DNA of 64,000 bases from a virus, in the IMG/VR virus record IMGVR_UViG_3300029267_003532, positions 15,956 through 79,955 of that record. One strand, 5' to 3'. Below the pieces are notes generated by a model. The model ran no database searches and was not told the origin of the DNA. It was given only the letters and a program-made list of their open reading frames with translations. Of the stretch, positions 1 through 64,000 are shown piece by piece; within the stretch, counting starts at the first letter, position 1; each line of letters opens with the position of its first letter. The position numbers and the translations under genes are program-made.

Positions 1-276
1 CGCTATCACGGCGCGGACACGTGGATATCTTTCGAGCCGGTGATCTGGCCCTGGGCAACCCTCGAGCTGCTCTCCCTGGCCCAAGGCCTGATCACCCACT
101 GCAAGGTTGGACCGCTGAACTATGCCAACCGCCTGCCGGCGCACCTGCGCGCCCAGGTCCCCGAGGTAGACTGGGTGCAGTTCGCCGATAGCTTCCAGGC
201 GCTATGTGATCGGTACAGGGTCGTGTGCCAGTTCAAGGAAGAACTTTATACCCGGATCGAGGCTGCTATCAAGTAA
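1..276 (+). CDS. Radical SAM (SPL-like) phage protein, C-terminal part; truncated by the window edge
   Basis: Frame is open from position 1 (RYHGADTWISFEPVIWP...KVGPLNY). TWxSxEPVI and KVGxLNY resemble the C-terminus of SPL-like phage radical SAM proteins. Confidence 0.5.
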   Translation, partial: RYHGADTWISFEPVIWPWATLELLSLAQGLITHCKVGPLNYANRLPAHLRAQVPEVDWVQFADSFQALCDRYRVVCQFKEELYTRIEAAIK

Positions 277-293
277 ACGGAGTGATTCCCATT

Positions 294-578
294 ATGAACA
301 CAATCACAATCGTTCCCACTCGCACCTACAACCAAGCCTACACCGGCTATCACCTCTGCTTGCTCTCTATCTTCAAACGCGCCCGCCTGGACTGCGAAAA
401 AGCCTCGCGCAAACACGCCGTCGATGCGCTCTGCTTTCTCTGCAGCGACCGCGCCGAGACTCTCAGCCAATACCTCAACATCACCACCGACGACCTCACC
501 GGCCTGACCCGCCGCTGCTGGCAGCAGGTACGCGAACGCTTCGGCCTCACCCTGGACGATCTGGACAGACCGGACTAG
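294..578 (+). CDS. Hypothetical protein
   Basis: ORF 225..578; likely ATG at 294 after GGAG. Confidence 0.6.
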   Translation: MNTITIVPTRTYNQAYTGYHLCLLSIFKRARLDCEKASRKHAVDALCFLCSDRAETLSQYLNITTDDLTGLTRRCWQQVRERFGLTLDDLDRPD

Positions 579-585
579 TGGCAGG

Positions 586-765
586 TCACTCTTCCTGAGA
601 TCGAATAACGCGAAAGCGGCGTGTAACTGTCTCCAGTGCACGCCGCAATATCAGAGCGACCGCGCCGATGATGATGAATAGTCGACGGCGCTTTTTGTTT
701 TTGGGCTTGGACTCTGAGGAATCTTCGGATACTGGGATGCTGTTGGGTTCCGGCTGGTCTGTCAT
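586..765 (-). CDS. Small (59 aa) membrane-anchored protein, possibly a truncated remnant
   Basis: Read by hand, below the ORF-track cutoff. AGGAGG RBS, then MTDQPEPNS...KNKKRRRLFIIIGAVALILRR...QEE*. Confidence 0.55.
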   Translation of the reverse strand: MTDQPEPNSIPVSEDSSESKPKNKKRRRLFIIIGAVALILRRALETVTRRFRVIRSQEE

Positions 766-801
766 GATGGATGCTCCTCCTGTTATGAATCAAGTCGCTT
801 A

Positions 802-1602
802 TCAGTAACAATACCGCGAGACCTCAGCCCCGCCGGCATCGTACAAATACCCACAGTCGCCCTTGTTATTCCACAGGGCTTGCTCGTTCCCAAAACTCAA
901 CCCGCAAGACTCCGGGTGGCCCTCGTTCGTATACACCCGACACACCTGTCCCGGCTGCAGCTCGATCCCCGGAAACACAAAGTCCTGCCCCGGCGCGCCG
1001 GCGTTCAGACGCCAACCGCCCAGGTTCACCGACGAGCCGCCCTGGTTGGCGATCTCGGCATATTCGTCGCTCTCGACCCGCTTGACCACTCCATCGTAAA
1101 AGATGAACGAGATCACGACCTTGCCGGGGGCTGCTTGTGGCTCCGGGGTGTTTGTCGGCACGGGCGTCGCAGTCGGTATCGCCGTCGCCGTTGCCGCAAT
1201 CGTCGGTACAGGTGTGGCCGTGGGCGGCGGCGTGTTGGTCGGGACCAGCGTCGCGGTGGGCACACTCGTGGGCGTCGACGTCGCAGTTGGCGCCGGCGTG
1301 TTCGTGGGGACGGGCGTCGAGGTGGTTGTCGCTGTAGCAGTCGCAGTGCTGGTTGCCGTCTGGGTGTCCGGGGGCGAGGGCGTAACGGTTGACGTGGCTG
1401 TGCTGACCGGCGTTGGACTGGGCGACGCTGTCGCGGTCTCGGTCGGGATCGGCGTCGACGTCGGCGCGCTCGTGGGCGTCGCTGGCAGCGCGTCCGCATC
1501 CACAGGTAGTGGGGGCAGGGTGGCGATCCGGTTCGCTGTCGGCGACGCGCAGCTGGCCAGCAGGACCAGGGAGAGGGCGAGTAGGGCGAGTGTGCGCTTC
1601 AT
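802..1602 (-). CDS. Lipoprotein with Pro/Thr-rich linker and C-terminal lamin-tail (LTD) domain
   Basis: Lipobox LLASC; long PT(A/N)T repeats; EYAEIAN...LGGWRL...WNNKGD LTD motifs. Confidence 0.85.
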
Positions 1603-1789
1603 GGTTAGAGCAGCCTTTGCACTAGATATCGAACGCCACTATTTTCATTCTACCCTAACTCGTGAAAAAGCACAAAGTCAGCGATCTATTGAGATTATGA
1701 TCATAATGGAAAAGGTCACCGCGACAACGGTGGCCTTCAGATCAAGGACACTCTCGCTGGCGGGGGAGGCCGGCAGCCTGGGGCAGGGT

Positions 1790-2056
1790 CTACTCTCGCT
1801 CGCTCTCAGGCATCTCGTCGGGGTGATCGACCCAGAGCAGGTCGTTCGGGGTGCAGCCGAGGGCATTGCAGATACGGGTGAGGACAGCCAAAGAGATCAT
1901 CTGTTGCTCGTTGGTAGCCATCCGAGAGAGAGTACTGGTTGACACATTGGCTTCTTCGCTGAGCATTCGATAGGTCATTCTGACCCCGCGCCGATCGCCG
2001 GCTAGGGCCATCCTAGAACGTAGTTGAAACCGTGCTTGCCCCATTGTTCCCTCCAT
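1790..2056 (-). CDS. XRE/Cro-C1 HTH repressor (probable immunity repressor)
   Basis: LSEEANVSTSTLSRM...LTRICNALGCTPNDLL; divergent from the early operon. Confidence 0.85.
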   Translation of the reverse strand: MEGTMGQARFQLRSRMALAGDRRGVRMTYRMLSEEANVSTSTLSRMATNEQQMISLAVLTRICNALGCTPNDLLWVDHPDEMPESERE

Positions 2057-2079
2057 AAATCATTTACTATGCTGCGTAT

Positions 2080-2109
2080 AGTATACCACGGAAGACGTTA
2101 CGATGTCAA
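2080..2109 (-). promoter_or_regulatory. Leftward sigma70 promoter for the repressor gene
   Basis: Minus strand TTGACA-N18-TATACT with extended -10 TG. Confidence 0.7.
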
Positions 2110-2160
2110 TACGCTACGCCGTCTAATTGTACGGATTTTCCACATTTAGCAAACTGACCC

Positions 2161-2189
2161 TTGACAGAAAGACCAAGATCGAGTATACT
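2161..2189 (+). promoter_or_regulatory. Rightward sigma70 promoter for the early operon
   Basis: TTGACA-N17-TATACT. Confidence 0.8.
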
Positions 2190-2345
2190 TATATTGAGTA
2201 ATTGATACAACGAAGGAAAACGAAGAGGCGAGGTGCTACGAACACCTCGCCCCGAATGCCAAAACCTACACTCGCGAAAGTCAGGACTCTGGCAGCCTCA
2301 TGATACCACGAGAGGCGGTCAGGGTCAAACAACAGGAGGACCCGA

Positions 2346-2888
2346 ATGCTGACCACAGGCCAGCCGCTGACCGCCAATCAGCAAGCAACGCTAGTTGCCC
2401 TGCAACCCTATCTGACCCGCATTGCGCACAACATCGTGCGCACCCACTACCCCGAGCAAGACGCCGACGAACTGCTCCAAACAATGAACGAAGCCATCTG
2501 CGAGCGAGCCGCCCAGGACCCGACCTTCCTCGACCAGACCCCGGGCTACATCACCCGCGCAGCCGCCTGGGCAGCCCGCAACTACTGCCAGCGCGAGCGC
2601 TTTGGCCACAACCTGGTCCCCCAGTCCCTGGACGCCGAAACCGGCGACGATCACACCCTGGCCGAGACGATCCCCGCGCCCCTCGCCGACCTCGATCTGC
2701 CCCTCGACGTCGCTCGCGCCCTGGCCAGGCTCAGTCGCAAGCGCCAACAGATCGTCGCAATGCTGGCCCAGGGTTTCCAGCGCAAAGAGATCGCCGAGCG
2801 CTTTGGCGTCAAATCGCCCAGCCTCACCTGGGACTTGAACAAGATCAAGACCGTGCTGCAGCCGGTCTACGCAGCGGTGAGGAGGTAA
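2346..2888 (+). CDS. Phage-encoded sigma-70 family (ECF-like) sigma factor
   Basis: Region 2-like DADELLQ...YITRAAAWAARNY; region 4 HTH LSRKRQQIVAM...RKEIAERFGV; AGGAGG RBS. Confidence 0.8.
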   Translation: MLTTGQPLTANQQATLVALQPYLTRIAHNIVRTHYPEQDADELLQTMNEAICERAAQDPTFLDQTPGYITRAAAWAARNYCQRERFGHNLVPQSLDAETGDDHTLAETIPAPLADLDLPLDVARALARLSRKRQQIVAMLAQGFQRKEIAERFGVKSPSLTWDLNKIKTVLQPVYAAVRR

Positions 2889-2892
2889 CACG

Positions 2893-3666
2893 ATGGATCA
2901 AGTCTACACGTTCACCTTTACATTCAAGGCCAACGGCCAGATTCGCAAGCAGACCCGCCGCGTGCCCATCGCCGAACTTTGGCAGAAATTTAACCTCGCC
3001 GCAGACTGGCGCCGCGAGGGCGTGCCCGAGGAGAACCGCAGGTCAGAGGTGTATGGCCCCGGTCTCTCCAAGGTCATCTGCGACGAATACGCGCGCCGGC
3101 GGCTGCGCGAAATCCTCGAACCGCTGGGCCTCGTGCCGATCGAGCCAGAGATCATCGGTCTGCTCTGGGCGCGCCTGGCCGGTGAGGATCGCTATCAGCT
3201 TTACAAAATTCGCAAAGAAACCGTCGAGCTCGAGGGCTACGAGCGCCCGCACCTGATCCACCACGGACTGATTCCCGTCTCCGACGACAAGGTCGACGCG
3301 GCATTCTGGTGGTCCACCGAGAAATGCTGGCGCGACCTGGGGATCTGGATCAACGATAGCCCTGGACTGATCATCATGTCGTACGTGAACACAGTCAAGG
3401 TCGCGCTTCAGGACATCCCTCACATTGTGCCCCAGTTGGCCGACGGACAGGTAATCCGCGCATCCGTCCGCTTTGACTACAAGGGCCGGGCCAATCGCTA
3501 CCCATATATGGTTCCTACCCGGATCAAAACGCGGATCAACGATTTACGCGGCCGCTACCCCAACGCGACTGAGGATCTCGCCGTCGTGCCGACATCGATC
3601 CTGCATGCGTCGTATGGCTATGGATTGCCCTCGGCATTGAGTCCCACACCGGCATTCGCAGGATGA
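2893..3666 (+). CDS. Hypothetical protein
   Basis: 257-aa ORF with GGAGG RBS, coupled to the sigma gene. Confidence 0.7.
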   Translation: MDQVYTFTFTFKANGQIRKQTRRVPIAELWQKFNLAADWRREGVPEENRRSEVYGPGLSKVICDEYARRRLREILEPLGLVPIEPEIIGLLWARLAGEDRYQLYKIRKETVELEGYERPHLIHHGLIPVSDDKVDAAFWWSTEKCWRDLGIWINDSPGLIIMSYVNTVKVALQDIPHIVPQLADGQVIRASVRFDYKGRANRYPYMVPTRIKTRINDLRGRYPNATEDLAVVPTSILHASYGYGLPSALSPTPAFAG

Positions 3667-3755
3667 TATATGGATTCGGATCATAATCCAAATGCCCTTG
3701 CTCTATCTTGCCGTTTTTGGTAAGATAGAGTCACAAACAGAACGGATGTGCTACT

Positions 3756-4469
3756 ATGACAAAACTACTGATCACCAAACTGCAAAAGCGGCCCGATGGC
3801 AACGTCGATCTCTTTGGCCGCGGTCATCGCTACAAAGACACGACCCTATTTGACGTGTCCGATCTCTTTGAGGTGGGCATTGACCCCGCCGATCTCCAGG
3901 TCGGTGTCGAGACGCCATGCCGGTTTTATGCGCACTGTGTCGCGTCTTCAAAACTGAACAAGAGCGGAAATCCTTACCTAAACGTCGAATACCTGGAGGC
4001 TGTTTCCAACGGCAACGGCAACGGCAACGGCCACCAGGCCGCGCCCGCCGGCGAACTGAACAGCGCCATTTTGGATGAGCTGCGCGCTGTTCACGGCGAA
4101 CTGACTCAAATGCGCCGGCTGCTCAACCGTGCGTTTGTGGGGCAGGTCATCGACCCGCCGCTCGTAACGGATGACGACCCAACCGAACCGCCCACGGGTG
4201 AGGGAGATAACGACCTCGACGATCCTGACGACGTCCCACGCCCACCTGCTACCAGTGCCCAGCCACTCAGCGACGATCAGGCGCGACGCAACTTTTCCAG
4301 CCTGGCCGGGCCGGCGATCCGCGAGGGCCAAGTCACGTCGGAGGAGGTCAATGAACTGGTCAAAGGTGCTATCGCCACAGGTTGGCGCGACGCGCTCGTC
4401 GAACTGCAGGCGCTGATTGCGCAGGCTGAGAGTGAGCAGGAACGCGAACTCGTTGCAGTTTATCCCTAA
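3756..4469 (+). CDS. Hypothetical protein (acidic linker, NG repeats)
   Basis: 237-aa ORF; possible own promoter TTGCTC-N17-TAAGAT at 3698-3726. Confidence 0.7.
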   Translation: MTKLLITKLQKRPDGNVDLFGRGHRYKDTTLFDVSDLFEVGIDPADLQVGVETPCRFYAHCVASSKLNKSGNPYLNVEYLEAVSNGNGNGNGHQAAPAGELNSAILDELRAVHGELTQMRRLLNRAFVGQVIDPPLVTDDDPTEPPTGEGDNDLDDPDDVPRPPATSAQPLSDDQARRNFSSLAGPAIREGQVTSEEVNELVKGAIATGWRDALVELQALIAQAESEQERELVAVYP

Positions 4470-4496
4470 TTTTCATCGCCCTCATTTGTTATATAG
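4464..4496 (+). promoter_or_regulatory. Putative phage-sigma promoter, copy 1
   Basis: CCCTAATTTT-N10-ATTTGTTATATAG. Confidence 0.7.
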
Positions 4497-4504
4497 ACAC
4501 AACA

Positions 4505-4647
4505 CCTACCCGGTCCGAGACGCGGACTGACCACCGAATCCCCCAGGGTGGGACCGAGGTACAAGCCAGCAAACGCTGGACAACCTGACTGGCCACGAGC
4601 GCGGATTGGACGGCGAGATGACGGAGACCAACGACGGACCGGGTAGG
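4505..4647 (+). ncRNA. Putative structured leader or ncRNA
   Basis: Perfect 13-bp terminal stem (4505-4517 with 4635-4647) enclosing internal hairpins; non-coding and directly downstream of promoter copy 1. Confidence 0.5.
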
Positions 4648-4661
4648 GGAAAGGGGCTTCA

Positions 4662-4952
4662 ATGCTCATCATCCAATCTGCATGTGCCGAACTGATTGTT
4701 AACGTCAAAGACGATGGCTTGACCGACATCGACATGGGTCAGGCTATCACGGCCGCAACCGACTACGTCGCCCAACAATTTCCCGGCGAGGATTGGAAAC
4801 CAGTCGACGTCCAACTCGTCAACTATGATCGCGTTCGGGTCTACTATCGTCGTCCGTTTACCGGAGAGTCCGACCTGGATGAAATCAACGCCCACTATGC
4901 CCGACTGGCTCGTGTGGGCGACTGCTGCCCGCCCGCTCTGGAGCCTGCATAG
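4662..4952 (+). CDS. Hypothetical protein
   Basis: 96-aa ORF with AAGGGG RBS. Confidence 0.65.
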   Translation: MLIIQSACAELIVNVKDDGLTDIDMGQAITAATDYVAQQFPGEDWKPVDVQLVNYDRVRVYYRRPFTGESDLDEINAHYARLARVGDCCPPALEPA

Positions 4953-4961
4953 GAGATTCCA

Positions 4962-5597
4962 ATGAAACTTCAAGTTGCACACATCAATCCATCCTCCTAC
5001 GTCGACGGCCCCGGCCAGCGTGCCGTCCTCTACCTGGCCGGCTGCCCGATCCGCTGCCCTGGCTGCCAGTCCCCGTATCTCTGGGACGAGAATGCCGGCG
5101 CCGCAACGGACGTCGACCAAGTGGCCGCCTGCCTGCTCGACACCGGTCTGCCGATCACCATCTCCGGCGGCGAGCCCTTCGCCCAGGCACCCGCCGTGGC
5201 CGAGTTACTCGTCGATCTGCGCATCCAGCAGCCCGACCTGCACATCATCGTCTACACCGGCTTTGTGGTCGAAGACATTCTCGACGCCATAGCTCCCGCG
5301 ATGCCCGAAGCGTGGGTTATCCTCCACGCCGCCAACGTCCTCGTCGACGGTCCGTTCCAACCCGAGGACGACCACGACCAGGTGCAGTGGCGCGGCTCCA
5401 GTAACCAGCGTCCCATCGACCTGCGCGCGACGTGGGAGCGAGCCTGGCGTTCCCTGGCCCTACTGGACTGGGATGCGCAGACCCTGACGATCACCGCAGA
5501 CGGCGACCTGCTCGGCGCCGCCGGCACGATGGACGACCTATTCGGATCACCAGCCCTGGTCCCCACGCGTATGTGCGGCCAGGTCAGAACAATCTAG
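4962..5597 (+). CDS. NrdG-like radical SAM 4Fe-4S protein
   Basis: CPIRCPGC (CxxxCxxC), ISGGEPF, LVDGPF, WRGSSNQR. Confidence 0.85.
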   Translation: MKLQVAHINPSSYVDGPGQRAVLYLAGCPIRCPGCQSPYLWDENAGAATDVDQVAACLLDTGLPITISGGEPFAQAPAVAELLVDLRIQQPDLHIIVYTGFVVEDILDAIAPAMPEAWVILHAANVLVDGPFQPEDDHDQVQWRGSSNQRPIDLRATWERAWRSLALLDWDAQTLTITADGDLLGAAGTMDDLFGSPALVPTRMCGQVRTI

Positions 5598-5614
5598 CTG
5601 TTTCTCCTCCTGTT

Positions 5615-5662
5615 GGGGGTGCCGGGGGTGGTGTGGCAGCCATTCCCGGCCCCTCGTATTTT
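5615..5662 (+). terminator. GC-rich hairpin, possible terminator after the radical SAM gene
   Basis: GCCGGGGGTGG...CCATTCCCGGC stem followed by TATTTT. Confidence 0.4.
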
Positions 5663-5665
5663 GGC

Positions 5666-5698
5666 CCCTAATTTTGGGGCCGCTCATTTGTTATAGAT
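5666..5698 (+). promoter_or_regulatory. Putative phage-sigma promoter, copy 2
   Basis: CCCTAATTTT-N10-ATTTGTTATAGAT. Confidence 0.7.
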
Positions 5699-5754
5699 AT
5701 AGATTGTGAACCTAATCTGAATGAGCAACCGAACAGGCCAAACAGGAGAACAAC

Positions 5755-7053
5755 GTGAGCGTCAAAATCGAGGACAACCCGATGGACACAGCCCAAGTTA
5801 TTGCCGAAGCCAAGAGCATTATCAACCAGCGCCGCCGCGAGGCCGCCGAGCGGATGGGGGTGGACGAAAGCAAGGTCCAAACGCACCGCATCGAGCTACG
5901 TCGGCTCCGCGAGGCCGGTCTCCTGATTGACCTCGACATCCACGGCGTCTCGATGTTCAGCGTTCGCACGACCTACGCAGAGCTGGGCATCGGCGCAGAG
6001 GACGTCCGTGCCAAGCGGATGCGGGCAGGTACCAAGGACCTCTTTCCAGAATACAGCAAAAAGCTGCGCTCCCTCGAGGGCCGCGCGCGCCAGAACCTCG
6101 CCAAGCATTCACACTCGATCCCGGCCTTCGGCCAGTACCGGTGGCTTCCGTGGACAGCTTACCAGGCTTACTCGGACAAACACACCCAGATACTCGCCGA
6201 GCTCGATGCGACCAAGGCGGAATTGCTCGCCAAGTACGACGAGTTGCGCGAGGAAAACCGCGCCTACTTTGAGCAGGTCGCCCTGCGCGCCTGGCAGGAC
6301 CTGCGCGCCGGATTCTCATATCCGGACAGCGGCATGATCGTTACCACCGATCATACCGAGTTTGGCCCCGGCGAAGAGGGCAAGTTCGTCGAATACGTGG
6401 TTCAAAAAGTCCTTGGCCGGATGCCTCTCCCGGACGAAATCCGCGACGGCGTGCGCATCGACTACAAGACCTCGATTCTCTACTCCGAGGCCGAGATCGC
6501 CGCCGACCAGTCCGCGCTCGAACAGGCTGAGGCCGAGTACGCGCAGGCCCGGTTTCAGCACGCGCAAGCCGAACAGGCTGCCTTCGACGTCCACCTCCAA
6601 GAGCGCGAGGCCGAGGGCCAAGTCCAAGCTCGCATCGCTGCCTATCGCCGGGCCGAGCTCGAGCACGCGCGCCAACAGCTCGCCGAGATGGGCAGCCCCA
6701 TCCAGGACGCCCTCGACGGCCTGCGTGCCAACTTGTACGACGCTGTACGCACGCTGCTGGCCGGCCTGCGCAAGAACACCACGTTTCGCGGCAAAGCCGG
6801 CTCCAAGGCCGCCGACCTGTATGCGTACTGGCACAAGTTGAACGGGGGACTGCTCCACGATGCCGACTTGGAGCAAGCCCTGGCCGCCTTGGACGGCGAG
6901 ATGAAGTCCTACCAGGTCGCCGACAAAGACGCCCGGCAGACGCAGATCGGCGACATCGAGACCCAACTCGCCGAGATCGCCGCCCTGACCGCCGAATCCG
7001 CGCGCAAGATTCGCAGCGAGTCGGGCAGCAGAGCTTCGGTCCTGGAATTGTAG
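5755..7053 (+). CDS. Helical coiled-coil protein (DUF3150-like), ends in SRASVLEL
   Basis: 432-aa ORF, AGGAG RBS, alpha-helical. The DUF3150 resemblance is tentative. Confidence 0.7.
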   Translation: MSVKIEDNPMDTAQVIAEAKSIINQRRREAAERMGVDESKVQTHRIELRRLREAGLLIDLDIHGVSMFSVRTTYAELGIGAEDVRAKRMRAGTKDLFPEYSKKLRSLEGRARQNLAKHSHSIPAFGQYRWLPWTAYQAYSDKHTQILAELDATKAELLAKYDELREENRAYFEQVALRAWQDLRAGFSYPDSGMIVTTDHTEFGPGEEGKFVEYVVQKVLGRMPLPDEIRDGVRIDYKTSILYSEAEIAADQSALEQAEAEYAQARFQHAQAEQAAFDVHLQEREAEGQVQARIAAYRRAELEHARQQLAEMGSPIQDALDGLRANLYDAVRTLLAGLRKNTTFRGKAGSKAADLYAYWHKLNGGLLHDADLEQALAALDGEMKSYQVADKDARQTQIGDIETQLAEIAALTAESARKIRSESGSRASVLEL

Positions 7054-7055
7054 CG

Positions 7056-7376
7056 ATGATGATCGTATTACGCAACACGACCAGCCGCAAGGACGCGGTG
7101 TACATCATTGAGGTGGACGAGGACAACCAAAAGGTGGCCGGTTGGTGGGGGCGCTGGGACACGTACCAAGCCCACGGCCTGGCTGGCCTGCGCAGTCAGA
7201 TGAAATGGGACGGGCCATCCTATCAGAACGCGGCGGACAAGCTGCTGCGCCAAAAGCTAGAAAAAGGATATGTCCCCGTCGATCAACTGCCGGCATCTGT
7301 GTCGACGCCCGCGGCGCCCGATCCTAACCCGCCATCGCCCCGCCCGCGTTCACGGGCGGCAATGCTGGAGCTATAG
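7056..7376 (+). CDS. WGR-domain protein, ends in SRAAMLEL
   Basis: WWGRW motif and KLLRQKLEKGY, typical of WGR domains. Confidence 0.75.
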   Translation: MMIVLRNTTSRKDAVYIIEVDEDNQKVAGWWGRWDTYQAHGLAGLRSQMKWDGPSYQNAADKLLRQKLEKGYVPVDQLPASVSTPAAPDPNPPSPRPRSRAAMLEL

Positions 7377-7922
7377 ATGTCAAACCTGGTACAGCTTGAT
7401 TTCCTGACAATGATCCACTTGCCTCCTGTATGGACAGCGCCAATTCCCAGTGGATACGGACATTGGTGCTGTCCTCATTGTCACGATGCCGCCAGGGGAT
7501 TTGAAGCCCCTTTATCGTTCCCTGCCACAAACAATCGCCAAATAGGTCAGTGCCGAACCTGTAACTATGAACATCACTTCAGCCTGCTTTATGGTCAAAC
7601 TCCAAACGGGTATCCTGAGACGCGCATGGATTTAGAGCAGGCCCATATCGCAGCTCACATTCGAACCGGGTTCCCCAAGATTTGCCCGGCTGGTCACGCG
7701 AATCCCGTTTGTATGGCAAATTGTGAGTCGTGTCCGCACCATCAAGCTGACGCGCGCTTGCACTGGCGCTGTAACCATCCGGCTTATCAAAAAGCGATTG
7801 GTGTACATTGGTGTCTAGGTTGTGGTATGGAACTTGGCCCTTGGGCAGAGGCTCATAATTGGCATTACTGCGGTGGGCCAACCAACCAATGCATGAGAGA
7901 TTGGGAGATAACAAATGGATGA
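7377..7922 (+). CDS. Cys-rich (zinc-finger) hypothetical protein
   Basis: Several CxxC pairs. Confidence 0.6.
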   Translation: MSNLVQLDFLTMIHLPPVWTAPIPSGYGHWCCPHCHDAARGFEAPLSFPATNNRQIGQCRTCNYEHHFSLLYGQTPNGYPETRMDLEQAHIAAHIRTGFPKICPAGHANPVCMANCESCPHHQADARLHWRCNHPAYQKAIGVHWCLGCGMELGPWAEAHNWHYCGGPTNQCMRDWEITNG

Positions 7923-8115
7923 ACGCACTCGCAACCGATTTGCCGCCAAGTTTGGTCTGCCTGCTGGACAGGTCCGAACGTTCGACGCGTTGACCGCGCA
8001 CGAAAAAGAGGACGTGCGCCGCTACTACTCCCTCTACAATGCACGACACTATGTCTACGCCATCAAGCGCGCTGGCGGATTGGTCGTGAAACGGTTCCGG
8101 CTCAATACCGCTTAG
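7915..8115 (+). CDS. Hypothetical protein
   Basis: 66-aa ORF with GGAG RBS. Confidence 0.6.
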   Translation: MDERTRNRFAAKFGLPAGQVRTFDALTAHEKEDVRRYYSLYNARHYVYAIKRAGGLVVKRFRLNTA

Positions 8116-8134
8116 GATCATAATCCAAATCTAT

Positions 8135-8167
8135 CCCTAATTTCTAGCCTTCCCGTTTGTTATATAG
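8135..8167 (+). promoter_or_regulatory. Putative phage-sigma promoter, copy 3
   Basis: CCCTAATTTC-N10-GTTTGTTATATAG. Confidence 0.7.
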
Positions 8168-8191
8168 GTACAACTACAGGAGGGACAAACG

Positions 8192-9766
8192 ATGAACGTG
8201 AACAAACTGACCGCCATTCAACAAGCTGACGTCTTTATCCGCGCTCGCTACCCTGGGCTCTTTATCCGCTCGCAAGAGGAAGCGCGGGTCGAATCGGCCA
8301 TTCGCGGCCTACTCGCGACCGGCAAGCACGCCCACAAGGAGGTCTTGACCTGGACCATCAGCCGGGGTGTGCGCCTGGCCGACGCGCCGGCAGAGGAATA
8401 CGGGCCAACCGATCCGATCAGCGCCCTGCAGTGGTTCGCCGGTTATGGCGTCACCGAGGAAAAGCCCGCCGGCACACCGGCGGTCGCCATCTTCAAGGAC
8501 CTCGATCCCTATTTCCAAGACCCCCGCGTTGTTCGCGCTCTGCGCGACCTGATCGCCGACATCACCAGCACCCAGCGCACGCTGATCGTCATTTCCCCAA
8601 CACCCAACGTGCCCGAATCCTGCAAGCGCCAGGTTGCCATGATCGACTGGGCGCTTCCCACGGTCGACGAGCTGGCCGGCATGCTGGGCGACTTTATCGC
8701 CGACCTGCCTGACCGCGTACAATGCGACCTGAACGGCGACAAGGAGCAGGTTGCCAAGGCACTCTGCGGCCTCACCTGGTTTCAGGCCCAGTCGGTACTC
8801 GCCACCGCCGTGATTGCCACCGGCAAGCTGGACGGGGCTGCAATCGAGTTCATCATTTCGGAAAAAGCGCGCCTTGTCCGTGAATCCGGGCTCCTCGAGT
8901 TCTACCTGCCCGACAACCTGCCCGACATCGGCGGCCTGGATGAACTCAAAACCTACATCTCGCGTAGGCGCCGCTCTTTCACGGACAAGGCCCGCGACTA
9001 TGGCGTACCCACGCCCAAGGGCTTGCTCCTTGTCGGCGTGCCCGGCTGCGGCAAATCGCTGGCCTGCAAGTCACTCTCCAAGCTCTGGCGGCTGCCCCTG
9101 GTCCGCCTCGACGTCGGCGCGCTAATGGGCTCCCTGGTCGGCCAGTCAGAGGCCAACCTCCGCCAGGCGCTGCAAGTCGCCGAGTCATCCAGCCCCTGTA
9201 TCCTCTGGCTGGACGAGATTGAAAAGGGCCTCGCCGGCGTCAAGTCGAGTGGGCAAACCGATGGCGGGACCACCGCCCGCGTTTTTGGCGCGCTGCTCAC
9301 CTGGCTCCAGGAAAAGACCGCGCCGGTTTACATGGTCGCAACCAGCAACGACATCAGCGCGCTGCCGGCAGAGCTGCTGCGCGCCGGACGTTTCGACGAG
9401 ACCTTTTTCGTAGACCTGCCCAACACGCAGGAACGCCGAGAGATTTGGACCATCCACGTCGCCAAAGCCGGCCGCAATCCGGCCAACTTTGACCTCGAGG
9501 CCTTGGTCCAGGCCAGCGACGGCTATACAGGTGCAGAGATCGAAGCCGCAGTCGGCGACGCTTTGATCGCCGGTTTTGACCAGGATCGCGAGATCACTAC
9601 CGGCGACCTGGTCACAGCCATTGCGGGCCGCGTGCCCCTGACCGAGACGATGGACACGCAGATCAACGCCCTGCGCAAATGGGCTGCCCGGCGCGCCAAG
9701 CCGGCCAGCAGCGCCCAAGCCGGCCAGGCCGAGTCCAAGAGCCGCGCCGCGACACTCGACTTATAG
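8192..9766 (+). CDS. Ycf46-like AAA+ ATPase, ends in SRAATLDL
   Basis: Walker A GVPGCGKS, Walker B ILWLDEIEK, SRH ELLRAGRFD; degenerate N-terminal AAA domain (ARYP..EE.R, FKDLD). Confidence 0.9.
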   Translation: MNVNKLTAIQQADVFIRARYPGLFIRSQEEARVESAIRGLLATGKHAHKEVLTWTISRGVRLADAPAEEYGPTDPISALQWFAGYGVTEEKPAGTPAVAIFKDLDPYFQDPRVVRALRDLIADITSTQRTLIVISPTPNVPESCKRQVAMIDWALPTVDELAGMLGDFIADLPDRVQCDLNGDKEQVAKALCGLTWFQAQSVLATAVIATGKLDGAAIEFIISEKARLVRESGLLEFYLPDNLPDIGGLDELKTYISRRRRSFTDKARDYGVPTPKGLLLVGVPGCGKSLACKSLSKLWRLPLVRLDVGALMGSLVGQSEANLRQALQVAESSSPCILWLDEIEKGLAGVKSSGQTDGGTTARVFGALLTWLQEKTAPVYMVATSNDISALPAELLRAGRFDETFFVDLPNTQERREIWTIHVAKAGRNPANFDLEALVQASDGYTGAEIEAAVGDALIAGFDQDREITTGDLVTAIAGRVPLTETMDTQINALRKWAARRAKPASSAQAGQAESKSRAATLDL

Positions 9767-9770
9767 AAAT

Positions 9771-9803
9771 CCCTAATTTTTGGTCTGCCCATTTGTTATA
9801 TGG
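9771..9803 (+). promoter_or_regulatory. Putative phage-sigma promoter, copy 4, within a 14-bp inverted repeat
   Basis: CCCTAATTTT-N10-ATTTGTTATATGG. Confidence 0.7.
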
Positions 9804-9827
9804 GCAGACCAAACCAAGGAGGATAAC

Positions 9828-10235
9828 GTGAGCAAATATCGGAAACTCAAGACCAAATTCACCAGCCGCGTGCACCTGCGCGAGGCGCTCCAAGCCACCG
9901 GCTTGCCTTTCGAAGAGGCCCGGCCTGGTCAGGCCCTGACCCTCAACGGATACGGCGGGCAGCGGCGCGAAGCGACCTTTGTAGTCCGCAAGCGGGCGCT
10001 GGGCGCACGATACGGCGACTTTGGCTGGCAGTGGGATCCCGCGACCAAGGGTTTTACTCAGATTGAGGATGATCTCGACGCCGGCCATCTGCCCGTTCAG
10101 CAGAACCTGCAGGCCATCAAGCGCGAGTATGCCTACGCTGCGACCGTGACACAGGCGAGGGTAAAGGGCTACCAGATTCGTCGCATCGACCTGCCGTCAG
10201 GCGAGATTCAAATCCAGGTTACAGGGAGGATCTAA
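9828..10235 (+). CDS. DUF1257-like protein
   Basis: GTG start after AGGAGG; SKYRKLKTKF...LREAL, YGDFG, and YA...ARVKGY pattern; adjacent to the Ycf46-like ATPase. Confidence 0.75.
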   Translation: MSKYRKLKTKFTSRVHLREALQATGLPFEEARPGQALTLNGYGGQRREATFVVRKRALGARYGDFGWQWDPATKGFTQIEDDLDAGHLPVQQNLQAIKREYAYAATVTQARVKGYQIRRIDLPSGEIQIQVTGRI

Positions 10236-10456
10236 TGCAGGCATTCACATTGACGATCACCATCAGCGTTGACGGCGAGACCGTTGTGGGCGAGGTCTCT
10301 GGGATCAAAGGCAAGCGTTGCTCTGACATCGCGGCACTGCTCGACAAAGTCGGCGACGAGACCGAACATCGGCACACTGCGGACTATGACGCAGTCGAGC
10401 CGGTTCAGATCAATGCCGGCATCGGCAGCACCTTGTCCTTGGATCGTAACGGATAG
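10235..10456 (+). CDS. DUF2997-like protein
   Basis: ITISVDGETVVGEVSGIKGKRC...TADY pattern. Confidence 0.75.
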   Translation: MQAFTLTITISVDGETVVGEVSGIKGKRCSDIAALLDKVGDETEHRHTADYDAVEPVQINAGIGSTLSLDRNG

Positions 10457-10463
10457 GCGGGTG

Positions 10464-10493
10464 AGCCGGGATATGGTAGCGTATATCCCGGCT
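10464..10493 (+). terminator. Hairpin closing the AAA module
   Basis: AGCCGGGATAT/ATATCCCGGCT inverted repeat; weak U-tract. Confidence 0.5.
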
Positions 10494-10510
10494 TAGTTGG
10501 AGCACACGCA

Positions 10511-10750
10511 ATGGCTACACCTACGGTTCGAGAAATCCGAGAGATAACCCTCACTGTCGACAAGTACACCGACGAGGTTGTCTCGCGCGCCTACGAGGTC
10601 GTTCATCACTACATGTACGACAGCTATCGTGGCTTCGACAAAGACTATCTGACCAGCATCGTGATGCAGGTTGAAGTGGCTGCCGTCGCCCGCGCCCTGG
10701 ACGAGTGGACCGAGTATCTCAAGCAGCTCCATCAAGCGAGGTTGTTCTGA
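10511..10750 (+). CDS. Hypothetical protein (ends QARLF)
   Basis: 79-aa ORF with GGAG RBS. Confidence 0.65.
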   Translation: MATPTVREIREITLTVDKYTDEVVSRAYEVVHHYMYDSYRGFDKDYLTSIVMQVEVAAVARALDEWTEYLKQLHQARLF

Positions 10751-11160
10751 TGCAGACACAAACCATCGTCCTACCGCACTGGCTCACGCCAGCCTTCGCC
10801 CGCACCTGGCTCAAAACGTTGGACGCTGCCTCCCCGGGCCGGCAGCGCGACCAGATCGAACGCTACCGCGCCATCGCTCGAGGCGAGGACTGGAACGAAC
10901 GCCGCGACTACCGTCTCTCCTGGCGCGAGCCCTACACCGATCACCACCTCGCTGACCAGGTCGCCACCGCGAAACACGCTACTGGCGACGAGGAGGCCAG
11001 TACCAACTATGAGATGCGCCTCGCGTTCTGGCAGATCGCCAAGCGGACGATCGACGATGGTGTGCTGAGTCCCGAAACCATCAACGCCCTCGCCGAGCGG
11101 GGCCGGCGGAACGGGTGGGAGAGTGCGCTGCACGACCTCAACGAAGCGAGGACACAATGA
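10750..11160 (+). CDS. Hypothetical protein
   Basis: TGATG coupling with the upstream gene. Confidence 0.65.
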   Translation: MQTQTIVLPHWLTPAFARTWLKTLDAASPGRQRDQIERYRAIARGEDWNERRDYRLSWREPYTDHHLADQVATAKHATGDEEASTNYEMRLAFWQIAKRTIDDGVLSPETINALAERGRRNGWESALHDLNEARTQ

Positions 11161-11450
11161 GTGACGTATCTGCGACCATCAATCGACCGCTGCGCGCGAT
11201 CCCCATGTCCGACTTTGGCGAAGAGAAACCCGATCGCGCTGTTCACGCCTGGCTCAAGCGGCACAGCGAGGGCCGGATCTGTCCGGTCTGCCTGGAGCCT
11301 ATCAGCAATCAAGCCACAACCTGCGGACCATGCTCGCATCAATGGCGGCAAATCAAGCGCGCCCCGCACTTGCTCGCCGAGTGGATCGTCGACGTCGCGC
11401 AGCACGAGCGCGAGGGCATCGCGCACCTACACCTCTGGGAGAGATCATGA
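11157..11450 (+). CDS. Zn-ribbon hypothetical protein
   Basis: CPVC...CGPC; ATGA overlap. Confidence 0.6.
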   Translation: MSDVSATINRPLRAIPMSDFGEEKPDRAVHAWLKRHSEGRICPVCLEPISNQATTCGPCSHQWRQIKRAPHLLAEWIVDVAQHEREGIAHLHLWERS

Positions 11451-11821
11451 ACCCGATTCGATTGCACCTGACCGGCCAGCCGCCGCGCAAGTCCAACAGC
11501 CGGCGCATCGTTCGCACTCGCGAAGGACGTCCGCGCGTCATCAAGAGCGAAAACGCGCTGGCCTGGACAAAAGCCGCCCTGGCACAGATCCCCGCCGAGG
11601 CGCGCGCAGGCGTGGGCAGCCCCGATCAGCCGCTCGCGATCACGTTCTGGATTCGCTATGGCACACGCCGGCCCGATCTCTCGGTCGAGCTGATCCTCGA
11701 CACATTACAAAAGGCCGGGGTCATTGCTGACGATCGCTATGTATTCGAGACGCACGCATTCAAAGAGATCGACGCCGAAGCCCCAGGCGTCGAAATCTTG
11801 ATCGAGGAGGCAGACCTGTGA
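11447..11821 (+). CDS. rusA: RusA-family Holliday junction resolvase
   Basis: PPRKSN, RPDL..LILDTLQKAGVIADDRYV. Confidence 0.8.
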   Translation: MNPIRLHLTGQPPRKSNSRRIVRTREGRPRVIKSENALAWTKAALAQIPAEARAGVGSPDQPLAITFWIRYGTRRPDLSVELILDTLQKAGVIADDRYVFETHAFKEIDAEAPGVEILIEEADL

Positions 11822-11936
11822 TCGAAACTTTGGCCCGTTGGATTGACTGGCTCTACCAGTGGCAAGAACGCCGGCGACTGCGCCGGTTTGAGCGGGATCT
11901 GGATGGGTGGATCGCGGAGATGGGGATCGAGGACTG

Positions 11937-13475
11937 ATGAGTACCTACATCACCGTAACCGATATGTTCTGCGGCGCGGGAGGCAGCTCTCAAGGCGCCT
12001 TCTCTGCCGGCGCTGAAGTCAAGATGGCCGCCAATCACTGGCAGCTTGCCATCGAGACGCACAACACAAACTACCCGACCGTCGATCATGACTGCGCCGA
12101 TGTCAACCAGGTCATGCCCAGTCGCTGGCCCACCACGACAATGCTGTGGGCCTCGCCGGAATGTCCGCATCACTCCATCGCCTCTGGGCGCAAGCGAGCC
12201 AGCAAGCAGCGTTCCTTTTTCGACAAGTCGAACGATCCCGCCGCCGTGCGATCCCGTGCCACAATGTGGGATGTGCCACGATTCGCCGAATACCACGACT
12301 ATCAGGCCATCATCGTCGAGAATGTCGTCGAGGTCCGCAAGTGGAGGCTCTTTGACGCCTGGCTCCATGCAATGCGCCTCCTGGACTATGACTACAAACT
12401 ATGCTATTTCAACAGCCAATTCTTTGGCGTGCCGCAGAGCCGCGACCGCTTCTACGGTGTGTTCTGGAAAACAGGCGGCAAGGCACCGGATCTCGACTAT
12501 CGCCCCAAGGCCTGGTGCGCACAGTGCGAGCGTGAAGTCGAGGCCGTGCAAGCCTGGAAGAAAATCGACTATCATTGGGGCCGCTATGGTCCACGCCGGC
12601 AGTACCTTTACCGCTGTCCGATCTGCGCCGAGGTCATCCAACCGTTCTACGCCCCGGCCTTTGTTGCCATCGACTGGCAGGACCAAGGCACACGTATCGG
12701 TGATCGCAAGCGACCGCTCAAGCCACGCACGATGGAGCGGATCCAACGAGGCATCGAGGAATACGGCCACCAGTACCTGATGATCGAGACGGCCTACACT
12801 AACTCCCAATCCCGGCGTGCGCATCCGGCCTCTGAGCCCCTGGTCACACAAACCGCGCGTCAAACCCTCGGCGTTACGATGCCGCTTGTGACCTCAGTCA
12901 ACTACTACGATGACCGGGCCAGGCCGGCCAGCGACCCGTTGCCCACGCAGACCACTGCCGAAAAGCAAGCCATCACTATCCCGCCCTCGGCCATCGTCGT
13001 CCTGCGCCAACACACCGATCACAGGTCTCCAGCAGAGCCACTGACTACCATCACGGCCGGCGGGAACAATCACGCCTTGCTACGCATGCCCTTCTTGGCT
13101 GTCAACTATAGCCCTGGCCACTGTCGATCGATCACCCAGGAACTGAGCTGTATCACTACTATAGATCATCACGCTCTGGTTGTCCCAGAGCCGTTCATTG
13201 TCAATTACTACGGCCGGAGTTTTACCATACCGGTAGGCCAGGCGCTGTCTACCATCCCGACCATAGCGCACCACGGCTTGGTGCAATACGAGACGCCGCG
13301 CGTGGAAGACTGCTGCTTTCGAATGCTTCGCCCGGACGAAATCGGCAGGGGCATGGCATTTGATCACGACTACATTGTTCTGGGCAACAAACGGCAGCAG
13401 GTGCGCCAATACGGTAACGCTGTCACGCCGCCGGTTGCGCAGTTTCTATTCAAGAAGGTAATGGAGGTCCTGTAG
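11937..13475 (+). CDS. DNA (cytosine-5) methyltransferase
   Basis: DMFCGAGG, SPEC, ENV, QSRDR, GNAV motifs; long repeated variable region. Confidence 0.92.
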   Translation: MSTYITVTDMFCGAGGSSQGAFSAGAEVKMAANHWQLAIETHNTNYPTVDHDCADVNQVMPSRWPTTTMLWASPECPHHSIASGRKRASKQRSFFDKSNDPAAVRSRATMWDVPRFAEYHDYQAIIVENVVEVRKWRLFDAWLHAMRLLDYDYKLCYFNSQFFGVPQSRDRFYGVFWKTGGKAPDLDYRPKAWCAQCEREVEAVQAWKKIDYHWGRYGPRRQYLYRCPICAEVIQPFYAPAFVAIDWQDQGTRIGDRKRPLKPRTMERIQRGIEEYGHQYLMIETAYTNSQSRRAHPASEPLVTQTARQTLGVTMPLVTSVNYYDDRARPASDPLPTQTTAEKQAITIPPSAIVVLRQHTDHRSPAEPLTTITAGGNNHALLRMPFLAVNYSPGHCRSITQELSCITTIDHHALVVPEPFIVNYYGRSFTIPVGQALSTIPTIAHHGLVQYETPRVEDCCFRMLRPDEIGRGMAFDHDYIVLGNKRQQVRQYGNAVTPPVAQFLFKKVMEVL

Positions 13476-13512
13476 GGGCTCCTATAATGTGGATACGCGG
13501 AAAAGGTAAACT

Positions 13513-13977
13513 GTGGACGAACAGATTGGAATCGATATGAGAGAGGCCCTGGCCGCCTATGCCCACGAAGCGTGGTCCAAGTGGATGAAGCACATTTTCC
13601 TGAAAGGCTACACGGTCTATGGAGGGGCACACGCTATCCCGGCACAACTCAAGAGCCGATGGTGGAGACAGTCCAGAACGCCCTATCAGGATTTGCCAGA
13701 AGAGGAAAAAGAGAGCGATCGAAAAGAAGCCGATACGATATTGGCAATCATTCGCACGGCGCGAATCATCAAGCCGGGTTGGTCGTTACCCCAGCGCAAG
13801 TGCTCGGATTGCGGAGCCGAGATGATTGCGGTTGCGGCTATCGTTGATGAGGGCATCGGGCTTTGGTTTGAATGCCCTGAGTGCCTAAACGACGGAGAAT
13901 CGATCGACGAGTGGCCGTTTATCATCGATGTGGTTTCGCTGGATGAATTAGAACGCGCTGGCTTTGAGCGCCGCTAA
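13513..13977 (+). CDS. RyR-domain-like protein with C-terminal Zn ribbon
   Basis: LAAYAHEAW...PYQDLPEEEKESDR; CSDC...CPEC. Confidence 0.65.
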   Translation: MDEQIGIDMREALAAYAHEAWSKWMKHIFLKGYTVYGGAHAIPAQLKSRWWRQSRTPYQDLPEEEKESDRKEADTILAIIRTARIIKPGWSLPQRKCSDCGAEMIAVAAIVDEGIGLWFECPECLNDGESIDEWPFIIDVVSLDELERAGFERR

Positions 13978-14003
13978 GAAAGATACTCAGAAGGGAGATT
14001 GAA

Positions 14004-14198
14004 ATGTATGTGTTTAAGCGCTACTTTGACGAAGATGACACGCATATGATCAGCGGGACCCAGGCGCAGGCTGAATTGGCACACTACTATGAGGATGTCG
14101 ATGCCATAAGGGACGAACTGATGGACGGCGGAACCGTACGCACGCCGTATGCGCTGTACTCTGAATCTGAAGCTGAATTGCTCGATTCCGATAAGTAG
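14004..14198 (+). CDS. Hypothetical protein
   Basis: 64-aa acidic ORF with GGAG RBS. Confidence 0.55.
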   Translation: MYVFKRYFDEDDTHMISGTQAQAELAHYYEDVDAIRDELMDGGTVRTPYALYSESEAELLDSDK

Positions 14199-14233
14199 AA
14201 TACTCGGCGCTGCTGAGCATTCGGGAGGATACT

Positions 14234-14581
14234 ATGGCTACAAAATGGCTGTGCAACACGTGTGGAGAGGTCACGTCTCATGGTGGAGCGTGTCCGGTCT
14301 GTGCATCGACTGATGTTGAGCCGCTCGACTCTGAGCGAGATGTTGTGCTCCGTCGCAAGCGCGATCTTGATGCAGGGCTATATCGCAAATATATCGTCTT
14401 TGATACGGACACAGAGGTCGAAACAGACGGCTTTTGCTTTGTGCTCAAGCCGGAGACAGATTCGGCCGCGTGGGATGCGTTGCAGGCATACGCGCTGTCG
14501 ACCACGAATCCCCAGTTGGGTGCTGATCTGATGCGTTGGTTGAATCAGAATCTTCGTTCGGTTGAAGTGATCGAATTTTAG
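14234..14581 (+). CDS. Zn-ribbon hypothetical protein
   Basis: CNTC...CPVC; FVLKPETDSAA..AL.AYA pattern; GGAGG RBS. Confidence 0.65.
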   Translation: MATKWLCNTCGEVTSHGGACPVCASTDVEPLDSERDVVLRRKRDLDAGLYRKYIVFDTDTEVETDGFCFVLKPETDSAAWDALQAYALSTTNPQLGADLMRWLNQNLRSVEVIEF

Positions 14582-14591
14582 GGAGGACAGT

Positions 14592-14975
14592 ATGCCAGCG
14601 TTGAGTTTCAAGGCGCAGTTTGCGCCGTTGGTCGAGAGTGGACAGAAAAGGCAGACGATCCGGGCCTGGCGCAAGAGGCCGATCAAGGTTGGCCAGCGGC
14701 TGTATTTGTATGCGGGTATGAGGACGAAAGCCTGCAGGAAGCTCGGCGAGAGCGAGTGCACAGAAGCGATCCCGATTGAGATTCAAGGGTATAGCTGGGA
14801 TGCTCGGCTCGGTCAGGTTGTGCTGTGGCACGAGTTTCTGCTTTGGCAGTATGAGGTGAGACAGATTGCCGTAGCGGATGGGTTCGAGACGGTTGAGGAG
14901 TTTTTCAAGTTTTTCTCACCGGATGGAGAGAAGTTTGAAGGCCAGCTCATCAAGTGGGGAGATCCGATAAGTTGA
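14592..14975 (+). CDS. ASCH-domain protein
   Basis: LSF...VESGQKRQTIR...LYAGMRTK...ADGF. Confidence 0.8.
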   Translation: MPALSFKAQFAPLVESGQKRQTIRAWRKRPIKVGQRLYLYAGMRTKACRKLGESECTEAIPIEIQGYSWDARLGQVVLWHEFLLWQYEVRQIAVADGFETVEEFFKFFSPDGEKFEGQLIKWGDPIS

Positions 14976-15000
14976 CTACTCGGAATACGGAAAGAGACCG

Positions 15001-15432
15001 ATGACTGAGCATCCAGAAAACGTACTTTCAATCCCACCTACATCAGACGGCTTTTACTTTTGCTTATGGGAAGCCATCCGCGTTGACATGGGCGTTGTCT
15101 ATGAAGACGCGGTAGGGCTCGGAAAGGTTACAGAGCGGTACCGCTTGGCACGTGCAGGCCGGCAGCCCTGTCCACTGGCCGAGACCTGCAAGACCCGCGC
15201 GCGCCATCTCGCACGCATCTCCAATCGCCAAACATCCACAATCTGGGCAACATTGACCAAGTCGGAACGCAAGCGACTCTCCAATAAAACCCAGGATCTT
15301 GTATTCGAGGCCGAGTCTCGTATCGGCGCATACATCCTAGGCCCGATGATCAAAACCTGGTTGGAGCAAAACACGGGCACCTTGCTGGGGGTCCGAATAC
15401 GTCATTTGTTGGACAGCCACACGGTACACTAA
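15001..15432 (+). CDS. Hypothetical protein
   Basis: 143-aa ORF in operon. Confidence 0.55.
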   Translation: MTEHPENVLSIPPTSDGFYFCLWEAIRVDMGVVYEDAVGLGKVTERYRLARAGRQPCPLAETCKTRARHLARISNRQTSTIWATLTKSERKRLSNKTQDLVFEAESRIGAYILGPMIKTWLEQNTGTLLGVRIRHLLDSHTVH

Positions 15433-15447
15433 TCTGGGAGAACGCCA

Positions 15448-15822
15448 ATGCCCTGGTGGAACGACACACAAACCTACTATCAATGGCCGGCGCTGCACTT
15501 CCCGATCCACACGCGCCAAATGGAAATCGAGTACCTTGCGATCAAGTGCGCCGGTTGCGGCAAACCCATCCGCTACCTGCACGGCCAAGGCACAGAGCAT
15601 TCACAATGCACAACCGTGCGCTGCGCCGGCCTCTGTCCGTCCTGCAAACTGATCACCTACGCCCAATTTCGTGTGTACGCAGACCACATTCTCTGGGAAA
15701 GCAGCCGTGGCTGGCGCTGGCTTGCAATGCGAAAAGAACCACCGGTCCGGGCATGGTGGGCGCTAGGGCTGCTAATACTGGCCCTGCTGCTAGGAATGCT
15801 GTGCACCCGCCTGGGTGTCTAG
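15448..15822 (+). CDS. Zn-binding protein with C-terminal transmembrane helix
   Basis: CAGC, CPSC; hydrophobic C-terminus. Confidence 0.55.
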   Translation: MPWWNDTQTYYQWPALHFPIHTRQMEIEYLAIKCAGCGKPIRYLHGQGTEHSQCTTVRCAGLCPSCKLITYAQFRVYADHILWESSRGWRWLAMRKEPPVRAWWALGLLILALLLGMLCTRLGV

Positions 15823-15847
15823 CTACACATAATCAACGGAGGATTGT

Positions 15848-16132
15848 ATGTCCGAGTACCTGGAGACCCACCCAGACGTACCCGTCTGGCCGGTCGTCAT
15901 TCGTGACGGCAAAGTCTACGTCAACACCGATGGCCTACTGCGTCACATGGTAGACCTGGACAAAGCCACACCGCAAACGTGGCAGCGCATCTACACGATC
16001 TCTATCGCGCCACGCGCCGTGCACCTGATGACCGCGCGCCTCAAAAGCGGCGACTCGATGCAGATACGCCGAGAAATGTACAAACTGATCGACCGTGCTG
16101 CTCAAACAGAATATCATCCAGAGACAGAGTAG
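15848..16132 (+). CDS. Hypothetical protein
   Basis: GGAGG RBS, 94 aa. Confidence 0.6.
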   Translation: MSEYLETHPDVPVWPVVIRDGKVYVNTDGLLRHMVDLDKATPQTWQRIYTISIAPRAVHLMTARLKSGDSMQIRREMYKLIDRAAQTEYHPETE

Positions 16133-16271
16133 GGGAGTACACTACGACACACAAGCCCGCTCTTTATATCTCTATGTCTTATAAGCGACCTTATGCGACA
16201 TAGACAAAATGCTCCCAAACTGGGACCGGTGACTACTCCCCTGCCCCAAAATCACACAAACAGGTAGGCCA

Positions 16272-17729
16272 ATGAACCCGTTCTGGCAAACCGACAACAT
16301 CACACTCTACTGCGGCCACGTCCTCGACGTCCTCCAGGCCCTGCAGGCAGAATCTGTACACAGCATCATAACCAGTCCGCCGTACTGGGCATTGCGTGAC
16401 TATGCGCTGCCGCCTGTGGAATGGACTGCCGTTTCCTACGTACCCATCGTCGGCCTGCCTGAAATTAACGTACCGGCTTGGCGCGGCTCCTTCGGCCTCG
16501 AACCCATACCCGAAATGTTCATCGGTCACCTGGTCCTCATCTGGCGTGAGCTGCACCGCGTCCTGCGCGCTGACGGCACCTGCTGGCTCAACCTGGGAGA
16601 CACCTACTCCCAAGACACAAAGTGGGGCGGCAAATCCAGCCACAAGAACGCCCACTCGTGCGCCGGCGGTTATGCGACCGCGCGAAACCTACGAACGCAA
16701 ACCAGACTCAAATCAAAAAACCTCTGTGCCATCCCCTGGCGCGTCGCCCTGGCGCTCCAGGCAGACGGCTGGTATCTCCGCAGCGCCCCGCCGTGGATCA
16801 AACCCAACTGCCAGCCAGAGAGCGTCACCGACCGCGCCACCACCGCGCACGAATACTGGTTCCAGTTCTCCAAATCCAAGCGTTACTACTGGGACCCCAC
16901 CGCCGTGCGCGTCCAATCCGGCAATGGCTGGCATGGCGGGACATTCACAAACGAGCGCAAGCAGCAAACCCAGCCCGGCCTCGGCCACGGTCCCCGTAAC
17001 GAGCGCCCAGGCCGCAATCGTCGCACCTCCGATACCTGGAATGAAAGTCTCGATGCCCGGATCGCCGACTACCGCGCCTACCTTGCGCACCTCGAACACA
17101 TTCGCGACCATGGCGGCCTGCTCCTCGACGAGGTCGGCGATCCCCTGGGGTTGATGTTTTCCACGCGTGGCTACAAAGGCACCCACTTTGCCACATTCAA
17201 CGGCGCACTGATCGAGCCAATGATCAAGGCCAGTACTTCGGGCCGTGGCTGCTGCCCCCAATGCGGCGCGCCCTGGGAGAGGGTAACAGACCGCGAGTTT
17301 ATCCCGCAGCCTGACGTCAGTGTCGCAAAGGGCATAAAAGGCAACAGTTCGCAAAAACCAATGGATCAATCCAGCAATTGGGACGGCTTTCCTCGAGGCA
17401 CGGTGGCAATCACCACCATCGGCTTCCGCCCTACCTGCGCCTGCTACGACCACCTCTACCGTGCTCTACCCCAGGCCCACTCCCCGCGCAAGCGTCACCA
17501 GCGCCAAATCTCTGGCAACTGGTGGAAGCGCGCTCGTCGCCACCCTGGACTGAGCGACTGGCCCGTTGAACCCTGCATCGTCCTCGATCCCTTTGCTGGC
17601 GCGGGTACAACCGGACTAGAATGCATCCGCCTTGGTCGGCGTGTCGTCCTGATCGACCTCAGCGAGGAATATTGCCGTGATCACATTGTACCCCGCCTTT
17701 CCGCCCCCATTCAGCCCATCCTCTTCTAA
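16272..17729 (+). CDS. DNA amino-methyltransferase (N4C/N6A, beta class)
   Basis: TSPPY, WLNLGD, HFATF, DPFAGAGTT; Zn-ribbon insertion. Confidence 0.9.
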   Translation: MNPFWQTDNITLYCGHVLDVLQALQAESVHSIITSPPYWALRDYALPPVEWTAVSYVPIVGLPEINVPAWRGSFGLEPIPEMFIGHLVLIWRELHRVLRADGTCWLNLGDTYSQDTKWGGKSSHKNAHSCAGGYATARNLRTQTRLKSKNLCAIPWRVALALQADGWYLRSAPPWIKPNCQPESVTDRATTAHEYWFQFSKSKRYYWDPTAVRVQSGNGWHGGTFTNERKQQTQPGLGHGPRNERPGRNRRTSDTWNESLDARIADYRAYLAHLEHIRDHGGLLLDEVGDPLGLMFSTRGYKGTHFATFNGALIEPMIKASTSGRGCCPQCGAPWERVTDREFIPQPDVSVAKGIKGNSSQKPMDQSSNWDGFPRGTVAITTIGFRPTCACYDHLYRALPQAHSPRKRHQRQISGNWWKRARRHPGLSDWPVEPCIVLDPFAGAGTTGLECIRLGRRVVLIDLSEEYCRDHIVPRLSAPIQPILF

Positions 17730-17730
17730 C

Positions 17731-17780
17731 ACAAAAACGCCCCTTCATTGCCATTAGGATCATAATCACAATGGAGGGGC
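17731..17780 (-). terminator. Terminator between the convergent early and late regions
   Basis: GCCCCTTCATTG/CAATGGAGGGGC stem with a T-tract on the minus strand. Confidence 0.6.
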
Positions 17781-17804
17781 GCACCATGTATCACGCAACA
17801 CGCA

Positions 17805-19559
17805 TCAGTACCTGTGTCGCCAGAATACCTGGCGGATCAACCACCGCAGCCACGCCGGTACCTCGTCCCACGGCGGTAGCATGTCAAACGGCCAGTCATC
17901 CACGATCTCTAGCTGCGTCTCAGACGCATAGCTAGTGGCACTCGCCACCGGAAAAAACGAGATACCCTGTATCTCTACGGCGAACGGCGCATCGACCACC
18001 TGCTGGCCGTTCAGCAGCACGGTGACCGTATGGTCGCCGCTGGGTACTGGTGTCGGGGTCGGTGTAGGCGAGGGCGTATCCTCGATCACCTCCAGATCAG
18101 CCTCGCCAAAGAACACATCATTCCAGCCCACCGCCCATTCCCAGGTCGTGCGCGTAAAGATCGTTACCTGGTTGGCCAGTGCAACCGCCTCGACCTCGAT
18201 CAATGTCCACTCGTCATACACCCGATCCATCACCTCTGACCAGACGACGCTCGCCGAGGTGAGATCCGTCCCACCGAACGGATCGATTCCGATCCACGTC
18301 CGCCCGTTCCCTTTGCGATCTGGGTTATCTTTGGTACCACTGCCCATCTTGACCTGAAACCATACTCGCAGCCGCTGCCCCGGCTGAGCCTCGGCCACCT
18401 GGTAAATCCCGCCTTCCCAGGTCGTGAACACATGAAAGACTTTTTGGCACTGTCCGTGCCCTGACAGCGCGTGTTCCACATTCGACGTGAACTCTGGCCG
18501 CGTTTCTTCCTTGTTCCACCATGGTACCCAAGGCCGGATCACCTTTAGCGCACTGATCCCATCCACCTCACGCACCGCGCCTGTAAACGTACCATCAAAA
18601 CCGGTCACGTTATCCTCCTCTGGCCTGGCCTCGGGCCGCTCGTATCCCTCTGCCAGCGCCACCTTAAAATCGGCCACCACGCCGGCCTTGTCCAGCCAAT
18701 GCCACGTGTCACAATGCGCCGATCGAAACAACGCCAAGCACCAGATCGTCTGGCGCTCTGGGTCAGCGTTCCACTCGTCGATCTCCCGATAAGCTGCCTG
18801 TACCCAGCCGCTGTTCACGTCCGCCCATTCGACGTCCGGATCTGTCTCGGTGATATAGACCGGTACATCCTGTAGATGATCGGGAATCGCGTGCATAAAG
18901 TCCTGGTAGGCGCGAAAGTGGAATCTGCGGTCCGTGTACGGTGCATCCATCGTCGCCTCGGACGTGACCAGCGCGGGGTCTGTGCCGTGCGTATAGGTGT
19001 GGAGAGTGATACCATCCACAGTACCACCTCGTTCCTCAATGAGCCTCAGCACATCCTGGAAATAGACCAGCCAGTCACCGGACTCATTTCCCGGATAGCC
19101 CGTGTCGACATTCCACGGCGCAACCGCGCCGACAATCACCTGATGCTCTGCGCCAGCCCGCGCCTTGATCTCGCGTTGGCACGCCACAAAGCATGCCGCG
19201 TAATCTGCCGGCGTGATAGGTTGCCCGTGAGGCCACTCCTGCTGGTGATTGGTCTCGTTAGCGATGATCCAATGAGAACAGCCCACACTCGCGGCCGCAA
19301 ATCGGCCAGCTTTGACCGAGAATGCCGGCACGTACTCGTGCTCGGGGATTGTGCCGTCCGGGTTCCAGCCGTTGTTCAGCCGTACCATAGCCACCAGACC
19401 CTGCTCTGCCAAGTGCAGGTACTGCCCTCCGGTCACGATGTCTGGGTCATTGTGGCCGATAGCTTCTGCAATCACAACCCAGCCTTCACGCCCAGCCTCG
19501 ACGATCAGGTAGGCGCCGTCTCTGTCATGGACGCCATAGATAGAATCTGTAGGAAACAT
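17805..19559 (-). CDS. Glycoside-hydrolase-like (TIM barrel) plus CBM-like protein; candidate lysin
   Basis: WIIANETN and VYITETD (clan GH-A-type Glu pair), LHTYTHG; beta-sandwich C-terminal domain; last gene of the late operon. Confidence 0.6.
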   Translation of the reverse strand: MFPTDSIYGVHDRDGAYLIVEAGREGWVVIAEAIGHNDPDIVTGGQYLHLAEQGLVAMVRLNNGWNPDGTIPEHEYVPAFSVKAGRFAAASVGCSHWIIANETNHQQEWPHGQPITPADYAACFVACQREIKARAGAEHQVIVGAVAPWNVDTGYPGNESGDWLVYFQDVLRLIEERGGTVDGITLHTYTHGTDPALVTSEATMDAPYTDRRFHFRAYQDFMHAIPDHLQDVPVYITETDPDVEWADVNSGWVQAAYREIDEWNADPERQTIWCLALFRSAHCDTWHWLDKAGVVADFKVALAEGYERPEARPEEDNVTGFDGTFTGAVREVDGISALKVIRPWVPWWNKEETRPEFTSNVEHALSGHGQCQKVFHVFTTWEGGIYQVAEAQPGQRLRVWFQVKMGSGTKDNPDRKGNGRTWIGIDPFGGTDLTSASVVWSEVMDRVYDEWTLIEVEAVALANQVTIFTRTTWEWAVGWNDVFFGEADLEVIEDTPSPTPTPTPVPSGDHTVTVLLNGQQVVDAPFAVEIQGISFFPVASATSYASETQLEIVDDWPFDMLPPWDEVPAWLRWLIRQVFWRHRY

Positions 19560-19572
19560 TCAGCCAGCCTTT

Positions 19573-19896
19573 CTACGTCTCGGCTATGATAATGAAATAG
19601 TCCTCAAACGTGTTCCCTCCAACCGTGTATTGAATCTCAACTCGATATCGATGACTGGCGGTCAACGATCCAATACGCGGCAGCGTGATCACATCGCCAA
19701 CAACCGATGCAGCACCATCCTCTAGGACTTCATCCGTAACATCCACCCAATCATCCACAGATGTTTTAAGCATGTCGTACACGACAACGGTTATATTCGT
19801 CGGAGATGACCCGTTTGCTGTTGTTGTGTCAGAGTATGCGAGTGATTCATCTATGCCCTGACGAACCTTGTCTAAAAGTCGAATTCCACCACTCAT
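19573..19896 (-). CDS. Small virion/tail adaptor-like protein
   Basis: Beta-rich 107 aa; ATGA overlap with the upstream tail gene. Confidence 0.55.
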   Translation of the reverse strand: MSGGIRLLDKVRQGIDESLAYSDTTTANGSSPTNITVVVYDMLKTSVDDWVDVTDEVLEDGAASVVGDVITLPRIGSLTASHRYRVEIQYTVGGNTFEDYFIIIAET

Positions 19897-21716
19897 GCTT
19901 CCTCCGAAACAAATGTCAGCACGCGCGCTTTGGACGTCCATCCCAATGTTCGCGCAGTTGATACAAAACTCAACGTCCGCGCCTTGGATACAAACGCCTT
20001 CGCCACAGGAATCGTACCAATGTAGACAAGTGCGGTCCCAAATCCAGAATCTGACGCGATTCCGCTCGGTAGAATCGCGACGATACCGACAAGCAGGGAG
20101 ATCACGCCAAAGTCACCCGCACTCACGATACCGACCGGAGAAATTTGCAGGTCTAGCGACGATAACCCAAATACTTCGGAGCTTTCCAATCCGCTTGGCG
20201 TCAATATTCGTGTGCCCGGCAGAACCTGACTTGTCCCAAAGCCCCCGCTCGTTTCTATTCCACTTGGCTGGAGCAGCGTTATCCCTATACCTACTGTCAC
20301 GGACCCAAACGTAGCCCCACTGAGGATGCCAGAAGGAAGTAGCGATACTACACCGGGTGACAATACAGTCGACCCAAACTCAGCGCCCGCCGCAATCCCG
20401 CTTGGTTGGAGCAGCGCTGCACCTGTACTTATTATTGCAGACCCAAATGCAGCTCCACTGAGGATGCCAGAAGGAAGTAGCGATACTACACCGGGTGACA
20501 ATACAGTCGACCCAAACTCCGCGCCCGCCGCAATCCCGCTTGGTTGGAGCAGCGCTGCACCTGTACTTATTATTGCAGACCCAAATGCAGCTCCACTGAG
20601 GATGCCAGAAGGAAGCAATGATACAGCGCCGGGCGATAAGACTGTTGATCCAACGTTTTCCGCACTGGGCAGACCAGCTACAGCCAGCCATAGCCCCAGC
20701 GTCGCCGAACCAAACGTCTCCGCACTTACTATCCCTGACGGCGACAACGATACTGCCCCAGGGGCCAGCGTCGCCGCCCCGATGCCCTCTTCGCTCGTTA
20801 CGCTTGACGCCATCAGGCTTACAGATCCAGGAGACGCAGTATGCGATCCTACGATCTCGCTACTGACAATACCATTACTCAGAAGGGCTACCGCACCGGG
20901 TGACACGATCCCCGCCCCGAACGTCTCGCCTGTGGCCACCCCGCTCGCCACCAGCGTTTGTCCCCCTGTCCCTGCTGCGTACCACACCCGCCTCCGTGGC
21001 CACGCGTACAATTCCCACCGCGTCTCCGGTGCATACATCGACCGAATCACAGTCGCAGGCAATGCGCGGTTGTATAAGCGAGGCTCTGCCATATAAGCCG
21101 TGTTCAGCGCATTTCCACCACCGTACATTGCCCCGAGTGTAATACCCGTATTTCCGTTATCAAATGAACTGCTGTATGTAGCTGAATTGATCTCTTCTCC
21201 ATTCACGTACAACCGGCTTGTTACCCCGTCATATGTTGCTGACAGCAACGTCCATGCGCTGGAAGGCACTGCATTCGCAGCATCCAAGTTCTGTACTCCA
21301 CCGGATGTGTCAACTTTCCATCTCACTCCGTATGGAGCTACCGCATCCGTCGCCCACTGTAGGCATGTGCTCCAATTCCCATTGGACATCATCACGTCAA
21401 AATTCGCCCTGGTACCTGGCTGATACAGCCACACTGACATGGTGATTTCGAGCAGCCCAGACAACGATATGTCCGCCTCAAAGTACCGTGAATTGTTAAA
21501 TGCAGGTACCTGCCCGAGCGAGGTAGACGTCCATGCCGGCGAGTTATACCCCGCCAAGTGCCGGCCACGACCGGACACATCACGGAGCCTGCTGGCCCCG
21601 GCACTCAGCAGCGTTGGCCACCACCCCGCCAACCCAGCCGCCTGTGGCGACTCCCAATTGACTCCCATCCACACATTCGGTGGATGCCGGAACGGCCACC
21701 CGCCCCGAATCGACAC
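19893..21716 (-). CDS. LamG/ConA-like domain tail fibre with SGI.S...FG repeats
   Basis: WTLLSATYDG...LYVNG...RLYNRAL LamG signature; ~23-aa repeats; GTG start overlaps the upstream stop. Confidence 0.8.
   Translation of the reverse strand: MSIRGGWPFRHPPNVWMGVNWESPQAAGLAGWWPTLLSAGASRLRDVSGRGRHLAGYNSPAWTSTSLGQVPAFNNSRYFEADISLSGLLEITMSVWLYQPGTRANFDVMMSNGNWSTCLQWATDAVAPYGVRWKVDTSGGVQNLDAANAVPSSAWTLLSATYDGVTSRLYVNGEEINSATYSSSFDNGNTGITLGAMYGGGNALNTAYMAEPRLYNRALPATVIRSMYAPETRWELYAWPRRRVWYAAGTGGQTLVASGVATGETFGAGIVSPGAVALLSNGIVSSEIVGSHTASPGSVSLMASSVTSEEGIGAATLAPGAVSLSPSGIVSAETFGSATLGLWLAVAGLPSAENVGSTVLSPGAVSLLPSGILSGAAFGSAIISTGAALLQPSGIAAGAEFGSTVLSPGVVSLLPSGILSGAAFGSAIISTGAALLQPSGIAAGAEFGSTVLSPGVVSLLPSGILSGATFGSVTVGIGITLLQPSGIETSGGFGTSQVLPGTRILTPSGLESSEVFGLSSLDLQISPVGIVSAGDFGVISLLVGIVAILPSGIASDSGFGTALVYIGTIPVAKAFVSKARTLSFVSTARTLGWTSKARVLTFVSEEA
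20317..20615. repeat. 138-bp tandem repeat (~2.2 copies)
   Basis: CCACTGAGGATGCCAGAAGGAAG at 20317, 20455 and 20593; near-identical units. Confidence 0.9.
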
Positions 21717-22198
21717 TACTGCACCTCGTCGATCAACGGCGTCACGGTCAAAACCTGATCTGTGCCTGTCGCCGTTAACGCCTGACCACTCTGGTTTATC
21801 ACTACCGGAAGGCCATAGCGCGCCGGTAGCGGAAATATCCAACTTGCCCGCTGAGGGTCGGTGTCATTTGATGCCACCAGTGACCCAACATAGTGGAGTC
21901 GCTTGGCGTCATCCTCGCTGTTATAGGCTGCGTCACTCCCGGAGCATTCACCGTCATAGTCGGTGCCGTCGTGCGAGCTGGACCAGTAGACGTCCACAAC
22001 CTCGCCTGCAGCGGGAGCTGCGTCAAAATCGACCTCTAGGCTGATCCGCGCGCGGGCAGCGTGTGTGGATTCGAAATCGTGCTCGTCTCCAGCGCGTCCA
22101 TTGCCGTCCGCCAGGCTCGTTAGCGTCAATGTCTCGTCGCCGCCCGCGCTCGTCCACACGATATCGGTGCCTTGTTTCTGCAGGACCTCATTAGTCAT
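21716..22198 (-). CDS. Virion structural hypothetical protein
   Basis: 160-aa beta-rich protein in the tail region; AGGTAGG RBS. Confidence 0.65.
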   Translation of the reverse strand: MTNEVLQKQGTDIVWTSAGGDETLTLTSLADGNGRAGDEHDFESTHAARARISLEVDFDAAPAAGEVVDVYWSSSHDGTDYDGECSGSDAAYNSEDDAKRLHYVGSLVASNDTDPQRASWIFPLPARYGLPVVINQSGQALTATGTDQVLTVTPLIDEVQ

Positions 22199-22211
22199 AG
22201 ATTACCTACCT

Positions 22212-22421
22212 CTATGCGGACGTATCCACGCCCGCAGCGAAATTAACCAGGTCGTTGACCACGAATTGGATCTCGTTGTCTGTACTGGACTCTCCACTAT
22301 TCTGGATTGTCGCGTTTTGCAAGAACATCCACATCAACCGGCGCGCCACGGCCTCATTACGTATCGCCTCGGTTGCTGCAGCCACCGCCATCCGATTACG
22401 CAGACTACTACTGCTGCGCAC
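22212..22421 (-). CDS. Small virion-associated hypothetical protein (start uncertain)
   Basis: TDNEIQFVVNDLVNFAAG C-terminus. Confidence 0.45.
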   Translation of the reverse strand: MRSSSSLRNRMAVAAATEAIRNEAVARRLMWMFLQNATIQNSGESSTDNEIQFVVNDLVNFAAGVDTSA

Positions 22422-22448
22422 TGCACCTGCAGACTACAACCGCCATTA

Positions 22449-22682
22449 TCACAACACCTCATTCAACCGCCGCAGCTCAATCTCATCCAACCGCACCACC
22501 CCCTCCTGCAGCGCCCATACAGCTAGCTGCACTCGGTTCTCCAACCGGACCTTGCGCAGAATGTTCGTCATGTGATTCTTGACCGTGTGATACCGGATAC
22601 CTAGCCGTGCAGCCAACTGGCGATTATCCAGACCCCTCACAACTAACCGCACGATCTCGGACTCGCGCAGCGTCAGGGTCAT
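22449..22682 (-). CDS. Stand-alone LuxR-type HTH protein
   Basis: LTLRESEIVRLVVRGLDNRQLAARLGIRYHTVKNHMTNILRK...NRVQLA. Confidence 0.85.
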   Translation of the reverse strand: MTLTLRESEIVRLVVRGLDNRQLAARLGIRYHTVKNHMTNILRKVRLENRVQLAVWALQEGVVRLDEIELRRLNEVL

Positions 22683-23146
22683 TGCATCGGCGCCCGCCAC
22701 GCTGTCGGCTGAGGAGGATATGCTGGCTGCTGCGGATACGCCGTCGCAGTAGGATATGGCGACTCTGTTGGATACGCTGTGGGCAGCGCAGGGCATTCCA
22801 CTGGCCTACACGTAGGAAGCGGTCGAGGTGTCAGCGTTGGTCGAGGTGTCAGCGTTGGTTGAGACGTCAGCGTTGGAGCTGGCGTCCATGTTGCCGAGCA
22901 GTCGATCTGCCCTGGACAATCGTGAAACCATGGAGTAGCCAGACTTGTTGTCGCAGTCGGTTCCGCAGAAGGCACGGTCGACGTAGGCATTGCCGCCGAC
23001 GTGCAAGTCGGCGTCCCGATAGGCGAGATGGGAGAATCGCTCTGCGCAAGCAGCGACCCCGCATTTCGCTCACACACAGTAACCAGTGTTAGCACAACCG
23101 TTAACGCCAATAGTGTTGCGCCTAAGGCCCAAGATTTGATAGACAT
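22679..23146 (-). CDS. Secreted or membrane-anchored Pro/Thr-rich protein
   Basis: N-terminal hydrophobic segment; PTLT repeats; AAGGAG RBS. Confidence 0.65.
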   Translation of the reverse strand: MSIKSWALGATLLALTVVLTLVTVCERNAGSLLAQSDSPISPIGTPTCTSAAMPTSTVPSAEPTATTSLATPWFHDCPGQIDCSATWTPAPTLTSQPTLTPRPTLTPRPLPTCRPVECPALPTAYPTESPYPTATAYPQQPAYPPQPTAWRAPMQ

Positions 23147-23206
23147 TCTTTCTCCTTTACTGAGACCAGGACTATCCCAGTTTGTCGATCATTGAATCAA
23201 CACACT

Positions 23207-23449
23207 TTACCCGATTTCCCCGAAATCTTCCTGGCTCGCCACGCTCTGTGCGGTCAGAACCTGAGCCAGATCTGACCGCTCTTGTAAAGACAAGCTATCT
23301 ACCAAAGCATGGATCTTTTGCTTGCCCTCTCGTCTCTCGATTTCGGCAGTGATTTCACGCTGCTCTGCACGAATTTGTTTCACGTGTTGAGTCCGGTCAC
23401 ACAGCATAGAATACAGTTCGTCCAACGAAGACTTGCTCAAATCATCCAT
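23207..23449 (-). CDS. Hypothetical coiled-coil protein
   Basis: 80 aa, AGGAG RBS. Confidence 0.6.
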   Translation of the reverse strand: MDDLSKSSLDELYSMLCDRTQHVKQIRAEQREITAEIERREGKQKIHALVDSLSLQERSDLAQVLTAQSVASQEDFGEIG

Positions 23450-23450
23450 G

Positions 23451-23828
23451 TTAGTCTCCTGTCTTGTGTCGTATCACGCGTGGCGTGCCAAACACTGCTT
23501 GGCTTGCGATGCCAAGTGCTTTGCTTAGCGGAATATACCGCCGCAGCTTGCTATTCCAAGCAGCCTCGTTGCATGCCTCTTTAAGTAAATCAGGCCGGTT
23601 CGTTAGGCCGATCGGCACACCAAGGCGCGTCAAAATTGCCTGATCGACAATGATCCGCGTCGCCTCGGCTTCTTCCTCTGCCTGCTTGCTCTGAACATAG
23701 AGAGCCTTGGCGAGCGCCTGCGCTGCATCGTGTTCTAGATCCAATAGCTTTCGGCCATTGTGCAGCACGAGCACTCGCGTGCCCTCACGCCGCACAGTAA
23801 CAGTACTAAGCTTCGGAATGAATAGCAC
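23451..23828 (-). CDS. Hypothetical protein
   Basis: 125 aa, AGGAGG RBS. Confidence 0.65.
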   Translation of the reverse strand: MLFIPKLSTVTVRREGTRVLVLHNGRKLLDLEHDAAQALAKALYVQSKQAEEEAEATRIIVDQAILTRLGVPIGLTNRPDLLKEACNEAAWNSKLRRYIPLSKALGIASQAVFGTPRVIRHKTGD

Positions 23829-23837
23829 TTTTCCTCC

Positions 23838-24245
23838 TTACAACTTAAAGATTCTGTTGTCGCCGCTATCCCACTGCACAGTGATATCCCCACCATTGGG
23901 GGTAACAGGCAATCCTGTCGCCGTATCAATGTTGGCAATCAATCGACTCGACGCCTCTACGCCAGTATCCTGGTAGACATCGACCGACTCGCTAACATCT
24001 CCCGTGACGGACGTTAGTGTCACGTCTTCAGCGTCTGCCACACCGGCAGTTTCAGTCTTGCTGCTCAAGTTTTCAGACGTGGACACACGACTTGCAGCAT
24101 CTCGATCTGCCAAGTCTTCATCTGTGCTAAGATTTGGTGTATCATCTGCTTCATCGATCAGAACAATCTTGATGTTGTCGCCGCCCCAATCGATCTCTCC
24201 CGCAAGAAAACCCTCACGCCCCTTATCGTACAATGCATTCGCCAT
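23838..24245 (-). CDS. Tail-associated structural protein
   Basis: MANALYDKGREGFLAGEIDW...GLPVTPNGGDITVQWD...IFKL, a common phage tail-module family. Confidence 0.75.
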   Translation of the reverse strand: MANALYDKGREGFLAGEIDWGGDNIKIVLIDEADDTPNLSTDEDLADRDAASRVSTSENLSSKTETAGVADAEDVTLTSVTGDVSESVDVYQDTGVEASSRLIANIDTATGLPVTPNGGDITVQWDSGDNRIFKL

Positions 24246-24270
24246 GTCAGTCTCCTGTTGTTGAGAGGAA

Positions 24271-25851
24271 CTAGACTCCCTCTTGTTGATCCTGTAGTAG
24301 CCGTGCCAATTTGCGCTCAAATGTATTTCCTGCCCCAGCAGGAATCAAGCGCGCTGTTCGCCCATTCAGGTCTATCTCGGCGCCAACTAGCTGATGCGTC
24401 GTCCATTGATCGCGCAGATCAGAATCTCCGGATAGTAACGTTTCTCCGGCACGAAAATCTGTTACGACGATGATCCCGCGCGCCATGATCTCGTCGACCG
24501 CCTTTGCCTTTCCTGTCGCCGAATATACATGGTCGCGCACAGAGATGTTGCTCGATGCACTGGGCTTCCTTTGCTCAACCACGCGCAAAGCCGCGATAGC
24601 GGTTGCAGTCTCTGCGTCAATCGTGCCAGATACCTTGTACGCAATCTGGCGATAGAGCCCACCAAGTTGTCCAATCGTGTCGTCGTCCGAGGCCACAGCC
24701 GTGCGCTGAACTTGGCCTTGCGCATCAGTGTAGACGACATAGACCTTTTGCGCACTGTCCGTGATCGAACCTCGGACAGAGACCTCGCGCCCGGGCTGTC
24801 GACGCACATAGTATTGTACTGTCTCTTGGTCTTGCTCTTCGATGTATAGTCGACCATCCTCATCAATTCCCCAGGCGAGAATTGTGTTTGCGTTAATTCC
24901 CGCAGTCTTGACGCACCAAGTCATAATGTCTTTAGGCGTCTGGTCGTTCTCAAAGGCGACTGTTCCGGGTAGCTCCAGATCTTCAGCCGTAAGTTGTGTG
25001 AAATCCTGCACGATCCCCCAGGGCTCCATCGCCTCAATCAAGTCACGCGCTACGCGGCCAATGGTGACTGTCTGCTCATCTGTACCAACGACACGCACGT
25101 CCGCAAACCGCCCGTACACCGAACCATCACTGGCTGTGTTTTCGCCCCACTCAGTCAACTCAAATTGCAGATCGATATAGGTCGTGTTGGGATTGGTCTT
25201 AATTGTCTGCACACCACTATAGGACGCAGTCTTGGACCACAGCAATCCTGTATCGTCGTATATCGCAACCTTACCCGGCCAATCAAATGGCAACTCAACG
25301 ACTGTTGAAAATGCTATACGCTCAACACCGCCGCCAAAAGGCATCTCGTACCGCGCATAGACATACTCGCCTGATCGATACTGCGTCCCGCGCCGAGGCT
25401 GCAGGACCAACGCGTCTTCATCGTTGTTCACAGAAAACTTGTTGGGCACAAACGAACCTGACACTTCAGACGGAGTGACCCATTTGCCTACGCGCTGGTC
25501 CTGATATACCCGGTTGTATGGTACGAAATCTAAAAGCGCCCCCTTCCCAACGGCTGTGACCGTGATGGCTTGGCTTGTTGAGCCGGAGCTTTCGCTGATG
25601 TCGACAATCACGCCAACAAAGAGCTTGTTGCACAGTCCTTTGCGCAGGATTACCTCATGCAAGAAGCCCAAGTCTGAATAGTCCGGCCCAATCATTCGAT
25701 CTTCCTGCCATGAGAGCGTGCCATAGCCTCCACCATCCTCACTGTAGAATGAGGACCACCGGATGCCATATGCGTTTAGGTGCCTGTGCTGGACGTCATC
25801 GTGGTCATAGGTCTCCAGCACGGGCGACGTTGTCACAATGCGCGATCTCAT
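24271..25851 (-). CDS. Minor tail / hub-like protein
   Basis: 526 aa in the tail module; ITVTAVGKGALLD and WGIDEDGRLY hub-like pattern. Confidence 0.6.
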   Translation of the reverse strand: MRSRIVTTSPVLETYDHDDVQHRHLNAYGIRWSSFYSEDGGGYGTLSWQEDRMIGPDYSDLGFLHEVILRKGLCNKLFVGVIVDISESSGSTSQAITVTAVGKGALLDFVPYNRVYQDQRVGKWVTPSEVSGSFVPNKFSVNNDEDALVLQPRRGTQYRSGEYVYARYEMPFGGGVERIAFSTVVELPFDWPGKVAIYDDTGLLWSKTASYSGVQTIKTNPNTTYIDLQFELTEWGENTASDGSVYGRFADVRVVGTDEQTVTIGRVARDLIEAMEPWGIVQDFTQLTAEDLELPGTVAFENDQTPKDIMTWCVKTAGINANTILAWGIDEDGRLYIEEQDQETVQYYVRRQPGREVSVRGSITDSAQKVYVVYTDAQGQVQRTAVASDDDTIGQLGGLYRQIAYKVSGTIDAETATAIAALRVVEQRKPSASSNISVRDHVYSATGKAKAVDEIMARGIIVVTDFRAGETLLSGDSDLRDQWTTHQLVGAEIDLNGRTARLIPAGAGNTFERKLARLLQDQQEGV

Positions 25852-26075
25852 TCTGATTCCTTGCTATCAGACCTCAAGCTCAGGTATACGTGTTCTCCGC
25901 GCTGTTCTATACTGTACGGCCCATCAGGCAAACCTTCAGCCTTCGCATATGCAGCCATGACTGCATTCAAGCCCTGGCGCAATGCGCGCAGTTCGTTTTG
26001 CAATGTCTGTTGTTTTTCCTGCAGTACCATGATTGGCACAAGTTGTGCTTCTGTTAGTTGAACTTGACCTGTCAA
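25848..26075 (-). CDS. Hypothetical protein (possible fibre chaperone)
   Basis: 75 aa, coupled to neighbours. Confidence 0.55.
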   Translation of the reverse strand: MTGQVQLTEAQLVPIMVLQEKQQTLQNELRALRQGLNAVMAAYAKAEGLPDGPYSIEQRGEHVYLSLRSDSKESE

Positions 26076-27313
26076 GATGCCTCCAGCACAGCTACGCGCT
26101 CAGCCAACATTCGCACTTGCTCAAATTGGTCATTCATACTCGCAAGCAACTTCTTTTGACGCGCGCCAATCTGGCGAAACGCGCCCAGCATCAGTGCCTG
26201 CAAGCCTTTTCGACGCAAATACACGTCATCCCCAGGCGTGACGATCTTCATCGTAGCCAGTCTACTGTGATCGTACTTCACGATCCGGTCTTGCTGGCCA
26301 GCCATTAGATGGTACAGATCGTCGAGCGCCTGTACATCATCTTCCTCGTCGAATGTCTCTAGAGCCCCTCTATATTTCAGGTCTCCGTCTTCGTCAATGA
26401 TCAGGCAATTCTGCCACGACCCACTGACGCGCGCGAAAAAACCAAAGCAATTTCCGTCTACACGGACGTTAGCCCAGTCCGTACCAGACAACTGCCCGGC
26501 GTAGAATTCCATGATACTACGCGCCGTCGTGTTGGATCCCACCTCGACGTTAGCAGCCAGGCCTGCGCGTAGCACCAAGGCCGCGCCCTCCTCACCGCTG
26601 GCCACGCTGCTATCTTTGAGGCCTGTGATCTGCAACCCGCCGGCTCCACTTTCATTCAGCCCCATCTCACCATACACACTAGAGAGATCAATAACATCCG
26701 TTGCGCCGTGTGCAACACTGTCATCCATAAACCACTGGTTGCCATCTATCGTAAAGCGAATCATCTCGATTGCGTCAAGAAACGTTTTGCCTCCACGAAA
26801 GATAGAGAGATAAGGGTTAGTGCCCAGATCTTCAACCTCATTGTTTGCGTCAATGAAGAATCCGATACTGTGATCCGCGGCAATGCCGCCGCGGTCGTTG
26901 CAGTACAGATCCGGTGAAATATGGTAGGATCCGCCAGATCGGGTGAGCCAGCGCTTGGCCACGCCAGCCTGGTCATAGATGGCTACAGATTCAAGGTCAA
27001 TGGTCATCGCTACAACACCGCCAACCTTGATCACAACGCGATCATCATCGCTTGCGTAGATCGTGGTATCGCCGTTTTCATCCAGAATGATTCCATCAGT
27101 CGCGCCGGCCAAATTGAGCTTGATATAGCCTTTGGAGACTAAAAGGTAGGCCTGACCTGTATCATCCAGGTCTGCGCCGGCAGCAAGCCCCCACTCATCA
27201 GATGTCAAACCCAACAATCCGTTGAGATTTCCAATTCGCACGTGCGGTGTCAGATCGTCCCCTTCCCACGGCTCGTCACCGATTGTACAAATCTCGAAAG
27301 CTCGATCAGTCAT
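26072..27313 (-). CDS. Tail fibre/spike-like protein with C-terminal coiled coil
   Basis: Beta-rich; ends ...LAERVAVLEAS. Confidence 0.6.
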   Translation of the reverse strand: MTDRAFEICTIGDEPWEGDDLTPHVRIGNLNGLLGLTSDEWGLAAGADLDDTGQAYLLVSKGYIKLNLAGATDGIILDENGDTTIYASDDDRVVIKVGGVVAMTIDLESVAIYDQAGVAKRWLTRSGGSYHISPDLYCNDRGGIAADHSIGFFIDANNEVEDLGTNPYLSIFRGGKTFLDAIEMIRFTIDGNQWFMDDSVAHGATDVIDLSSVYGEMGLNESGAGGLQITGLKDSSVASGEEGAALVLRAGLAANVEVGSNTTARSIMEFYAGQLSGTDWANVRVDGNCFGFFARVSGSWQNCLIIDEDGDLKYRGALETFDEEDDVQALDDLYHLMAGQQDRIVKYDHSRLATMKIVTPGDDVYLRRKGLQALMLGAFRQIGARQKKLLASMNDQFEQVRMLAERVAVLEAS

Positions 27314-28385
27314 CGTCGCCTACCAATCGCACCAGCCCAGCCCCAGAGGGGCCAAACACAGTCGCCGTGACGCCCTCGGGAAGCGTAGCGGAATCTCCAG
27401 ACTTGCGCTCTACGCTGTACTCATAGTAAGCGTACTCGGACCCCGGATTCGTGACACTCAGGATCTCTACCCAAATCTCGGTGACATCCGCACCATTGTG
27501 ACATGTCAACAGCAGCCGATCGCCGACACTGGCACAAGGCGCGTGACCAGCAGGGCCGTCGTACAGCTTGATAGTCGTAGGAGGCAGCGTCGTGGTCGTA
27601 TCTGTTGTCGTTGTTGTGTCCGTAGTCGTGGTCGTGGTCGACGTCGACGTCGACGACACAGTGATCGTCGATGTCGACCCAGAGCCGGTCTGTGTCGTCG
27701 TCGACGCACCGGTTGTGGTCGTGCCACCGGTCGTAGTCGTCGAAGTAGTTGTTGAGTTTGGCCCGATTTGCGTGCTATCATCCCGGATGACCAATTCATC
27801 CAGGTAGAGATCACCATACGTGGTTGTTTCAGAATACAGGCATCCGATTCGACACAATGTCGTGTTGTCGAACCGGGTGTCATTGTCCAACGAGCTGTGG
27901 GTCGCCTGCAAGGAGCCATCTATCCAGAGCTTGTTCTCGCCGGTTCCCGCACCACGCGATATGTGGATCTCAATATAGTGCTCCGCGTCCGTGACAGCAA
28001 CGTATGTGCCAACCGAGCCGCCGTCGTCTTCGTACGAAAGCAAACGGACACGAAAGGTTGACCCGTTCCAATTCAAGTTGACTTGAGCCGCGATCTGCGT
28101 TGAATTGGTAAAGACCAGAAACGCGAACTCGTCCCCCGATGACATTGTGAGCGAGTTCGGGTCGATGTAGACACGCGCTCGAACATCGCTTGCACCAGGC
28201 GTAAAAGCCACTTGCCCATAAAGAGAAACCACTGAGCCCGACTGCGGCTGAACCCTCATGCCATATGAAGATTGACCACACGCTGCATTGGCATATGCCT
28301 GGACATAGGATGTCTCGGAAGGTAAGACGGAATCTAATTCCGAGAGATTGCCAGCATCAAAGTCAATGTCTGTGATGATAGACAT
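27306..28385 (-). CDS. Tail protein with lectin-like beta-sandwich and Thr-rich tract
   Basis: HYIEIH...KLWIDG...LYLDELVI ConA-like pattern; ~55-aa poly-Thr linker; start overlaps the upstream stop. Confidence 0.7.
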   Translation of the reverse strand: MSIITDIDFDAGNLSELDSVLPSETSYVQAYANAACGQSSYGMRVQPQSGSVVSLYGQVAFTPGASDVRARVYIDPNSLTMSSGDEFAFLVFTNSTQIAAQVNLNWNGSTFRVRLLSYEDDGGSVGTYVAVTDAEHYIEIHISRGAGTGENKLWIDGSLQATHSSLDNDTRFDNTTLCRIGCLYSETTTYGDLYLDELVIRDDSTQIGPNSTTTSTTTTGGTTTTGASTTTQTGSGSTSTITVSSTSTSTTTTTTDTTTTTDTTTTLPPTTIKLYDGPAGHAPCASVGDRLLLTCHNGADVTEIWVEILSVTNPGSEYAYYEYSVERKSGDSATLPEGVTATVFGPSGAGLVRLVGDDD

Positions 28386-29965
28386 CAGTCTTTCTCCGCA
28401 TAGACCCAGGATATGTTTTCTGTGCCCGGCATCACAGTGAATGAAAAACTGTTCGAGCTTGCAGTTGGCGTCTCGGTCGCTTGAACTGAGTTCGTGTCCC
28501 AGGCGATAACCTTCACAGTCCAAGCGCCATCAGTTACATTACTCACTGTGACCGTCTTCTGTACAGTACTTGTCCACCTAATAGTCATTACCAAGTGATC
28601 GCCGTCGCCGGTGCACAAGAGCTTGTCCATCCCGGTGCTGCTCACATAGTCTGACCAGTCCACTGCACCCAACCAATCTTTCCAGTTGACGAGTGCGGTT
28701 CCGGTCGATGTCGAGCCGCCAATAGAGTAGAAATCTGGGTCGCCTGGATTCCCATTTGTCCACACATTGTGCGAAGATTCAACCAAGCCTGGCCAGCGAC
28801 CTGCCCCTATTCCCCACTTGAGTGTGATGCCCAACCACTCGATCTGTTTTGAGTTTGTATATGGAGCGTATTCAACCCTCAGTGGGGACCCGGTCCCGAG
28901 TATCCAGGGCTCTGGCCAGTATTGATGTATGATCAGCTTTTTGGGCTCGATCTTTTCCCTGCACGCATTCAGATGATCGACAAATTTGCCGAACACTCCG
29001 TGGTAAAGGTTAGTCGCAACCGCGTCAATCGGGTACTCTAAAAACGGCTCCATGATCACATTGGCATAGTGATCTGCAGAGTCCGGCCATGTAAAGTCCG
29101 GGCGCGTTCTCATAACAGACGCGACGATAGGACGGTTGTACATATCCTCGCTGCGAATATGTTGTCCAATTTCAGAGACCCATGGCACGACATAGTCTCG
29201 GATATTGGAGACCATAGTCGCGTTCCATTCAGTCTCTCCCCAGTAATCCTGGTTGAACGTCCAATTCTGTTCGTCCCAGAGCCCCCACATACAGACTGCC
29301 GGGCTACTACCCACCACGCCGATGATGAATGAAATACGATCCTTCATTGCCTGGATCGCATCGCTGCTTGTGTAGATCTCGTATGGCTCAGCCAGAAATC
29401 CTCGATCCTGGGACTCGCAGCGATCGCCGGTTATCAGGTAGTAGTTGTTATAGTTCCACGCATGGTAGCGCCATGCGTTGGCCTTAAAGCTATGAAAGCC
29501 CTCCAGCGCCCACCACACCTTGAGCCCGGATGCCTCGCAGGCATCCAGAAACTGCTTAATGTTGCTATTGTCCCACTTGTCTTGGGAAAAGTTCGCCCCA
29601 CCGAGAGTGCCCGAGACCTGCGCAGCCCGGAACGTTGCCAGATTGGTGTCGTCAAGCGCTGTATCCCACACGTTATAGGTTCCGTGTGGTGGTGGTTCCA
29701 AGCCGTATGTCGGTTCGCCTTGCGGATAGTTGCATCCCGTAGCACGTACGCGCACCAACTTGATACCGGCCGCGACCACCGCGCTGCACCAATCACTGTA
29801 CGTCACGAATGTCCCGCTGTTGAACGGATTCTCTAGTGTATCCGCAGGGAACGGCCCGCCACGAACGTGGTTTGTGCTTTTCTGCAGGATGTCATTCGCA
29901 TTGATGTATCCGCTGTAGCCCGGATAGAGCCCGTAACCCGGGTACTGTTCGACGACGTATACCAC
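28385..29965 (-). CDS. Glycoside hydrolase-like (GH5/clan A fold) virion protein
   Basis: GIKLVRV, WGLWDEQ acid/base-like motif; C-terminal beta domain. Confidence 0.6.
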   Translation of the reverse strand: MVYVVEQYPGYGLYPGYSGYINANDILQKSTNHVRGGPFPADTLENPFNSGTFVTYSDWCSAVVAAGIKLVRVRATGCNYPQGEPTYGLEPPPHGTYNVWDTALDDTNLATFRAAQVSGTLGGANFSQDKWDNSNIKQFLDACEASGLKVWWALEGFHSFKANAWRYHAWNYNNYYLITGDRCESQDRGFLAEPYEIYTSSDAIQAMKDRISFIIGVVGSSPAVCMWGLWDEQNWTFNQDYWGETEWNATMVSNIRDYVVPWVSEIGQHIRSEDMYNRPIVASVMRTRPDFTWPDSADHYANVIMEPFLEYPIDAVATNLYHGVFGKFVDHLNACREKIEPKKLIIHQYWPEPWILGTGSPLRVEYAPYTNSKQIEWLGITLKWGIGAGRWPGLVESSHNVWTNGNPGDPDFYSIGGSTSTGTALVNWKDWLGAVDWSDYVSSTGMDKLLCTGDGDHLVMTIRWTSTVQKTVTVSNVTDGAWTVKVIAWDTNSVQATETPTASSNSFSFTVMPGTENISWVYAEKD

Positions 29966-31878
29966 TAGCTCACCTCAATCTGCTCGTGTAATCGGGGCGG
30001 CTTACGTCGCAATTTCAATCGACGAGGATGCAGCTTGTTGTATCTGTCCAGAAGCCGCTGCGTCTCATTCACATTATGAACACAACCGAAATAGAACGCG
30101 CCTGGGCGCAGATCGCTTTGCCAGTCATCTCTACGCGAGACGCGAAAGTCCCCGGTCCACGTCGTCTCATTCTCTGGGCTGCACCGGACAACCTTTCCGT
30201 CCACCGTGATCGCGGTTCCGTAATGTCGGCACAAACGCCTGGCCTCGGCCCAACGCACCGTCTCGTCGGACGTGCCATCTGGCATCCATAGTAAGATAGA
30301 ATAGGGGTTTGGATAGCCCTTGAGCGGTTTATCCAGCTTGCGCGCGTAGAGCGACTTGTGTGCCAGCTTGATCATCGCCGAGGTCTCTTCAACCTCGCCG
30401 GCACGCACTACGACCGTGAGCCACGGTTCGCCGCGCTGATCGCCAAGGTCGAACTGGGGATAGTCCTGCTGATTCATGATGCAGCGCATCTCGTACACGC
30501 TGCCATACTCCCAGGGAGAGAGCCCCGTCTGTCTCCGGATCCTCGCCCACGAGCCTGCCTTGCGCCTGTACGGATGCACCCCACCGCCGACGTGTTTGCC
30601 CTTATAGAACGGTAGCTTACACCCGCACGTCACGACGTGGATAACCTTGCCTGCCTCCAACCACTTGTACATCATGCGGTTATCGTCCGCGCCCCAACCA
30701 GGTAAGCCGAACGGCCCCTCCTCACAGAAGCGGAATCCGTCGAAAGCATCTTTATAGAATAGCCCGTACCCGGTATGGGACAAGCACCGATTCTGATAGG
30801 CCCGCTCGATCCAGTCCGGCCAGCGCACCCAAGCCTCGTCTTCGTCGATACGCATATCGGGGATCTCAACCCCAATCCCGATCAGGCCTGGGCGGGGGCT
30901 GAGATAGTCGAGCATCTTTTCCACGCCGCCGTGGAGTGGCACCACACCGCCGTCGAGCATCAGTACGTGGCTATACCCGCCGTCACATTCTGCCGCATTC
31001 AATCCGGCATTGCGCCCTGGGCCAGCGCCCGTGTTCTCTCGATGAATCACCGTCAAGCCGCTCTGTTCATTCAGCCAGGCCATTGTGCCGTCGTGGCTGC
31101 CATTGTTGACGATTATGATCTCGTCAACCGGCTCCTTGTCCAGTACGTCGAGCTGACGCTTCAGAACGTCGCAGTTGTCCAACGTCGTGATGACCGCCTT
31201 GACCACATAGCTTTTGGTCAGCAGCGGGGCCTCTGGCCACTGGTAGCCATAGTCAGAGGCAATGTCCTGCAACATCGTGCGCACGCCATCGTCATGAAGC
31301 ATATTCGGATGAAAGACGGTTTGATATTGCGCGTGCTTGTTGTGTTTTCGGTTGAGGTACAGCGCATCACGCGGCTTGACTGTATCCAGCAGGCCCTGCT
31401 TGTGGAGAATCTCAACCAACTCGACCGGATCACGCGCAATATCAAACCGCACGTGCGCCCGGTCCTCGCATGCATACTCAATCATGTGATTCCACACTAC
31501 ATAGCGGTAGGCGTACCGATCGAGAGGGTACTCGTACTCGGCAACCTCGGGGAAACGCTTTTCAAAAAAGTGCCAGTAGATGGGTGAGAGATGTGTCGGC
31601 TCACGTATCCAGCTTTCCATCACCTGCTTGGGGTGACGAATCAGATGGATAACAAATGCCTCAGCCAAGGGCGCCGTGTACAGCCACGGCGCGGCCAGCC
31701 AACTCGATTCGCCTCGCACGCGCAGGCGCACCTTGAGTCGCTCTAGAGAGGCAAGATAGCCCCAGTAGGAGAACACATCCTCGTGCCCTGTCTCAATGCC
31801 GGCAGTGGTCAAGAGCCGGGCGACCATGCCTGTTCCACAGCGGCCTGTTCCTGTCGCTATCACGTCGATCTTACGCAT
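29965..31878 (-). CDS. Sulfotransferase-like plus GT2 glycosyltransferase fusion
   Basis: TGTGRCGT (PAPS loop), HLIRHP; then IIIVNNGSHDGT, GRNAGL, LMLDGG, WGADD. Confidence 0.75.
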   Translation of the reverse strand: MRKIDVIATGTGRCGTGMVARLLTTAGIETGHEDVFSYWGYLASLERLKVRLRVRGESSWLAAPWLYTAPLAEAFVIHLIRHPKQVMESWIREPTHLSPIYWHFFEKRFPEVAEYEYPLDRYAYRYVVWNHMIEYACEDRAHVRFDIARDPVELVEILHKQGLLDTVKPRDALYLNRKHNKHAQYQTVFHPNMLHDDGVRTMLQDIASDYGYQWPEAPLLTKSYVVKAVITTLDNCDVLKRQLDVLDKEPVDEIIIVNNGSHDGTMAWLNEQSGLTVIHRENTGAGPGRNAGLNAAECDGGYSHVLMLDGGVVPLHGGVEKMLDYLSPRPGLIGIGVEIPDMRIDEDEAWVRWPDWIERAYQNRCLSHTGYGLFYKDAFDGFRFCEEGPFGLPGWGADDNRMMYKWLEAGKVIHVVTCGCKLPFYKGKHVGGGVHPYRRKAGSWARIRRQTGLSPWEYGSVYEMRCIMNQQDYPQFDLGDQRGEPWLTVVVRAGEVEETSAMIKLAHKSLYARKLDKPLKGYPNPYSILLWMPDGTSDETVRWAEARRLCRHYGTAITVDGKVVRCSPENETTWTGDFRVSRRDDWQSDLRPGAFYFGCVHNVNETQRLLDRYNKLHPRRLKLRRKPPRLHEQIEVS

Positions 31879-33280
31879 TTGGCGGAGGCTCCTTGGTTGT
31901 CTCATTCGGCCACCATGGACCGGGATGTCCCTCCAATGGATCAAGGTAGAGCAATGGTTCAAACTTGCACCACCCCTGACGCAGGCTCCATTCTTTACGC
32001 ATCTGCGTTCTGGCCCACAGCGCCCGGTTGTGGAGGGTCAACTCGGTGATCAGCCGCTTGCCCTCGATCTTCCACTGCGCGATCTCGCGCTGCCGGTGTT
32101 TCGGCTTCCATTTGCGCTGAATCTCCATTGAGCCAAAATCGAAATAGATCGCATAGTCCTTGAATTTCTCCAAGTGCACGCGCAGGTCAAAGTTCAGGGC
32201 AAGCAAATTTCCGCCCAGCACTGCGGCCTCGATCACTGTAAGCCCACACGTCTCCGAGATGGATGGATGTGCATAGACGTTGGTCAGGTAGAATAGCTCG
32301 CCGACCACGCGTGGGTCGACGCCGGCGACAAAGCGGTCGTCGATCTCGGACGCAAAGTGCAGCCACGAGCGGATATTCAACTTCTCGGCCAAGTCACAGC
32401 AATATCGCTTGTACTCCATAAACTCTTCGCCGAGGCTCTGCCAATCGACGCCGATCAAGCAGCCCGTATAACCAGAATCCTTGACGCCAGCCAGCAACAT
32501 AATGATCTTGTGGATCTGCTTGGAACGCCCCATCCGTGCCGGGTAGATCATCCCGACGTCGGCCTCCAACAGGCCGGTCGCACGCGCGATCTTGAGCGTC
32601 TCTGGTCGAAACTGCCACTTGTGCAGCAGATCCACGGCGTGGGCGGAATCACAGCACACCGAGCGCCAGGGCTCGCCGGCCAGGCGATAGGACCGGTCTA
32701 CGTATGCCTTCTCTGAGTAGTTTGGATAGACAAAGTATCCCGGCGCAGCCAGCCCCCGGCACATCTCTGGGTAGGTCATTGGTGTGACCTGGGTCGGCGT
32801 GGAATGCACCCAGTGCAGCCATACCAGACCCGGCAGCCGCTGGGCCACGCGTCGCATAGCGACGTTGTGTTCGTGGTACACGTCGAGCAGTACAATGTCG
32901 TGCGTGATGCACACGTTCACATCCTGGAGATTCTCATAGAGAACCTCTTCAATCTGGGCGACGCGCTTCTCAAAATCATCAGCTATGCCCTGCACGAGGT
33001 GCAGGGGAGGGATCACCGGACGGAGATCGATTTTGGCCCGGTCCCACACACCCGGGGGGGACGCAGTCTGGAATGGGACCAATGTGTCTGGCCCAGACGT
33101 CTGGCGAACCGGCATACCCTCTTGCACCAGCACACGCACCGGGTTGTAGCCATGCTCCATCAGCATGCGGATTTGGTTGGTCGCAACTGTGACAATGCTG
33201 TAGCCGGTATCCGTCGTATAAAATGTGGTCAGGAGAGCAACTTGTGGCCTTGACTTTCGACGTCTAACTTGTATCTGCAT
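31871..33280 (-). CDS. GT-B (GT4-like) glycosyltransferase
   Basis: YPARMGRSKQ, HPSISETCGLTVIEAA. Confidence 0.8.
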   Translation of the reverse strand: MQIQVRRRKSRPQVALLTTFYTTDTGYSIVTVATNQIRMLMEHGYNPVRVLVQEGMPVRQTSGPDTLVPFQTASPPGVWDRAKIDLRPVIPPLHLVQGIADDFEKRVAQIEEVLYENLQDVNVCITHDIVLLDVYHEHNVAMRRVAQRLPGLVWLHWVHSTPTQVTPMTYPEMCRGLAAPGYFVYPNYSEKAYVDRSYRLAGEPWRSVCCDSAHAVDLLHKWQFRPETLKIARATGLLEADVGMIYPARMGRSKQIHKIIMLLAGVKDSGYTGCLIGVDWQSLGEEFMEYKRYCCDLAEKLNIRSWLHFASEIDDRFVAGVDPRVVGELFYLTNVYAHPSISETCGLTVIEAAVLGGNLLALNFDLRVHLEKFKDYAIYFDFGSMEIQRKWKPKHRQREIAQWKIEGKRLITELTLHNRALWARTQMRKEWSLRQGWCKFEPLLYLDPLEGHPGPWWPNETTKEPPPNA

Positions 33281-33289
33281 ACAATCTTC

Positions 33290-34042
33290 CTAGTTGATCG
33301 TGACCTCTTCGGCCACGCGCGCCGCCGGCGCGATGTAGAGTGTTCCAGCCACAGCATGTGCCAGGCCCGGGGCAAAGTGAACAGAGCGCAGCTCTCCACG
33401 AACAATCGCGTTTTCTAGCTGTGCATGTCCATCGTCGTCCAAGCGCCAGCCCTGCCGCGCATCCACGTGCTCCGAACTACGAATATGACTGCTCCACGCC
33501 ACCAAGCCAACCTCGCCCGTATCCGGCACGCTACTGAATGCAAATCGCCCGCCAGCCTCACTTCGCCCCACCCACGCGCCGTCACTGGCCTGCAGGCCCT
33601 CCGCAAAGCCAATGGTCTTGGTTAGTGTCTTGCCCCATGCGGGCGCATATGGATTGGCTCCGGCAACCTGTATTTCGCCTTCCTCATCCGGACCGGGCGA
33701 CAATTTCCAATCAGAACCATCAGGAGAGGCAATCGTATCATTCTCTCCACTGGGTGAGAGTAGCTCATCCAGATTGACCACTGCAAGGTCTCGCTCGACC
33801 CCGTTCTCGTCGAGTGCGTACAGGTGTCCGTTCTCCAGCGCATAGACTCTGACGCTGCCCACGCGTGGCGTGCTGGGTCGCTCAATCACCGCAAACTGCA
33901 ACAAGTCGCCCAAATCGATCTGCCCATCCACGGCCCCGCCGGCTGTGGACAGCACATACGCAAACATCTGCCTGAGACGCTCAAGCTCAGCTCTCAGATC
34001 AGCGATATTCTGTTCGGCCTGCGAGAGTTGCTGTTTTTGCAT
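33290..34042 (-). CDS. Tail-region hypothetical protein
   Basis: 250 aa; GWRLDDDGHAQLENAIVRG fibre-like segment. Confidence 0.6.
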   Translation of the reverse strand: MQKQQLSQAEQNIADLRAELERLRQMFAYVLSTAGGAVDGQIDLGDLLQFAVIERPSTPRVGSVRVYALENGHLYALDENGVERDLAVVNLDELLSPSGENDTIASPDGSDWKLSPGPDEEGEIQVAGANPYAPAWGKTLTKTIGFAEGLQASDGAWVGRSEAGGRFAFSSVPDTGEVGLVAWSSHIRSSEHVDARQGWRLDDDGHAQLENAIVRGELRSVHFAPGLAHAVAGTLYIAPAARVAEEVTIN

Positions 34043-34045
34043 GAT

Positions 34046-36562
34046 CTACTCATAGAACGGATAGATAGTCCGGAAGAGCGCGTGTGCCTGAATAGACGTC
34101 GAGTCGCCGGGCACATGCTGGTCTTTGATCTCATGTACTTCAAAATGTGAAATGCGCGTACCTTCGTTTGAGACCGAAAGGCCGCATTTACTACCCGTAT
34201 GTGTTGAATCTGTGGTCTCACAAACCAATGTCTCAGGGCGGAACAGGTCCTCCTTGGTCCGGCTGACAAACAGGTACAGATTGCCTCCGTGAGCAATCGC
34301 ACCAATCCAGAACCATTGACGAGAGGGAACCTGATACACAACAGTATCCAAATCTGTAGCAAAACTCGCCGTGTGCTCTTGGATCGTCACAACAGGCTGG
34401 GAAAAGGAAAACAAGTACCCGTCTTCGCTGCCATAGGTCAGATCGCTGGCTCTCAACCAGATGCCAGCATGCATAAATGAGGCATTGTCCACCCATACTT
34501 TGGCCCATGCCATCATATCGGTGAACCCCAACGCCGACGCCCACTCTAGCGGCACAGGAATGACGTCCGCTTGCATTTCGCCAAACTCTTCGACTGAGTA
34601 ATAGTAGGTCTCGCCGCTCTGTGTAGCAATATGCCCTCGCGTGACGGCATCGCCATTCCAAGCTATACCTGTCTCATTGAACTCACCTGCATCATCTGGA
34701 TCCGCCTTACAGGCCCGTAGGTCGTCCAAATAGAGCACATGCTGTGATCCGCTTGTATACGTGCCAATGATTCGCACACTCTGGATGTTGGACCAACTCG
34801 GTGTCTCATGTTCGCTGAAACTAGACAACGTTGCCTTTAGAATCTGCCAGGGACCTGCTTTGATGGTGGGCGAAAACGTGTAGCTGAAATAGGAATCGTC
34901 AGAGCTATACAATCTCAGCTCTACAGACAGCGCTGAGGGTAGAGAATAGTACGCAAGATTGCACGCCAGGGCGATGTAATCTCCTGACTCGAACGCTCCC
35001 AGATTGATCGGCGTGGGTAGCGTACCAACCATATCGCCCGCGCCGCCAGAAAACGTCATTGATTGCGACGCAGCTCCATCCTGACAAATATACTCGTACG
35101 CGTCTGTGTTTGCCGTCGAGCCGATCCACGATTCGTCGCCCTCGAATATGGCAATTTGTTCCCAGAAATGGTCATAGTCTTCAAACGTCTCTTTGATGGT
35201 TGTAGCCTTGTAGCGATGCCACATTACATCAAGCCGATTGTTTTGACCCGGCAAAAACGCCGGCACATTGCCATACGCGGACACGAGATGAGTCATTTTA
35301 TTGCTGCCATCGATGACGTGCAGCACCTCGCTGTCCGAGAGATGTTCGAGCAGCAGCGTTTCGCTGTCTGACACTCCCTCTCCTAAAGGTAGAAACGCCT
35401 CGATCGCGGCTTCATCTGTGTAGAGCAATTTGACGCCATCGATGTCTAGCTTGGACGTACCGCGCTTGCGCTTGACGTACACATCGACGTAGAGATTGAT
35501 GTCCTCCACATCGCTCATCTCGGTGTCAGGCAGATCAAATTCGCCAAGCAGACGCGCCTCCCATTGATGCGTCTGCGACACACGCTTGATAGAGCCATAG
35601 CTAACCTGGGCGCCGTAGGGCCAGCCGTAGCGAATGTCCCAGTCCAACTCACTATGCGCATTGCTGCGCGTGATAACGGCGACTGCCGCGCGCCCCCGGT
35701 GATCGCTCCAATTGGAGAGGGTAAAACGTCGCCCGTACTCGGTCTCATTGTGCTCCGGCACACAGCGCATGTAGCTGCCGCCGCAGCGATCGGCGTCGAC
35801 GACCGTTGACCAGGCACTGGATGTATTGATGTACGCACTGTCAGATGAAGGGTAGGTCGTCGCCAAGTTGTCGAGGCCTTCTGTTCGTCGAGCCAGCCAG
35901 AACCGCTCAATAGAGGCCGCACCTCCAGCGCTTGGCGTGACTTGGTAGCGCATCAGCGCAGGCAGGCTGCCTTTAATGTCGTCGCCGTCGACGGTGACAT
36001 AATCCTGACTACCGTCCCCCACATTGTGCAGCGTGGTCGCGGACAGCACCTCGACCAGGCTGTCCGGGTCACTGGTCGCTATAGGCCACGTGCGCAGCGT
36101 GACGTCCACCTCTAGCCGAAACAATCCGCTGCTGTTCGCGCCACGATCCGGGCGATTCTTGGCGCGCTGCCTCAGCGCCGGCACCGGACTTTGCACGTAA
36201 TGGTAAAACGTCGAGCGCGTCCCCGCCGCCGCCCCTTCCGGTTTGTATTCAAGCGTTCCACCTGCCACATTGCGCACGGCAAGCTGGAACGCTTCCAGCT
36301 TACCCATCATCCCCGCCCACGTCGCGCTGCTGATAATTGCCGTGAACGTCACATCTGCCAGGTTCGATGTCTCGTCGACAGCGACAGGAAACTCGCCCCC
36401 CTCTCCGCCGTAAACGACCTCGATTCGCTTCTCTTCGCTAAAACGCAGCGTTCCAACGTTGACGGTATAGCCCTCGCTCGCGCCGGTCTGCAAGGACAGA
36501 TCAAACGTGATGTCGTCGCGCCCGTCTGGGTGGAGGATCAGGGTTGTATTGCTTCCACTCAC
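34046..36562 (-). CDS. Distal-tail-like protein with carbohydrate-binding insertions
   Basis: 838 aa near the tape measure gene; multiple beta-sandwich segments. Confidence 0.6.
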   Translation of the reverse strand: MSGSNTTLILHPDGRDDITFDLSLQTGASEGYTVNVGTLRFSEEKRIEVVYGGEGGEFPVAVDETSNLADVTFTAIISSATWAGMMGKLEAFQLAVRNVAGGTLEYKPEGAAAGTRSTFYHYVQSPVPALRQRAKNRPDRGANSSGLFRLEVDVTLRTWPIATSDPDSLVEVLSATTLHNVGDGSQDYVTVDGDDIKGSLPALMRYQVTPSAGGAASIERFWLARRTEGLDNLATTYPSSDSAYINTSSAWSTVVDADRCGGSYMRCVPEHNETEYGRRFTLSNWSDHRGRAAVAVITRSNAHSELDWDIRYGWPYGAQVSYGSIKRVSQTHQWEARLLGEFDLPDTEMSDVEDINLYVDVYVKRKRGTSKLDIDGVKLLYTDEAAIEAFLPLGEGVSDSETLLLEHLSDSEVLHVIDGSNKMTHLVSAYGNVPAFLPGQNNRLDVMWHRYKATTIKETFEDYDHFWEQIAIFEGDESWIGSTANTDAYEYICQDGAASQSMTFSGGAGDMVGTLPTPINLGAFESGDYIALACNLAYYSLPSALSVELRLYSSDDSYFSYTFSPTIKAGPWQILKATLSSFSEHETPSWSNIQSVRIIGTYTSGSQHVLYLDDLRACKADPDDAGEFNETGIAWNGDAVTRGHIATQSGETYYYSVEEFGEMQADVIPVPLEWASALGFTDMMAWAKVWVDNASFMHAGIWLRASDLTYGSEDGYLFSFSQPVVTIQEHTASFATDLDTVVYQVPSRQWFWIGAIAHGGNLYLFVSRTKEDLFRPETLVCETTDSTHTGSKCGLSVSNEGTRISHFEVHEIKDQHVPGDSTSIQAHALFRTIYPFYE

Positions 36563-36999
36563 GATTTCACCTTTGGATCATAATCCAAATGCATCAAGCG
36601 GCCCTCGATGCGTGCTACGGTCTCGCTGATCGCCTCTTCTCGCAGCGCCAACCGTTCCAGCACGCGCGCGGTCTGCTCATTGCTCTCTGCCATCTTTTCG
36701 ATAGCCCGTGTCATGCTCGACCGCACGTACCACACAGGCGCACCGTCCTCATCCACACGGCTGTGCCACTCGTGCAAATCGCCGATCTGCGCTTCTATCT
36801 TGCGCAAATCGACATCACTCGGCACACAGCGCCGCGGCGCCTTGCTTTCGGCCTCCTCTGGAGCAGACTGTCCCACGGTTGTGTCGTGAGAGCCCTTGTC
36901 TATCAGAGGAGAGACCATTTTCCATACTCGTTCCAGCAACAAGATCACCGCGATCAATCCGCCTACAAACCCGCCAATTTGAAGCAGTTCAGGGTCCAT
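36559..36999 (-). CDS. Single-pass membrane protein with coiled-coil C-terminus
   Basis: MDPELLQIGGFVGGLIAVILLL; GAGG RBS. Confidence 0.65.
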   Translation of the reverse strand: MDPELLQIGGFVGGLIAVILLLERVWKMVSPLIDKGSHDTTVGQSAPEEAESKAPRRCVPSDVDLRKIEAQIGDLHEWHSRVDEDGAPVWYVRSSMTRAIEKMAESNEQTARVLERLALREEAISETVARIEGRLMHLDYDPKVKS

Positions 37000-37021
37000 T
37001 GAATCCTCGATGTAATTGCTA

Positions 37022-40000
37022 CTATACCCCACCCGGGACAATGCTGTGCAACCCGGCGCTTTGCGTGACCTCGTCGAGCAGTTCGCGCAAGAACCCGCCG
37101 GCGTCGCGTCCATCGCGCACGTTCGGGAACGATTGCTCGCCAATCTGAATCACAACGACCGGGCTGTTCTCGAGCTGCCCGCCTGTAGTCGCCGACGCTG
37201 GTACAAGATCCGATATACCCAACTGAAAATTCAGCGCGCGCTGCATTGCCGGCAGCAATCCGGTCAGCCGCTTTACGTTCTCCGCTGCACCCGCAAACGT
37301 CATTTCAATCGGAGAGGGGGAATTGTGCTGTGCCCACTTTGGAAGCGTCCAGCCTTCAAACTTTTCTTTTAACCTGACGATGTAATCCAGCCAGTTTTTA
37401 GCCGACTGGGTCAGATTGTCGAATACAAGCAGCACTGGATCTAGGATATTCAATTTGGCGTTGCTCAACGCGTCTATCAATGTATTCCAGCTCTCGAGGA
37501 GCGTTGTGCCTAGCCATGAATCCAGTGCCTCGATTGCCTTGACAAAGTTGTCATTGATAAAAGTGACAATCTCGTCAAAGATGGGCTTGATGTCTTCCTC
37601 GACAAAATCCCACACATCTTGCAGTGCAGGAAGAAGCGTTTCGCTCCATGCTCCGGCCAGCAGTTCGGCGGCCTTGAGAACCGTGACTTCGAGCAGCTCG
37701 CGCAGGGCGTCGAAGAGGGGATGAAGATCCTCCTCAAGGAATCGCCTTCCTCGTTCCCACATCGGAATCAGCGTCTCATCCCACACGGTTTGCAGTGTGG
37801 CGATTCCTTCGGGTATCTTTGTCTCCAGGAACTCGAGCAACGTGCCCAGGATCGGAACTTCTTTGAGGTCTTCCCACCATTCGCCGAACTTTTGGGCGAC
37901 CAAGCGTTTGCCCTCGTCGAACCAAGTCGCGATCTTTGTCTTGGCCGTGTTCAGGTATCCCTGTGCCTTTTGAGGCAGCGTAGAGAAAAAGCCCTCGACC
38001 TCTCCACGAATTCCCTGAAACTCTTCAGAGAACCCGCCGAACTCGAGATCTAGTCCAACCTTGGCCCCCTCGCCGCCAACCTGGAGGTTACTCAACGCGG
38101 ACAGCGCATCGCTGACGCCGCTGACCTTGTCGGCCAGCTCAGACATCGCGTCAACCATCTCGCGTTGGATGTCTGCCCCATCCTGGAGCGCCGCCAGGTA
38201 TTCCTGCTGCCACGAAACTGCATCCTCAGCGGCCTGGGCCTCTCCCTCGGCAGATTCCAACTTTTGGCGCAGTGCGTCAGGAATAAACCCCGCCGCTTCA
38301 GCATCGGCGACCTCGGACTGCACTGCCTGGAGGTTCTTCATCGCCTTCTGATGTTCGAGCGTCAAGCGAATATACTTGGTGTATTCTTCGCCGCCCTCGC
38401 CCAGGCGTTCGGCAATTCCAGAGAGCACTTCCTCGTTGACCTGGCCTGTCTCTCGGAATCCGGCGATTACCTGGGCCACCTCTGCGCGCACCTCGCGGAA
38501 CGTGCCGAGCATTTCGTCCTGGTCCATATCGCCCAATGAGACCGCCGTCTCCAGCGCCGACCGGATCGGGGCCAGCGTGTCGCGCAAGATGCCAAAATCC
38601 GCAAGCGCGAACGACTGGAGGTACGTGTCCATCAGGTTCTTGCCCCACTTGACGATGGAGGCAAGCGGACCTTCTTTCGGCGGTGAGAACGAGGCGAGGA
38701 AACGAGAGATCATCGTGCCGATGAACGTCACGGCTTGCTTGAGCACTGTCCGGCCGGCATTGACGATGCCCTGTCCGAACGATACGATCAAGTTCCAGCC
38801 CCACTGAAGCGCACCTTTGACATGCTTGCGCCACACGAGCACGATCATGGTCACGACGTTGAGCGCGGCGTCGCGCAGAGGGACCATCGCCTGATCGGCG
38901 CGACCCTCGAGGAGCAGTCGTAGAGATTCGAGTAGAGACTGAAACGTGCTCAGCACGACCGCGGCGGCATCGTTGATCGTGAGCAGAAACTCGCGGATAC
39001 CGACCCCGCCCTGGAACAGACCGCGCAGTCGGGCAAAGAAGGGCTCAATCGTGTTGCGCACGAGACCCTGGAAGGTCTCTTTCAGCGCCGCAAAAGACTG
39101 CTTGATCTGGTTGGCCCAGAACCGGATCGTCTGCATGATCTGATCGAGCGTGGGCTTGACGTAGGCAATCACGCCCTCGACCGTGGTGCGCAGTCCGCCC
39201 CAGTCTTCTTTCCACCCGCGCGCAAGCATCTTGCCCACGGCAGCCAGGGCGACAATCGCCGCCACGACCCCCGCAATGATCGGAAGGATCGGCCCCAGGC
39301 TAGCCGCGCCCGAGATACCCAGCATCTTGAGCCCGGCGCTCACCGACCCAAGCATCGCCTTCAACTTGGGCAGCATGCCGATGACCGTGATCACCGGCCC
39401 AGCCACCGCGCCCAGCCCAGCGCCTGCCACGGCGATGCTCGCCACGGCTCGCTTGATCGGTTCAGGGATACGATCCCACAGCCCGATCAGCGACGTCAGC
39501 AGGTCAGCCATCCTGCCAGCAGCCGGGGCAAACAGCTTTTTGATGTCGTTGCCCATGTTGCGAATACTGGCCCGCGCGCGTGCGATCTTGGTCGCATTCG
39601 TCTCAGTAACTTCGCCAAAGAATTCGCTCTGACGTGCAGCCGCTTCTCTGGTGGCCGTCAGGATCGCAAGCTGTTGTTGCTCGCGTGAAAGTTGGTTTGC
39701 CTCCACGCCAATGCTCTTAGCATAACGTTCCTTAGCCTCGGCCTCAGAGACGATCAGGCCCAGATCGTCCAAGCGCGCGGCGGACCCACGCGCCAGGCCC
39801 AGCGCCAACTGCTCATAGAGTTCAGAAAAGCCCTTGCCAGTTGCCTCTGCAGCCGTCGCCACAGAGTTGAGCATCCAGCCCATTTCTTTCATCGGGTCGA
39901 TGCCGGCCAGGGCCAAGGCGTTGGCTTTGCTCATCAACTCGGCTTCGTCTACGACACCCCGGCTGGCTTCCTGCCAATCTCCGAGCATCTCACCAGCATT

Positions 40001-40225
40001 CTTGCCGAATGCCTTGGTCATGCGCGCGAACTTGCGCTCGATGCCCTCGAGGGCGGCGCCGCCCTCGCCCAACTTGAACATCGCAGCAAGGCCTGATGCC
40101 GAGGTCGCCGTCAATGCAGCGCCGAATGTGGCCAGTCGCTTTTGCATTTTACTCAGCGTAGCCTCGCCGCTCGCGGACTTGCCTATAATTTCAAAGACGA
40201 TTTTTTCAATGTTGCCAAAAGACAT
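37022..40225 (-). CDS. Tape measure protein
   Basis: 1067 aa helical, W/F periodic repeats, central hydrophobic segment, SPPKEGPL motif; follows the tail chaperones. Confidence 0.9.
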   Translation of the reverse strand: MSFGNIEKIVFEIIGKSASGEATLSKMQKRLATFGAALTATSASGLAAMFKLGEGGAALEGIERKFARMTKAFGKNAGEMLGDWQEASRGVVDEAELMSKANALALAGIDPMKEMGWMLNSVATAAEATGKGFSELYEQLALGLARGSAARLDDLGLIVSEAEAKERYAKSIGVEANQLSREQQQLAILTATREAAARQSEFFGEVTETNATKIARARASIRNMGNDIKKLFAPAAGRMADLLTSLIGLWDRIPEPIKRAVASIAVAGAGLGAVAGPVITVIGMLPKLKAMLGSVSAGLKMLGISGAASLGPILPIIAGVVAAIVALAAVGKMLARGWKEDWGGLRTTVEGVIAYVKPTLDQIMQTIRFWANQIKQSFAALKETFQGLVRNTIEPFFARLRGLFQGGVGIREFLLTINDAAAVVLSTFQSLLESLRLLLEGRADQAMVPLRDAALNVVTMIVLVWRKHVKGALQWGWNLIVSFGQGIVNAGRTVLKQAVTFIGTMISRFLASFSPPKEGPLASIVKWGKNLMDTYLQSFALADFGILRDTLAPIRSALETAVSLGDMDQDEMLGTFREVRAEVAQVIAGFRETGQVNEEVLSGIAERLGEGGEEYTKYIRLTLEHQKAMKNLQAVQSEVADAEAAGFIPDALRQKLESAEGEAQAAEDAVSWQQEYLAALQDGADIQREMVDAMSELADKVSGVSDALSALSNLQVGGEGAKVGLDLEFGGFSEEFQGIRGEVEGFFSTLPQKAQGYLNTAKTKIATWFDEGKRLVAQKFGEWWEDLKEVPILGTLLEFLETKIPEGIATLQTVWDETLIPMWERGRRFLEEDLHPLFDALRELLEVTVLKAAELLAGAWSETLLPALQDVWDFVEEDIKPIFDEIVTFINDNFVKAIEALDSWLGTTLLESWNTLIDALSNAKLNILDPVLLVFDNLTQSAKNWLDYIVRLKEKFEGWTLPKWAQHNSPSPIEMTFAGAAENVKRLTGLLPAMQRALNFQLGISDLVPASATTGGQLENSPVVVIQIGEQSFPNVRDGRDAGGFLRELLDEVTQSAGLHSIVPGGV

Positions 40226-41170
40226 CTTTGATGTCCTGCTCCTCTATTGCGTTAGGATCATAATTCGTATATCTACCGAGTCTGTTTGCGTACTCAAACC
40301 GTTCTCGAAATTCCGATGAGCCACTCAACTGCGCCGGCTCAGATTCATCTGTCACATCGTCAAACGAAGGCAGGTCAGGCAGCCGCTTTGCCTTCTTGGA
40401 CAACATCGGCGCCAGCGCGCGCGACATGCCTACTTCTATCGACGAGACCTGCGCCATTCGATCGTTCCACTTGGCCCGCGCTACATATTCGTATTGCGAA
40501 AGCAGCCAGCTACCGGACCGAGCATAGATGTATTCATCGGTGAGGCCACGGTAACTGGCTACGTCAAAGACCAGAGCGTCGATCAGTTTGAGGGCACGCT
40601 GAAACTGCCCCGCAAGCGTTACAGTGTCATGCCTCCCAGCAGCCCGTCCACGCTGCCCAAACCGGCGAAAAAATGGGAGATACTATCCCGCAGGTCCTGA
40701 GACTGGCTGAGGTTGAGAAAAAACGCTTTGACCAAGGGAGCCAGTTCCAATTCAATCGAGTTCAGCCACTTTCGTCCCGCTTTGATGTCGTCAAACTGGA
40801 GCACGGCAGCGCCCAACCAGACTAGGTCAGACTCGCTCAGTGCAGCGATCGTGCCAAAGAGCACCACACGGTTGGACAGCGACGGATTGCGGGTCACGGC
40901 TTGCAGCGAGCGCTGCGCAACCTTTTCGCCCCGCACGGCCAGCCCGCCGAGCACCTTTAGAATCTGAATGATCGTGCCGAGTTTGGGCTCCTCGATGACG
41001 AACGTTCGCCCGGCCAGCGTGATCTCGTTCGACTCGTAGCCAGCAGGGGCTTCCGTTTCGTCCAGAACGGCGGTTTCCTTTTCGAATTCCTCCTCCACGA
41101 TGGTTTCCAGCAAAACCGACTCTTCCCCTTCATTGAACTCCATCTCGTCGTCTACCTGGCTCATGCTCAT
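40206..41170 (-). CDS. Tail assembly chaperone G (40619..41170) and G-T product via -1 frameshift
   Basis: T TTT TTC slippery heptamer at 40667-40673; the -1 frame is open into ORF 40206..40457. Confidence 0.8.
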
Positions 41171-41787
41171 GAAGCCTCGTCCTCTTCAAAGATAAATCCA
41201 TACGGTCCATGGTGATCGGCCAGGGTCGTGTCGGCCCGCAGCTTGAACGACGTCGGCAGTCCGGTCGCCTCGGTGCGTTGGATATTGAGTTCGGCGTCCA
41301 CGTTGGGCACGGCCTTGCGGAACGCAAAAACCCGCATCAGGCCGGTCTTGGCATCCTCCTGGATCACATAGAGTTCGCGTTCCGTCCACGACGCCGGCGC
41401 GTTGAGAGGCAGCCGAGCCTGGTCGACCACAGACCCGGTTACACCCACCGGTGCGGGCGTGCCCCACACGATTTGCAGCACGTCGACCGTAGAATCGAGC
41501 AACGTCGTGCCCATCTCCATCGTGGTCGAACCTGGCTCACCTTCATCAAGGTTATAGTTTTTCTGATCGATCGATATGCCGTCCTCAGACTCGGTCGCGC
41601 GTCTGATGGTCACACCGTCCTCAGTCGTAGGCGCGAGCGCAGTCAAACCTGCCGCCAGGGCATAGGTCGTCGGATTGATCACCGATTCGAGCTCGCCCGG
41701 AAACGACGCCAAGTTCCCGTAGGCCAGATACGACGCGCCTTTCCAAACATCATCACGGTCGATTGTAATTTGAGATACCAGTCCCAT
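41167..41787 (-). CDS. Major tail (tube) protein
   Basis: 206 aa upstream of the chaperones and tape measure; TTEDGVTI, FRKA pattern. Confidence 0.75.
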   Translation of the reverse strand: MGLVSQITIDRDDVWKGASYLAYGNLASFPGELESVINPTTYALAAGLTALAPTTEDGVTIRRATESEDGISIDQKNYNLDEGEPGSTTMEMGTTLLDSTVDVLQIVWGTPAPVGVTGSVVDQARLPLNAPASWTERELYVIQEDAKTGLMRVFAFRKAVPNVDAELNIQRTEATGLPTSFKLRADTTLADHHGPYGFIFEEDEAS

Positions 41788-41793
41788 CTCTAT

Positions 41794-42162
41794 CTACCTC
41801 CCGCCGAACTGTCTCGCAAACACAGCCTCGGCGCGTGTTGCCCGGCTTCGCCTACGCCGGGCCTTGACGATTTGCTTGAGCGCTGCCAGATACTCGTTCA
41901 CGGTCAGGCCATCCGGCAGCAGCGGCACGACCCATTCCTGAAACGAAACGTCGTCAGGGGACTTGTCTATGCGCACGACGGTCACGTGTTGTTCGGACGA
42001 GAATGACGTGATCAGCGCCTTGATCCACACCGCTTTGTCGAAATAGACCCGGCACCCGTCCGGATCGCAAAAGAACTCTGTGTCGTCGACCTCGCTCTTG
42101 CGCCGGATATAGAGTGCTTGGCATGGTGACCGCGTTGTCTTTCGCTTGCGTTGGCGGGTCAT
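41794..42162 (-). CDS. Hypothetical protein
   Basis: 122 aa, coupled. Confidence 0.55.
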   Translation of the reverse strand: MTRQRKRKTTRSPCQALYIRRKSEVDDTEFFCDPDGCRVYFDKAVWIKALITSFSSEQHVTVVRIDKSPDDVSFQEWVVPLLPDGLTVNEYLAALKQIVKARRRRSRATRAEAVFARQFGGR

Positions 42163-42722
42163 CTGCGTCGGACTCCTGTCCCAGCACGAACGATCTCGAG
42201 GCCGAACTCACGGAATTGTCGCTGTGCATCCGGTCGCCAGCGATGCAAAGCACGATCCGGGAATGGATTAGCCGCAGTACCTGGATGTTGCACGCTCCAA
42301 AAATGATACAGGCCGGCTCCGTTTGGACCATTCTCCCAATAGAAAGAGAGCGGATACCCCTTGGCAAGCTGGGCAGCTGCGCCACCGGTCGGGATCTCGT
42401 GCGGCGACGTGCCCTTGGTTATCAGGTTCCACAAGGACAGTCCATCGCCCACGATGGCCGTCGAGTGAATCTCGAACTGATCCCAATGTCCACCCTTGTT
42501 GCGCACGGGCTGACGAACCTGGATGCCTTCTGAAAACTCGCCCGACTGCTTTGGCGCTTCTTCTACCAGCTTGTCGCGCAGGTCCTCGGCAAGCCGGCGC
42601 GCCAAAGCAAGTCGGCCGGCAGCCACCTGGCGCTGCTTCATATCCAAGCGACGAGCTACCGCGGACGCACTTTGCCCCCGGCGTTGGCGTATAGTTAGGC
42701 CGATAAAGTGTACTCTGGACAT
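42159..42722 (-). CDS. HK97 gp10-like neck / tail completion protein
   Basis: EAPKQSGEF, KGTSPHEI, VQHPGTAANPF. Confidence 0.75.
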   Translation of the reverse strand: MSRVHFIGLTIRQRRGQSASAVARRLDMKQRQVAAGRLALARRLAEDLRDKLVEEAPKQSGEFSEGIQVRQPVRNKGGHWDQFEIHSTAIVGDGLSLWNLITKGTSPHEIPTGGAAAQLAKGYPLSFYWENGPNGAGLYHFWSVQHPGTAANPFPDRALHRWRPDAQRQFREFGLEIVRAGTGVRRR

Positions 42723-43258
42723 CAGTCCTCCAGATATTGTGTAATCTGGATCATTCTCAGATAATCGACGTCGTCCTCGTTCTGCTGGTCGCCAGACACG
42801 CCGTCGTTCAGATGCACCACGTTCTCGGAAAAGATACGCACCGCCGGCTTTTGATCGCGCTGCTGTCGACCGGCGATTTCCGGGTTAGCCTGCAACACGT
42901 CAACGATGGCCTCGCCATAGCGGTGGCAGAGATCGACAACCTCGTCTTCCGTGTCCGCGACCACCCACGCGGTATAGATCAACTGGTACGTGGCGTTCTG
43001 CGCAGCCAGCCGACCCGCCTGGCCCTGCGGGTCCATCCGTTCCACGATGGTCAGGATATACGGATAGTACGCGCTGGGCAGCTCCAGCATAAACGCACGA
43101 TAACCCCGACTCCAGTTTTCAGGCTCAGGCAGCGTCAGCGCGTCGATCTCTTCCCAACGCACCTCGACCGTATCCAGTGCATCGCCGAGATTGTCTTGCA
43201 GCAGCGTCTCCGCCGCCCGCTCGACTGTCTCCCCTTCGTACCCATCGCGATAGCTCAC
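42722..43258 (-). CDS. Tail terminator-like protein
   Basis: GTGA overlap start; position in the head-tail cluster. Confidence 0.6.
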   Translation of the reverse strand: MSYRDGYEGETVERAAETLLQDNLGDALDTVEVRWEEIDALTLPEPENWSRGYRAFMLELPSAYYPYILTIVERMDPQGQAGRLAAQNATYQLIYTAWVVADTEDEVVDLCHRYGEAIVDVLQANPEIAGRQQRDQKPAVRIFSENVVHLNDGVSGDQQNEDDVDYLRMIQITQYLED

Positions 43259-43728
43259 GGCAGCCCCCTGGCCAGCGCCCTGGTCGTCGCATCCAGCATT
43301 GCGCCTTCGTGCGATACCACCGGCACGCCCACCGGCGACGCGCTTTTGCCGATCAACGCTTCCACCTCGGGCCACGCCTGCGCGCACTCGGCCTCGAGCT
43401 CTGCCTTGAGGCCATCCAGCATTTGCAGCAGGTCATAGTTGGACAGTGTGTCCCCTGCCCGGTTGTTTTTGGAACGATAGCGATTGATCGCGCACCATTC
43501 CCGTCCAATCGGAATCAGCCGCACGGTCGCCTTGTCCACGATCCACTCGGCAACGATGTCCGGAATATCGGCCTCTGCCGGCACCGTCGCCGTGCCATAG
43601 GCGTCACGCTTGGCCGCCGCAATTGCCGCCGCCTTGATCGTCACATAGTCGATCCCGGTGTCAGCTTCGAGTAGCGCCTCGGTACTGGGCCAGTTATTCG
43701 TGACGTACTGGCTGATGTCGATGGACAC
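43255..43728 (-). CDS. Head-tail connector-like protein
   Basis: 157 aa immediately after the major capsid gene. Confidence 0.6.
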   Translation of the reverse strand: MSIDISQYVTNNWPSTEALLEADTGIDYVTIKAAAIAAAKRDAYGTATVPAEADIPDIVAEWIVDKATVRLIPIGREWCAINRYRSKNNRAGDTLSNYDLLQMLDGLKAELEAECAQAWPEVEALIGKSASPVGVPVVSHEGAMLDATTRALARGLP

Positions 43729-43773
43729 ACTGCGCCTTTCCCGTTAGGAACCTAAACCGAATAGATGACTATC

Positions 43774-44850
43774 CTACGGCTCAATGTCCGCGTACACGAA
43801 CGCCGCAGGATAGTTCATTTGCGGCAAACGGCTGGTCTGTACGCGCACGTTCTCAGTTACAGCCTCGGCATTGATATAGGTCTCGGCCAGCGCGCCGGGA
43901 TTCTCGGCTACGACGATCTGTCCGTTGACCACACGGGCGACCGGACCGTCCTTCATTTCCATAATCGGCACACCTGCGACCGTATCCGGCCCGGTAAAGA
44001 GCACGTGCCCGGTATCCAGGAAGTAGTTGCGCGTGTCGACTTGGTCAGCCGAGGTGATATAGAACCCGTTCTCGATCCGGATCTCGCCGATGCCGAGAAT
44101 CTCGACCACTTCGGACATCTTGGGCGTGATGACGCGTGGGTCCGTACCCGAAAGTTCGTTCTTGATCCCCGTGTTCTTTTTCAGGTATCGCCAGACCCCG
44201 GTTCGGCAGTACATTGCAATCTCAGACTGGTCGACGCCCAGGTCATCGGCGATCAACTTGGACCAGTTGTACACGTCCTCGATGACGTCCGTGTCCGCCG
44301 CGCTCCAGGCTGCCGCGGCAGTCGGCTGGTGGGTCGACGTGAACCAACTGTTTTGCTCGTCGCCGTCCAGATCATAGTTCACCGCGATGGTCGTGCCGTT
44401 AAGATACGCAACCGACAGGTTGTCCTTGGCGGCTTCCCACGCCATCCACTTGGTCCGGTTTACGTTGCGCCGTCGCAGGCGCAGCGCCTTGCGTAGCAGG
44501 TCTTCAGCCGCAGACCGGGCGATCGCCTCGTCCGGACTGTGCAGGTTGATCATGTCGCTCGCCTTGAGGATGTCCTTTTCAGCGATCAGGAAGAGCTCCA
44601 TAAAGAGTTCGGTCTGATCGCCGGACCCCGACACGACCGGCGTATCGGCGTTGTCCGCCTTGAAACTGGCGAGGCCCGCGCCGTCGATGTGTCGCACGCG
44701 GAGTTTGATCCGGCGTGACATCGTCGTCGACAACGGGGCGAACGGAACGTCGTAAATCTCGCTCTCGTTGATCCGTCGCTCCACGACCCGCGTCAGGACG
44801 TGCGCGTCCTTGATGTCGACTGGCGACAGATAGTAGTCATTGGTTGCCAT
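43774..44850 (-). CDS. Major capsid protein (lambda gpE-like)
   Basis: 358 aa; RTKWMAWEA, VNYDL, WSAADTDVIEDV, SRLP pattern; GGAGG RBS. Confidence 0.85.
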   Translation of the reverse strand: MATNDYYLSPVDIKDAHVLTRVVERRINESEIYDVPFAPLSTTMSRRIKLRVRHIDGAGLASFKADNADTPVVSGSGDQTELFMELFLIAEKDILKASDMINLHSPDEAIARSAAEDLLRKALRLRRRNVNRTKWMAWEAAKDNLSVAYLNGTTIAVNYDLDGDEQNSWFTSTHQPTAAAAWSAADTDVIEDVYNWSKLIADDLGVDQSEIAMYCRTGVWRYLKKNTGIKNELSGTDPRVITPKMSEVVEILGIGEIRIENGFYITSADQVDTRNYFLDTGHVLFTGPDTVAGVPIMEMKDGPVARVVNGQIVVAENPGALAETYINAEAVTENVRVQTSRLPQMNYPAAFVYADIEP

Positions 44851-44890
44851 GATGCTTTTCCTCCGTATAGCTGTCTAGCCGCCTGGCGAC

Positions 44891-45310
44891 CTAGTCGTCG
44901 AAGACGCACGAAGGGAAGTACGTCTTGAGGTTGGTCAGAGACGTGCCGTGCAGCGAGTACCCGCCCATCGTCAATTCGCTCTTGTCGAACACGCATTGGG
45001 CATAGAGACCTGCCACCGCACGATCTCCCAACGTCACGTCGTGCGCTTCCCAGGTGAATACGACCTCGCCCTCGGCCGGTGTCTGTCGGCCATCGGTCGC
45101 GGTCTTGAGATAAGGACCGTATTTGCCCGCGCCCGTCCCCGTGTCGATCTTGACCAGAAACGTGCCGGGACTCAAGCGCCGGCGGCTCTTGGTGTCCGCG
45201 ACTACGGTGCTGGCATAGATGAGCACGGTCGTTTTGCGCTCGTTTCCGACCACGCTCTTGAGCGGGCTTTTGTTGGCCCAGGTGTTGGTTTCATAGTACG
45301 GCTGTGCCAT
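44891..45310 (-). CDS. Head decoration protein
   Basis: LSPGTFLVKI...GKYGPY...ATDGRQT; directly upstream of the capsid gene. Confidence 0.8.
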   Translation of the reverse strand: MAQPYYETNTWANKSPLKSVVGNERKTTVLIYASTVVADTKSRRRLSPGTFLVKIDTGTGAGKYGPYLKTATDGRQTPAEGEVVFTWEAHDVTLGDRAVAGLYAQCVFDKSELTMGGYSLHGTSLTNLKTYFPSCVFDD

Positions 45311-45345
45311 GGTGCTTTTCCTCCGTTCAGAATTCTCTGAGCCCG

Positions 45346-47043
45346 CTACCCGCCGAGGCTCTTGTCAAATGCGTCGATCGCCTCGTCCGGCAAAGCGCGC
45401 GCCGTTTCGGCGTCAATCGGCGCGGTTCGGTGACCTGGCTCTCGCCCTGGCCCGCTCACGTCCGCCATCGACCGATCTGGACGCACCGGCGCGTTCAGCG
45501 AAAAACGCGCTTCCTTGGGCAGCGCGTTGACGATTGCCAGCACGATACCGTCGACCGGCGACGTACCGTCATCCGCGATGTCAAAGCCCAACCCATCGGG
45601 CTGCAGCGCGGCCTGGACGGCCTGCACGACCACCGGATAGTGGCGCGTTCCCTCGATTACCGTGACGTCGTCGCGCTGCACGCGACCTTCCATCGCGGCC
45701 ACGATGCTGGAGACCTCAAGCCCTCGCGCTTTGGCTCGAAGCTGTACTTGGCGCTCCAGCGCCCCGTCCAGCGCAAACCCTTGTGCTCGCAGCACTCTGG
45801 CTTGTTCGAGCAATACGACGTCCTCCGGGCTCAGCGCGGGAGTCTGGTCTCGATTCTGCTCCTTAGTCATAAGTTCCTCCCTATACTGCGTGAATTGGAC
45901 CCCGGAGAACGAAGCCGCCACCGCGGTCGGCGCGACCCCGAACCCTTGCAGGTCCGGCAACTGTGGATAGTTGGTCAAAAGCAAGTGGACGAGCGCCCAC
46001 GGCCAAACCGTATCTGGATGGCTGCGGTCGTGAAAGTCAGCCCAGATGTACACGCTGCAATCGCGGATCAGCCCCTTATCGAGCTGTTCTCGCGTATCCT
46101 CGTCGCGTACATCCAAGCCGCCATACAGGTGCTGGCCCACCTTGACCAACCTGTCAACAAAACCGACCGTTTCACTGGCCGGCACAATCCCATCCGTCTC
46201 TACATGATGCGTGCTCGCCGTAATCGCGACGTGGTTGAGCGCGCGCCCCTCGAACGCTTCGTACATAGCGTCGATCATCGACTGGTCGACGGCTAAAGAT
46301 GTGCCTGTCTGTGGCCGGAACGTCGTCGAGACGCGAAAGATTTCCTTCCAGATCAGGCCGTTGTCGTCCGCGCCAATATCCGCGGGCAGCGAGACCGGGT
46401 CGCGCAGCGCCATGCTGAACACGCGGGGTGTGCCGCCCATGTCGGCAGCAAGAGAGGTATCCTCTGGCTGTGCCACTGGCTGCCAGACGCGCATCACCTC
46501 TTGTAGTTCTCCGAACGAGACCTCGTTCGCGTCGTCGATGATGTAGGGCAATTTGTGATAGCGCTCGCCGAGCTGGATGATGCAGTAATCCACGAACACG
46601 TCAGTCAGCCATGGATAGCGATAGGACCCGTCCGGCATCGTGACGTGTGCGTTTTCCAATGCTTCGCACAGCAACCCGCGAATGTCCTCAAACGACACAT
46701 CCTCGATGGCTGTGACAACCGATACGCCGCCGGCCAGCATAAACGTAGGTCGGTTCCGGGCTTGAGGTAGCCCAGCCTGCACTGACAGATTGACCCCCGT
46801 ATCTTTGACCTCGCGGACCCACTCCTGTGCTTTGTCCTCGGTGAACGTGCCACGGCTGAACACGAATGCGACGATGGTCTCGTCTTCGTCGCTGTAGAGC
46901 GCCTGCACACCCTGCTCTAGCTCACTGTCCAACAAGCGAAGGTCGCCGTAAGACTCCAGGCTGGTTACTCCACTCGCCTCAACGACGATACTGCGTTCTT
47001 TCAACTGACCAAGGTTCACGTCTGCCAATGGTCTGCTCCTCAA
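45346..47043 (-). CDS. Capsid maturation protease / scaffold
   Basis: H...VGFV...GLIRDCS...LLLTNYP..L Mu gpI-like protease pattern; true start probably TTG ~47028 after GAGGAG. Confidence 0.7.
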   Translation of the reverse strand: MRSRPLADVNLGQLKERSIVVEASGVTSLESYGDLRLLDSELEQGVQALYSDEDETIVAFVFSRGTFTEDKAQEWVREVKDTGVNLSVQAGLPQARNRPTFMLAGGVSVVTAIEDVSFEDIRGLLCEALENAHVTMPDGSYRYPWLTDVFVDYCIIQLGERYHKLPYIIDDANEVSFGELQEVMRVWQPVAQPEDTSLAADMGGTPRVFSMALRDPVSLPADIGADDNGLIWKEIFRVSTTFRPQTGTSLAVDQSMIDAMYEAFEGRALNHVAITASTHHVETDGIVPASETVGFVDRLVKVGQHLYGGLDVRDEDTREQLDKGLIRDCSVYIWADFHDRSHPDTVWPWALVHLLLTNYPQLPDLQGFGVAPTAVAASFSGVQFTQYREELMTKEQNRDQTPALSPEDVVLLEQARVLRAQGFALDGALERQVQLRAKARGLEVSSIVAAMEGRVQRDDVTVIEGTRHYPVVVQAVQAALQPDGLGFDIADDGTSPVDGIVLAIVNALPKEARFSLNAPVRPDRSMADVSGPGREPGHRTAPIDAETARALPDEAIDAFDKSLGG

Positions 47044-47100
47044 ACAAAAACAGGGGCCGGGACTGCGTCACAATTTCTGTGAACGCAATCCCGGCCCCTG
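47041..47100 (-). terminator. Long-stem intrinsic terminator in the leader of the capsid operon
   Basis: CAGGGGCCGGGA...TCCCGGCCCCTG stem followed by TTTTTGTTT, abutting the RBS. Confidence 0.75.
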
Positions 47101-47163
47101 TGGGACGGCTGGTGCGTCTATTCAATCTCGCCGTGTTTTCACGTCGTTTTAGACTATGGCTTC

Positions 47164-47193
47164 ATTATACCATACGGTATAGTTCACTGTCAA
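47164..47193 (-). promoter_or_regulatory. Late promoter 2 with palindromic operator
   Basis: TTGACA-N18-TATAAT, extended -10, TATACC-N4-GGTATA. Confidence 0.8.
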
Positions 47194-47429
47194 GCCGGTT
47201 TAGAACCTTTGTTCTGTTTGGCTGGCTTTGCACGTGGCGCGGGCGCTTTATCTTCCTCGTCAATCATAGATGCGATCTTTTCCGGCTGGGCCACCGTCGC
47301 CACGCGTGTCACTTCCCAGTTATGTATCCAGACAATATAACATCCAAATCGAACCGCGCGCAGTTTGTCCAGTAACGCCTGAAAGGTATTTGATTTGCGA
47401 ACGGTCACATTTGCGCCAAGCTGGCTCAT
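47190..47429 (-). CDS. Small YezD/DUF2292-like protein
   Basis: LDKLRAVRFGCYIVWIHNWEVTRV resembles the YezD pattern (tentative). Confidence 0.5.
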   Translation of the reverse strand: MSQLGANVTVRKSNTFQALLDKLRAVRFGCYIVWIHNWEVTRVATVAQPEKIASMIDEEDKAPAPRAKPAKQNKGSKPA

Positions 47430-48214
47430 AGGCATTCTCCTAATACTCGCCGGTCACCCCACGCCCCGGACTGACTGACATAGTAATTGTCCTGGATCTG
47501 GCTGACCATCCCCCGTCGTTGGTTGTAGAGCGGTCTCAGTCGAGCAATGTGTTTGTCTCTTGATTCGCCTCTGTGCCCCGAGCTATCGAGCGAGTTCTTG
47601 CGCTGGATATTGTGCAGATGGACCCGCAGATCCACCGCGCACTTGAACCCGCACACCGAGGCGCGATGCGCCATAAGCAGGTCCTCGAACCCATAAAGGT
47701 GGTCCTCAGCCAGCACATCAAAGTAGCCAGTCTCGTCCAAAAACCAGCCAGTGTGAATCACACAATGCCCGACCACCGGGAAATACTCGTGCCAGTACCC
47801 ATGCGCCTGGATCAACCGGCCTTGATTGGAGGTCTCCAATTCCTCATACCAGGGAGAGGCAATAGCTATCCCTGGGTTTGTTTCCAGCAAGTTGCACAGG
47901 AACGGAATCCACCCCTCGGTTTCCAGCTCGACGTCGTTATCGACCTTGATAAAGTGCTGCCCTGGCTTGCGCCTGGCTAACACCTGGTTTAGCGCGCGCG
48001 GACATCCAATGTTTTCAGAATTGCAGATCCAGTCAATTGGCCAGCCTTCCACTGCAATGGCTTGTGTGACGGCCTCGCGTGTCCCATCAGTAGAACCATT
48101 GTCTACCCAGACGCACTCCGCCATAGACATCGCCCTGGTGCACGCCAGCGAGCGCAACGTTGCGAGAGTCTCGTGCTTGCGGTTGTAGCTGATCACAGAA
48201 AGCAGCGGTTTCAT
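47426..48214 (-). CDS. GT2 glycosyltransferase
   Basis: VDNGSTDGT, KVDND, YGFED. Confidence 0.85.
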   Translation of the reverse strand: MKPLLSVISYNRKHETLATLRSLACTRAMSMAECVWVDNGSTDGTREAVTQAIAVEGWPIDWICNSENIGCPRALNQVLARRKPGQHFIKVDNDVELETEGWIPFLCNLLETNPGIAIASPWYEELETSNQGRLIQAHGYWHEYFPVVGHCVIHTGWFLDETGYFDVLAEDHLYGFEDLLMAHRASVCGFKCAVDLRVHLHNIQRKNSLDSSGHRGESRDKHIARLRPLYNQRRGMVSQIQDNYYVSQSGAWGDRRVLGECL

Positions 48215-49053
48215 TTGGCCCCTCCTGAGATGTATCGATGCACCTGCTCGTGGTTGTTCTCTGTGCACCATTCATCTCCCTCACGGTAGTGCAAGCCAGC
48301 CAGGTTTTCGTCGACGAGCCACCTCCCGAAATATTTCCCAAAGTACTGCCGGCCACCTCGCTTGCGCCGAGCGCCGGCTCGGTCCAGACCCTGGGCGAGA
48401 CTACGAAAGCAATAGTGCTTGCAGATCGGCATCAGCGGTCCGGCAACCTGCCACTGCCGCCAGTTCAGCCCCGGCAACTCTGGCGTCCGTTTGGGCACGT
48501 CAACCGGGTAGTAGTGGGCGTCGTTCCATTTCCAAATGAACGTCCCCATCTAGCCCCAGCTATACCATTGCCGGCGCTGCTGTACGCTGATCGTCTCGTC
48601 TTCGTTCAGCGCTCCCTCGCGCAAGTCCTGGAACGTCAACCAGAACTGAGGCACCCAACACCGGACCACGTTCGCGCCGGCTTCCTCTGCGGCATAGATC
48701 GCCGTGAGCGGATCGACGTCTATTCCATTCGGATCACAATACGAATCATAGATTTCGTCGGCATCAATCGACACGACCCAGTCCGGGCGGTGGGGCGCGG
48801 TCAGTTCGAGCAGCCGCCCGCGTAGCGTATAATCGTGAAACTCGTTGCCGGGGTCCCGTTCGCTCACAACCTGGAGCGTCTTGCCGGCTTGCCCGTGATA
48901 CGTTTTCTGCAACATCCAGAGCAGTTGTAGTGTACTGTCTGTACTGCTCCCATCTAGAACGATCAGCGTGTCAACCCAACGAAAGGCTTCAGTAACCGTT
49001 TCCTCGATCACATCTTCCTCATTCCGAACGGGCATATGCGCGACGATTTTCAT
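48211..49053 (-). pseudogene. GT2-like glycosyltransferase interrupted by one in-frame TAG (48550-48552)
   Basis: PVRNEED, LDGSSTD, IDADE upstream of the stop; the same frame continues TAG-ATG into ...CKHYCFRS. Confidence 0.7.
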
Positions 49054-49054
49054 T

Positions 49055-49714
49055 TCAGCCTCCAACATGCATGAACGAGACGCTTTTCTCGATCAAATCG
49101 CGTGGCACGCCGTTCAAGTGATCGAGAAACGAAGACGGACCCTCTTTGTCGAAATCAGTGATCATGGGCGCGTACTCGATGCACAGCAAATCGCAAATCA
49201 CCCGGCTATACTGATCCGGCATTCGCTTGACGTTGTTTCCCCCGGTCAAATCTTCGTACGACAACGTCAGGTCTGCCAGGCGACCACACCGGCGCATGTG
49301 CTCGGCGATCTCGCGCCGCTGCTCCGCATAGACGCGCGGCTCAAACTGAAACGTGGGAATCTCGCCTTTTGCCGCGCATTTCGGATGTTCCCCGCGCCAC
49401 GTGTGCAATTGGCCCGAAAAATAGATCGCGAGCATATTTCGCCGAATCAGTTGAATCACCTTTACCTGTGGCTCCGCCATCCATTCGGCGATGGGGGCCG
49501 TGATCTGATTGTACTTGATGTCCACACAGATCCACGGAAACCCGCCGCCAGACACGCGGCTCAGACGCGCGTGCATCTTGTCGGCCGTGTTCGGTTCGCG
49601 CCGGCAAAAAATCTCGCCAGTATATTTGATCGCCGGATGGCTCTGCAGCCACGAGCCCAGCAGGTGCGATCCACTGCGTTGGTGCGCCATAAGAACGACG
49701 TAGGCCACTACCAT
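49055..49714 (-). CDS. Sulfotransferase (Stf0-like)
   Basis: HQRSGSHLL PAPS loop, SHPAI..GEIF, LIRRN, SYEDL. Confidence 0.8.
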   Translation of the reverse strand: MVVAYVVLMAHQRSGSHLLGSWLQSHPAIKYTGEIFCRREPNTADKMHARLSRVSGGGFPWICVDIKYNQITAPIAEWMAEPQVKVIQLIRRNMLAIYFSGQLHTWRGEHPKCAAKGEIPTFQFEPRVYAEQRREIAEHMRRCGRLADLTLSYEDLTGGNNVKRMPDQYSRVICDLLCIEYAPMITDFDKEGPSSFLDHLNGVPRDLIEKSVSFMHVGG

Positions 49715-50832
49715 CCCTCCTGAATGCACCGGATCACATACGCGACGTCGTTCTCGTCCAGGTGATTGTGCAGCGGGATCGAGATGTTGGTTTCCTCATA
49801 TCGATCCGTGTTGGGCAGATCAGACCGGCGAGGGCCAAAGATCGAGTGCAGGTCGTTCCGAATGTGCACTACACTGACCTCGACGCCCTTATCGGCCATC
49901 ATCCGGCAAAAATCGTCACGCCGCTCCACGTGCATCGTAAAGAGCCAGTTGGCGCTGACGCGATCCTCTCGGCTCTCAAACAACGTCACACCTGGCACGT
50001 CGGCTAGCTCCTCGCGGTACAACCGTGCGATCATTGCTCGCTCAGCCAACAGCCCCTGAATCTGATCCAAGTTTCCCAGTCCGATCGAGGCAGACACGTC
50101 GTTCATGTGCATCTTGTATCCGACCTCGGACTGATCCCAGAACGAATATCCGTCCAGCCGTGGCACACGGTTGACGCGGTCGATCCCAAACCAGCGCCGC
50201 CGGCGAGCCTCGTCATAATCCTGTTGGGTCCGCACGGCCAGAAGACCGCCGTCCCCACACGTGAGTTGCTTGATCGCCTGAAACGAGGTCATAAAGAAAT
50301 CGCTAGTCAGCGCAACCGGCAACCCCTTGTACCGGGCGCCAAAGGCGTGCGCGCCGTCCTGGATTACCGGCAGACCGTGTCGATCCGCGACGGCTCGTAT
50401 CTCGTCCAGAGAGCACGGATAGCCGGCCCAATGCACGCACATAACCGCCTTCGTGCGCTCCGTGATCCGATGCTCGACGTCGCTCGGATCGAGGTTTCCC
50501 GTCTCGTACTGGATGTCGGCAAAGACCGGCGTCGCAAACTGCTCCAAGATCGGCGTGTTTGTCGCCGTGCATGTCTGCGCGACCGTAATCACCTCGTCAC
50601 CCGGCCCCACGTCACAGATTGCCAGCGCCAGACGCAGCGCTGCCGTGCCAGAGTTCAGCGCCACGCAATACGGAACCTCCAGCGCATCTTTGAGCTGCTC
50701 CTCAAACTCTTTGACCTTTGGCCCCTCGCCGATCCACAACCGTCCATCCTCGTGGACAGTCGTCAACGTCTGGTATGCGTTCAACGCCGCCTGCGGCGAG
50801 ACGTACGGCGCGAACATTTGGATTTTCTTCAC
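49708..50832 (-). CDS. DegT/DnrJ/EryC1/StrS PLP-dependent sugar aminotransferase
   Basis: NSGTAAL, DGAHAFG, SFQAIKQLTCGDGG. Confidence 0.92.
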   Translation of the reverse strand: MKKIQMFAPYVSPQAALNAYQTLTTVHEDGRLWIGEGPKVKEFEEQLKDALEVPYCVALNSGTAALRLALAICDVGPGDEVITVAQTCTATNTPILEQFATPVFADIQYETGNLDPSDVEHRITERTKAVMCVHWAGYPCSLDEIRAVADRHGLPVIQDGAHAFGARYKGLPVALTSDFFMTSFQAIKQLTCGDGGLLAVRTQQDYDEARRRRWFGIDRVNRVPRLDGYSFWDQSEVGYKMHMNDVSASIGLGNLDQIQGLLAERAMIARLYREELADVPGVTLFESREDRVSANWLFTMHVERRDDFCRMMADKGVEVSVVHIRNDLHSIFGPRRSDLPNTDRYEETNISIPLHNHLDENDVAYVIRCIQEGW

Positions 50833-51740
50833 TCGACCTCCCTACTGGGCACCGCTTTTCGTTCCCCGGCCTCCGCCACCAGCTTGGTATTCATTCGCTG
50901 CATATGGAGCATTTCCTCCTCAACTGTCGTTCGATCCGGGGTGAGAAATGGCTCCCATATCCGCGCAAATCGCGCCACATTTTTCGTGCGTAACGCGTCC
51001 CACTCAGTCCGCCCGCCGCCTTGCCATTGATAGTCGGTAGACTTCATCGCTGACGATGCATAGTGGAGCACGCCGGCGTCGATCTGCCACACGCGATAGC
51101 CCCACGACCGAACGCGAAACGACAGGTCTTGATCGTGCCCGTCGTAAATCTCAAACCCCTCGTCAAAGCGGAGCCCCCGGGCCAGCAGCTCAGGGCGGAG
51201 ATACGCGCATGCAAAATCAATGCTCTCTCCCTCCATAAATCCGCTAGGATGCTTGTGCTGCTTGTCGTGCACGTACCAGCGCCCATTCGGATTATGGTAC
51301 ACCGGACAAGGCGGCCCCTCCGGGCTTTTAGCCCCGCCGACGATTCCCACCTCTGGCCTGGTCTGTGCAAAATCGATCAAATTGGTCAACCAGCCCTGTT
51401 GGACTACCGTGTCTGCGTCGAGCAAGACGACCTGATACGGACCGTTCTCCAGTTGATCGATTTGATCCAGGGCCTGGTTCTGTGCTACCGGTAACCCACG
51501 GTTCGTGGAATTCTCAATGAACGCTGCGATCTCGACCTGTCCTAGAGCGCGGCATACTTCCATTTGGTCCAGGTAACCCTCGATGCACGCCCGCTCTTCC
51601 GATCCGTTGTCCACGATGACCCACCGCGCCGGGTGGATCGTATATCGAGCCAGAGAATCAGCGCACCGCACAAAATCCAGCGCATTGTTCCACGTCAGTG
51701 TAATGATGTAGGTTGGGAGCTGGCCTAAGAGTTGTGCCAT
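50829..51740 (-). CDS. GT2 glycosyltransferase
   Basis: IVDNGS, LLDADT, FDEGF..GHDQDLSFR. Confidence 0.85.
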   Translation of the reverse strand: MAQLLGQLPTYIITLTWNNALDFVRCADSLARYTIHPARWVIVDNGSEERACIEGYLDQMEVCRALGQVEIAAFIENSTNRGLPVAQNQALDQIDQLENGPYQVVLLDADTVVQQGWLTNLIDFAQTRPEVGIVGGAKSPEGPPCPVYHNPNGRWYVHDKQHKHPSGFMEGESIDFACAYLRPELLARGLRFDEGFEIYDGHDQDLSFRVRSWGYRVWQIDAGVLHYASSAMKSTDYQWQGGGRTEWDALRTKNVARFARIWEPFLTPDRTTVEEEMLHMQRMNTKLVAEAGERKAVPSREVE

Positions 51741-52414
51741 GACAAACCTCTCTCTTTTCCCACAGTCCACGCCGCCGCGATATGCGGCCCGCCCTCCGGA
51801 TCCCACAACTCGGCATAGATGTCGTACATTCCAAAGAAATTGACTAGCTTCTCGCGCGTCCACACCATGACATGATGCGGGTTGTGCGCGCAGTAGGACC
51901 AACCAAATGCCGGATGATCACCGTGTGGCGTCGTTACAATCAACCGACCCCCTGGTCTGAGCACGTGCGCCACATTTCGGCGAAACCCGTTCAGGTCGAG
52001 CGGATGCTCGATCACCTCGAGGGCCGTAACGACATCGAACCCGCACAGGTCATTGGCTACCAATTCGTCCGCCGTCAGCGCCCCAAAGTCGGCCACAAAG
52101 AACTGCCCAAGTTGCTCCGCTTCCCGGCACGTGCGACACGTCTTGACAAAGTCGGCGATCAGGTCCACGCCCCACACCTCGCAGCCTAGCTGCGCCGTCA
52201 AGTTTTTCGCCAACTGCCCACAGTTGCATCCCACGTCGAGCACCTTGGCCCCCGGCTCGACCTGCCCGCGCACAAACGCATACCGCGTCCAATACTCGCG
52301 CCCGCCGGGCTGCAGGCGATGGTTACTTGGATGTTGGTGAAACGGCGATCCAACCCGTTGCCACTCGTCACCCAACTCATCAGGAGAGGGCGGGGTCATT
52401 ATCGTTGTGATCAT
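51725..52414 (-). CDS. Class I SAM-dependent methyltransferase
   Basis: VLDVGCNCG, FDVVTALEVIEH, LRPGG. Confidence 0.9.
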   Translation of the reverse strand: MITTIMTPPSPDELGDEWQRVGSPFHQHPSNHRLQPGGREYWTRYAFVRGQVEPGAKVLDVGCNCGQLAKNLTAQLGCEVWGVDLIADFVKTCRTCREAEQLGQFFVADFGALTADELVANDLCGFDVVTALEVIEHPLDLNGFRRNVAHVLRPGGRLIVTTPHGDHPAFGWSYCAHNPHHVMVWTREKLVNFFGMYDIYAELWDPEGGPHIAAAWTVGKERGLSWHNS

Positions 52415-52977
52415 CGCTTTTTACAGAGGACTTTGAACGAAAACCGGAACCCGCCAAAATGCTCACAGCAGACAATGGACAGGTCTGCTAACTGATTCAG
52501 GACCTCGGCTCGAAAGTGATCCGGCCCAAACCAGTTGTAATGCTGAAATTGCCACGGATGGTGCTTGCTATGGCGCATTGGCGCGTATCGATTATCCGGC
52601 ACGACATGGGCCATCACGCCGCCCGGCTTGAGCACGCGCGCCATCTCGCGCATTGCCTGGACCGGATCCTGGAGTGACGGCAACACGTGACACGAGATCG
52701 CCGAATCGAATGTGCTATCCTCAAACGGCAAGTCGTGTACGTCATAACGGTAATCCACCTTGGACCGATCTGGATTCGGATCAATATTGACCATTCCTGG
52801 CAGATATTTCTCGCCACATCCGACGTGCAGGCATCTCGCTCGCGCCTGCGCTTTCAGCCAGTCCATTTGCACAAGATCAACGGCTCTTTGCCAAGCATCT
52901 CCAGAGAGACGTTTGCACTCGTTGTCCGTCATCGTATGCTCTTCGTTGCACAAATCACACCAAGAGGTATTGGTCAT
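52411..52977 (-). CDS. Class I SAM-dependent methyltransferase (type 11)
   Basis: LHVGCG, LPFEDSTFD, RVLKPGG. Confidence 0.88.
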   Translation of the reverse strand: MTNTSWCDLCNEEHTMTDNECKRLSGDAWQRAVDLVQMDWLKAQARARCLHVGCGEKYLPGMVNIDPNPDRSKVDYRYDVHDLPFEDSTFDSAISCHVLPSLQDPVQAMREMARVLKPGGVMAHVVPDNRYAPMRHSKHHPWQFQHYNWFGPDHFRAEVLNQLADLSIVCCEHFGGFRFSFKVLCKKR

Positions 52978-54008
52978 TGACTCACACTTTCTATCAGTTC
53001 CAGCCATACCTTCCATTGCGTCTCATAGGTATGCTCGAACCAAACTCGCTCACGCCACGCGGCAGCTCGTGCACGCGCCGGCTCAGGATGGACGAGACAG
53101 TTCATCAGCCCATGATACAACGTATTCGGCGCGTCGGCGATCAGTCCAAACTGACCTGGATACTCATCGCCCAGCACCTCACTGTAAGGCATAGGCGATG
53201 CCACGATGGGCACACCGGCTGCACCATATTGCATCGCCTTCAACGGACTCTTGCATCGGTTGAACTCCGTATCCTCGATCCAAGCAAGGCCAACGTCAAA
53301 CGAAGCAATCAACTTCCGCATCGATGCGAACCGTCTCCACGCGCACGCAGGCTCGACATACGTGCGTTTTCTCAGTGCAGGACTGAACGCTTGCACGATG
53401 TCAGGATACCCCAAGATCGACAAATAAGCGTCTTGCTCGCAAATTGCTTGCTCGACCGCGTCGGCGATCAGTCGCCACGTGTCCCAATAGTAGGGCATTC
53501 CGAACCATCCTACGACAGGTCCATCAATTGACTTTTCTTGTGGAATCACCGTGTCCCAGTCCGCCCACATCACGCAGTTGGGCACGATCCGCACATCGCC
53601 GTTGTGTTCAATCAACTTTTCCGCCAGGGCTGTGCCTGTACACGTCACCACGTCGGCCGTACACAACAACTCTTCGTGCCTCACCAGGCGCGCTTTGGGC
53701 GTTCCCGTACCCAGTTCAAAGTAGTCGTGATATGCCGGCCAAGTGGGCGGTAACTCAAAGAGCCAGTCATCGACGTCATAGATCACCGGCTTGCCGGCCG
53801 CCTGGAACGCCTGCATCAGCGTCACCGCAGCCTCTTCGCAATGCCGCTGCAGTACGAGTACATCAAACTCAGATACGTCGTCAAAGGACCCTCTGCGCGC
53901 CTCGGCCTGGATGCCCTGGTAGCGCAGAATCGTCGCCGGCGCGATTGCCCGAACGTATGCGTCAGCGCCATCGTTGCGAATCGCAAAAAGGACCTTGATA
54001 TCACTCAC
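52974..54008 (-). CDS. GT-B glycosyltransferase
   Basis: YDVDD, VGWFG, FNRCKSPLK..YGAAGVPIVAS. Confidence 0.85.
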   Translation of the reverse strand: MSDIKVLFAIRNDGADAYVRAIAPATILRYQGIQAEARRGSFDDVSEFDVLVLQRHCEEAAVTLMQAFQAAGKPVIYDVDDWLFELPPTWPAYHDYFELGTGTPKARLVRHEELLCTADVVTCTGTALAEKLIEHNGDVRIVPNCVMWADWDTVIPQEKSIDGPVVGWFGMPYYWDTWRLIADAVEQAICEQDAYLSILGYPDIVQAFSPALRKRTYVEPACAWRRFASMRKLIASFDVGLAWIEDTEFNRCKSPLKAMQYGAAGVPIVASPMPYSEVLGDEYPGQFGLIADAPNTLYHGLMNCLVHPEPARARAAAWRERVWFEHTYETQWKVWLELIESVSQ

Positions 54009-55062
54009 TCGTCACGCTCCTACTTGAACTCTGATCCGGCATCGAAACCACTGCGTCCATTGCCTGGATATGCGGAATGGGGAGAATAGGCCCAAACCGC
54101 CTATCGAGCGCGTCGGCGGCGAAATGCGTGCCGTCACGCGCGTCCAGATACTGGGCGACCAGTGACTGCCACACTTCTGAGGACACGCGCACGTCATAGT
54201 CGGCGAACGCACGCTCGTACATGTACCACAACCCGTGGAAGCGTATCAGCTTGCCCTTGCTATCCTCCAACCGACGCAGGATACCCTCCGCGCCCTGCAC
54301 AGGCTCTACTCCCAACAGCCACGCCGTTGCCTCCCGGTTGTCGCTCTTGTACGGGCTACGTTGGGGCACCAGCGCAAAGTCGTGTGCCTGGATCACTGCA
54401 TTCGCTCCTTCACGCGTCCACTCTACAAACGCGACCTGCCGGCCCTGGCCCCACGCACGCTCTTGCCACTCGTCTGGCAACTCGTTGGACAGAATCGTCA
54501 ACGGCATATCGTATTGATCTAGCACTGGCCACAGATCCGGCCAGATGTGATCGAGCTCGCCAAGGTTGTGCGCATACCCAAACCAGATACACCGGTCTTG
54601 AGCGGACGTCTCACGCCGCCTGCGTAACAGCGCATTAAAGCCGGCATTGTCCAACCGCTCAAACTCATCCAGGTCCAGTCTATCGACAATGACATACGCC
54701 GGCAGCCAGCGGGCCAACTGCTCTTCCAGGGCCACAGTCGGGCATACGGCAAAATCGCACAGCTCTAGCGCGTCGAGCAGACGATGCTCGTGCGTGTCTG
54801 ACTGCAGCCAGTCCGCATCACACAAATCGAACACCAACAGCTTGCCTTTGACGCGCAGCGCTCGCAGCCAACGACGCGCCTGCTTGGTCAAATACGCCTT
54901 CTGAAAGATATAAGCGTCGTACTCACCGAATGGTACCGAGCAGTTGGGGTATACGTCGGCGTTGTCCCAGTACTTGGCTGGCCACTGCGCCCGGAAGCGT
55001 ATGCTGGCCGAGTGATAGGGTAGCCCATCGACGTAAGCCGGGACAAAAAGCACTTTCATCAT
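54001..55062 (-). CDS. GT-B-like glycosyltransferase
   Basis: IFQK, FDLCD, WFGYAHN, KSDNR. Confidence 0.75.
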   Translation of the reverse strand: MMKVLFVPAYVDGLPYHSASIRFRAQWPAKYWDNADVYPNCSVPFGEYDAYIFQKAYLTKQARRWLRALRVKGKLLVFDLCDADWLQSDTHEHRLLDALELCDFAVCPTVALEEQLARWLPAYVIVDRLDLDEFERLDNAGFNALLRRRRETSAQDRCIWFGYAHNLGELDHIWPDLWPVLDQYDMPLTILSNELPDEWQERAWGQGRQVAFVEWTREGANAVIQAHDFALVPQRSPYKSDNREATAWLLGVEPVQGAEGILRRLEDSKGKLIRFHGLWYMYERAFADYDVRVSSEVWQSLVAQYLDARDGTHFAADALDRRFGPILPIPHIQAMDAVVSMPDQSSSRSVTSE

Positions 55063-56018
55063 ATTCTGACCCCCAGGTCGACCAGGAGGTCGAGCCAGTC
55101 TTGAACAAATCGATCCTTGTAAAACCGAGACCGCGCCAGCTCACGCCCGCGCTGGCCAACTTGATACGCTTTCTTTGGGTCCGCTCGCAGCATCTGAAGC
55201 GTCTCCACCATCTCGACCACCGTGTCACACAAAAAGCCCGTTTCACCGTGAGTAATGAACGTATCCGCGTCGTGGTTCGATGTCGTCACCACGCAGCATC
55301 CGCTGAGCATTGCCTCGGTTCGCGCCCCCGGCATCGGCGACCGCTGACCACAGTGGACATAGATCAGAGAACTCGCCAGAAACTCGCGGTATTTCTGGTA
55401 CGAGCTAAAATACGGCAAATCACCGCGATACCCCACCCACACCACCGGCATGTGCCGGCGTACCGCCTTAAGCATCGGAACACCGTGATACGACCGTGAA
55501 ATCGTGCCAGCCGAGCACACCGTGAACGCCATAGCAAGCCGCGTCCGGTCACTCGAAAACTCGTCCACGTCATACCCGTGAATGATCGCCCGGCTGCGCT
55601 CTGGCCCCAGGCCCCACTCTTCATAGGCCTGGTGGGAATTGACGACCAAGAAAGGCGGCCCGCCTGGCGACAGGTCCAGCATTCGCGCGATCCGGTCACG
55701 GTTCACGTCGTTGTCCGGCGTGCCGTGCATGATACCCACCCGCTCCGCTCCCCGCGCCTGCATTCCGATTAGGTTCATAATCCGAAAGGGCGTACCGCGC
55801 AGTTCGGACCGATCACACCAGTTATCCAGATGCGACAAGATCACGTCATAGCCGGCGGGATCGGGATCCTCGACGAATCCGCCAAAGTTGGGCGGGGTGG
55901 GGCGAATGTCTGTATCCCAGAATCGTGTCCCGACAGGAAAATAGTCGAATCGCGCCGGCAGGGCATGCAATCGGTAACTGTGTGCCTGGTGCCAAGCGTG
56001 GTCAAGAATCGAAAGCAC
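55059..56018 (-). CDS. GT4-like glycosyltransferase
   Basis: SPMPGARTEAMLSGCCVV, HGETGFL; GTG start after GAGGAG. Confidence 0.85.
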   Translation of the reverse strand: MLSILDHAWHQAHSYRLHALPARFDYFPVGTRFWDTDIRPTPPNFGGFVEDPDPAGYDVILSHLDNWCDRSELRGTPFRIMNLIGMQARGAERVGIMHGTPDNDVNRDRIARMLDLSPGGPPFLVVNSHQAYEEWGLGPERSRAIIHGYDVDEFSSDRTRLAMAFTVCSAGTISRSYHGVPMLKAVRRHMPVVWVGYRGDLPYFSSYQKYREFLASSLIYVHCGQRSPMPGARTEAMLSGCCVVTTSNHDADTFITHGETGFLCDTVVEMVETLQMLRADPKKAYQVGQRGRELARSRFYKDRFVQDWLDLLVDLGVRI

Positions 56019-56241
56019 TAGATATCTCCTCTTTATTGACTGCATCCAGTTCTTCCACAGCTCGGTGGAGCAGGTACAGAGCCCCAAGTACACCTACCGT
56101 GATCACCGTTACCCAACCTAGACCATTGAGCACGTATGTATCAAGGAACAACGCGATCAAGGCCAAGACCACGCCGGCCATAAAGCCCAGCAACATACCG
56201 CTCATAGAATAGAGCTTTTCGCGAAGTGAATATGTGTTCAT
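56002..56241 (-). CDS. Small two-TM membrane protein
   Basis: Two hydrophobic segments; ATGA overlap. Confidence 0.55.
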   Translation of the reverse strand: MNTYSLREKLYSMSGMLLGFMAGVVLALIALFLDTYVLNGLGWVTVITVGVLGALYLLHRAVEELDAVNKEEISSAFDS

Positions 56242-56978
56242 ATCACCTTCCCATGTCGATGCGCTACCGCGTACAGCGCGCCAGCAAACCACTCTGCGTC
56301 CGCGCGAACCGTGCGGACCACCGTATCCCGCAAATTGAGCCCCATCCCCTGCGCCTGGTCGAGCATCTCGTAAGGCAAAACCACTGTGTACGGATTCCAC
56401 TCTGCTGCCAGGCGAATGCAATCCTCGCAGTTCTCCAATGCCGGGTCCATCACCCACGTGACCAGCAGAATGTCCGGCGCGTCACCAGCCTCGATCTCTA
56501 GCCTGCACCCGCAGTTTGTCTTGCACCGCGTCTTTCCGTCACCGGGAACCTGGGGCAAGAGGCCATATGTAACCCCGCGCCAGAACGAGGCCAGCGCATT
56601 GCCTCCATATAGGCCCGACCGCGTCGCAATATACCCCTGGCTCTGCAAGTTCGCCAGGCCCAACGTCGCCATCTCGGCCCGCTCTTGCAATTGGTGCGCG
56701 AAATTGTCCAGATATCCATACTGATCGCGCAGGTAACGCCCCACACGCCCCCACTCGGCTTGTGTCACATTGCCTGGCTCACCGCCCCGACTGATGACCA
56801 GCGCCATGACGTGCAAGTCCTTGACCGCCTGGCGCATCTCTGTGCGCCACTCCAGGACAGATAGCTCGCCCGCGTGTAAGCGCTTTGCCAACTCGGCGGC
56901 ATCCTTTTGGAACGCCTCTTTGCGCAGCTCGACCAGGCCACGCGCGAATTCGAGATTGCGGACGCGAGGTGCAGGCAT
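56238..56978 (-). CDS. Minor head (Mu gpF-like) protein
   Basis: After the portal; CKTNCGC and NCEDC motifs. Confidence 0.7.
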   Translation of the reverse strand: MPAPRVRNLEFARGLVELRKEAFQKDAAELAKRLHAGELSVLEWRTEMRQAVKDLHVMALVISRGGEPGNVTQAEWGRVGRYLRDQYGYLDNFAHQLQERAEMATLGLANLQSQGYIATRSGLYGGNALASFWRGVTYGLLPQVPGDGKTRCKTNCGCRLEIEAGDAPDILLVTWVMDPALENCEDCIRLAAEWNPYTVVLPYEMLDQAQGMGLNLRDTVVRTVRADAEWFAGALYAVAHRHGKVI

Positions 56979-58630
56979 CAGCCGGCTTCCTCCTGGGCGC
57001 CGACCTCGACCGTCTCTAGCTCGTCGAGCTCGGGCATCTCATCCAGCATTCGCATCACCCGCGCGATGTCCGCGTCAGTAATGACCGCCGCGTCGTCGGC
57101 ATCGTTCGGCAGCGGATCGCGCAACATACGCTCCAACACCTCGCGCGAGGGATTTCTATCTGAGTCATAGTTGGGCGTCGCGGGCGGGGCTACCTGCTGC
57201 GCGGCCACGGCTGCCCTCACCGGCGTACCATCGCCGGCCGGCAGTTGCTCTTGCGTTTCCTCTGACATAGGATCACTCTCCGATCTGGCCGGCGCGCTCT
57301 CATAGACCGGCACGCCGAGGTGATGGGCCAGCCGGCCCGGATCGATCATCGTCGCCGCTTCGCTGTCCATCCGCTGCGCCAGAACCTGAAGCAGCGCGAA
57401 CAGCTCGCCGCGGTCGTACTCATTGAGGCCCGTCGTCACCTTTTCAACCCGCGCCGCGTCTGGCCCCCAGTTTACGTCGACCAGATAAGGAAACACGTAC
57501 TCGTTGAGGTGCATGTCGATGTCAGTCGCGTCCTCGATGATCAGGTCGACGGCCAACTTGCCCAGCACGTCACTCGTCGTCGGCCCGCCGAGGCTCGACT
57601 GCTGCACCTGCTGATAGAGCTGGAGGGGAATAAACATCCCCATGGCCTTGCGACTGTCACAATGATCCGTGAGACCGAGGAAAGCCGCGACATTCTCGCC
57701 ACTCTCCAGTAGCCTGACCGCCCACTTGCGAATCGCAGTCAGCTTGTCCAGCCCAGAAGCGTCGTCGTAGGCGCTATACACCGTGCTGGGCATCGCAATC
57801 GTCGCCCCGGCTCGAATGTCGTTGCCAATCGAAATCGCCGTATCGCTCAGATCGTTTCCGTCGCCATCCTTGCCCTCTGGATGCAACACCTCGACAGCGC
57901 GATCGACGAATTTCTGCACGTGGACCACAAGCTGATCGTAGCTGAACTCACCCATCCACCAGGCCTTATACGCATTACTCAACCGACCCACGCCGCTGTA
58001 TTTCCCGAACGCTTTTGCGCGGCCAATTGTCAGCCAGAGCGCATACACGCGATCCACTTTACCTTTGCTGTGGTGAAAGCCGATAAACTCGCCGGCCTCG
58101 CTGAATTCTGGATACGCCTCGACCGGGCTGACCTGATCGAAACCGGCGCAGATGAGAGGAATGGTCGCACGCCGCCACACAGGCGAAGCATCGGGGGCGA
58201 GGGGACGAGGCACGTCGAACCGCAGCTTTTTGATCAATCCGACACACCCTAGCGCCACGCCCATCGCAGCCTGGAGCATAAACTCGCGGTGAAACGCGCC
58301 ATACATCGCCTGGAAACACGCGCGAATCTCGGGGTCCGCACACTGTATCTCGTACTCGGCCTTGACCAACTTGCTGGCAATGTATGCCACGGAAAGCGCG
58401 ATCACGGGGTCGTCGAGCATCTTGAGCTTGGTCGCCATGCTCACCCGGCTGCCCTGGGTCAACTGACCATAGCGAGTGGTTGGATCACCGAGCAACTCGT
58501 ACATTGCACCCCACGTCGTGGTATAGCTGGGTCGCGATGTCTGAGGCGTCTCTGCGGCCACCTGGCCCGCCGGCGTCTTGCCGATCTTGGCGATAGGCGA
58601 CATTCCACTCGCGCTTTTTTCCTGGCTCAT
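56978..58630 (-). CDS. Portal protein (DUF935/Mu-like)
   Basis: 550 aa directly after the terminase; MLDDPVI, GRLSNAYKAW, LVDVNWG. Confidence 0.8.
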   Translation of the reverse strand: MSQEKSASGMSPIAKIGKTPAGQVAAETPQTSRPSYTTTWGAMYELLGDPTTRYGQLTQGSRVSMATKLKMLDDPVIALSVAYIASKLVKAEYEIQCADPEIRACFQAMYGAFHREFMLQAAMGVALGCVGLIKKLRFDVPRPLAPDASPVWRRATIPLICAGFDQVSPVEAYPEFSEAGEFIGFHHSKGKVDRVYALWLTIGRAKAFGKYSGVGRLSNAYKAWWMGEFSYDQLVVHVQKFVDRAVEVLHPEGKDGDGNDLSDTAISIGNDIRAGATIAMPSTVYSAYDDASGLDKLTAIRKWAVRLLESGENVAAFLGLTDHCDSRKAMGMFIPLQLYQQVQQSSLGGPTTSDVLGKLAVDLIIEDATDIDMHLNEYVFPYLVDVNWGPDAARVEKVTTGLNEYDRGELFALLQVLAQRMDSEAATMIDPGRLAHHLGVPVYESAPARSESDPMSEETQEQLPAGDGTPVRAAVAAQQVAPPATPNYDSDRNPSREVLERMLRDPLPNDADDAAVITDADIARVMRMLDEMPELDELETVEVGAQEEAG

Positions 58631-60361
58631 AATCGACCTCTATATCTGTGTTTCGCACTCGACTTGGGCACCGAGATACCCGTTTCTGCCTCATCCGGCC
58701 TGCGTAGCGTTTTCAACCGCTCCAGCGCCGCTTCTACATAGACATCGCTGTGATCATAGTGATCCGGCTTGCCTGTCCGAGGAAAGTGATAGAACACCGT
58801 CCCATCCGACTTGACCCCGCGCGCCTTCAGATTGACCGTCATCTGCTCGACCAGGCTGTCGACCGCCTCGAAATCCCTCGGCAAAATGTCGAGCTGGCCT
58901 TCGATGTTGCCGTGCGCCCGATCCAATCCGCTCGTACGCTCGACCCTGACTCGCTGCCGGCGAACGTCGAACTGGCACCACTCCGCGCCGGCGATCTCTT
59001 CGACATAGGTCGCCAGAAACACGCGCCCTCGATGCCTGCGCGCGAACGCCACGTCGGCCACCAGCTCTGGCCCATCGTCGACCACGCATACACCCACATT
59101 ATACCGGGCCATCAGTCGGTCGAGATCTTCCCACTGCACCATCTCGCCGATGAACACAGAGCGCCGTCGTCCGTCTGGCAACAACTCCTTGATCCACACG
59201 TGTAGCGTCCGACCAACGTCCACGCCCATCGCCGACCAGGGCGATGTCTGCGTGTCCGAGAGCAAATGCTCGCCGGCGCACGCGAGCATCAGCTCGAGGT
59301 TCAGCCGCGAACCCTTGGGCTCGTAGGGCTGCCCCATATCGTTGTTCCAAAAGGCCAGAATGTCAGCCTCTTGTGTCGACTGGGAGCGCAGCCACATCGC
59401 GACCAGGTCCGCGCGCGGGCTGATCAGTCTAGGCACCCAATACCCCACGGTCGTGCTCTCTGGGTTCTGCGCCACGAACCGAAGTCGGCCCTCTTGCCAC
59501 GCCGAGCTGCGATCGATAGCGACTCCGCATCCTGCATGTGGACACCATACTGCGACCGCGCCGTCTCGCTCGGCCACCAGGCCCCACGTCAGCAGACTCT
59601 CGTTGCCGCATGCCTGGCACCGGATCACCGGCTCGCGCTGATCGCTCTCCTGGTACACGGCATCGATGCCCACCCCCGGGTACGTCGGCGTGCTCAGTCC
59701 CAGCTTGATCTTGAATCGGCTGTCTCCGAGCCGGTCGTAGATTAGCGGGATCGCCGCCGGGGGAATGCGATCCCACTCGTCAATGATCGCAATGCGCAGC
59801 TTTGTCCGGGCGACCTTGCGGGATGTGTGTCCCGCGCAGGTAGAGAGCGCCGCGTTGGAACGTCTTGAGACCAACGTTGTCCGTGTCGCCGGCAGTCTTG
59901 CGCAACCGGGGGCTATGCGCGATCGCTGGGTCTACGCGCGTGTGCGCAAAGTCGCCGGCGATCCCCGATCCGGGAGGAAGCGCATAGAACACATTCAAGC
60001 CAAACTCGTCGATGCCATAGAACCCGACGTTCAGCGCGAACTCTGTCGCGCCTACCTGTGACGATTTGCGCAAGACGAACAATGGTGCGACGCACGTGCC
60101 GGCGTAGGCATCCAGTAGGACTGTTCCTATGTCATTGTAAAGGGGCATCAGCCAGGGATACTCGGCCAGGCTGAACGGGCTGTATTCCCGTGTTCGTCTA
60201 TTCTGTATGACTCGGTGCTGCTCCACCCACTGAAGAAACGTTTTCGTCGGCGGTCGAGTCGTCTGCTCTGGGGACAGGATCAGCGCCGAGATCTCGTCTT
60301 TCTCTTGCTCGGTCAAGTACTGCCACAAGTTGCGCAAGTCGCTGCTCGTCGGTAAGGCCAT
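58627..60361 (-). pseudogene. Terminase large subunit (lambda gpA-like), frameshifted near 59780-59800
   Basis: Walker A KSSQVGATE in 59780..60361; Walker B IIDEWD, STPT, CQAC, GVDVG and DHYDH in 58627..59874, a different frame. Confidence 0.85.
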
Positions 60362-60779
60362 CTGCTATCACGATCTCTCCATCTTTACCCGTACCCTCGA
60401 CCGTATGTCGCATCGGCTTTTCGGTGCCCAGCAGCTTGGCCTCCAGCGCCATGTTGAGCCGGACTTCGGTCCAATCCTTCTCTCCCCAAGCCGCTCGCCG
60501 TGCCTCCCGCAATTCGGCCACTTGCCGGCCGCACAACGCATTTGTGTCATCAATAGCCATCTGCTGCCACTGCTTACGCAACGCCGTCAAGTCACGACTC
60601 AACGTCGACTTGTCGTACGGCTTGCCGTTGGCTGGATTGACCAGCCCTGCTCCGTGAGGTGATGGCAGAGGCAACCGCTCCTCGATCTCGTGCAGCGTGA
60701 GCCCACGCAGATACAACCGCGCGACCCACAGCCGACGGTATTCAATTCTGGCTTTGTCGCTTGTCGTCCAGCGGGCCAC
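60198..60779 (-). CDS. Terminase small subunit
   Basis: HTH (LYLRGLTLHEI...STLSRDL), AKLLG, GKDG; upstream of terL. Confidence 0.75.
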   Translation of the reverse strand: MARWTTSDKARIEYRRLWVARLYLRGLTLHEIEERLPLPSPHGAGLVNPANGKPYDKSTLSRDLTALRKQWQQMAIDDTNALCGRQVAELREARRAAWGEKDWTEVRLNMALEAKLLGTEKPMRHTVEGTGKDGEIVIADGLTDEQRLAQLVAVLDRARERRDLGADPVPRADDSTADENVSSVGGAAPSHTE

Positions 60780-60911
60780 TATTGCACTCCATGCGATGCA
60801 ATCTTAAATCTGTGCCAGATTTCAAACTGAGCCTTGACTTCCGGCCAACACAGAGCTATGATGCAGTCAGAAACAAACAATAACACGAATGACACAATCG
60901 GAGACAGTACA

Positions 60912-61160
60912 ATGCACATCGAACCATTTAGCCCCGACTGGAATGCTCGCGAACAAGCCTGGGCCAACGAATGCAACGCCAACTTTGAAGCCGCCGCTGA
61001 CGAACTAGTCGCCCAAGGCTACACGCGCCAAGATCACGACCGCCGACACTACCCCTCGACCTTTCACAAAGACGGCGAGACCCAAGTTTTGGTCAGAGAC
61101 TTGGGCTCCAGCAAATGGCGCGCGCGTACATACAGCACCAGCACGATGCACCACCTATAG
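60912..61160 (+). CDS. Counter-oriented small hypothetical protein with its own promoter
   Basis: TTGACT-N17-TATGAT at 60834-60862; GGAG RBS. Confidence 0.55.
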   Translation: MHIEPFSPDWNAREQAWANECNANFEAAADELVAQGYTRQDHDRRHYPSTFHKDGETQVLVRDLGSSKWRARTYSTSTMHHL

Positions 61161-62519
61161 AGCCGCATTGCCATCGACCAAGACAGGCTCCAAACCGAGT
61201 CCAACGAGACGCTCCAAGATCACTGCCACATAAGTCGGCGAGATCTCCATACCGTACACAATCCGGCCTGTTTGCTCTCCAGCCACGTGCTGGCTACCAC
61301 TCCCCGAAAAGGGCTCGTAACACAGATCACCCAGCTTGCAGTGCTGCTCCATAGGAGTAGCGAACACCTCCACCGGCTTTGACGTTGGGTGTAACGTAGT
61401 TGTACCAGGCGAGATGGTCGGAATTTCCCACACACTGCGCGGATAATCGTCGGACACCCGAGGCGGCTTCTTCCCCTTGACCCAGCCAAAGAAGCACGGC
61501 TCGTGCTGCCACAAGTACCAGGACCTGGTCAAGACGGGACGGTCCTTGACCCAGACAATTTGCTGATGTACAAACGCGCCGAACTCAGTCCAGACGCCCT
61601 CCAGCATCGCCTGGTTCCTGGATGCGTGCCAGCAGTACCAGGCTGCGTTGGGCTCGATTGCGTGCTCGATTGCGCAGCGGATAAAGCCGCGATATAGCTC
61701 ACCGTCCGGCGCACCTTCGTCCCAATGCACACCGTAGGACTCAGACCAGTCCTTATTCTTGTCCGGCTGGTTCCACTTGTGCGGATGGTTGCTGCCGTCG
61801 TATCCAACCAGGTAGGGCGGATCTGTAGCAAAGAGGATCGCGCGCTCGCCGCCCATCAGCCTAGCGACGTCGTCGGGGCTCGTACTGTCGCCGCACATCA
61901 GGCGGTGGCATTTCCCTGGCACGCGCTTGCTCGGGATATCCCAAATCTGCCCCTGCGCCGTCCCCCACTTTTCTTGGAGTTCGGCTGCTTGATCGATCTG
62001 CGGCCCAGGATCGGGGAGCGGCGACTCACCGCCTGCAACCAACGCGCCCCACTCGTCGCCCAGGCTAATCGGTATCTCGCCGGCCTCGGCCAGGCCCTGC
62101 AGCACATCATCGATGCCTTCGTTCCAGAGGCTCATCATCTCTGTGAGCCCGAGGGGGCTGCCGCCAAGCGTCAGGTTGTTGTGGTCAATGCCGTAGGCTT
62201 GGGCTGCGGCTTCGGAAGAGGCATCCACGCCGAATAGGACAGGCACGGCCCACCGGCCGTCTTCAAGAGCCTCGACGCCGCGCGGCGGAGGGATGTCATT
62301 CTCGCGCATCAACGCCAGGGCCTGAAATCGCCCATTCCCCTCGACGATGCCGCCCTGGCCGCCGTTTAGCGCCGGCTCGAATTTCGGCGGGTCTTTGAAC
62401 CCGTGCCGCGTGATAGACTCACTCAGCGCGTCGAGATCGTGCCGTTTCGGGTTCTCTTCCCACAGCAGCGCAGTGTCGAGAGGTACGTATTCCAGTCGCA
62501 GGCGTTCGGTGTCAGTCAA
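61155..62519 (-). CDS. ParB-like N-terminal domain plus DNA amino-methyltransferase
   Basis: NPKRHD...GIVEGNGR; CGDST, TDPPY, HPTSKP, EPFSGSGS. Confidence 0.9.
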   Translation of the reverse strand: MTDTERLRLEYVPLDTALLWEENPKRHDLDALSESITRHGFKDPPKFEPALNGGQGGIVEGNGRFQALALMRENDIPPPRGVEALEDGRWAVPVLFGVDASSEAAAQAYGIDHNNLTLGGSPLGLTEMMSLWNEGIDDVLQGLAEAGEIPISLGDEWGALVAGGESPLPDPGPQIDQAAELQEKWGTAQGQIWDIPSKRVPGKCHRLMCGDSTSPDDVARLMGGERAILFATDPPYLVGYDGSNHPHKWNQPDKNKDWSESYGVHWDEGAPDGELYRGFIRCAIEHAIEPNAAWYCWHASRNQAMLEGVWTEFGAFVHQQIVWVKDRPVLTRSWYLWQHEPCFFGWVKGKKPPRVSDDYPRSVWEIPTISPGTTTLHPTSKPVEVFATPMEQHCKLGDLCYEPFSGSGSQHVAGEQTGRIVYGMEISPTYVAVILERLVGLGLEPVLVDGNAAL

Positions 62520-62619
62520 TGTGGACTTGGCTCCCTATTACGGTTAGGATCATAATCTGAATGGTTCAGAACGCATCTAGCCCGGCTCTATCTGACCGGG
62601 CTAGACCTTGGATCACCAA

Positions 62620-63135
62620 CTAGACGCTTTTGCGCGTTCGCGTCACGCTCATCTTGACCTGGATCTGCACGCCGGCCATCTGTCGCCAGCGCTCGACCAC
62701 GAATCGGACGAACACGTCCTCGGGGACAAGGGCCAACGGCGAGCCTTCGATGAACTCTCCATAGACTTGCCGAGCTGCGTCCTCGACCTCGGATTGCGGA
62801 ATCTCGCGCAGCCTCTTGCCGGTCTCGTCCTTTAGCGCGCCGAGCACCCAGTCGACAAAGCCCAGCACCTGATCGAATAACTCGTCGTCTGTATCCCCTC
62901 GGCGCTTCAGCCACATACGGAACGCCCAGGTCACAATAGCCAGGACAATCACAGCGAGCAAGAGAATCCAGAACCACGACGCGGATGGGTCGAGACCCTG
63001 GGCGCTCACACCAGTGCGGGTTTGGCCCAACGCCAGGATACCGCCTGCGCCGCTGAGGATGGTGAGAATGAAAGAGAGGATTTCGATCAGAACGGTCAAC
63101 CACGGTGGACGGGAACCAGAATCCAAAGCGTACAT
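62620..63135 (-). CDS. Holin-like two-TM membrane protein, first gene of the late operon
   Basis: Two TM helices and a charged C-terminus; AGGAGG RBS. Confidence 0.55.
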   Translation of the reverse strand: MYALDSGSRPPWLTVLIEILSFILTILSGAGGILALGQTRTGVSAQGLDPSASWFWILLLAVIVLAIVTWAFRMWLKRRGDTDDELFDQVLGFVDWVLGALKDETGKRLREIPQSEVEDAARQVYGEFIEGSPLALVPEDVFVRFVVERWRQMAGVQIQVKMSVTRTRKSV

Positions 63136-63189
63136 GCCTACCTCCTAGTGCCCCCCCAACCATTAAAGCTGACAGAAAATGTCAGCTTT

Positions 63190-63219
63190 ATTATACCAAA
63201 TGGTATAGATTCAAGTCAA
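63190..63219 (-). promoter_or_regulatory. Late promoter 1 with palindromic operator
   Basis: TTGACT-N18-TATAAT, extended -10, TATACC-N4-GGTATA. Confidence 0.8.
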
Positions 63220-63227
63220 GGGAAATT

Positions 63228-63394
63228 AGAACAGATTTTCTAATTTGGAAGAGAAATGAGAGGAAAACACACCACCCACGACTGGGGGGGGAGGCCGTGG
63301 GTGGTGTCGCCCTTGCCGGTCCGGCCGGCTCAGACTGTGATCAGTATAGCACAAACGTTCTGTGGAAGTCAAGCTCGAACAGAACAGATTTTCT
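63228..63394. promoter_or_regulatory. Three LexA/SOS-box-like sites
   Basis: AGAAC-AGAT-TTTCT (63228 and 63381), AGCAC-AAAC-GTTCT (63348). Confidence 0.6.
63262..63336 (-). ncRNA. Putative ~75-nt sRNA with C-rich loop
   Basis: Promoter TTGACT-N18-TATACT (63372-63343); 12-bp stem 63269-63280/63296-63307 followed by GTTTT. Confidence 0.5.
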
Positions 63395-63451
63395 ATTCCG
63401 AGTAGCGGGGTTAGGGGAAGGCCGCTCTCTCCGGGCGGCCTTCTTCGTGAT

Positions 63452-63480
63452 TTGACAGGGGATCGCTATCGTGGTATTAT
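63452..63480 (+). promoter_or_regulatory. sigma70 promoter for the excisionase-like gene
   Basis: TTGACA-N17-TATTAT, extended -10. Confidence 0.65.
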
Positions 63481-63517
63481 ATCTCTGTAATCTCCGTTTT
63501 TACAGAAAGGGGGCCTC

Positions 63518-63733
63518 GTGAGCGATGAACGTCTCTGGTCGGTGGGGGATCTGGCCGAGCACTTTAACGTCCACTCCACTACCGTGCAGGGCTGGATTCG
63601 CGCAGGGCATTTTCCTGGCGCATACAAAAAAGGCCCAGGCCGAACAAGCGCCTTCGTCGTTCCAGACTCCGCTGTGCAAGAATTTGAGCGCAAGCTCAAG
63701 GAGAGTCAGGCCGCGCCATCCACAAAGAGCTAG
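63518..63733 (+). CDS. Excisionase-like HTH (HTH_17/MerR-like) protein
   Basis: SVGDLAEHFNVHSTTVQGWIRAGHFPGA; adjacent to the att site. Confidence 0.75.
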   Translation: MSDERLWSVGDLAEHFNVHSTTVQGWIRAGHFPGAYKKGPGRTSAFVVPDSAVQEFERKLKESQAAPSTKS

Positions 63734-63740
63734 AATCGCC

Positions 63741-63780
63741 AAAAAGAAGAGGGCCGTCAGTGCTGCAACACTGACGGCCC
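63741..63780 (-). terminator. Terminator downstream of the tRNA fragment
   Basis: GGGCCGTCAGTG/CACTGACGGCCC 12-bp stem with a T-rich tail on the minus strand. Confidence 0.7.
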
Positions 63781-63854
63781 CAATCAAGACGCCCAAGGTT
63801 CCCTCGGAGAGAACTTGTACCTTAACAATTAAATTGTAAAGGCTCTTTTGCGTC

Positions 63855-63899
63855 TAGTGAGCCACATAGGACTCGAACCTATAACCCGCTGATTAAGAG
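63855..63899 (-). mobile_element. att core: 3' half of tRNA-Lys(CTT)
   Basis: CTCTTAA anticodon loop, TCAGC, T-arm ATAGG-TTCGAGT-CCTAT, acceptor 3' strand GTGGCTC-A; the 5' half is absent in the remaining 100 nt. Confidence 0.8.
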
Positions 63900-64000
63900 C
63901 AACCAGGTGACGTGGTGATACGTATCAACGGGTCATAGCATCCGACAACTGTCGTACCGGACTCAACTCGAAATGCCGATCCCAAACCTCATCATTCCGA

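Follow-up and report, generated by a model that had tools for sequence, protein, structure and literature searches.

A conserved cluster of soluble glycan enzymes between the portal and capsid genes of an uncultured phage: a candidate virion glycosylation system

Introduction

To our knowledge, virion glycosylation by phage enzymes has been demonstrated to date in a few mycobacteriophages only. In Corndog (cluster O), it is assigned to gp35-gp38 in the accounts of Freeman et al. 2023 contained in PMC11600133, PMC12363180, and PMC12619734. The gene order in that phage is portal (gp34), a TylF-like methyltransferase (gp35), three glycosyltransferases (gp36-38), an S78 protease (gp39), and the major capsid protein (gp41). 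In Che8 (cluster F), three tandem glycosyltransferases, gp108-gp110, are required for capsid glycosylation (PMC12363180). These three genes map to the right end of the Che8 genome, away from its head genes.

Comparable systems exist outside these phages. GtfA-GtfB, the O-GlcNAc transferase of serine-rich-repeat adhesins, consists of two adjacent GT-B proteins, one of them devoid of the catalytic motif; it starts a cytoplasmic protein glycosylation that further soluble glycosyltransferases extend. Among giant viruses, chloroviruses carry capsid glycans and mimivirus carries fibril glycans made with DegT-type aminotransferases; we know of no description of sulfation for giant-virus glycans.

Results

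The phage of record IMGVR_UViG_3300029267_003532 is uncultured, of marine/sediment origin, and has a genome of 80 kb estimated to be 92% complete; the window analyzed here is a 64,000-nt stretch of it, and all features given below lie on its minus strand. The glycan cluster (47426-56241, ~9 kb) is flanked by genes of the portal side and of the capsid side, and its ends are ORF ends, the stop of GT2c at 47426 and the ATG of small79 at 56241. Upstream are the Mu-type portal gene (56978-58630; Portal_Mu, 4.6e-6) and the portal-adjacent g246 (56238-56978), a member of the uncharacterized family phrog_24776 that forms one ORF with the portal in lineage L022 and contains an intein in L015. From TerL to g81 (47190-47435), a small basic protein with a homolog in L005/L006, genes overlap by 1-43 nt or lie 1 nt apart, continuing the TerL-portal operon, and promoter and terminator prediction found neither a sigma-70-like promoter nor a credible terminator within this unit, of which g81 is the last gene. 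In this single unit, eleven soluble enzymes, none with a TM segment, follow terminase, portal, and g246 by translational coupling, which bears out the coupling to packaging genes proposed in the preliminary description of this DNA.

The gene run listed there (a small membrane protein, glycosyltransferases, methyltransferases, an aminotransferase, and a sulfotransferase) was likewise confirmed by Pfam matches, predicted folds, and ORF ends. The first ORF, small79 (56002-56241; 79 aa), has two hydrophobic, TM-like segments and an ATG overlapping the g246 stop (ATGA). Relatives do not conserve this ORF: in diverged public contigs, 23 nt stand in place of 56003-56246, and L005/L006 have no ORF there. 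GTB1 (55059-56018; 319 aa), a GT4-like GT-B glycosyltransferase (Glyco_trans_1_2 and Glycos_transf_1, Pfam E 3e-9 to 1e-7), is the best conserved of the core enzymes and keeps the 'TEAMLSG' motif of its C-terminal domain; its homologs (n = 264) are all metagenomic, and it is matched in 113 IMG/VR contigs. Its constant partner gene, g353 (54001-55062; 219 representative homologs), has no Pfam match, and its AF2 model (pLDDT 89.5) adopts a divergent, GT4-like GT-B fold (Foldseek E ~1e-7 to GT4 enzymes) in which both glutamates of the GT4 EX7E motif are missing. A third GT-B, GTB3 (52974-54008; Glyco_trans_1_2 6.5e-7, Glyco_trans_1_4 2.8e-6, phrog_7162 2e-27), is at most 29% identical to proteins of isolate phages.

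Two class I SAM-dependent methyltransferases follow, MT1 (52411-53016; Methyltransf_11 7e-14) and MT2 (51725-52414; Methyltransf_23/12/11 ~1e-13); neither reached an equivalog in an NCBIfam search, where the nearest models were small-molecule methyltransferases. The GT-A (family 2) enzymes are GT2a (50829-51740; DAD motif), GT2b (48211-49053, including g112; DAD motif), and GT2c (47426-48214; DND motif). GT2b is a single ORF in relatives and is interrupted in this record by an in-frame TAG at 48550-48552 that reads TGG in public contigs; a TerL frameshift is also peculiar to this record, public contigs carrying 23 extra bases. The DegT/DnrJ/EryC1-type PLP sugar aminotransferase (49708-50832; Pfam 3.4e-88, full length) is predicted to belong to the NDP-4-keto-sugar 4-aminotransferase class, its nearest NCBIfam models being PseC, ArnB, LegC, and WecE, every one under its cut-off.

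Sulfo224 (49055-49714) has a PAPS-type sulfotransferase fold. Its Pfam match is weak (E only 4e-4) and covers the P-loop ('HQRSGSH'); in Foldseek searches with its AF2 model (pLDDT 91.5), heparan-sulfate 3-O-sulfotransferases came best, followed by tyrosylprotein sulfotransferases (E 8e-5 to 6e-4). The modeled fold matches sulfotransferases of protein tyrosine almost as closely as those of glycans. Of the sulfated glycan announced in the preliminary description, the sulfotransferase fold stands, and a sugar is one of two possible substrates. Sulfation of tyrosine instead of sugar by this enzyme would count against virion glycosylation.

The earlier analogy to actinobacteriophages that glycosylate their virions holds and is closer than had been stated, as Corndog has a methyltransferase and three glycosyltransferases in the identical portal-to-protease slot. 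In both phages, soluble glycosyltransferases and methyltransferase genes lie between the portal and prohead protease/capsid genes on the same strand, and decoration of virion proteins is the presumed job. However, the two sets are not similar in sequence (blastp E > 0.03 throughout): Corndog has small GT-A/GT25-like enzymes and a TylF-type methyltransferase, whereas our cluster has three GT4-like GT-B enzymes, three GT2 enzymes, and class I methyltransferases, and is three times the size, with an aminotransferase and a sulfotransferase in addition. The heads also differ (S78/HK97 in Corndog, a Mu-type portal with lambda D/E proteins here), and acceptor-like Ser/Thr-rich tails or C-terminal extensions are not evident in this phage. 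Tandem phage glycosyltransferases are shared with Che8, which has three, but there is no homology to our cluster; that no enzyme here has a homolog among the proven ones of Corndog or Che8 weighs against virion glycosylation. The strict GTB1-g353 pairing follows the same logic as GtfA-GtfB. Gtf3/GtfC structures appear at ranks 20-34 of the g353 Foldseek matches and, because the top matches are generic GT4 enzymes, no specific homology to Gtf proteins is shown; moreover, the GtfA-GtfB genes belong to a secretion locus, whereas ours lie in a phage context with no serine-rich acceptor encoded beside the head cluster. With giant viruses the likeness is one of virus-encoded clusters placing amino and methylated sugars on the particle independently of host ER or lipid carriers, although those viruses infect eukaryotes and their genes and capsids are unrelated.

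Downstream of the cluster lies g565 (45346-47028), a putative prohead protease/scaffold by position, with no match in Pfam, PHROG, or NCBIfam and only weak Atlas leads (0.87-0.88; Mu-like_Pro, DUF2213, YonD_N), followed by a lambda gpD-like decoration protein (44891-45310) and a gpE-like major capsid protein (43774-44850). The placement between a minor head gene and a capsid protease gene therefore stands as far as the slot is concerned, whereas the labels given to g246 and g565 reflect position only. A consensus sigma-70 capsid promoter (47164-47193; TTGACA, 18-nt spacer, TATAAT, with TG) bears a TATACC-N4-GGTATA palindrome, and the same 12/12 promoter occurs in L005/L006 and in the cluster-less L022. 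The leader before g565 contains an intrinsic-terminator-like hairpin and U-run (47040-47101; fold z-score -6.6), with an analogous hairpin and U-run in L022. That a consensus promoter and terminator part the cluster from the capsid genes is a point against virion glycosylation. A probable promoter of the packaging-plus-glycan operon (63190-63219) has the palindrome over its -10 box, as in the capsid promoter, and from its sequence the palindrome common to both promoters appears operator-like.

A survey of the position in related phages found the cluster in the same slot in 9/10 metagenomic lineages (portal identity 39-77%). The order portal, g246, cluster, g565 is seen in the window and in L003/4, L005/6, L015, L016, L018/19, L020, L021, and L035; in L001 the start of the cluster is visible, and L022 is the sole lineage without it. 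Pairwise identity matrices of the portal and of GTB1, g353, and GTB3 are strongly correlated (Mantel r = 0.89-0.91, p ~2e-4, 9 lineages), which indicates joint inheritance of the block and the portal across a deep clade of phages. The GTB1-g353 pair was also present in 77/80 further IMG/VR phage contigs (median gap 4 nt), often with methyltransferases and Sulfo224 relatives and also with a deacetylase or dehydratases. Where these contigs extend far enough, genes for TerL, an S78 protease, and an HK97 major capsid protein follow downstream of the pair on the same strand, and a further GT-B gene separates the protease from the putative portal. Judged from these gene neighborhoods, the glycan module adjoins or sits inside packaging/head genes in two unrelated head-module types. 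The periphery of the island varies between relatives (a dehydrogenase, dehydratases, further sulfotransferases, an AMP-binding enzyme), a pattern suggestive of diversifying selection acting on a surface-exposed structure. The slot in relatives also holds unrelated cargo (an M23 peptidase, PA14 and LamG proteins, an HNH gene, an intein), suggesting that it is partly an insertion hot spot. Its use as an insertion site for such cargo counts against virion glycosylation.

Discussion

We consider it fairly probable that the cluster encodes cytoplasmic machinery which, in late infection, assembles a decorated oligosaccharide on virion proteins of the phage itself, with head, decoration, portal-associated, or tail proteins as possible acceptors. 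By analogy, it is most likely a richer, unrelated version of mycobacteriophage particle glycosylation. GTB1 and its constant partner g353 would start the glycan on a protein acceptor; as g353 has a GT-B fold without the EX7E glutamates, it could serve as a subunit that is not itself catalytic or that binds the acceptor, as GtfB does for GtfA. GTB3 and the three GT-A enzymes would then lengthen the glycan, the DegT enzyme would make a 4-amino sugar, and the two methyltransferases and the sulfotransferase would finally tailor the product. The genome search found no phage-encoded dehydratase to feed DegT, which counts against this scheme, and the NDP-4-keto sugar is therefore presumed to be made by the host.

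Serotype conversion is the classic role of phage glycosyltransferases, and the cluster could instead serve to remodel an envelope glycan of the host (LPS, capsule, S-layer, or another surface glycoprotein) in lysogeny or infection, blocking superinfection or changing serotype as a moron located by chance in the head operon. The GT2 families, a weak GtrB-like PHROG match in a tail GT2, the small two-TM protein at the cluster start, and the foreign cargo tolerated in the slot of relatives all point this way, as do g353-like GT-B genes in 139/401 Planctomycetota genomes, a count with weak scores and no control phylum. Like gtrABC and O-antigen serotype-conversion modules, the cluster is phage-encoded and includes a GT2 enzyme, but gtrABC needs a GtrA flippase, a membrane-anchored GtrB, and a polytopic GtrC working on Und-P-sugars, and none was found here. 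Indeed, lipid-carrier machinery (GtrA; Bac_transf; Glycos_transf_4), and with it WbaP- and WecA-type genes, gave no match in the 92%-complete genome and no enzyme of the cluster has a TM segment, so that the earlier statement that flippase, polymerase, and undecaprenyl-linked glycosyltransferase are missing was upheld. In addition, no internal promoter is predicted, junctions overlap throughout the late packaging operon, the core trio co-diverged with the portal at a depth where morons usually turn over, and the small TM ORF is missing or replaced in close relatives; we therefore regard host-glycan remodeling as unlikely. A product off the virion is quite unlikely. Such a product might be a glycoconjugate, free or secreted, or else a small molecule or host protein carrying a modification, and might, for example, alter lysis, aggregation, or the surrounding matrix late in infection; alternatively, the methyltransferases and sulfotransferase might act on proteins directly. 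The tyrosylprotein sulfotransferase matches of Sulfo224, the generic methyltransferases with small-molecule models nearest, and the AMP-binding and radical-SAM-like genes added in relatives would suit such a product, whereas export or lipid-carrier functions were not found and the module stays with the packaging/head genes in both unrelated types of head module.

Hypermodification of the phage DNA before packaging, with a sugar-containing adduct that would protect it against restriction, appears very unlikely. In its favor, the GT-B fold is shared by the alpha- and beta-glucosyltransferases of T4, and our cluster adjoins packaging genes, with a DNA methylase encoded upstream in the same operon. 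PMC12619734 cites Pyle 2024 for virus glycosyltransferases whose diverse glycans hypermodify DNA. However, a ThyA-like dCMP/dUMP hydroxymethylase was not found in the 92%-complete genome, while control genomes were matched; a Tet/JBP search also gave no match, a weak argument since the control was unmatched as well. Six glycosyltransferases, a sugar aminotransferase, two methyltransferases, and a sulfotransferase far exceed any described DNA glycosylation machinery, and the same slot houses the proven protein-glycosylating genes of Corndog.

For virion glycosylation, the question is then which proteins would be modified. The elaborate virion glycan of the preliminary description is favored by the conserved slot and the co-divergence with the portal, but the capsid as its acceptor is not: on inspection of their sequences, the major capsid and decoration proteins have no Ser/Thr-rich tails or extensions like those of reported mycobacteriophage acceptors, a further point against virion glycosylation. 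The tail module contains a second glyco-cluster (28385-33280) composed of a probable GT-B (31871-33280; E 8e-5, under threshold), a P-loop domain fused to the GT2 domain with the GtrB-like match and to an uncharacterized domain (29965-31875), and a GH5-like protein (28385-29965). The eight glycosyltransferase domains counted previously are reached only with this weak GT-B, although g353 is supported by its fold, and the second of two claimed sulfotransferase domains, the tail P-loop domain, amounts to a motif resemblance without statistical support (hhalign E 0.11). Adjoining this second cluster, a tail-region protein (27306-28523) has a Thr/Ser tract of ~65 aa, the only mucin-like tract of the genome (88% S/T in the best 25-aa window). 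This protein is a candidate for O-glycosylation, and its Thr tract beside the tail glyco-cluster speaks for virion glycosylation, as it points to at least one acceptor of typical O-glycan character in the phage.

Gene content of the cluster and its surroundings

The IMG/VR record is a single contig of 79,955 bp, estimated by CheckV to be 92% complete, and the window is its last 64 kb. The head module around the glycan biosynthesis cluster lies on the minus strand and comprises a gpA-type TerL (58627-60361, in two reading frames in this record), a Mu-type portal (56978-58630), and g246 (56238-56978), which matches phrog_24776, a PHROG annotated as function unknown. On the other side of the cluster come g565 (45346-47028), a protein without family match that is a putative protease from its position only, a lambda gpD-like decoration protein (44891-45310), and a gpE-like major capsid protein (MCP; 43774-44850), with a tape-measure gene and then tail genes further downstream. 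In the relative L022, the portal and the g246 homolog form a single ORF of 775 aa (L022, 4989-7316), which supports a portal-associated role for g246. Megablast of 17.5 kb of the window against isolate phages gave no match.

Every gene listed for the cluster in the preliminary description was found, and the ends of the interval (47426-56241, minus strand) are ORF ends. The count of three GT-B genes was right. GTB1 and GTB3 match GT1-type families in Pfam, GTB3 also matches phrog_7162, and the best isolate-phage matches to GTB3 reach at most 29% identity. The gene between them, g353, has no Pfam match and belongs to a family with 219 representatives among 1.84 billion proteins; it is assigned by its AlphaFold (AF2) model (pLDDT 89.5), a two-Rossmann-domain, GT4-like GT-B fold for which Foldseek retrieved HepE, BshA, MshA, and glycogen synthases at E values of about 1e-7. 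In a by-eye alignment of the GT4 EX7E motif, GTB1 retains one glutamate, the second (TEAMLSG), where g353 has Thr and GTB3 has Lys; g353 is devoid of both. The two methyltransferases, GT2a, and the DegT aminotransferase gave clear matches, the latter to full-length PF01041 (DegT/DnrJ/EryC1/StrS; E 3.4e-88, residues 33-370), with no NCBIfam equivalog cut-off reached. GT2b and GT2c, both with a DxD motif, are of the GT-A type. None of the cluster enzymes has a membrane segment. Searching PDB sequences with Sulfo224, with the g353 profile, and with two tail proteins gave no match or no significant one.

Two sulfotransferase domains had been proposed for the phage, and one of them was confirmed at the level of fold. 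The Pfam match of Sulfo224 covers the P-loop and falls under the gathering threshold (4e-4). Its AF2 model (pLDDT 91.5) matched heparan-sulfate 3-O-sulfotransferases best in Foldseek (E 1.4e-5, TMq 0.61) and tyrosylprotein sulfotransferases next, so that Sulfo224 has a PAPS-type sulfotransferase fold with a predicted activity, for which a sugar or a tyrosine is the candidate acceptor. An HQRSG(S/T)H motif is kept in most of nine aligned relatives, with no invariant column listed within it. The second domain, a P-loop domain in the tail module, was not established as a sulfotransferase: Pfam gave no match for it, and hhalign against the Sulfo224 family gave an E value of 0.11.

Interrupted genes and the small membrane ORF

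Two genes are interrupted in this record. An in-frame TAG (48550-48552) splits GT2b; in two relatives the gene is one ORF, with a His codon at this place. When Logan contigs from three metagenome runs of three studies were compared with the window, most or all of them carried T>C on the plus strand at position 48551, giving TGG (Trp) on the coding strand. TerL is divided into frames 59780-60361 and 58627-59874 by a frameshift directly before the Walker B motif. Logan contigs of three runs have 23 additional nt inserted at 59792, which put TerL back in frame, the Logan contigs matching the window stop exactly at 59792, and the TerL homologs of relatives are one ORF; the split is likely an assembly or variant artifact and not a dead terminase. 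Given these versions in public contigs, both genes are intact in the population, and the two interruptions are not taken as signs of a decaying element.

The small membrane protein of the preliminary description (small79; 56002-56241, minus strand) is present, has two hydrophobic segments, and is coupled to g246, the stop codon of which overlaps its ATG. It is not part of the conserved system, since it is replaced or missing in relatives: a co-occurring diverged strain seen in Logan contigs has 23 nt in its place, L005 and L006 have no ORF there, and other relatives have unrelated tiny TM ORFs.

The cluster occupies a conserved slot

Portal profile scans yielded 35 related loci; scans of viral and genome contigs with single portal sequences gave no match. 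The portal homologs come from metagenomes only, two of them from Planctomycetota MAG bins (one Phycisphaerae, one Pirellulales), and one GTB1 homolog is labelled Anaerolineae. On the basis of the two bins, and with the Anaerolineae label in mind, we tentatively propose Planctomycetota as hosts.

The order portal, g246, GTB1, g353, GTB3, and methyltransferase onward is shared by the window, L003/L004, L005/L006, L015, L016, L018/L019, L020, L021, and L035, and portal identity ranges from 39% to 77% over the cluster-bearing relatives. Only the start of the cluster is visible in L001, a contig that is a 71% fragment. In L022, the portal-g246 ORF is directly followed by g565, the decoration protein, and the MCP, with no cluster. 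The survey of related phages called for in the preliminary description therefore places the cluster in the same slot in relatives except L022. Pairwise portal identities correlate strongly with those of each GT-B gene (Mantel r 0.89-0.91, p about 2e-4; portal versus TerL, 0.80) in what is, with nine taxa in two subclades, a coarse test, and this points to inheritance of the GT-B trio with the head module since the root of the clade.

A recurrent GT-B pair in phages with two head types

A wider search with a GTB1 profile retrieved 113 IMG/VR contigs, 80 of which were kept (28-35% identity; mostly phage contigs of about 30-42 kb). In 77 of these 80 loci, the next gene after GTB1 is a member of the g353 family, at a median gap of 4 nt, and the two genes are also adjacent in 9/9 near relatives. 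Neighbors among the 80 loci include methyltransferases (52), polysaccharide deacetylases (23), GT2b-like genes (21), NDP-sugar dehydratases (18), Sulfo224-family genes (10), and DegT (6). Where at least 8 kb of downstream sequence was available (50 loci), genes on the same strand code for S78 prohead proteases (27), HK97 MCPs (18), ParB_N-domain proteins (17), TerL (11), and unassigned proteins of ~460 aa (21) that may be portals. Large glycan clusters in these contigs end in the GTB1-g353 pair, upstream of packaging or head genes, and in example loci a further GT-B lies just before the S78 protease. The phages of these contigs have HK97-type heads and make up a larger group, distinct from the clade of the window. 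From these contexts, the pair is a phage module that recurs beside or among the packaging and head genes of phages with two unrelated types of head.

Judging from the EX7E glutamates, GTB1 would be the catalytic subunit and g353 its degenerate partner. At the gene level, a constant, adjacent GT-B pair with one degenerate member may recall the two-subunit protein O-glycosyltransferase of the GtfA-GtfB type; no specific homology of GTB1 or g353 to GtfA or GtfB was found. A g353-family profile (E <= 1e-8) had at least one match in 139/401 genomes of Planctomycetota, the only phylum searched. These matches lie mostly on large chromosomal contigs, are much weaker than those of the phage relatives, and give a weak lead on the origin of the gene or on the host.

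Transcription units

From TerL to g81, the gene that follows the cluster, all junctions overlap by 1-43 nt or are 1 nt apart, and neither a promoter-like site nor a credible terminator was found inside this stretch. A consensus or near-consensus sigma-70 promoter lies directly 3' of g81 (47164-47193, minus strand; 12/12), and between it and g565 is a long hairpin with a U-run (47040-47101; fold z-score -6.6). An identical 12/12 promoter precedes the g565 homolog in L005, L006, and the cluster-less L022, and L022 has the hairpin and U-run too. A second near-consensus sigma-70 promoter (63190-63219) is found upstream of the packaging genes, and both promoters carry a TATACC-N4-GGTATA palindrome over the -10 box. 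Taken with the overlapping junctions, this layout makes the glycan genes the 3' part of the packaging operon and agrees, at the sequence level, with the co-transcription proposed earlier. The glycan genes probably share their regulation with the high-output capsid operon yet form a separate unit, an arrangement that suits enzymes needed in catalytic amounts. The promoter followed by a hairpin resembles lambda pR'/tR'; no antiterminator or operator-binding protein was identified here.

Comparison with known systems and possible targets

Experimental proof of virion glycosylation is, to our knowledge, confined to a few mycobacteriophages, in which it protects the particles against antibodies. 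The Corndog record encodes a portal (gp34), a TylF-like methyltransferase (gp35), GTs (gp36-38), an S78 protease (gp39), and an MCP (gp41). The parallel with actinobacteriophages drawn in the preliminary description is therefore a close one in position, as the Corndog GTs and methyltransferase occupy the same portal-to-protease slot as the cluster, the protease here (g565) being assigned by position. Like the mycobacteriophage cassettes of Corndog and Che8, which comprise phage GTs with or without a methyltransferase, the cluster codes for soluble GTs and methyltransferases predicted to be expressed along with structural genes. In blastp of all 13 glyco-proteins of the window, the lowest E value to any of Corndog gp35-38 or Che8 gp108-110 was 0.034, so the likeness is one of arrangement and presumed role and not of family. 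The cluster differs from these cassettes in its enzymes and in its richer predicted chemistry (amino sugar and sulfation).

A published study (PMC12619734, citing Freeman 2023) places mycobacteriophage virion glycans at the C-termini of capsid and tail-tube subunits. No Ser/Thr-rich tails were found here on head proteins, with the MCP and the decoration protein among those examined. Among credible ORFs of the genome, one alone has a mucin-like stretch, a ~65-aa Thr/Ser tract (88% S/T in its best 25-aa window) in a tail-region protein of 405 aa (27306-28523, minus strand), just downstream of a tail-module glyco-cluster (28385-33280, minus strand). The latter codes for a probable GT-B (469 aa; 92-nt overlap), a fusion of the P-loop domain (GTGRCGTG ... 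IHLIRHP) to a GT2 domain, and a protein of 526 aa whose Atlas leads are GH5-like (0.89). From its sequence, the Thr-tract protein is a plausible O-glycan acceptor in the virion, and the tract belongs with the tail cluster rather than with the head cluster.

We favor, with some reserve, virion glycosylation as the function of the cluster. The enzymes could also serve to convert the host surface. As previously described, the genome has no flippase or Und-P-linked machinery: the GtrA flippase (PF04138, for which controls gave matches) and the priming phosphoglycosyl transferases (PF02397, Bac_transf; PF00953, Glycos_transf_4) are absent, and with no hydrophobic segment in any cluster enzyme there is no membrane-anchored GtrB or polytopic GtrC, and hence no sign of gtrABC-type serotype conversion. 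Host-surface conversion is thus disfavored on four counts: the enzymes are soluble, carrier machinery is lacking, the genes are part of the operon described above, and they co-diverged with the portal. Hypermodification of DNA, an unlikely though possible role at the sequence level, is argued against by the large enzyme set and by the lack of a hydroxymethylase, as a ThyA-like dNMP hydroxymethylase (PF00303) is absent from this 92%-complete genome and the control matched in 10 genomes. A Tet_JBP search of the genome gave no match, with control genomes equally silent. It is possible that the product of the cluster is not bound to the virion, or that proteins are directly sulfated or methylated.

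If virion glycosylation is the function, a more specific and rather doubtful proposal is that the particles of a widespread, uncultured marine and sediment phage group, made of this 80-kb clade, tentatively infecting Planctomycetota, and more than 100 smaller HK97-type IMG/VR phages, are coated with a glycan that carries amino, methyl, and sulfate groups and is initiated by a previously undescribed two-protein GT-B, GTB1 with the degenerate g353. In that case, no earlier bacterial virus would be known to bear a sulfated glycan, and the coat would be the product of a new protein-glycosylation system. A literature search found no publication on this clade, on the GTB1-g353 pair, or on the aminotransferase and sulfotransferase additions, all of which are new. 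The genomic logic of mycobacteriophages, with GTs and methyltransferases between portal and capsid genes, has a counterpart in an unrelated marine-sediment lineage, and the pair provides a marker for such systems, with more than 100 viral contigs already retrieved. If confirmed, these findings would imply that phage particles commonly carry sugar coats in nature and would provide a compact, soluble, lipid-carrier-independent toolkit for protein glycosylation. They would also raise the question of the role of a sulfated coat in habitats with abundant sulfated polysaccharides and sulfatase-rich hosts.

Variable cargo of the slot

The periphery of the island varies. Additional glycan genes in relatives code for a UDP-sugar dehydrogenase, NAD-dependent epimerase/dehydratases, a Sulfotransfer_3 protein (8e-15), an AMP-binding enzyme, a methyltransferase-GT2 fusion, and a radical-SAM-like protein; the genome studied here has no NAD-dependent epimerase/dehydratase gene. 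The slot of relatives also holds non-glycan cargo. The g246 homolog of L015 contains an intein (Intein_splicing/Hint domains; L015:11871-13796), near which an HNH/NUMOD4 homing endonuclease gene (L015:15726-16373) lies within the island. An M23 peptidase-domain protein of 854 aa is encoded inside the island of L016 (L016:7866-10430), and PA14- and LamG-domain proteins inside that of L004 (L004:16916-17746 and 19038-20996). The L004 proteins resemble a 649-aa LamG minor-tail-like protein of the window (19893-21842).
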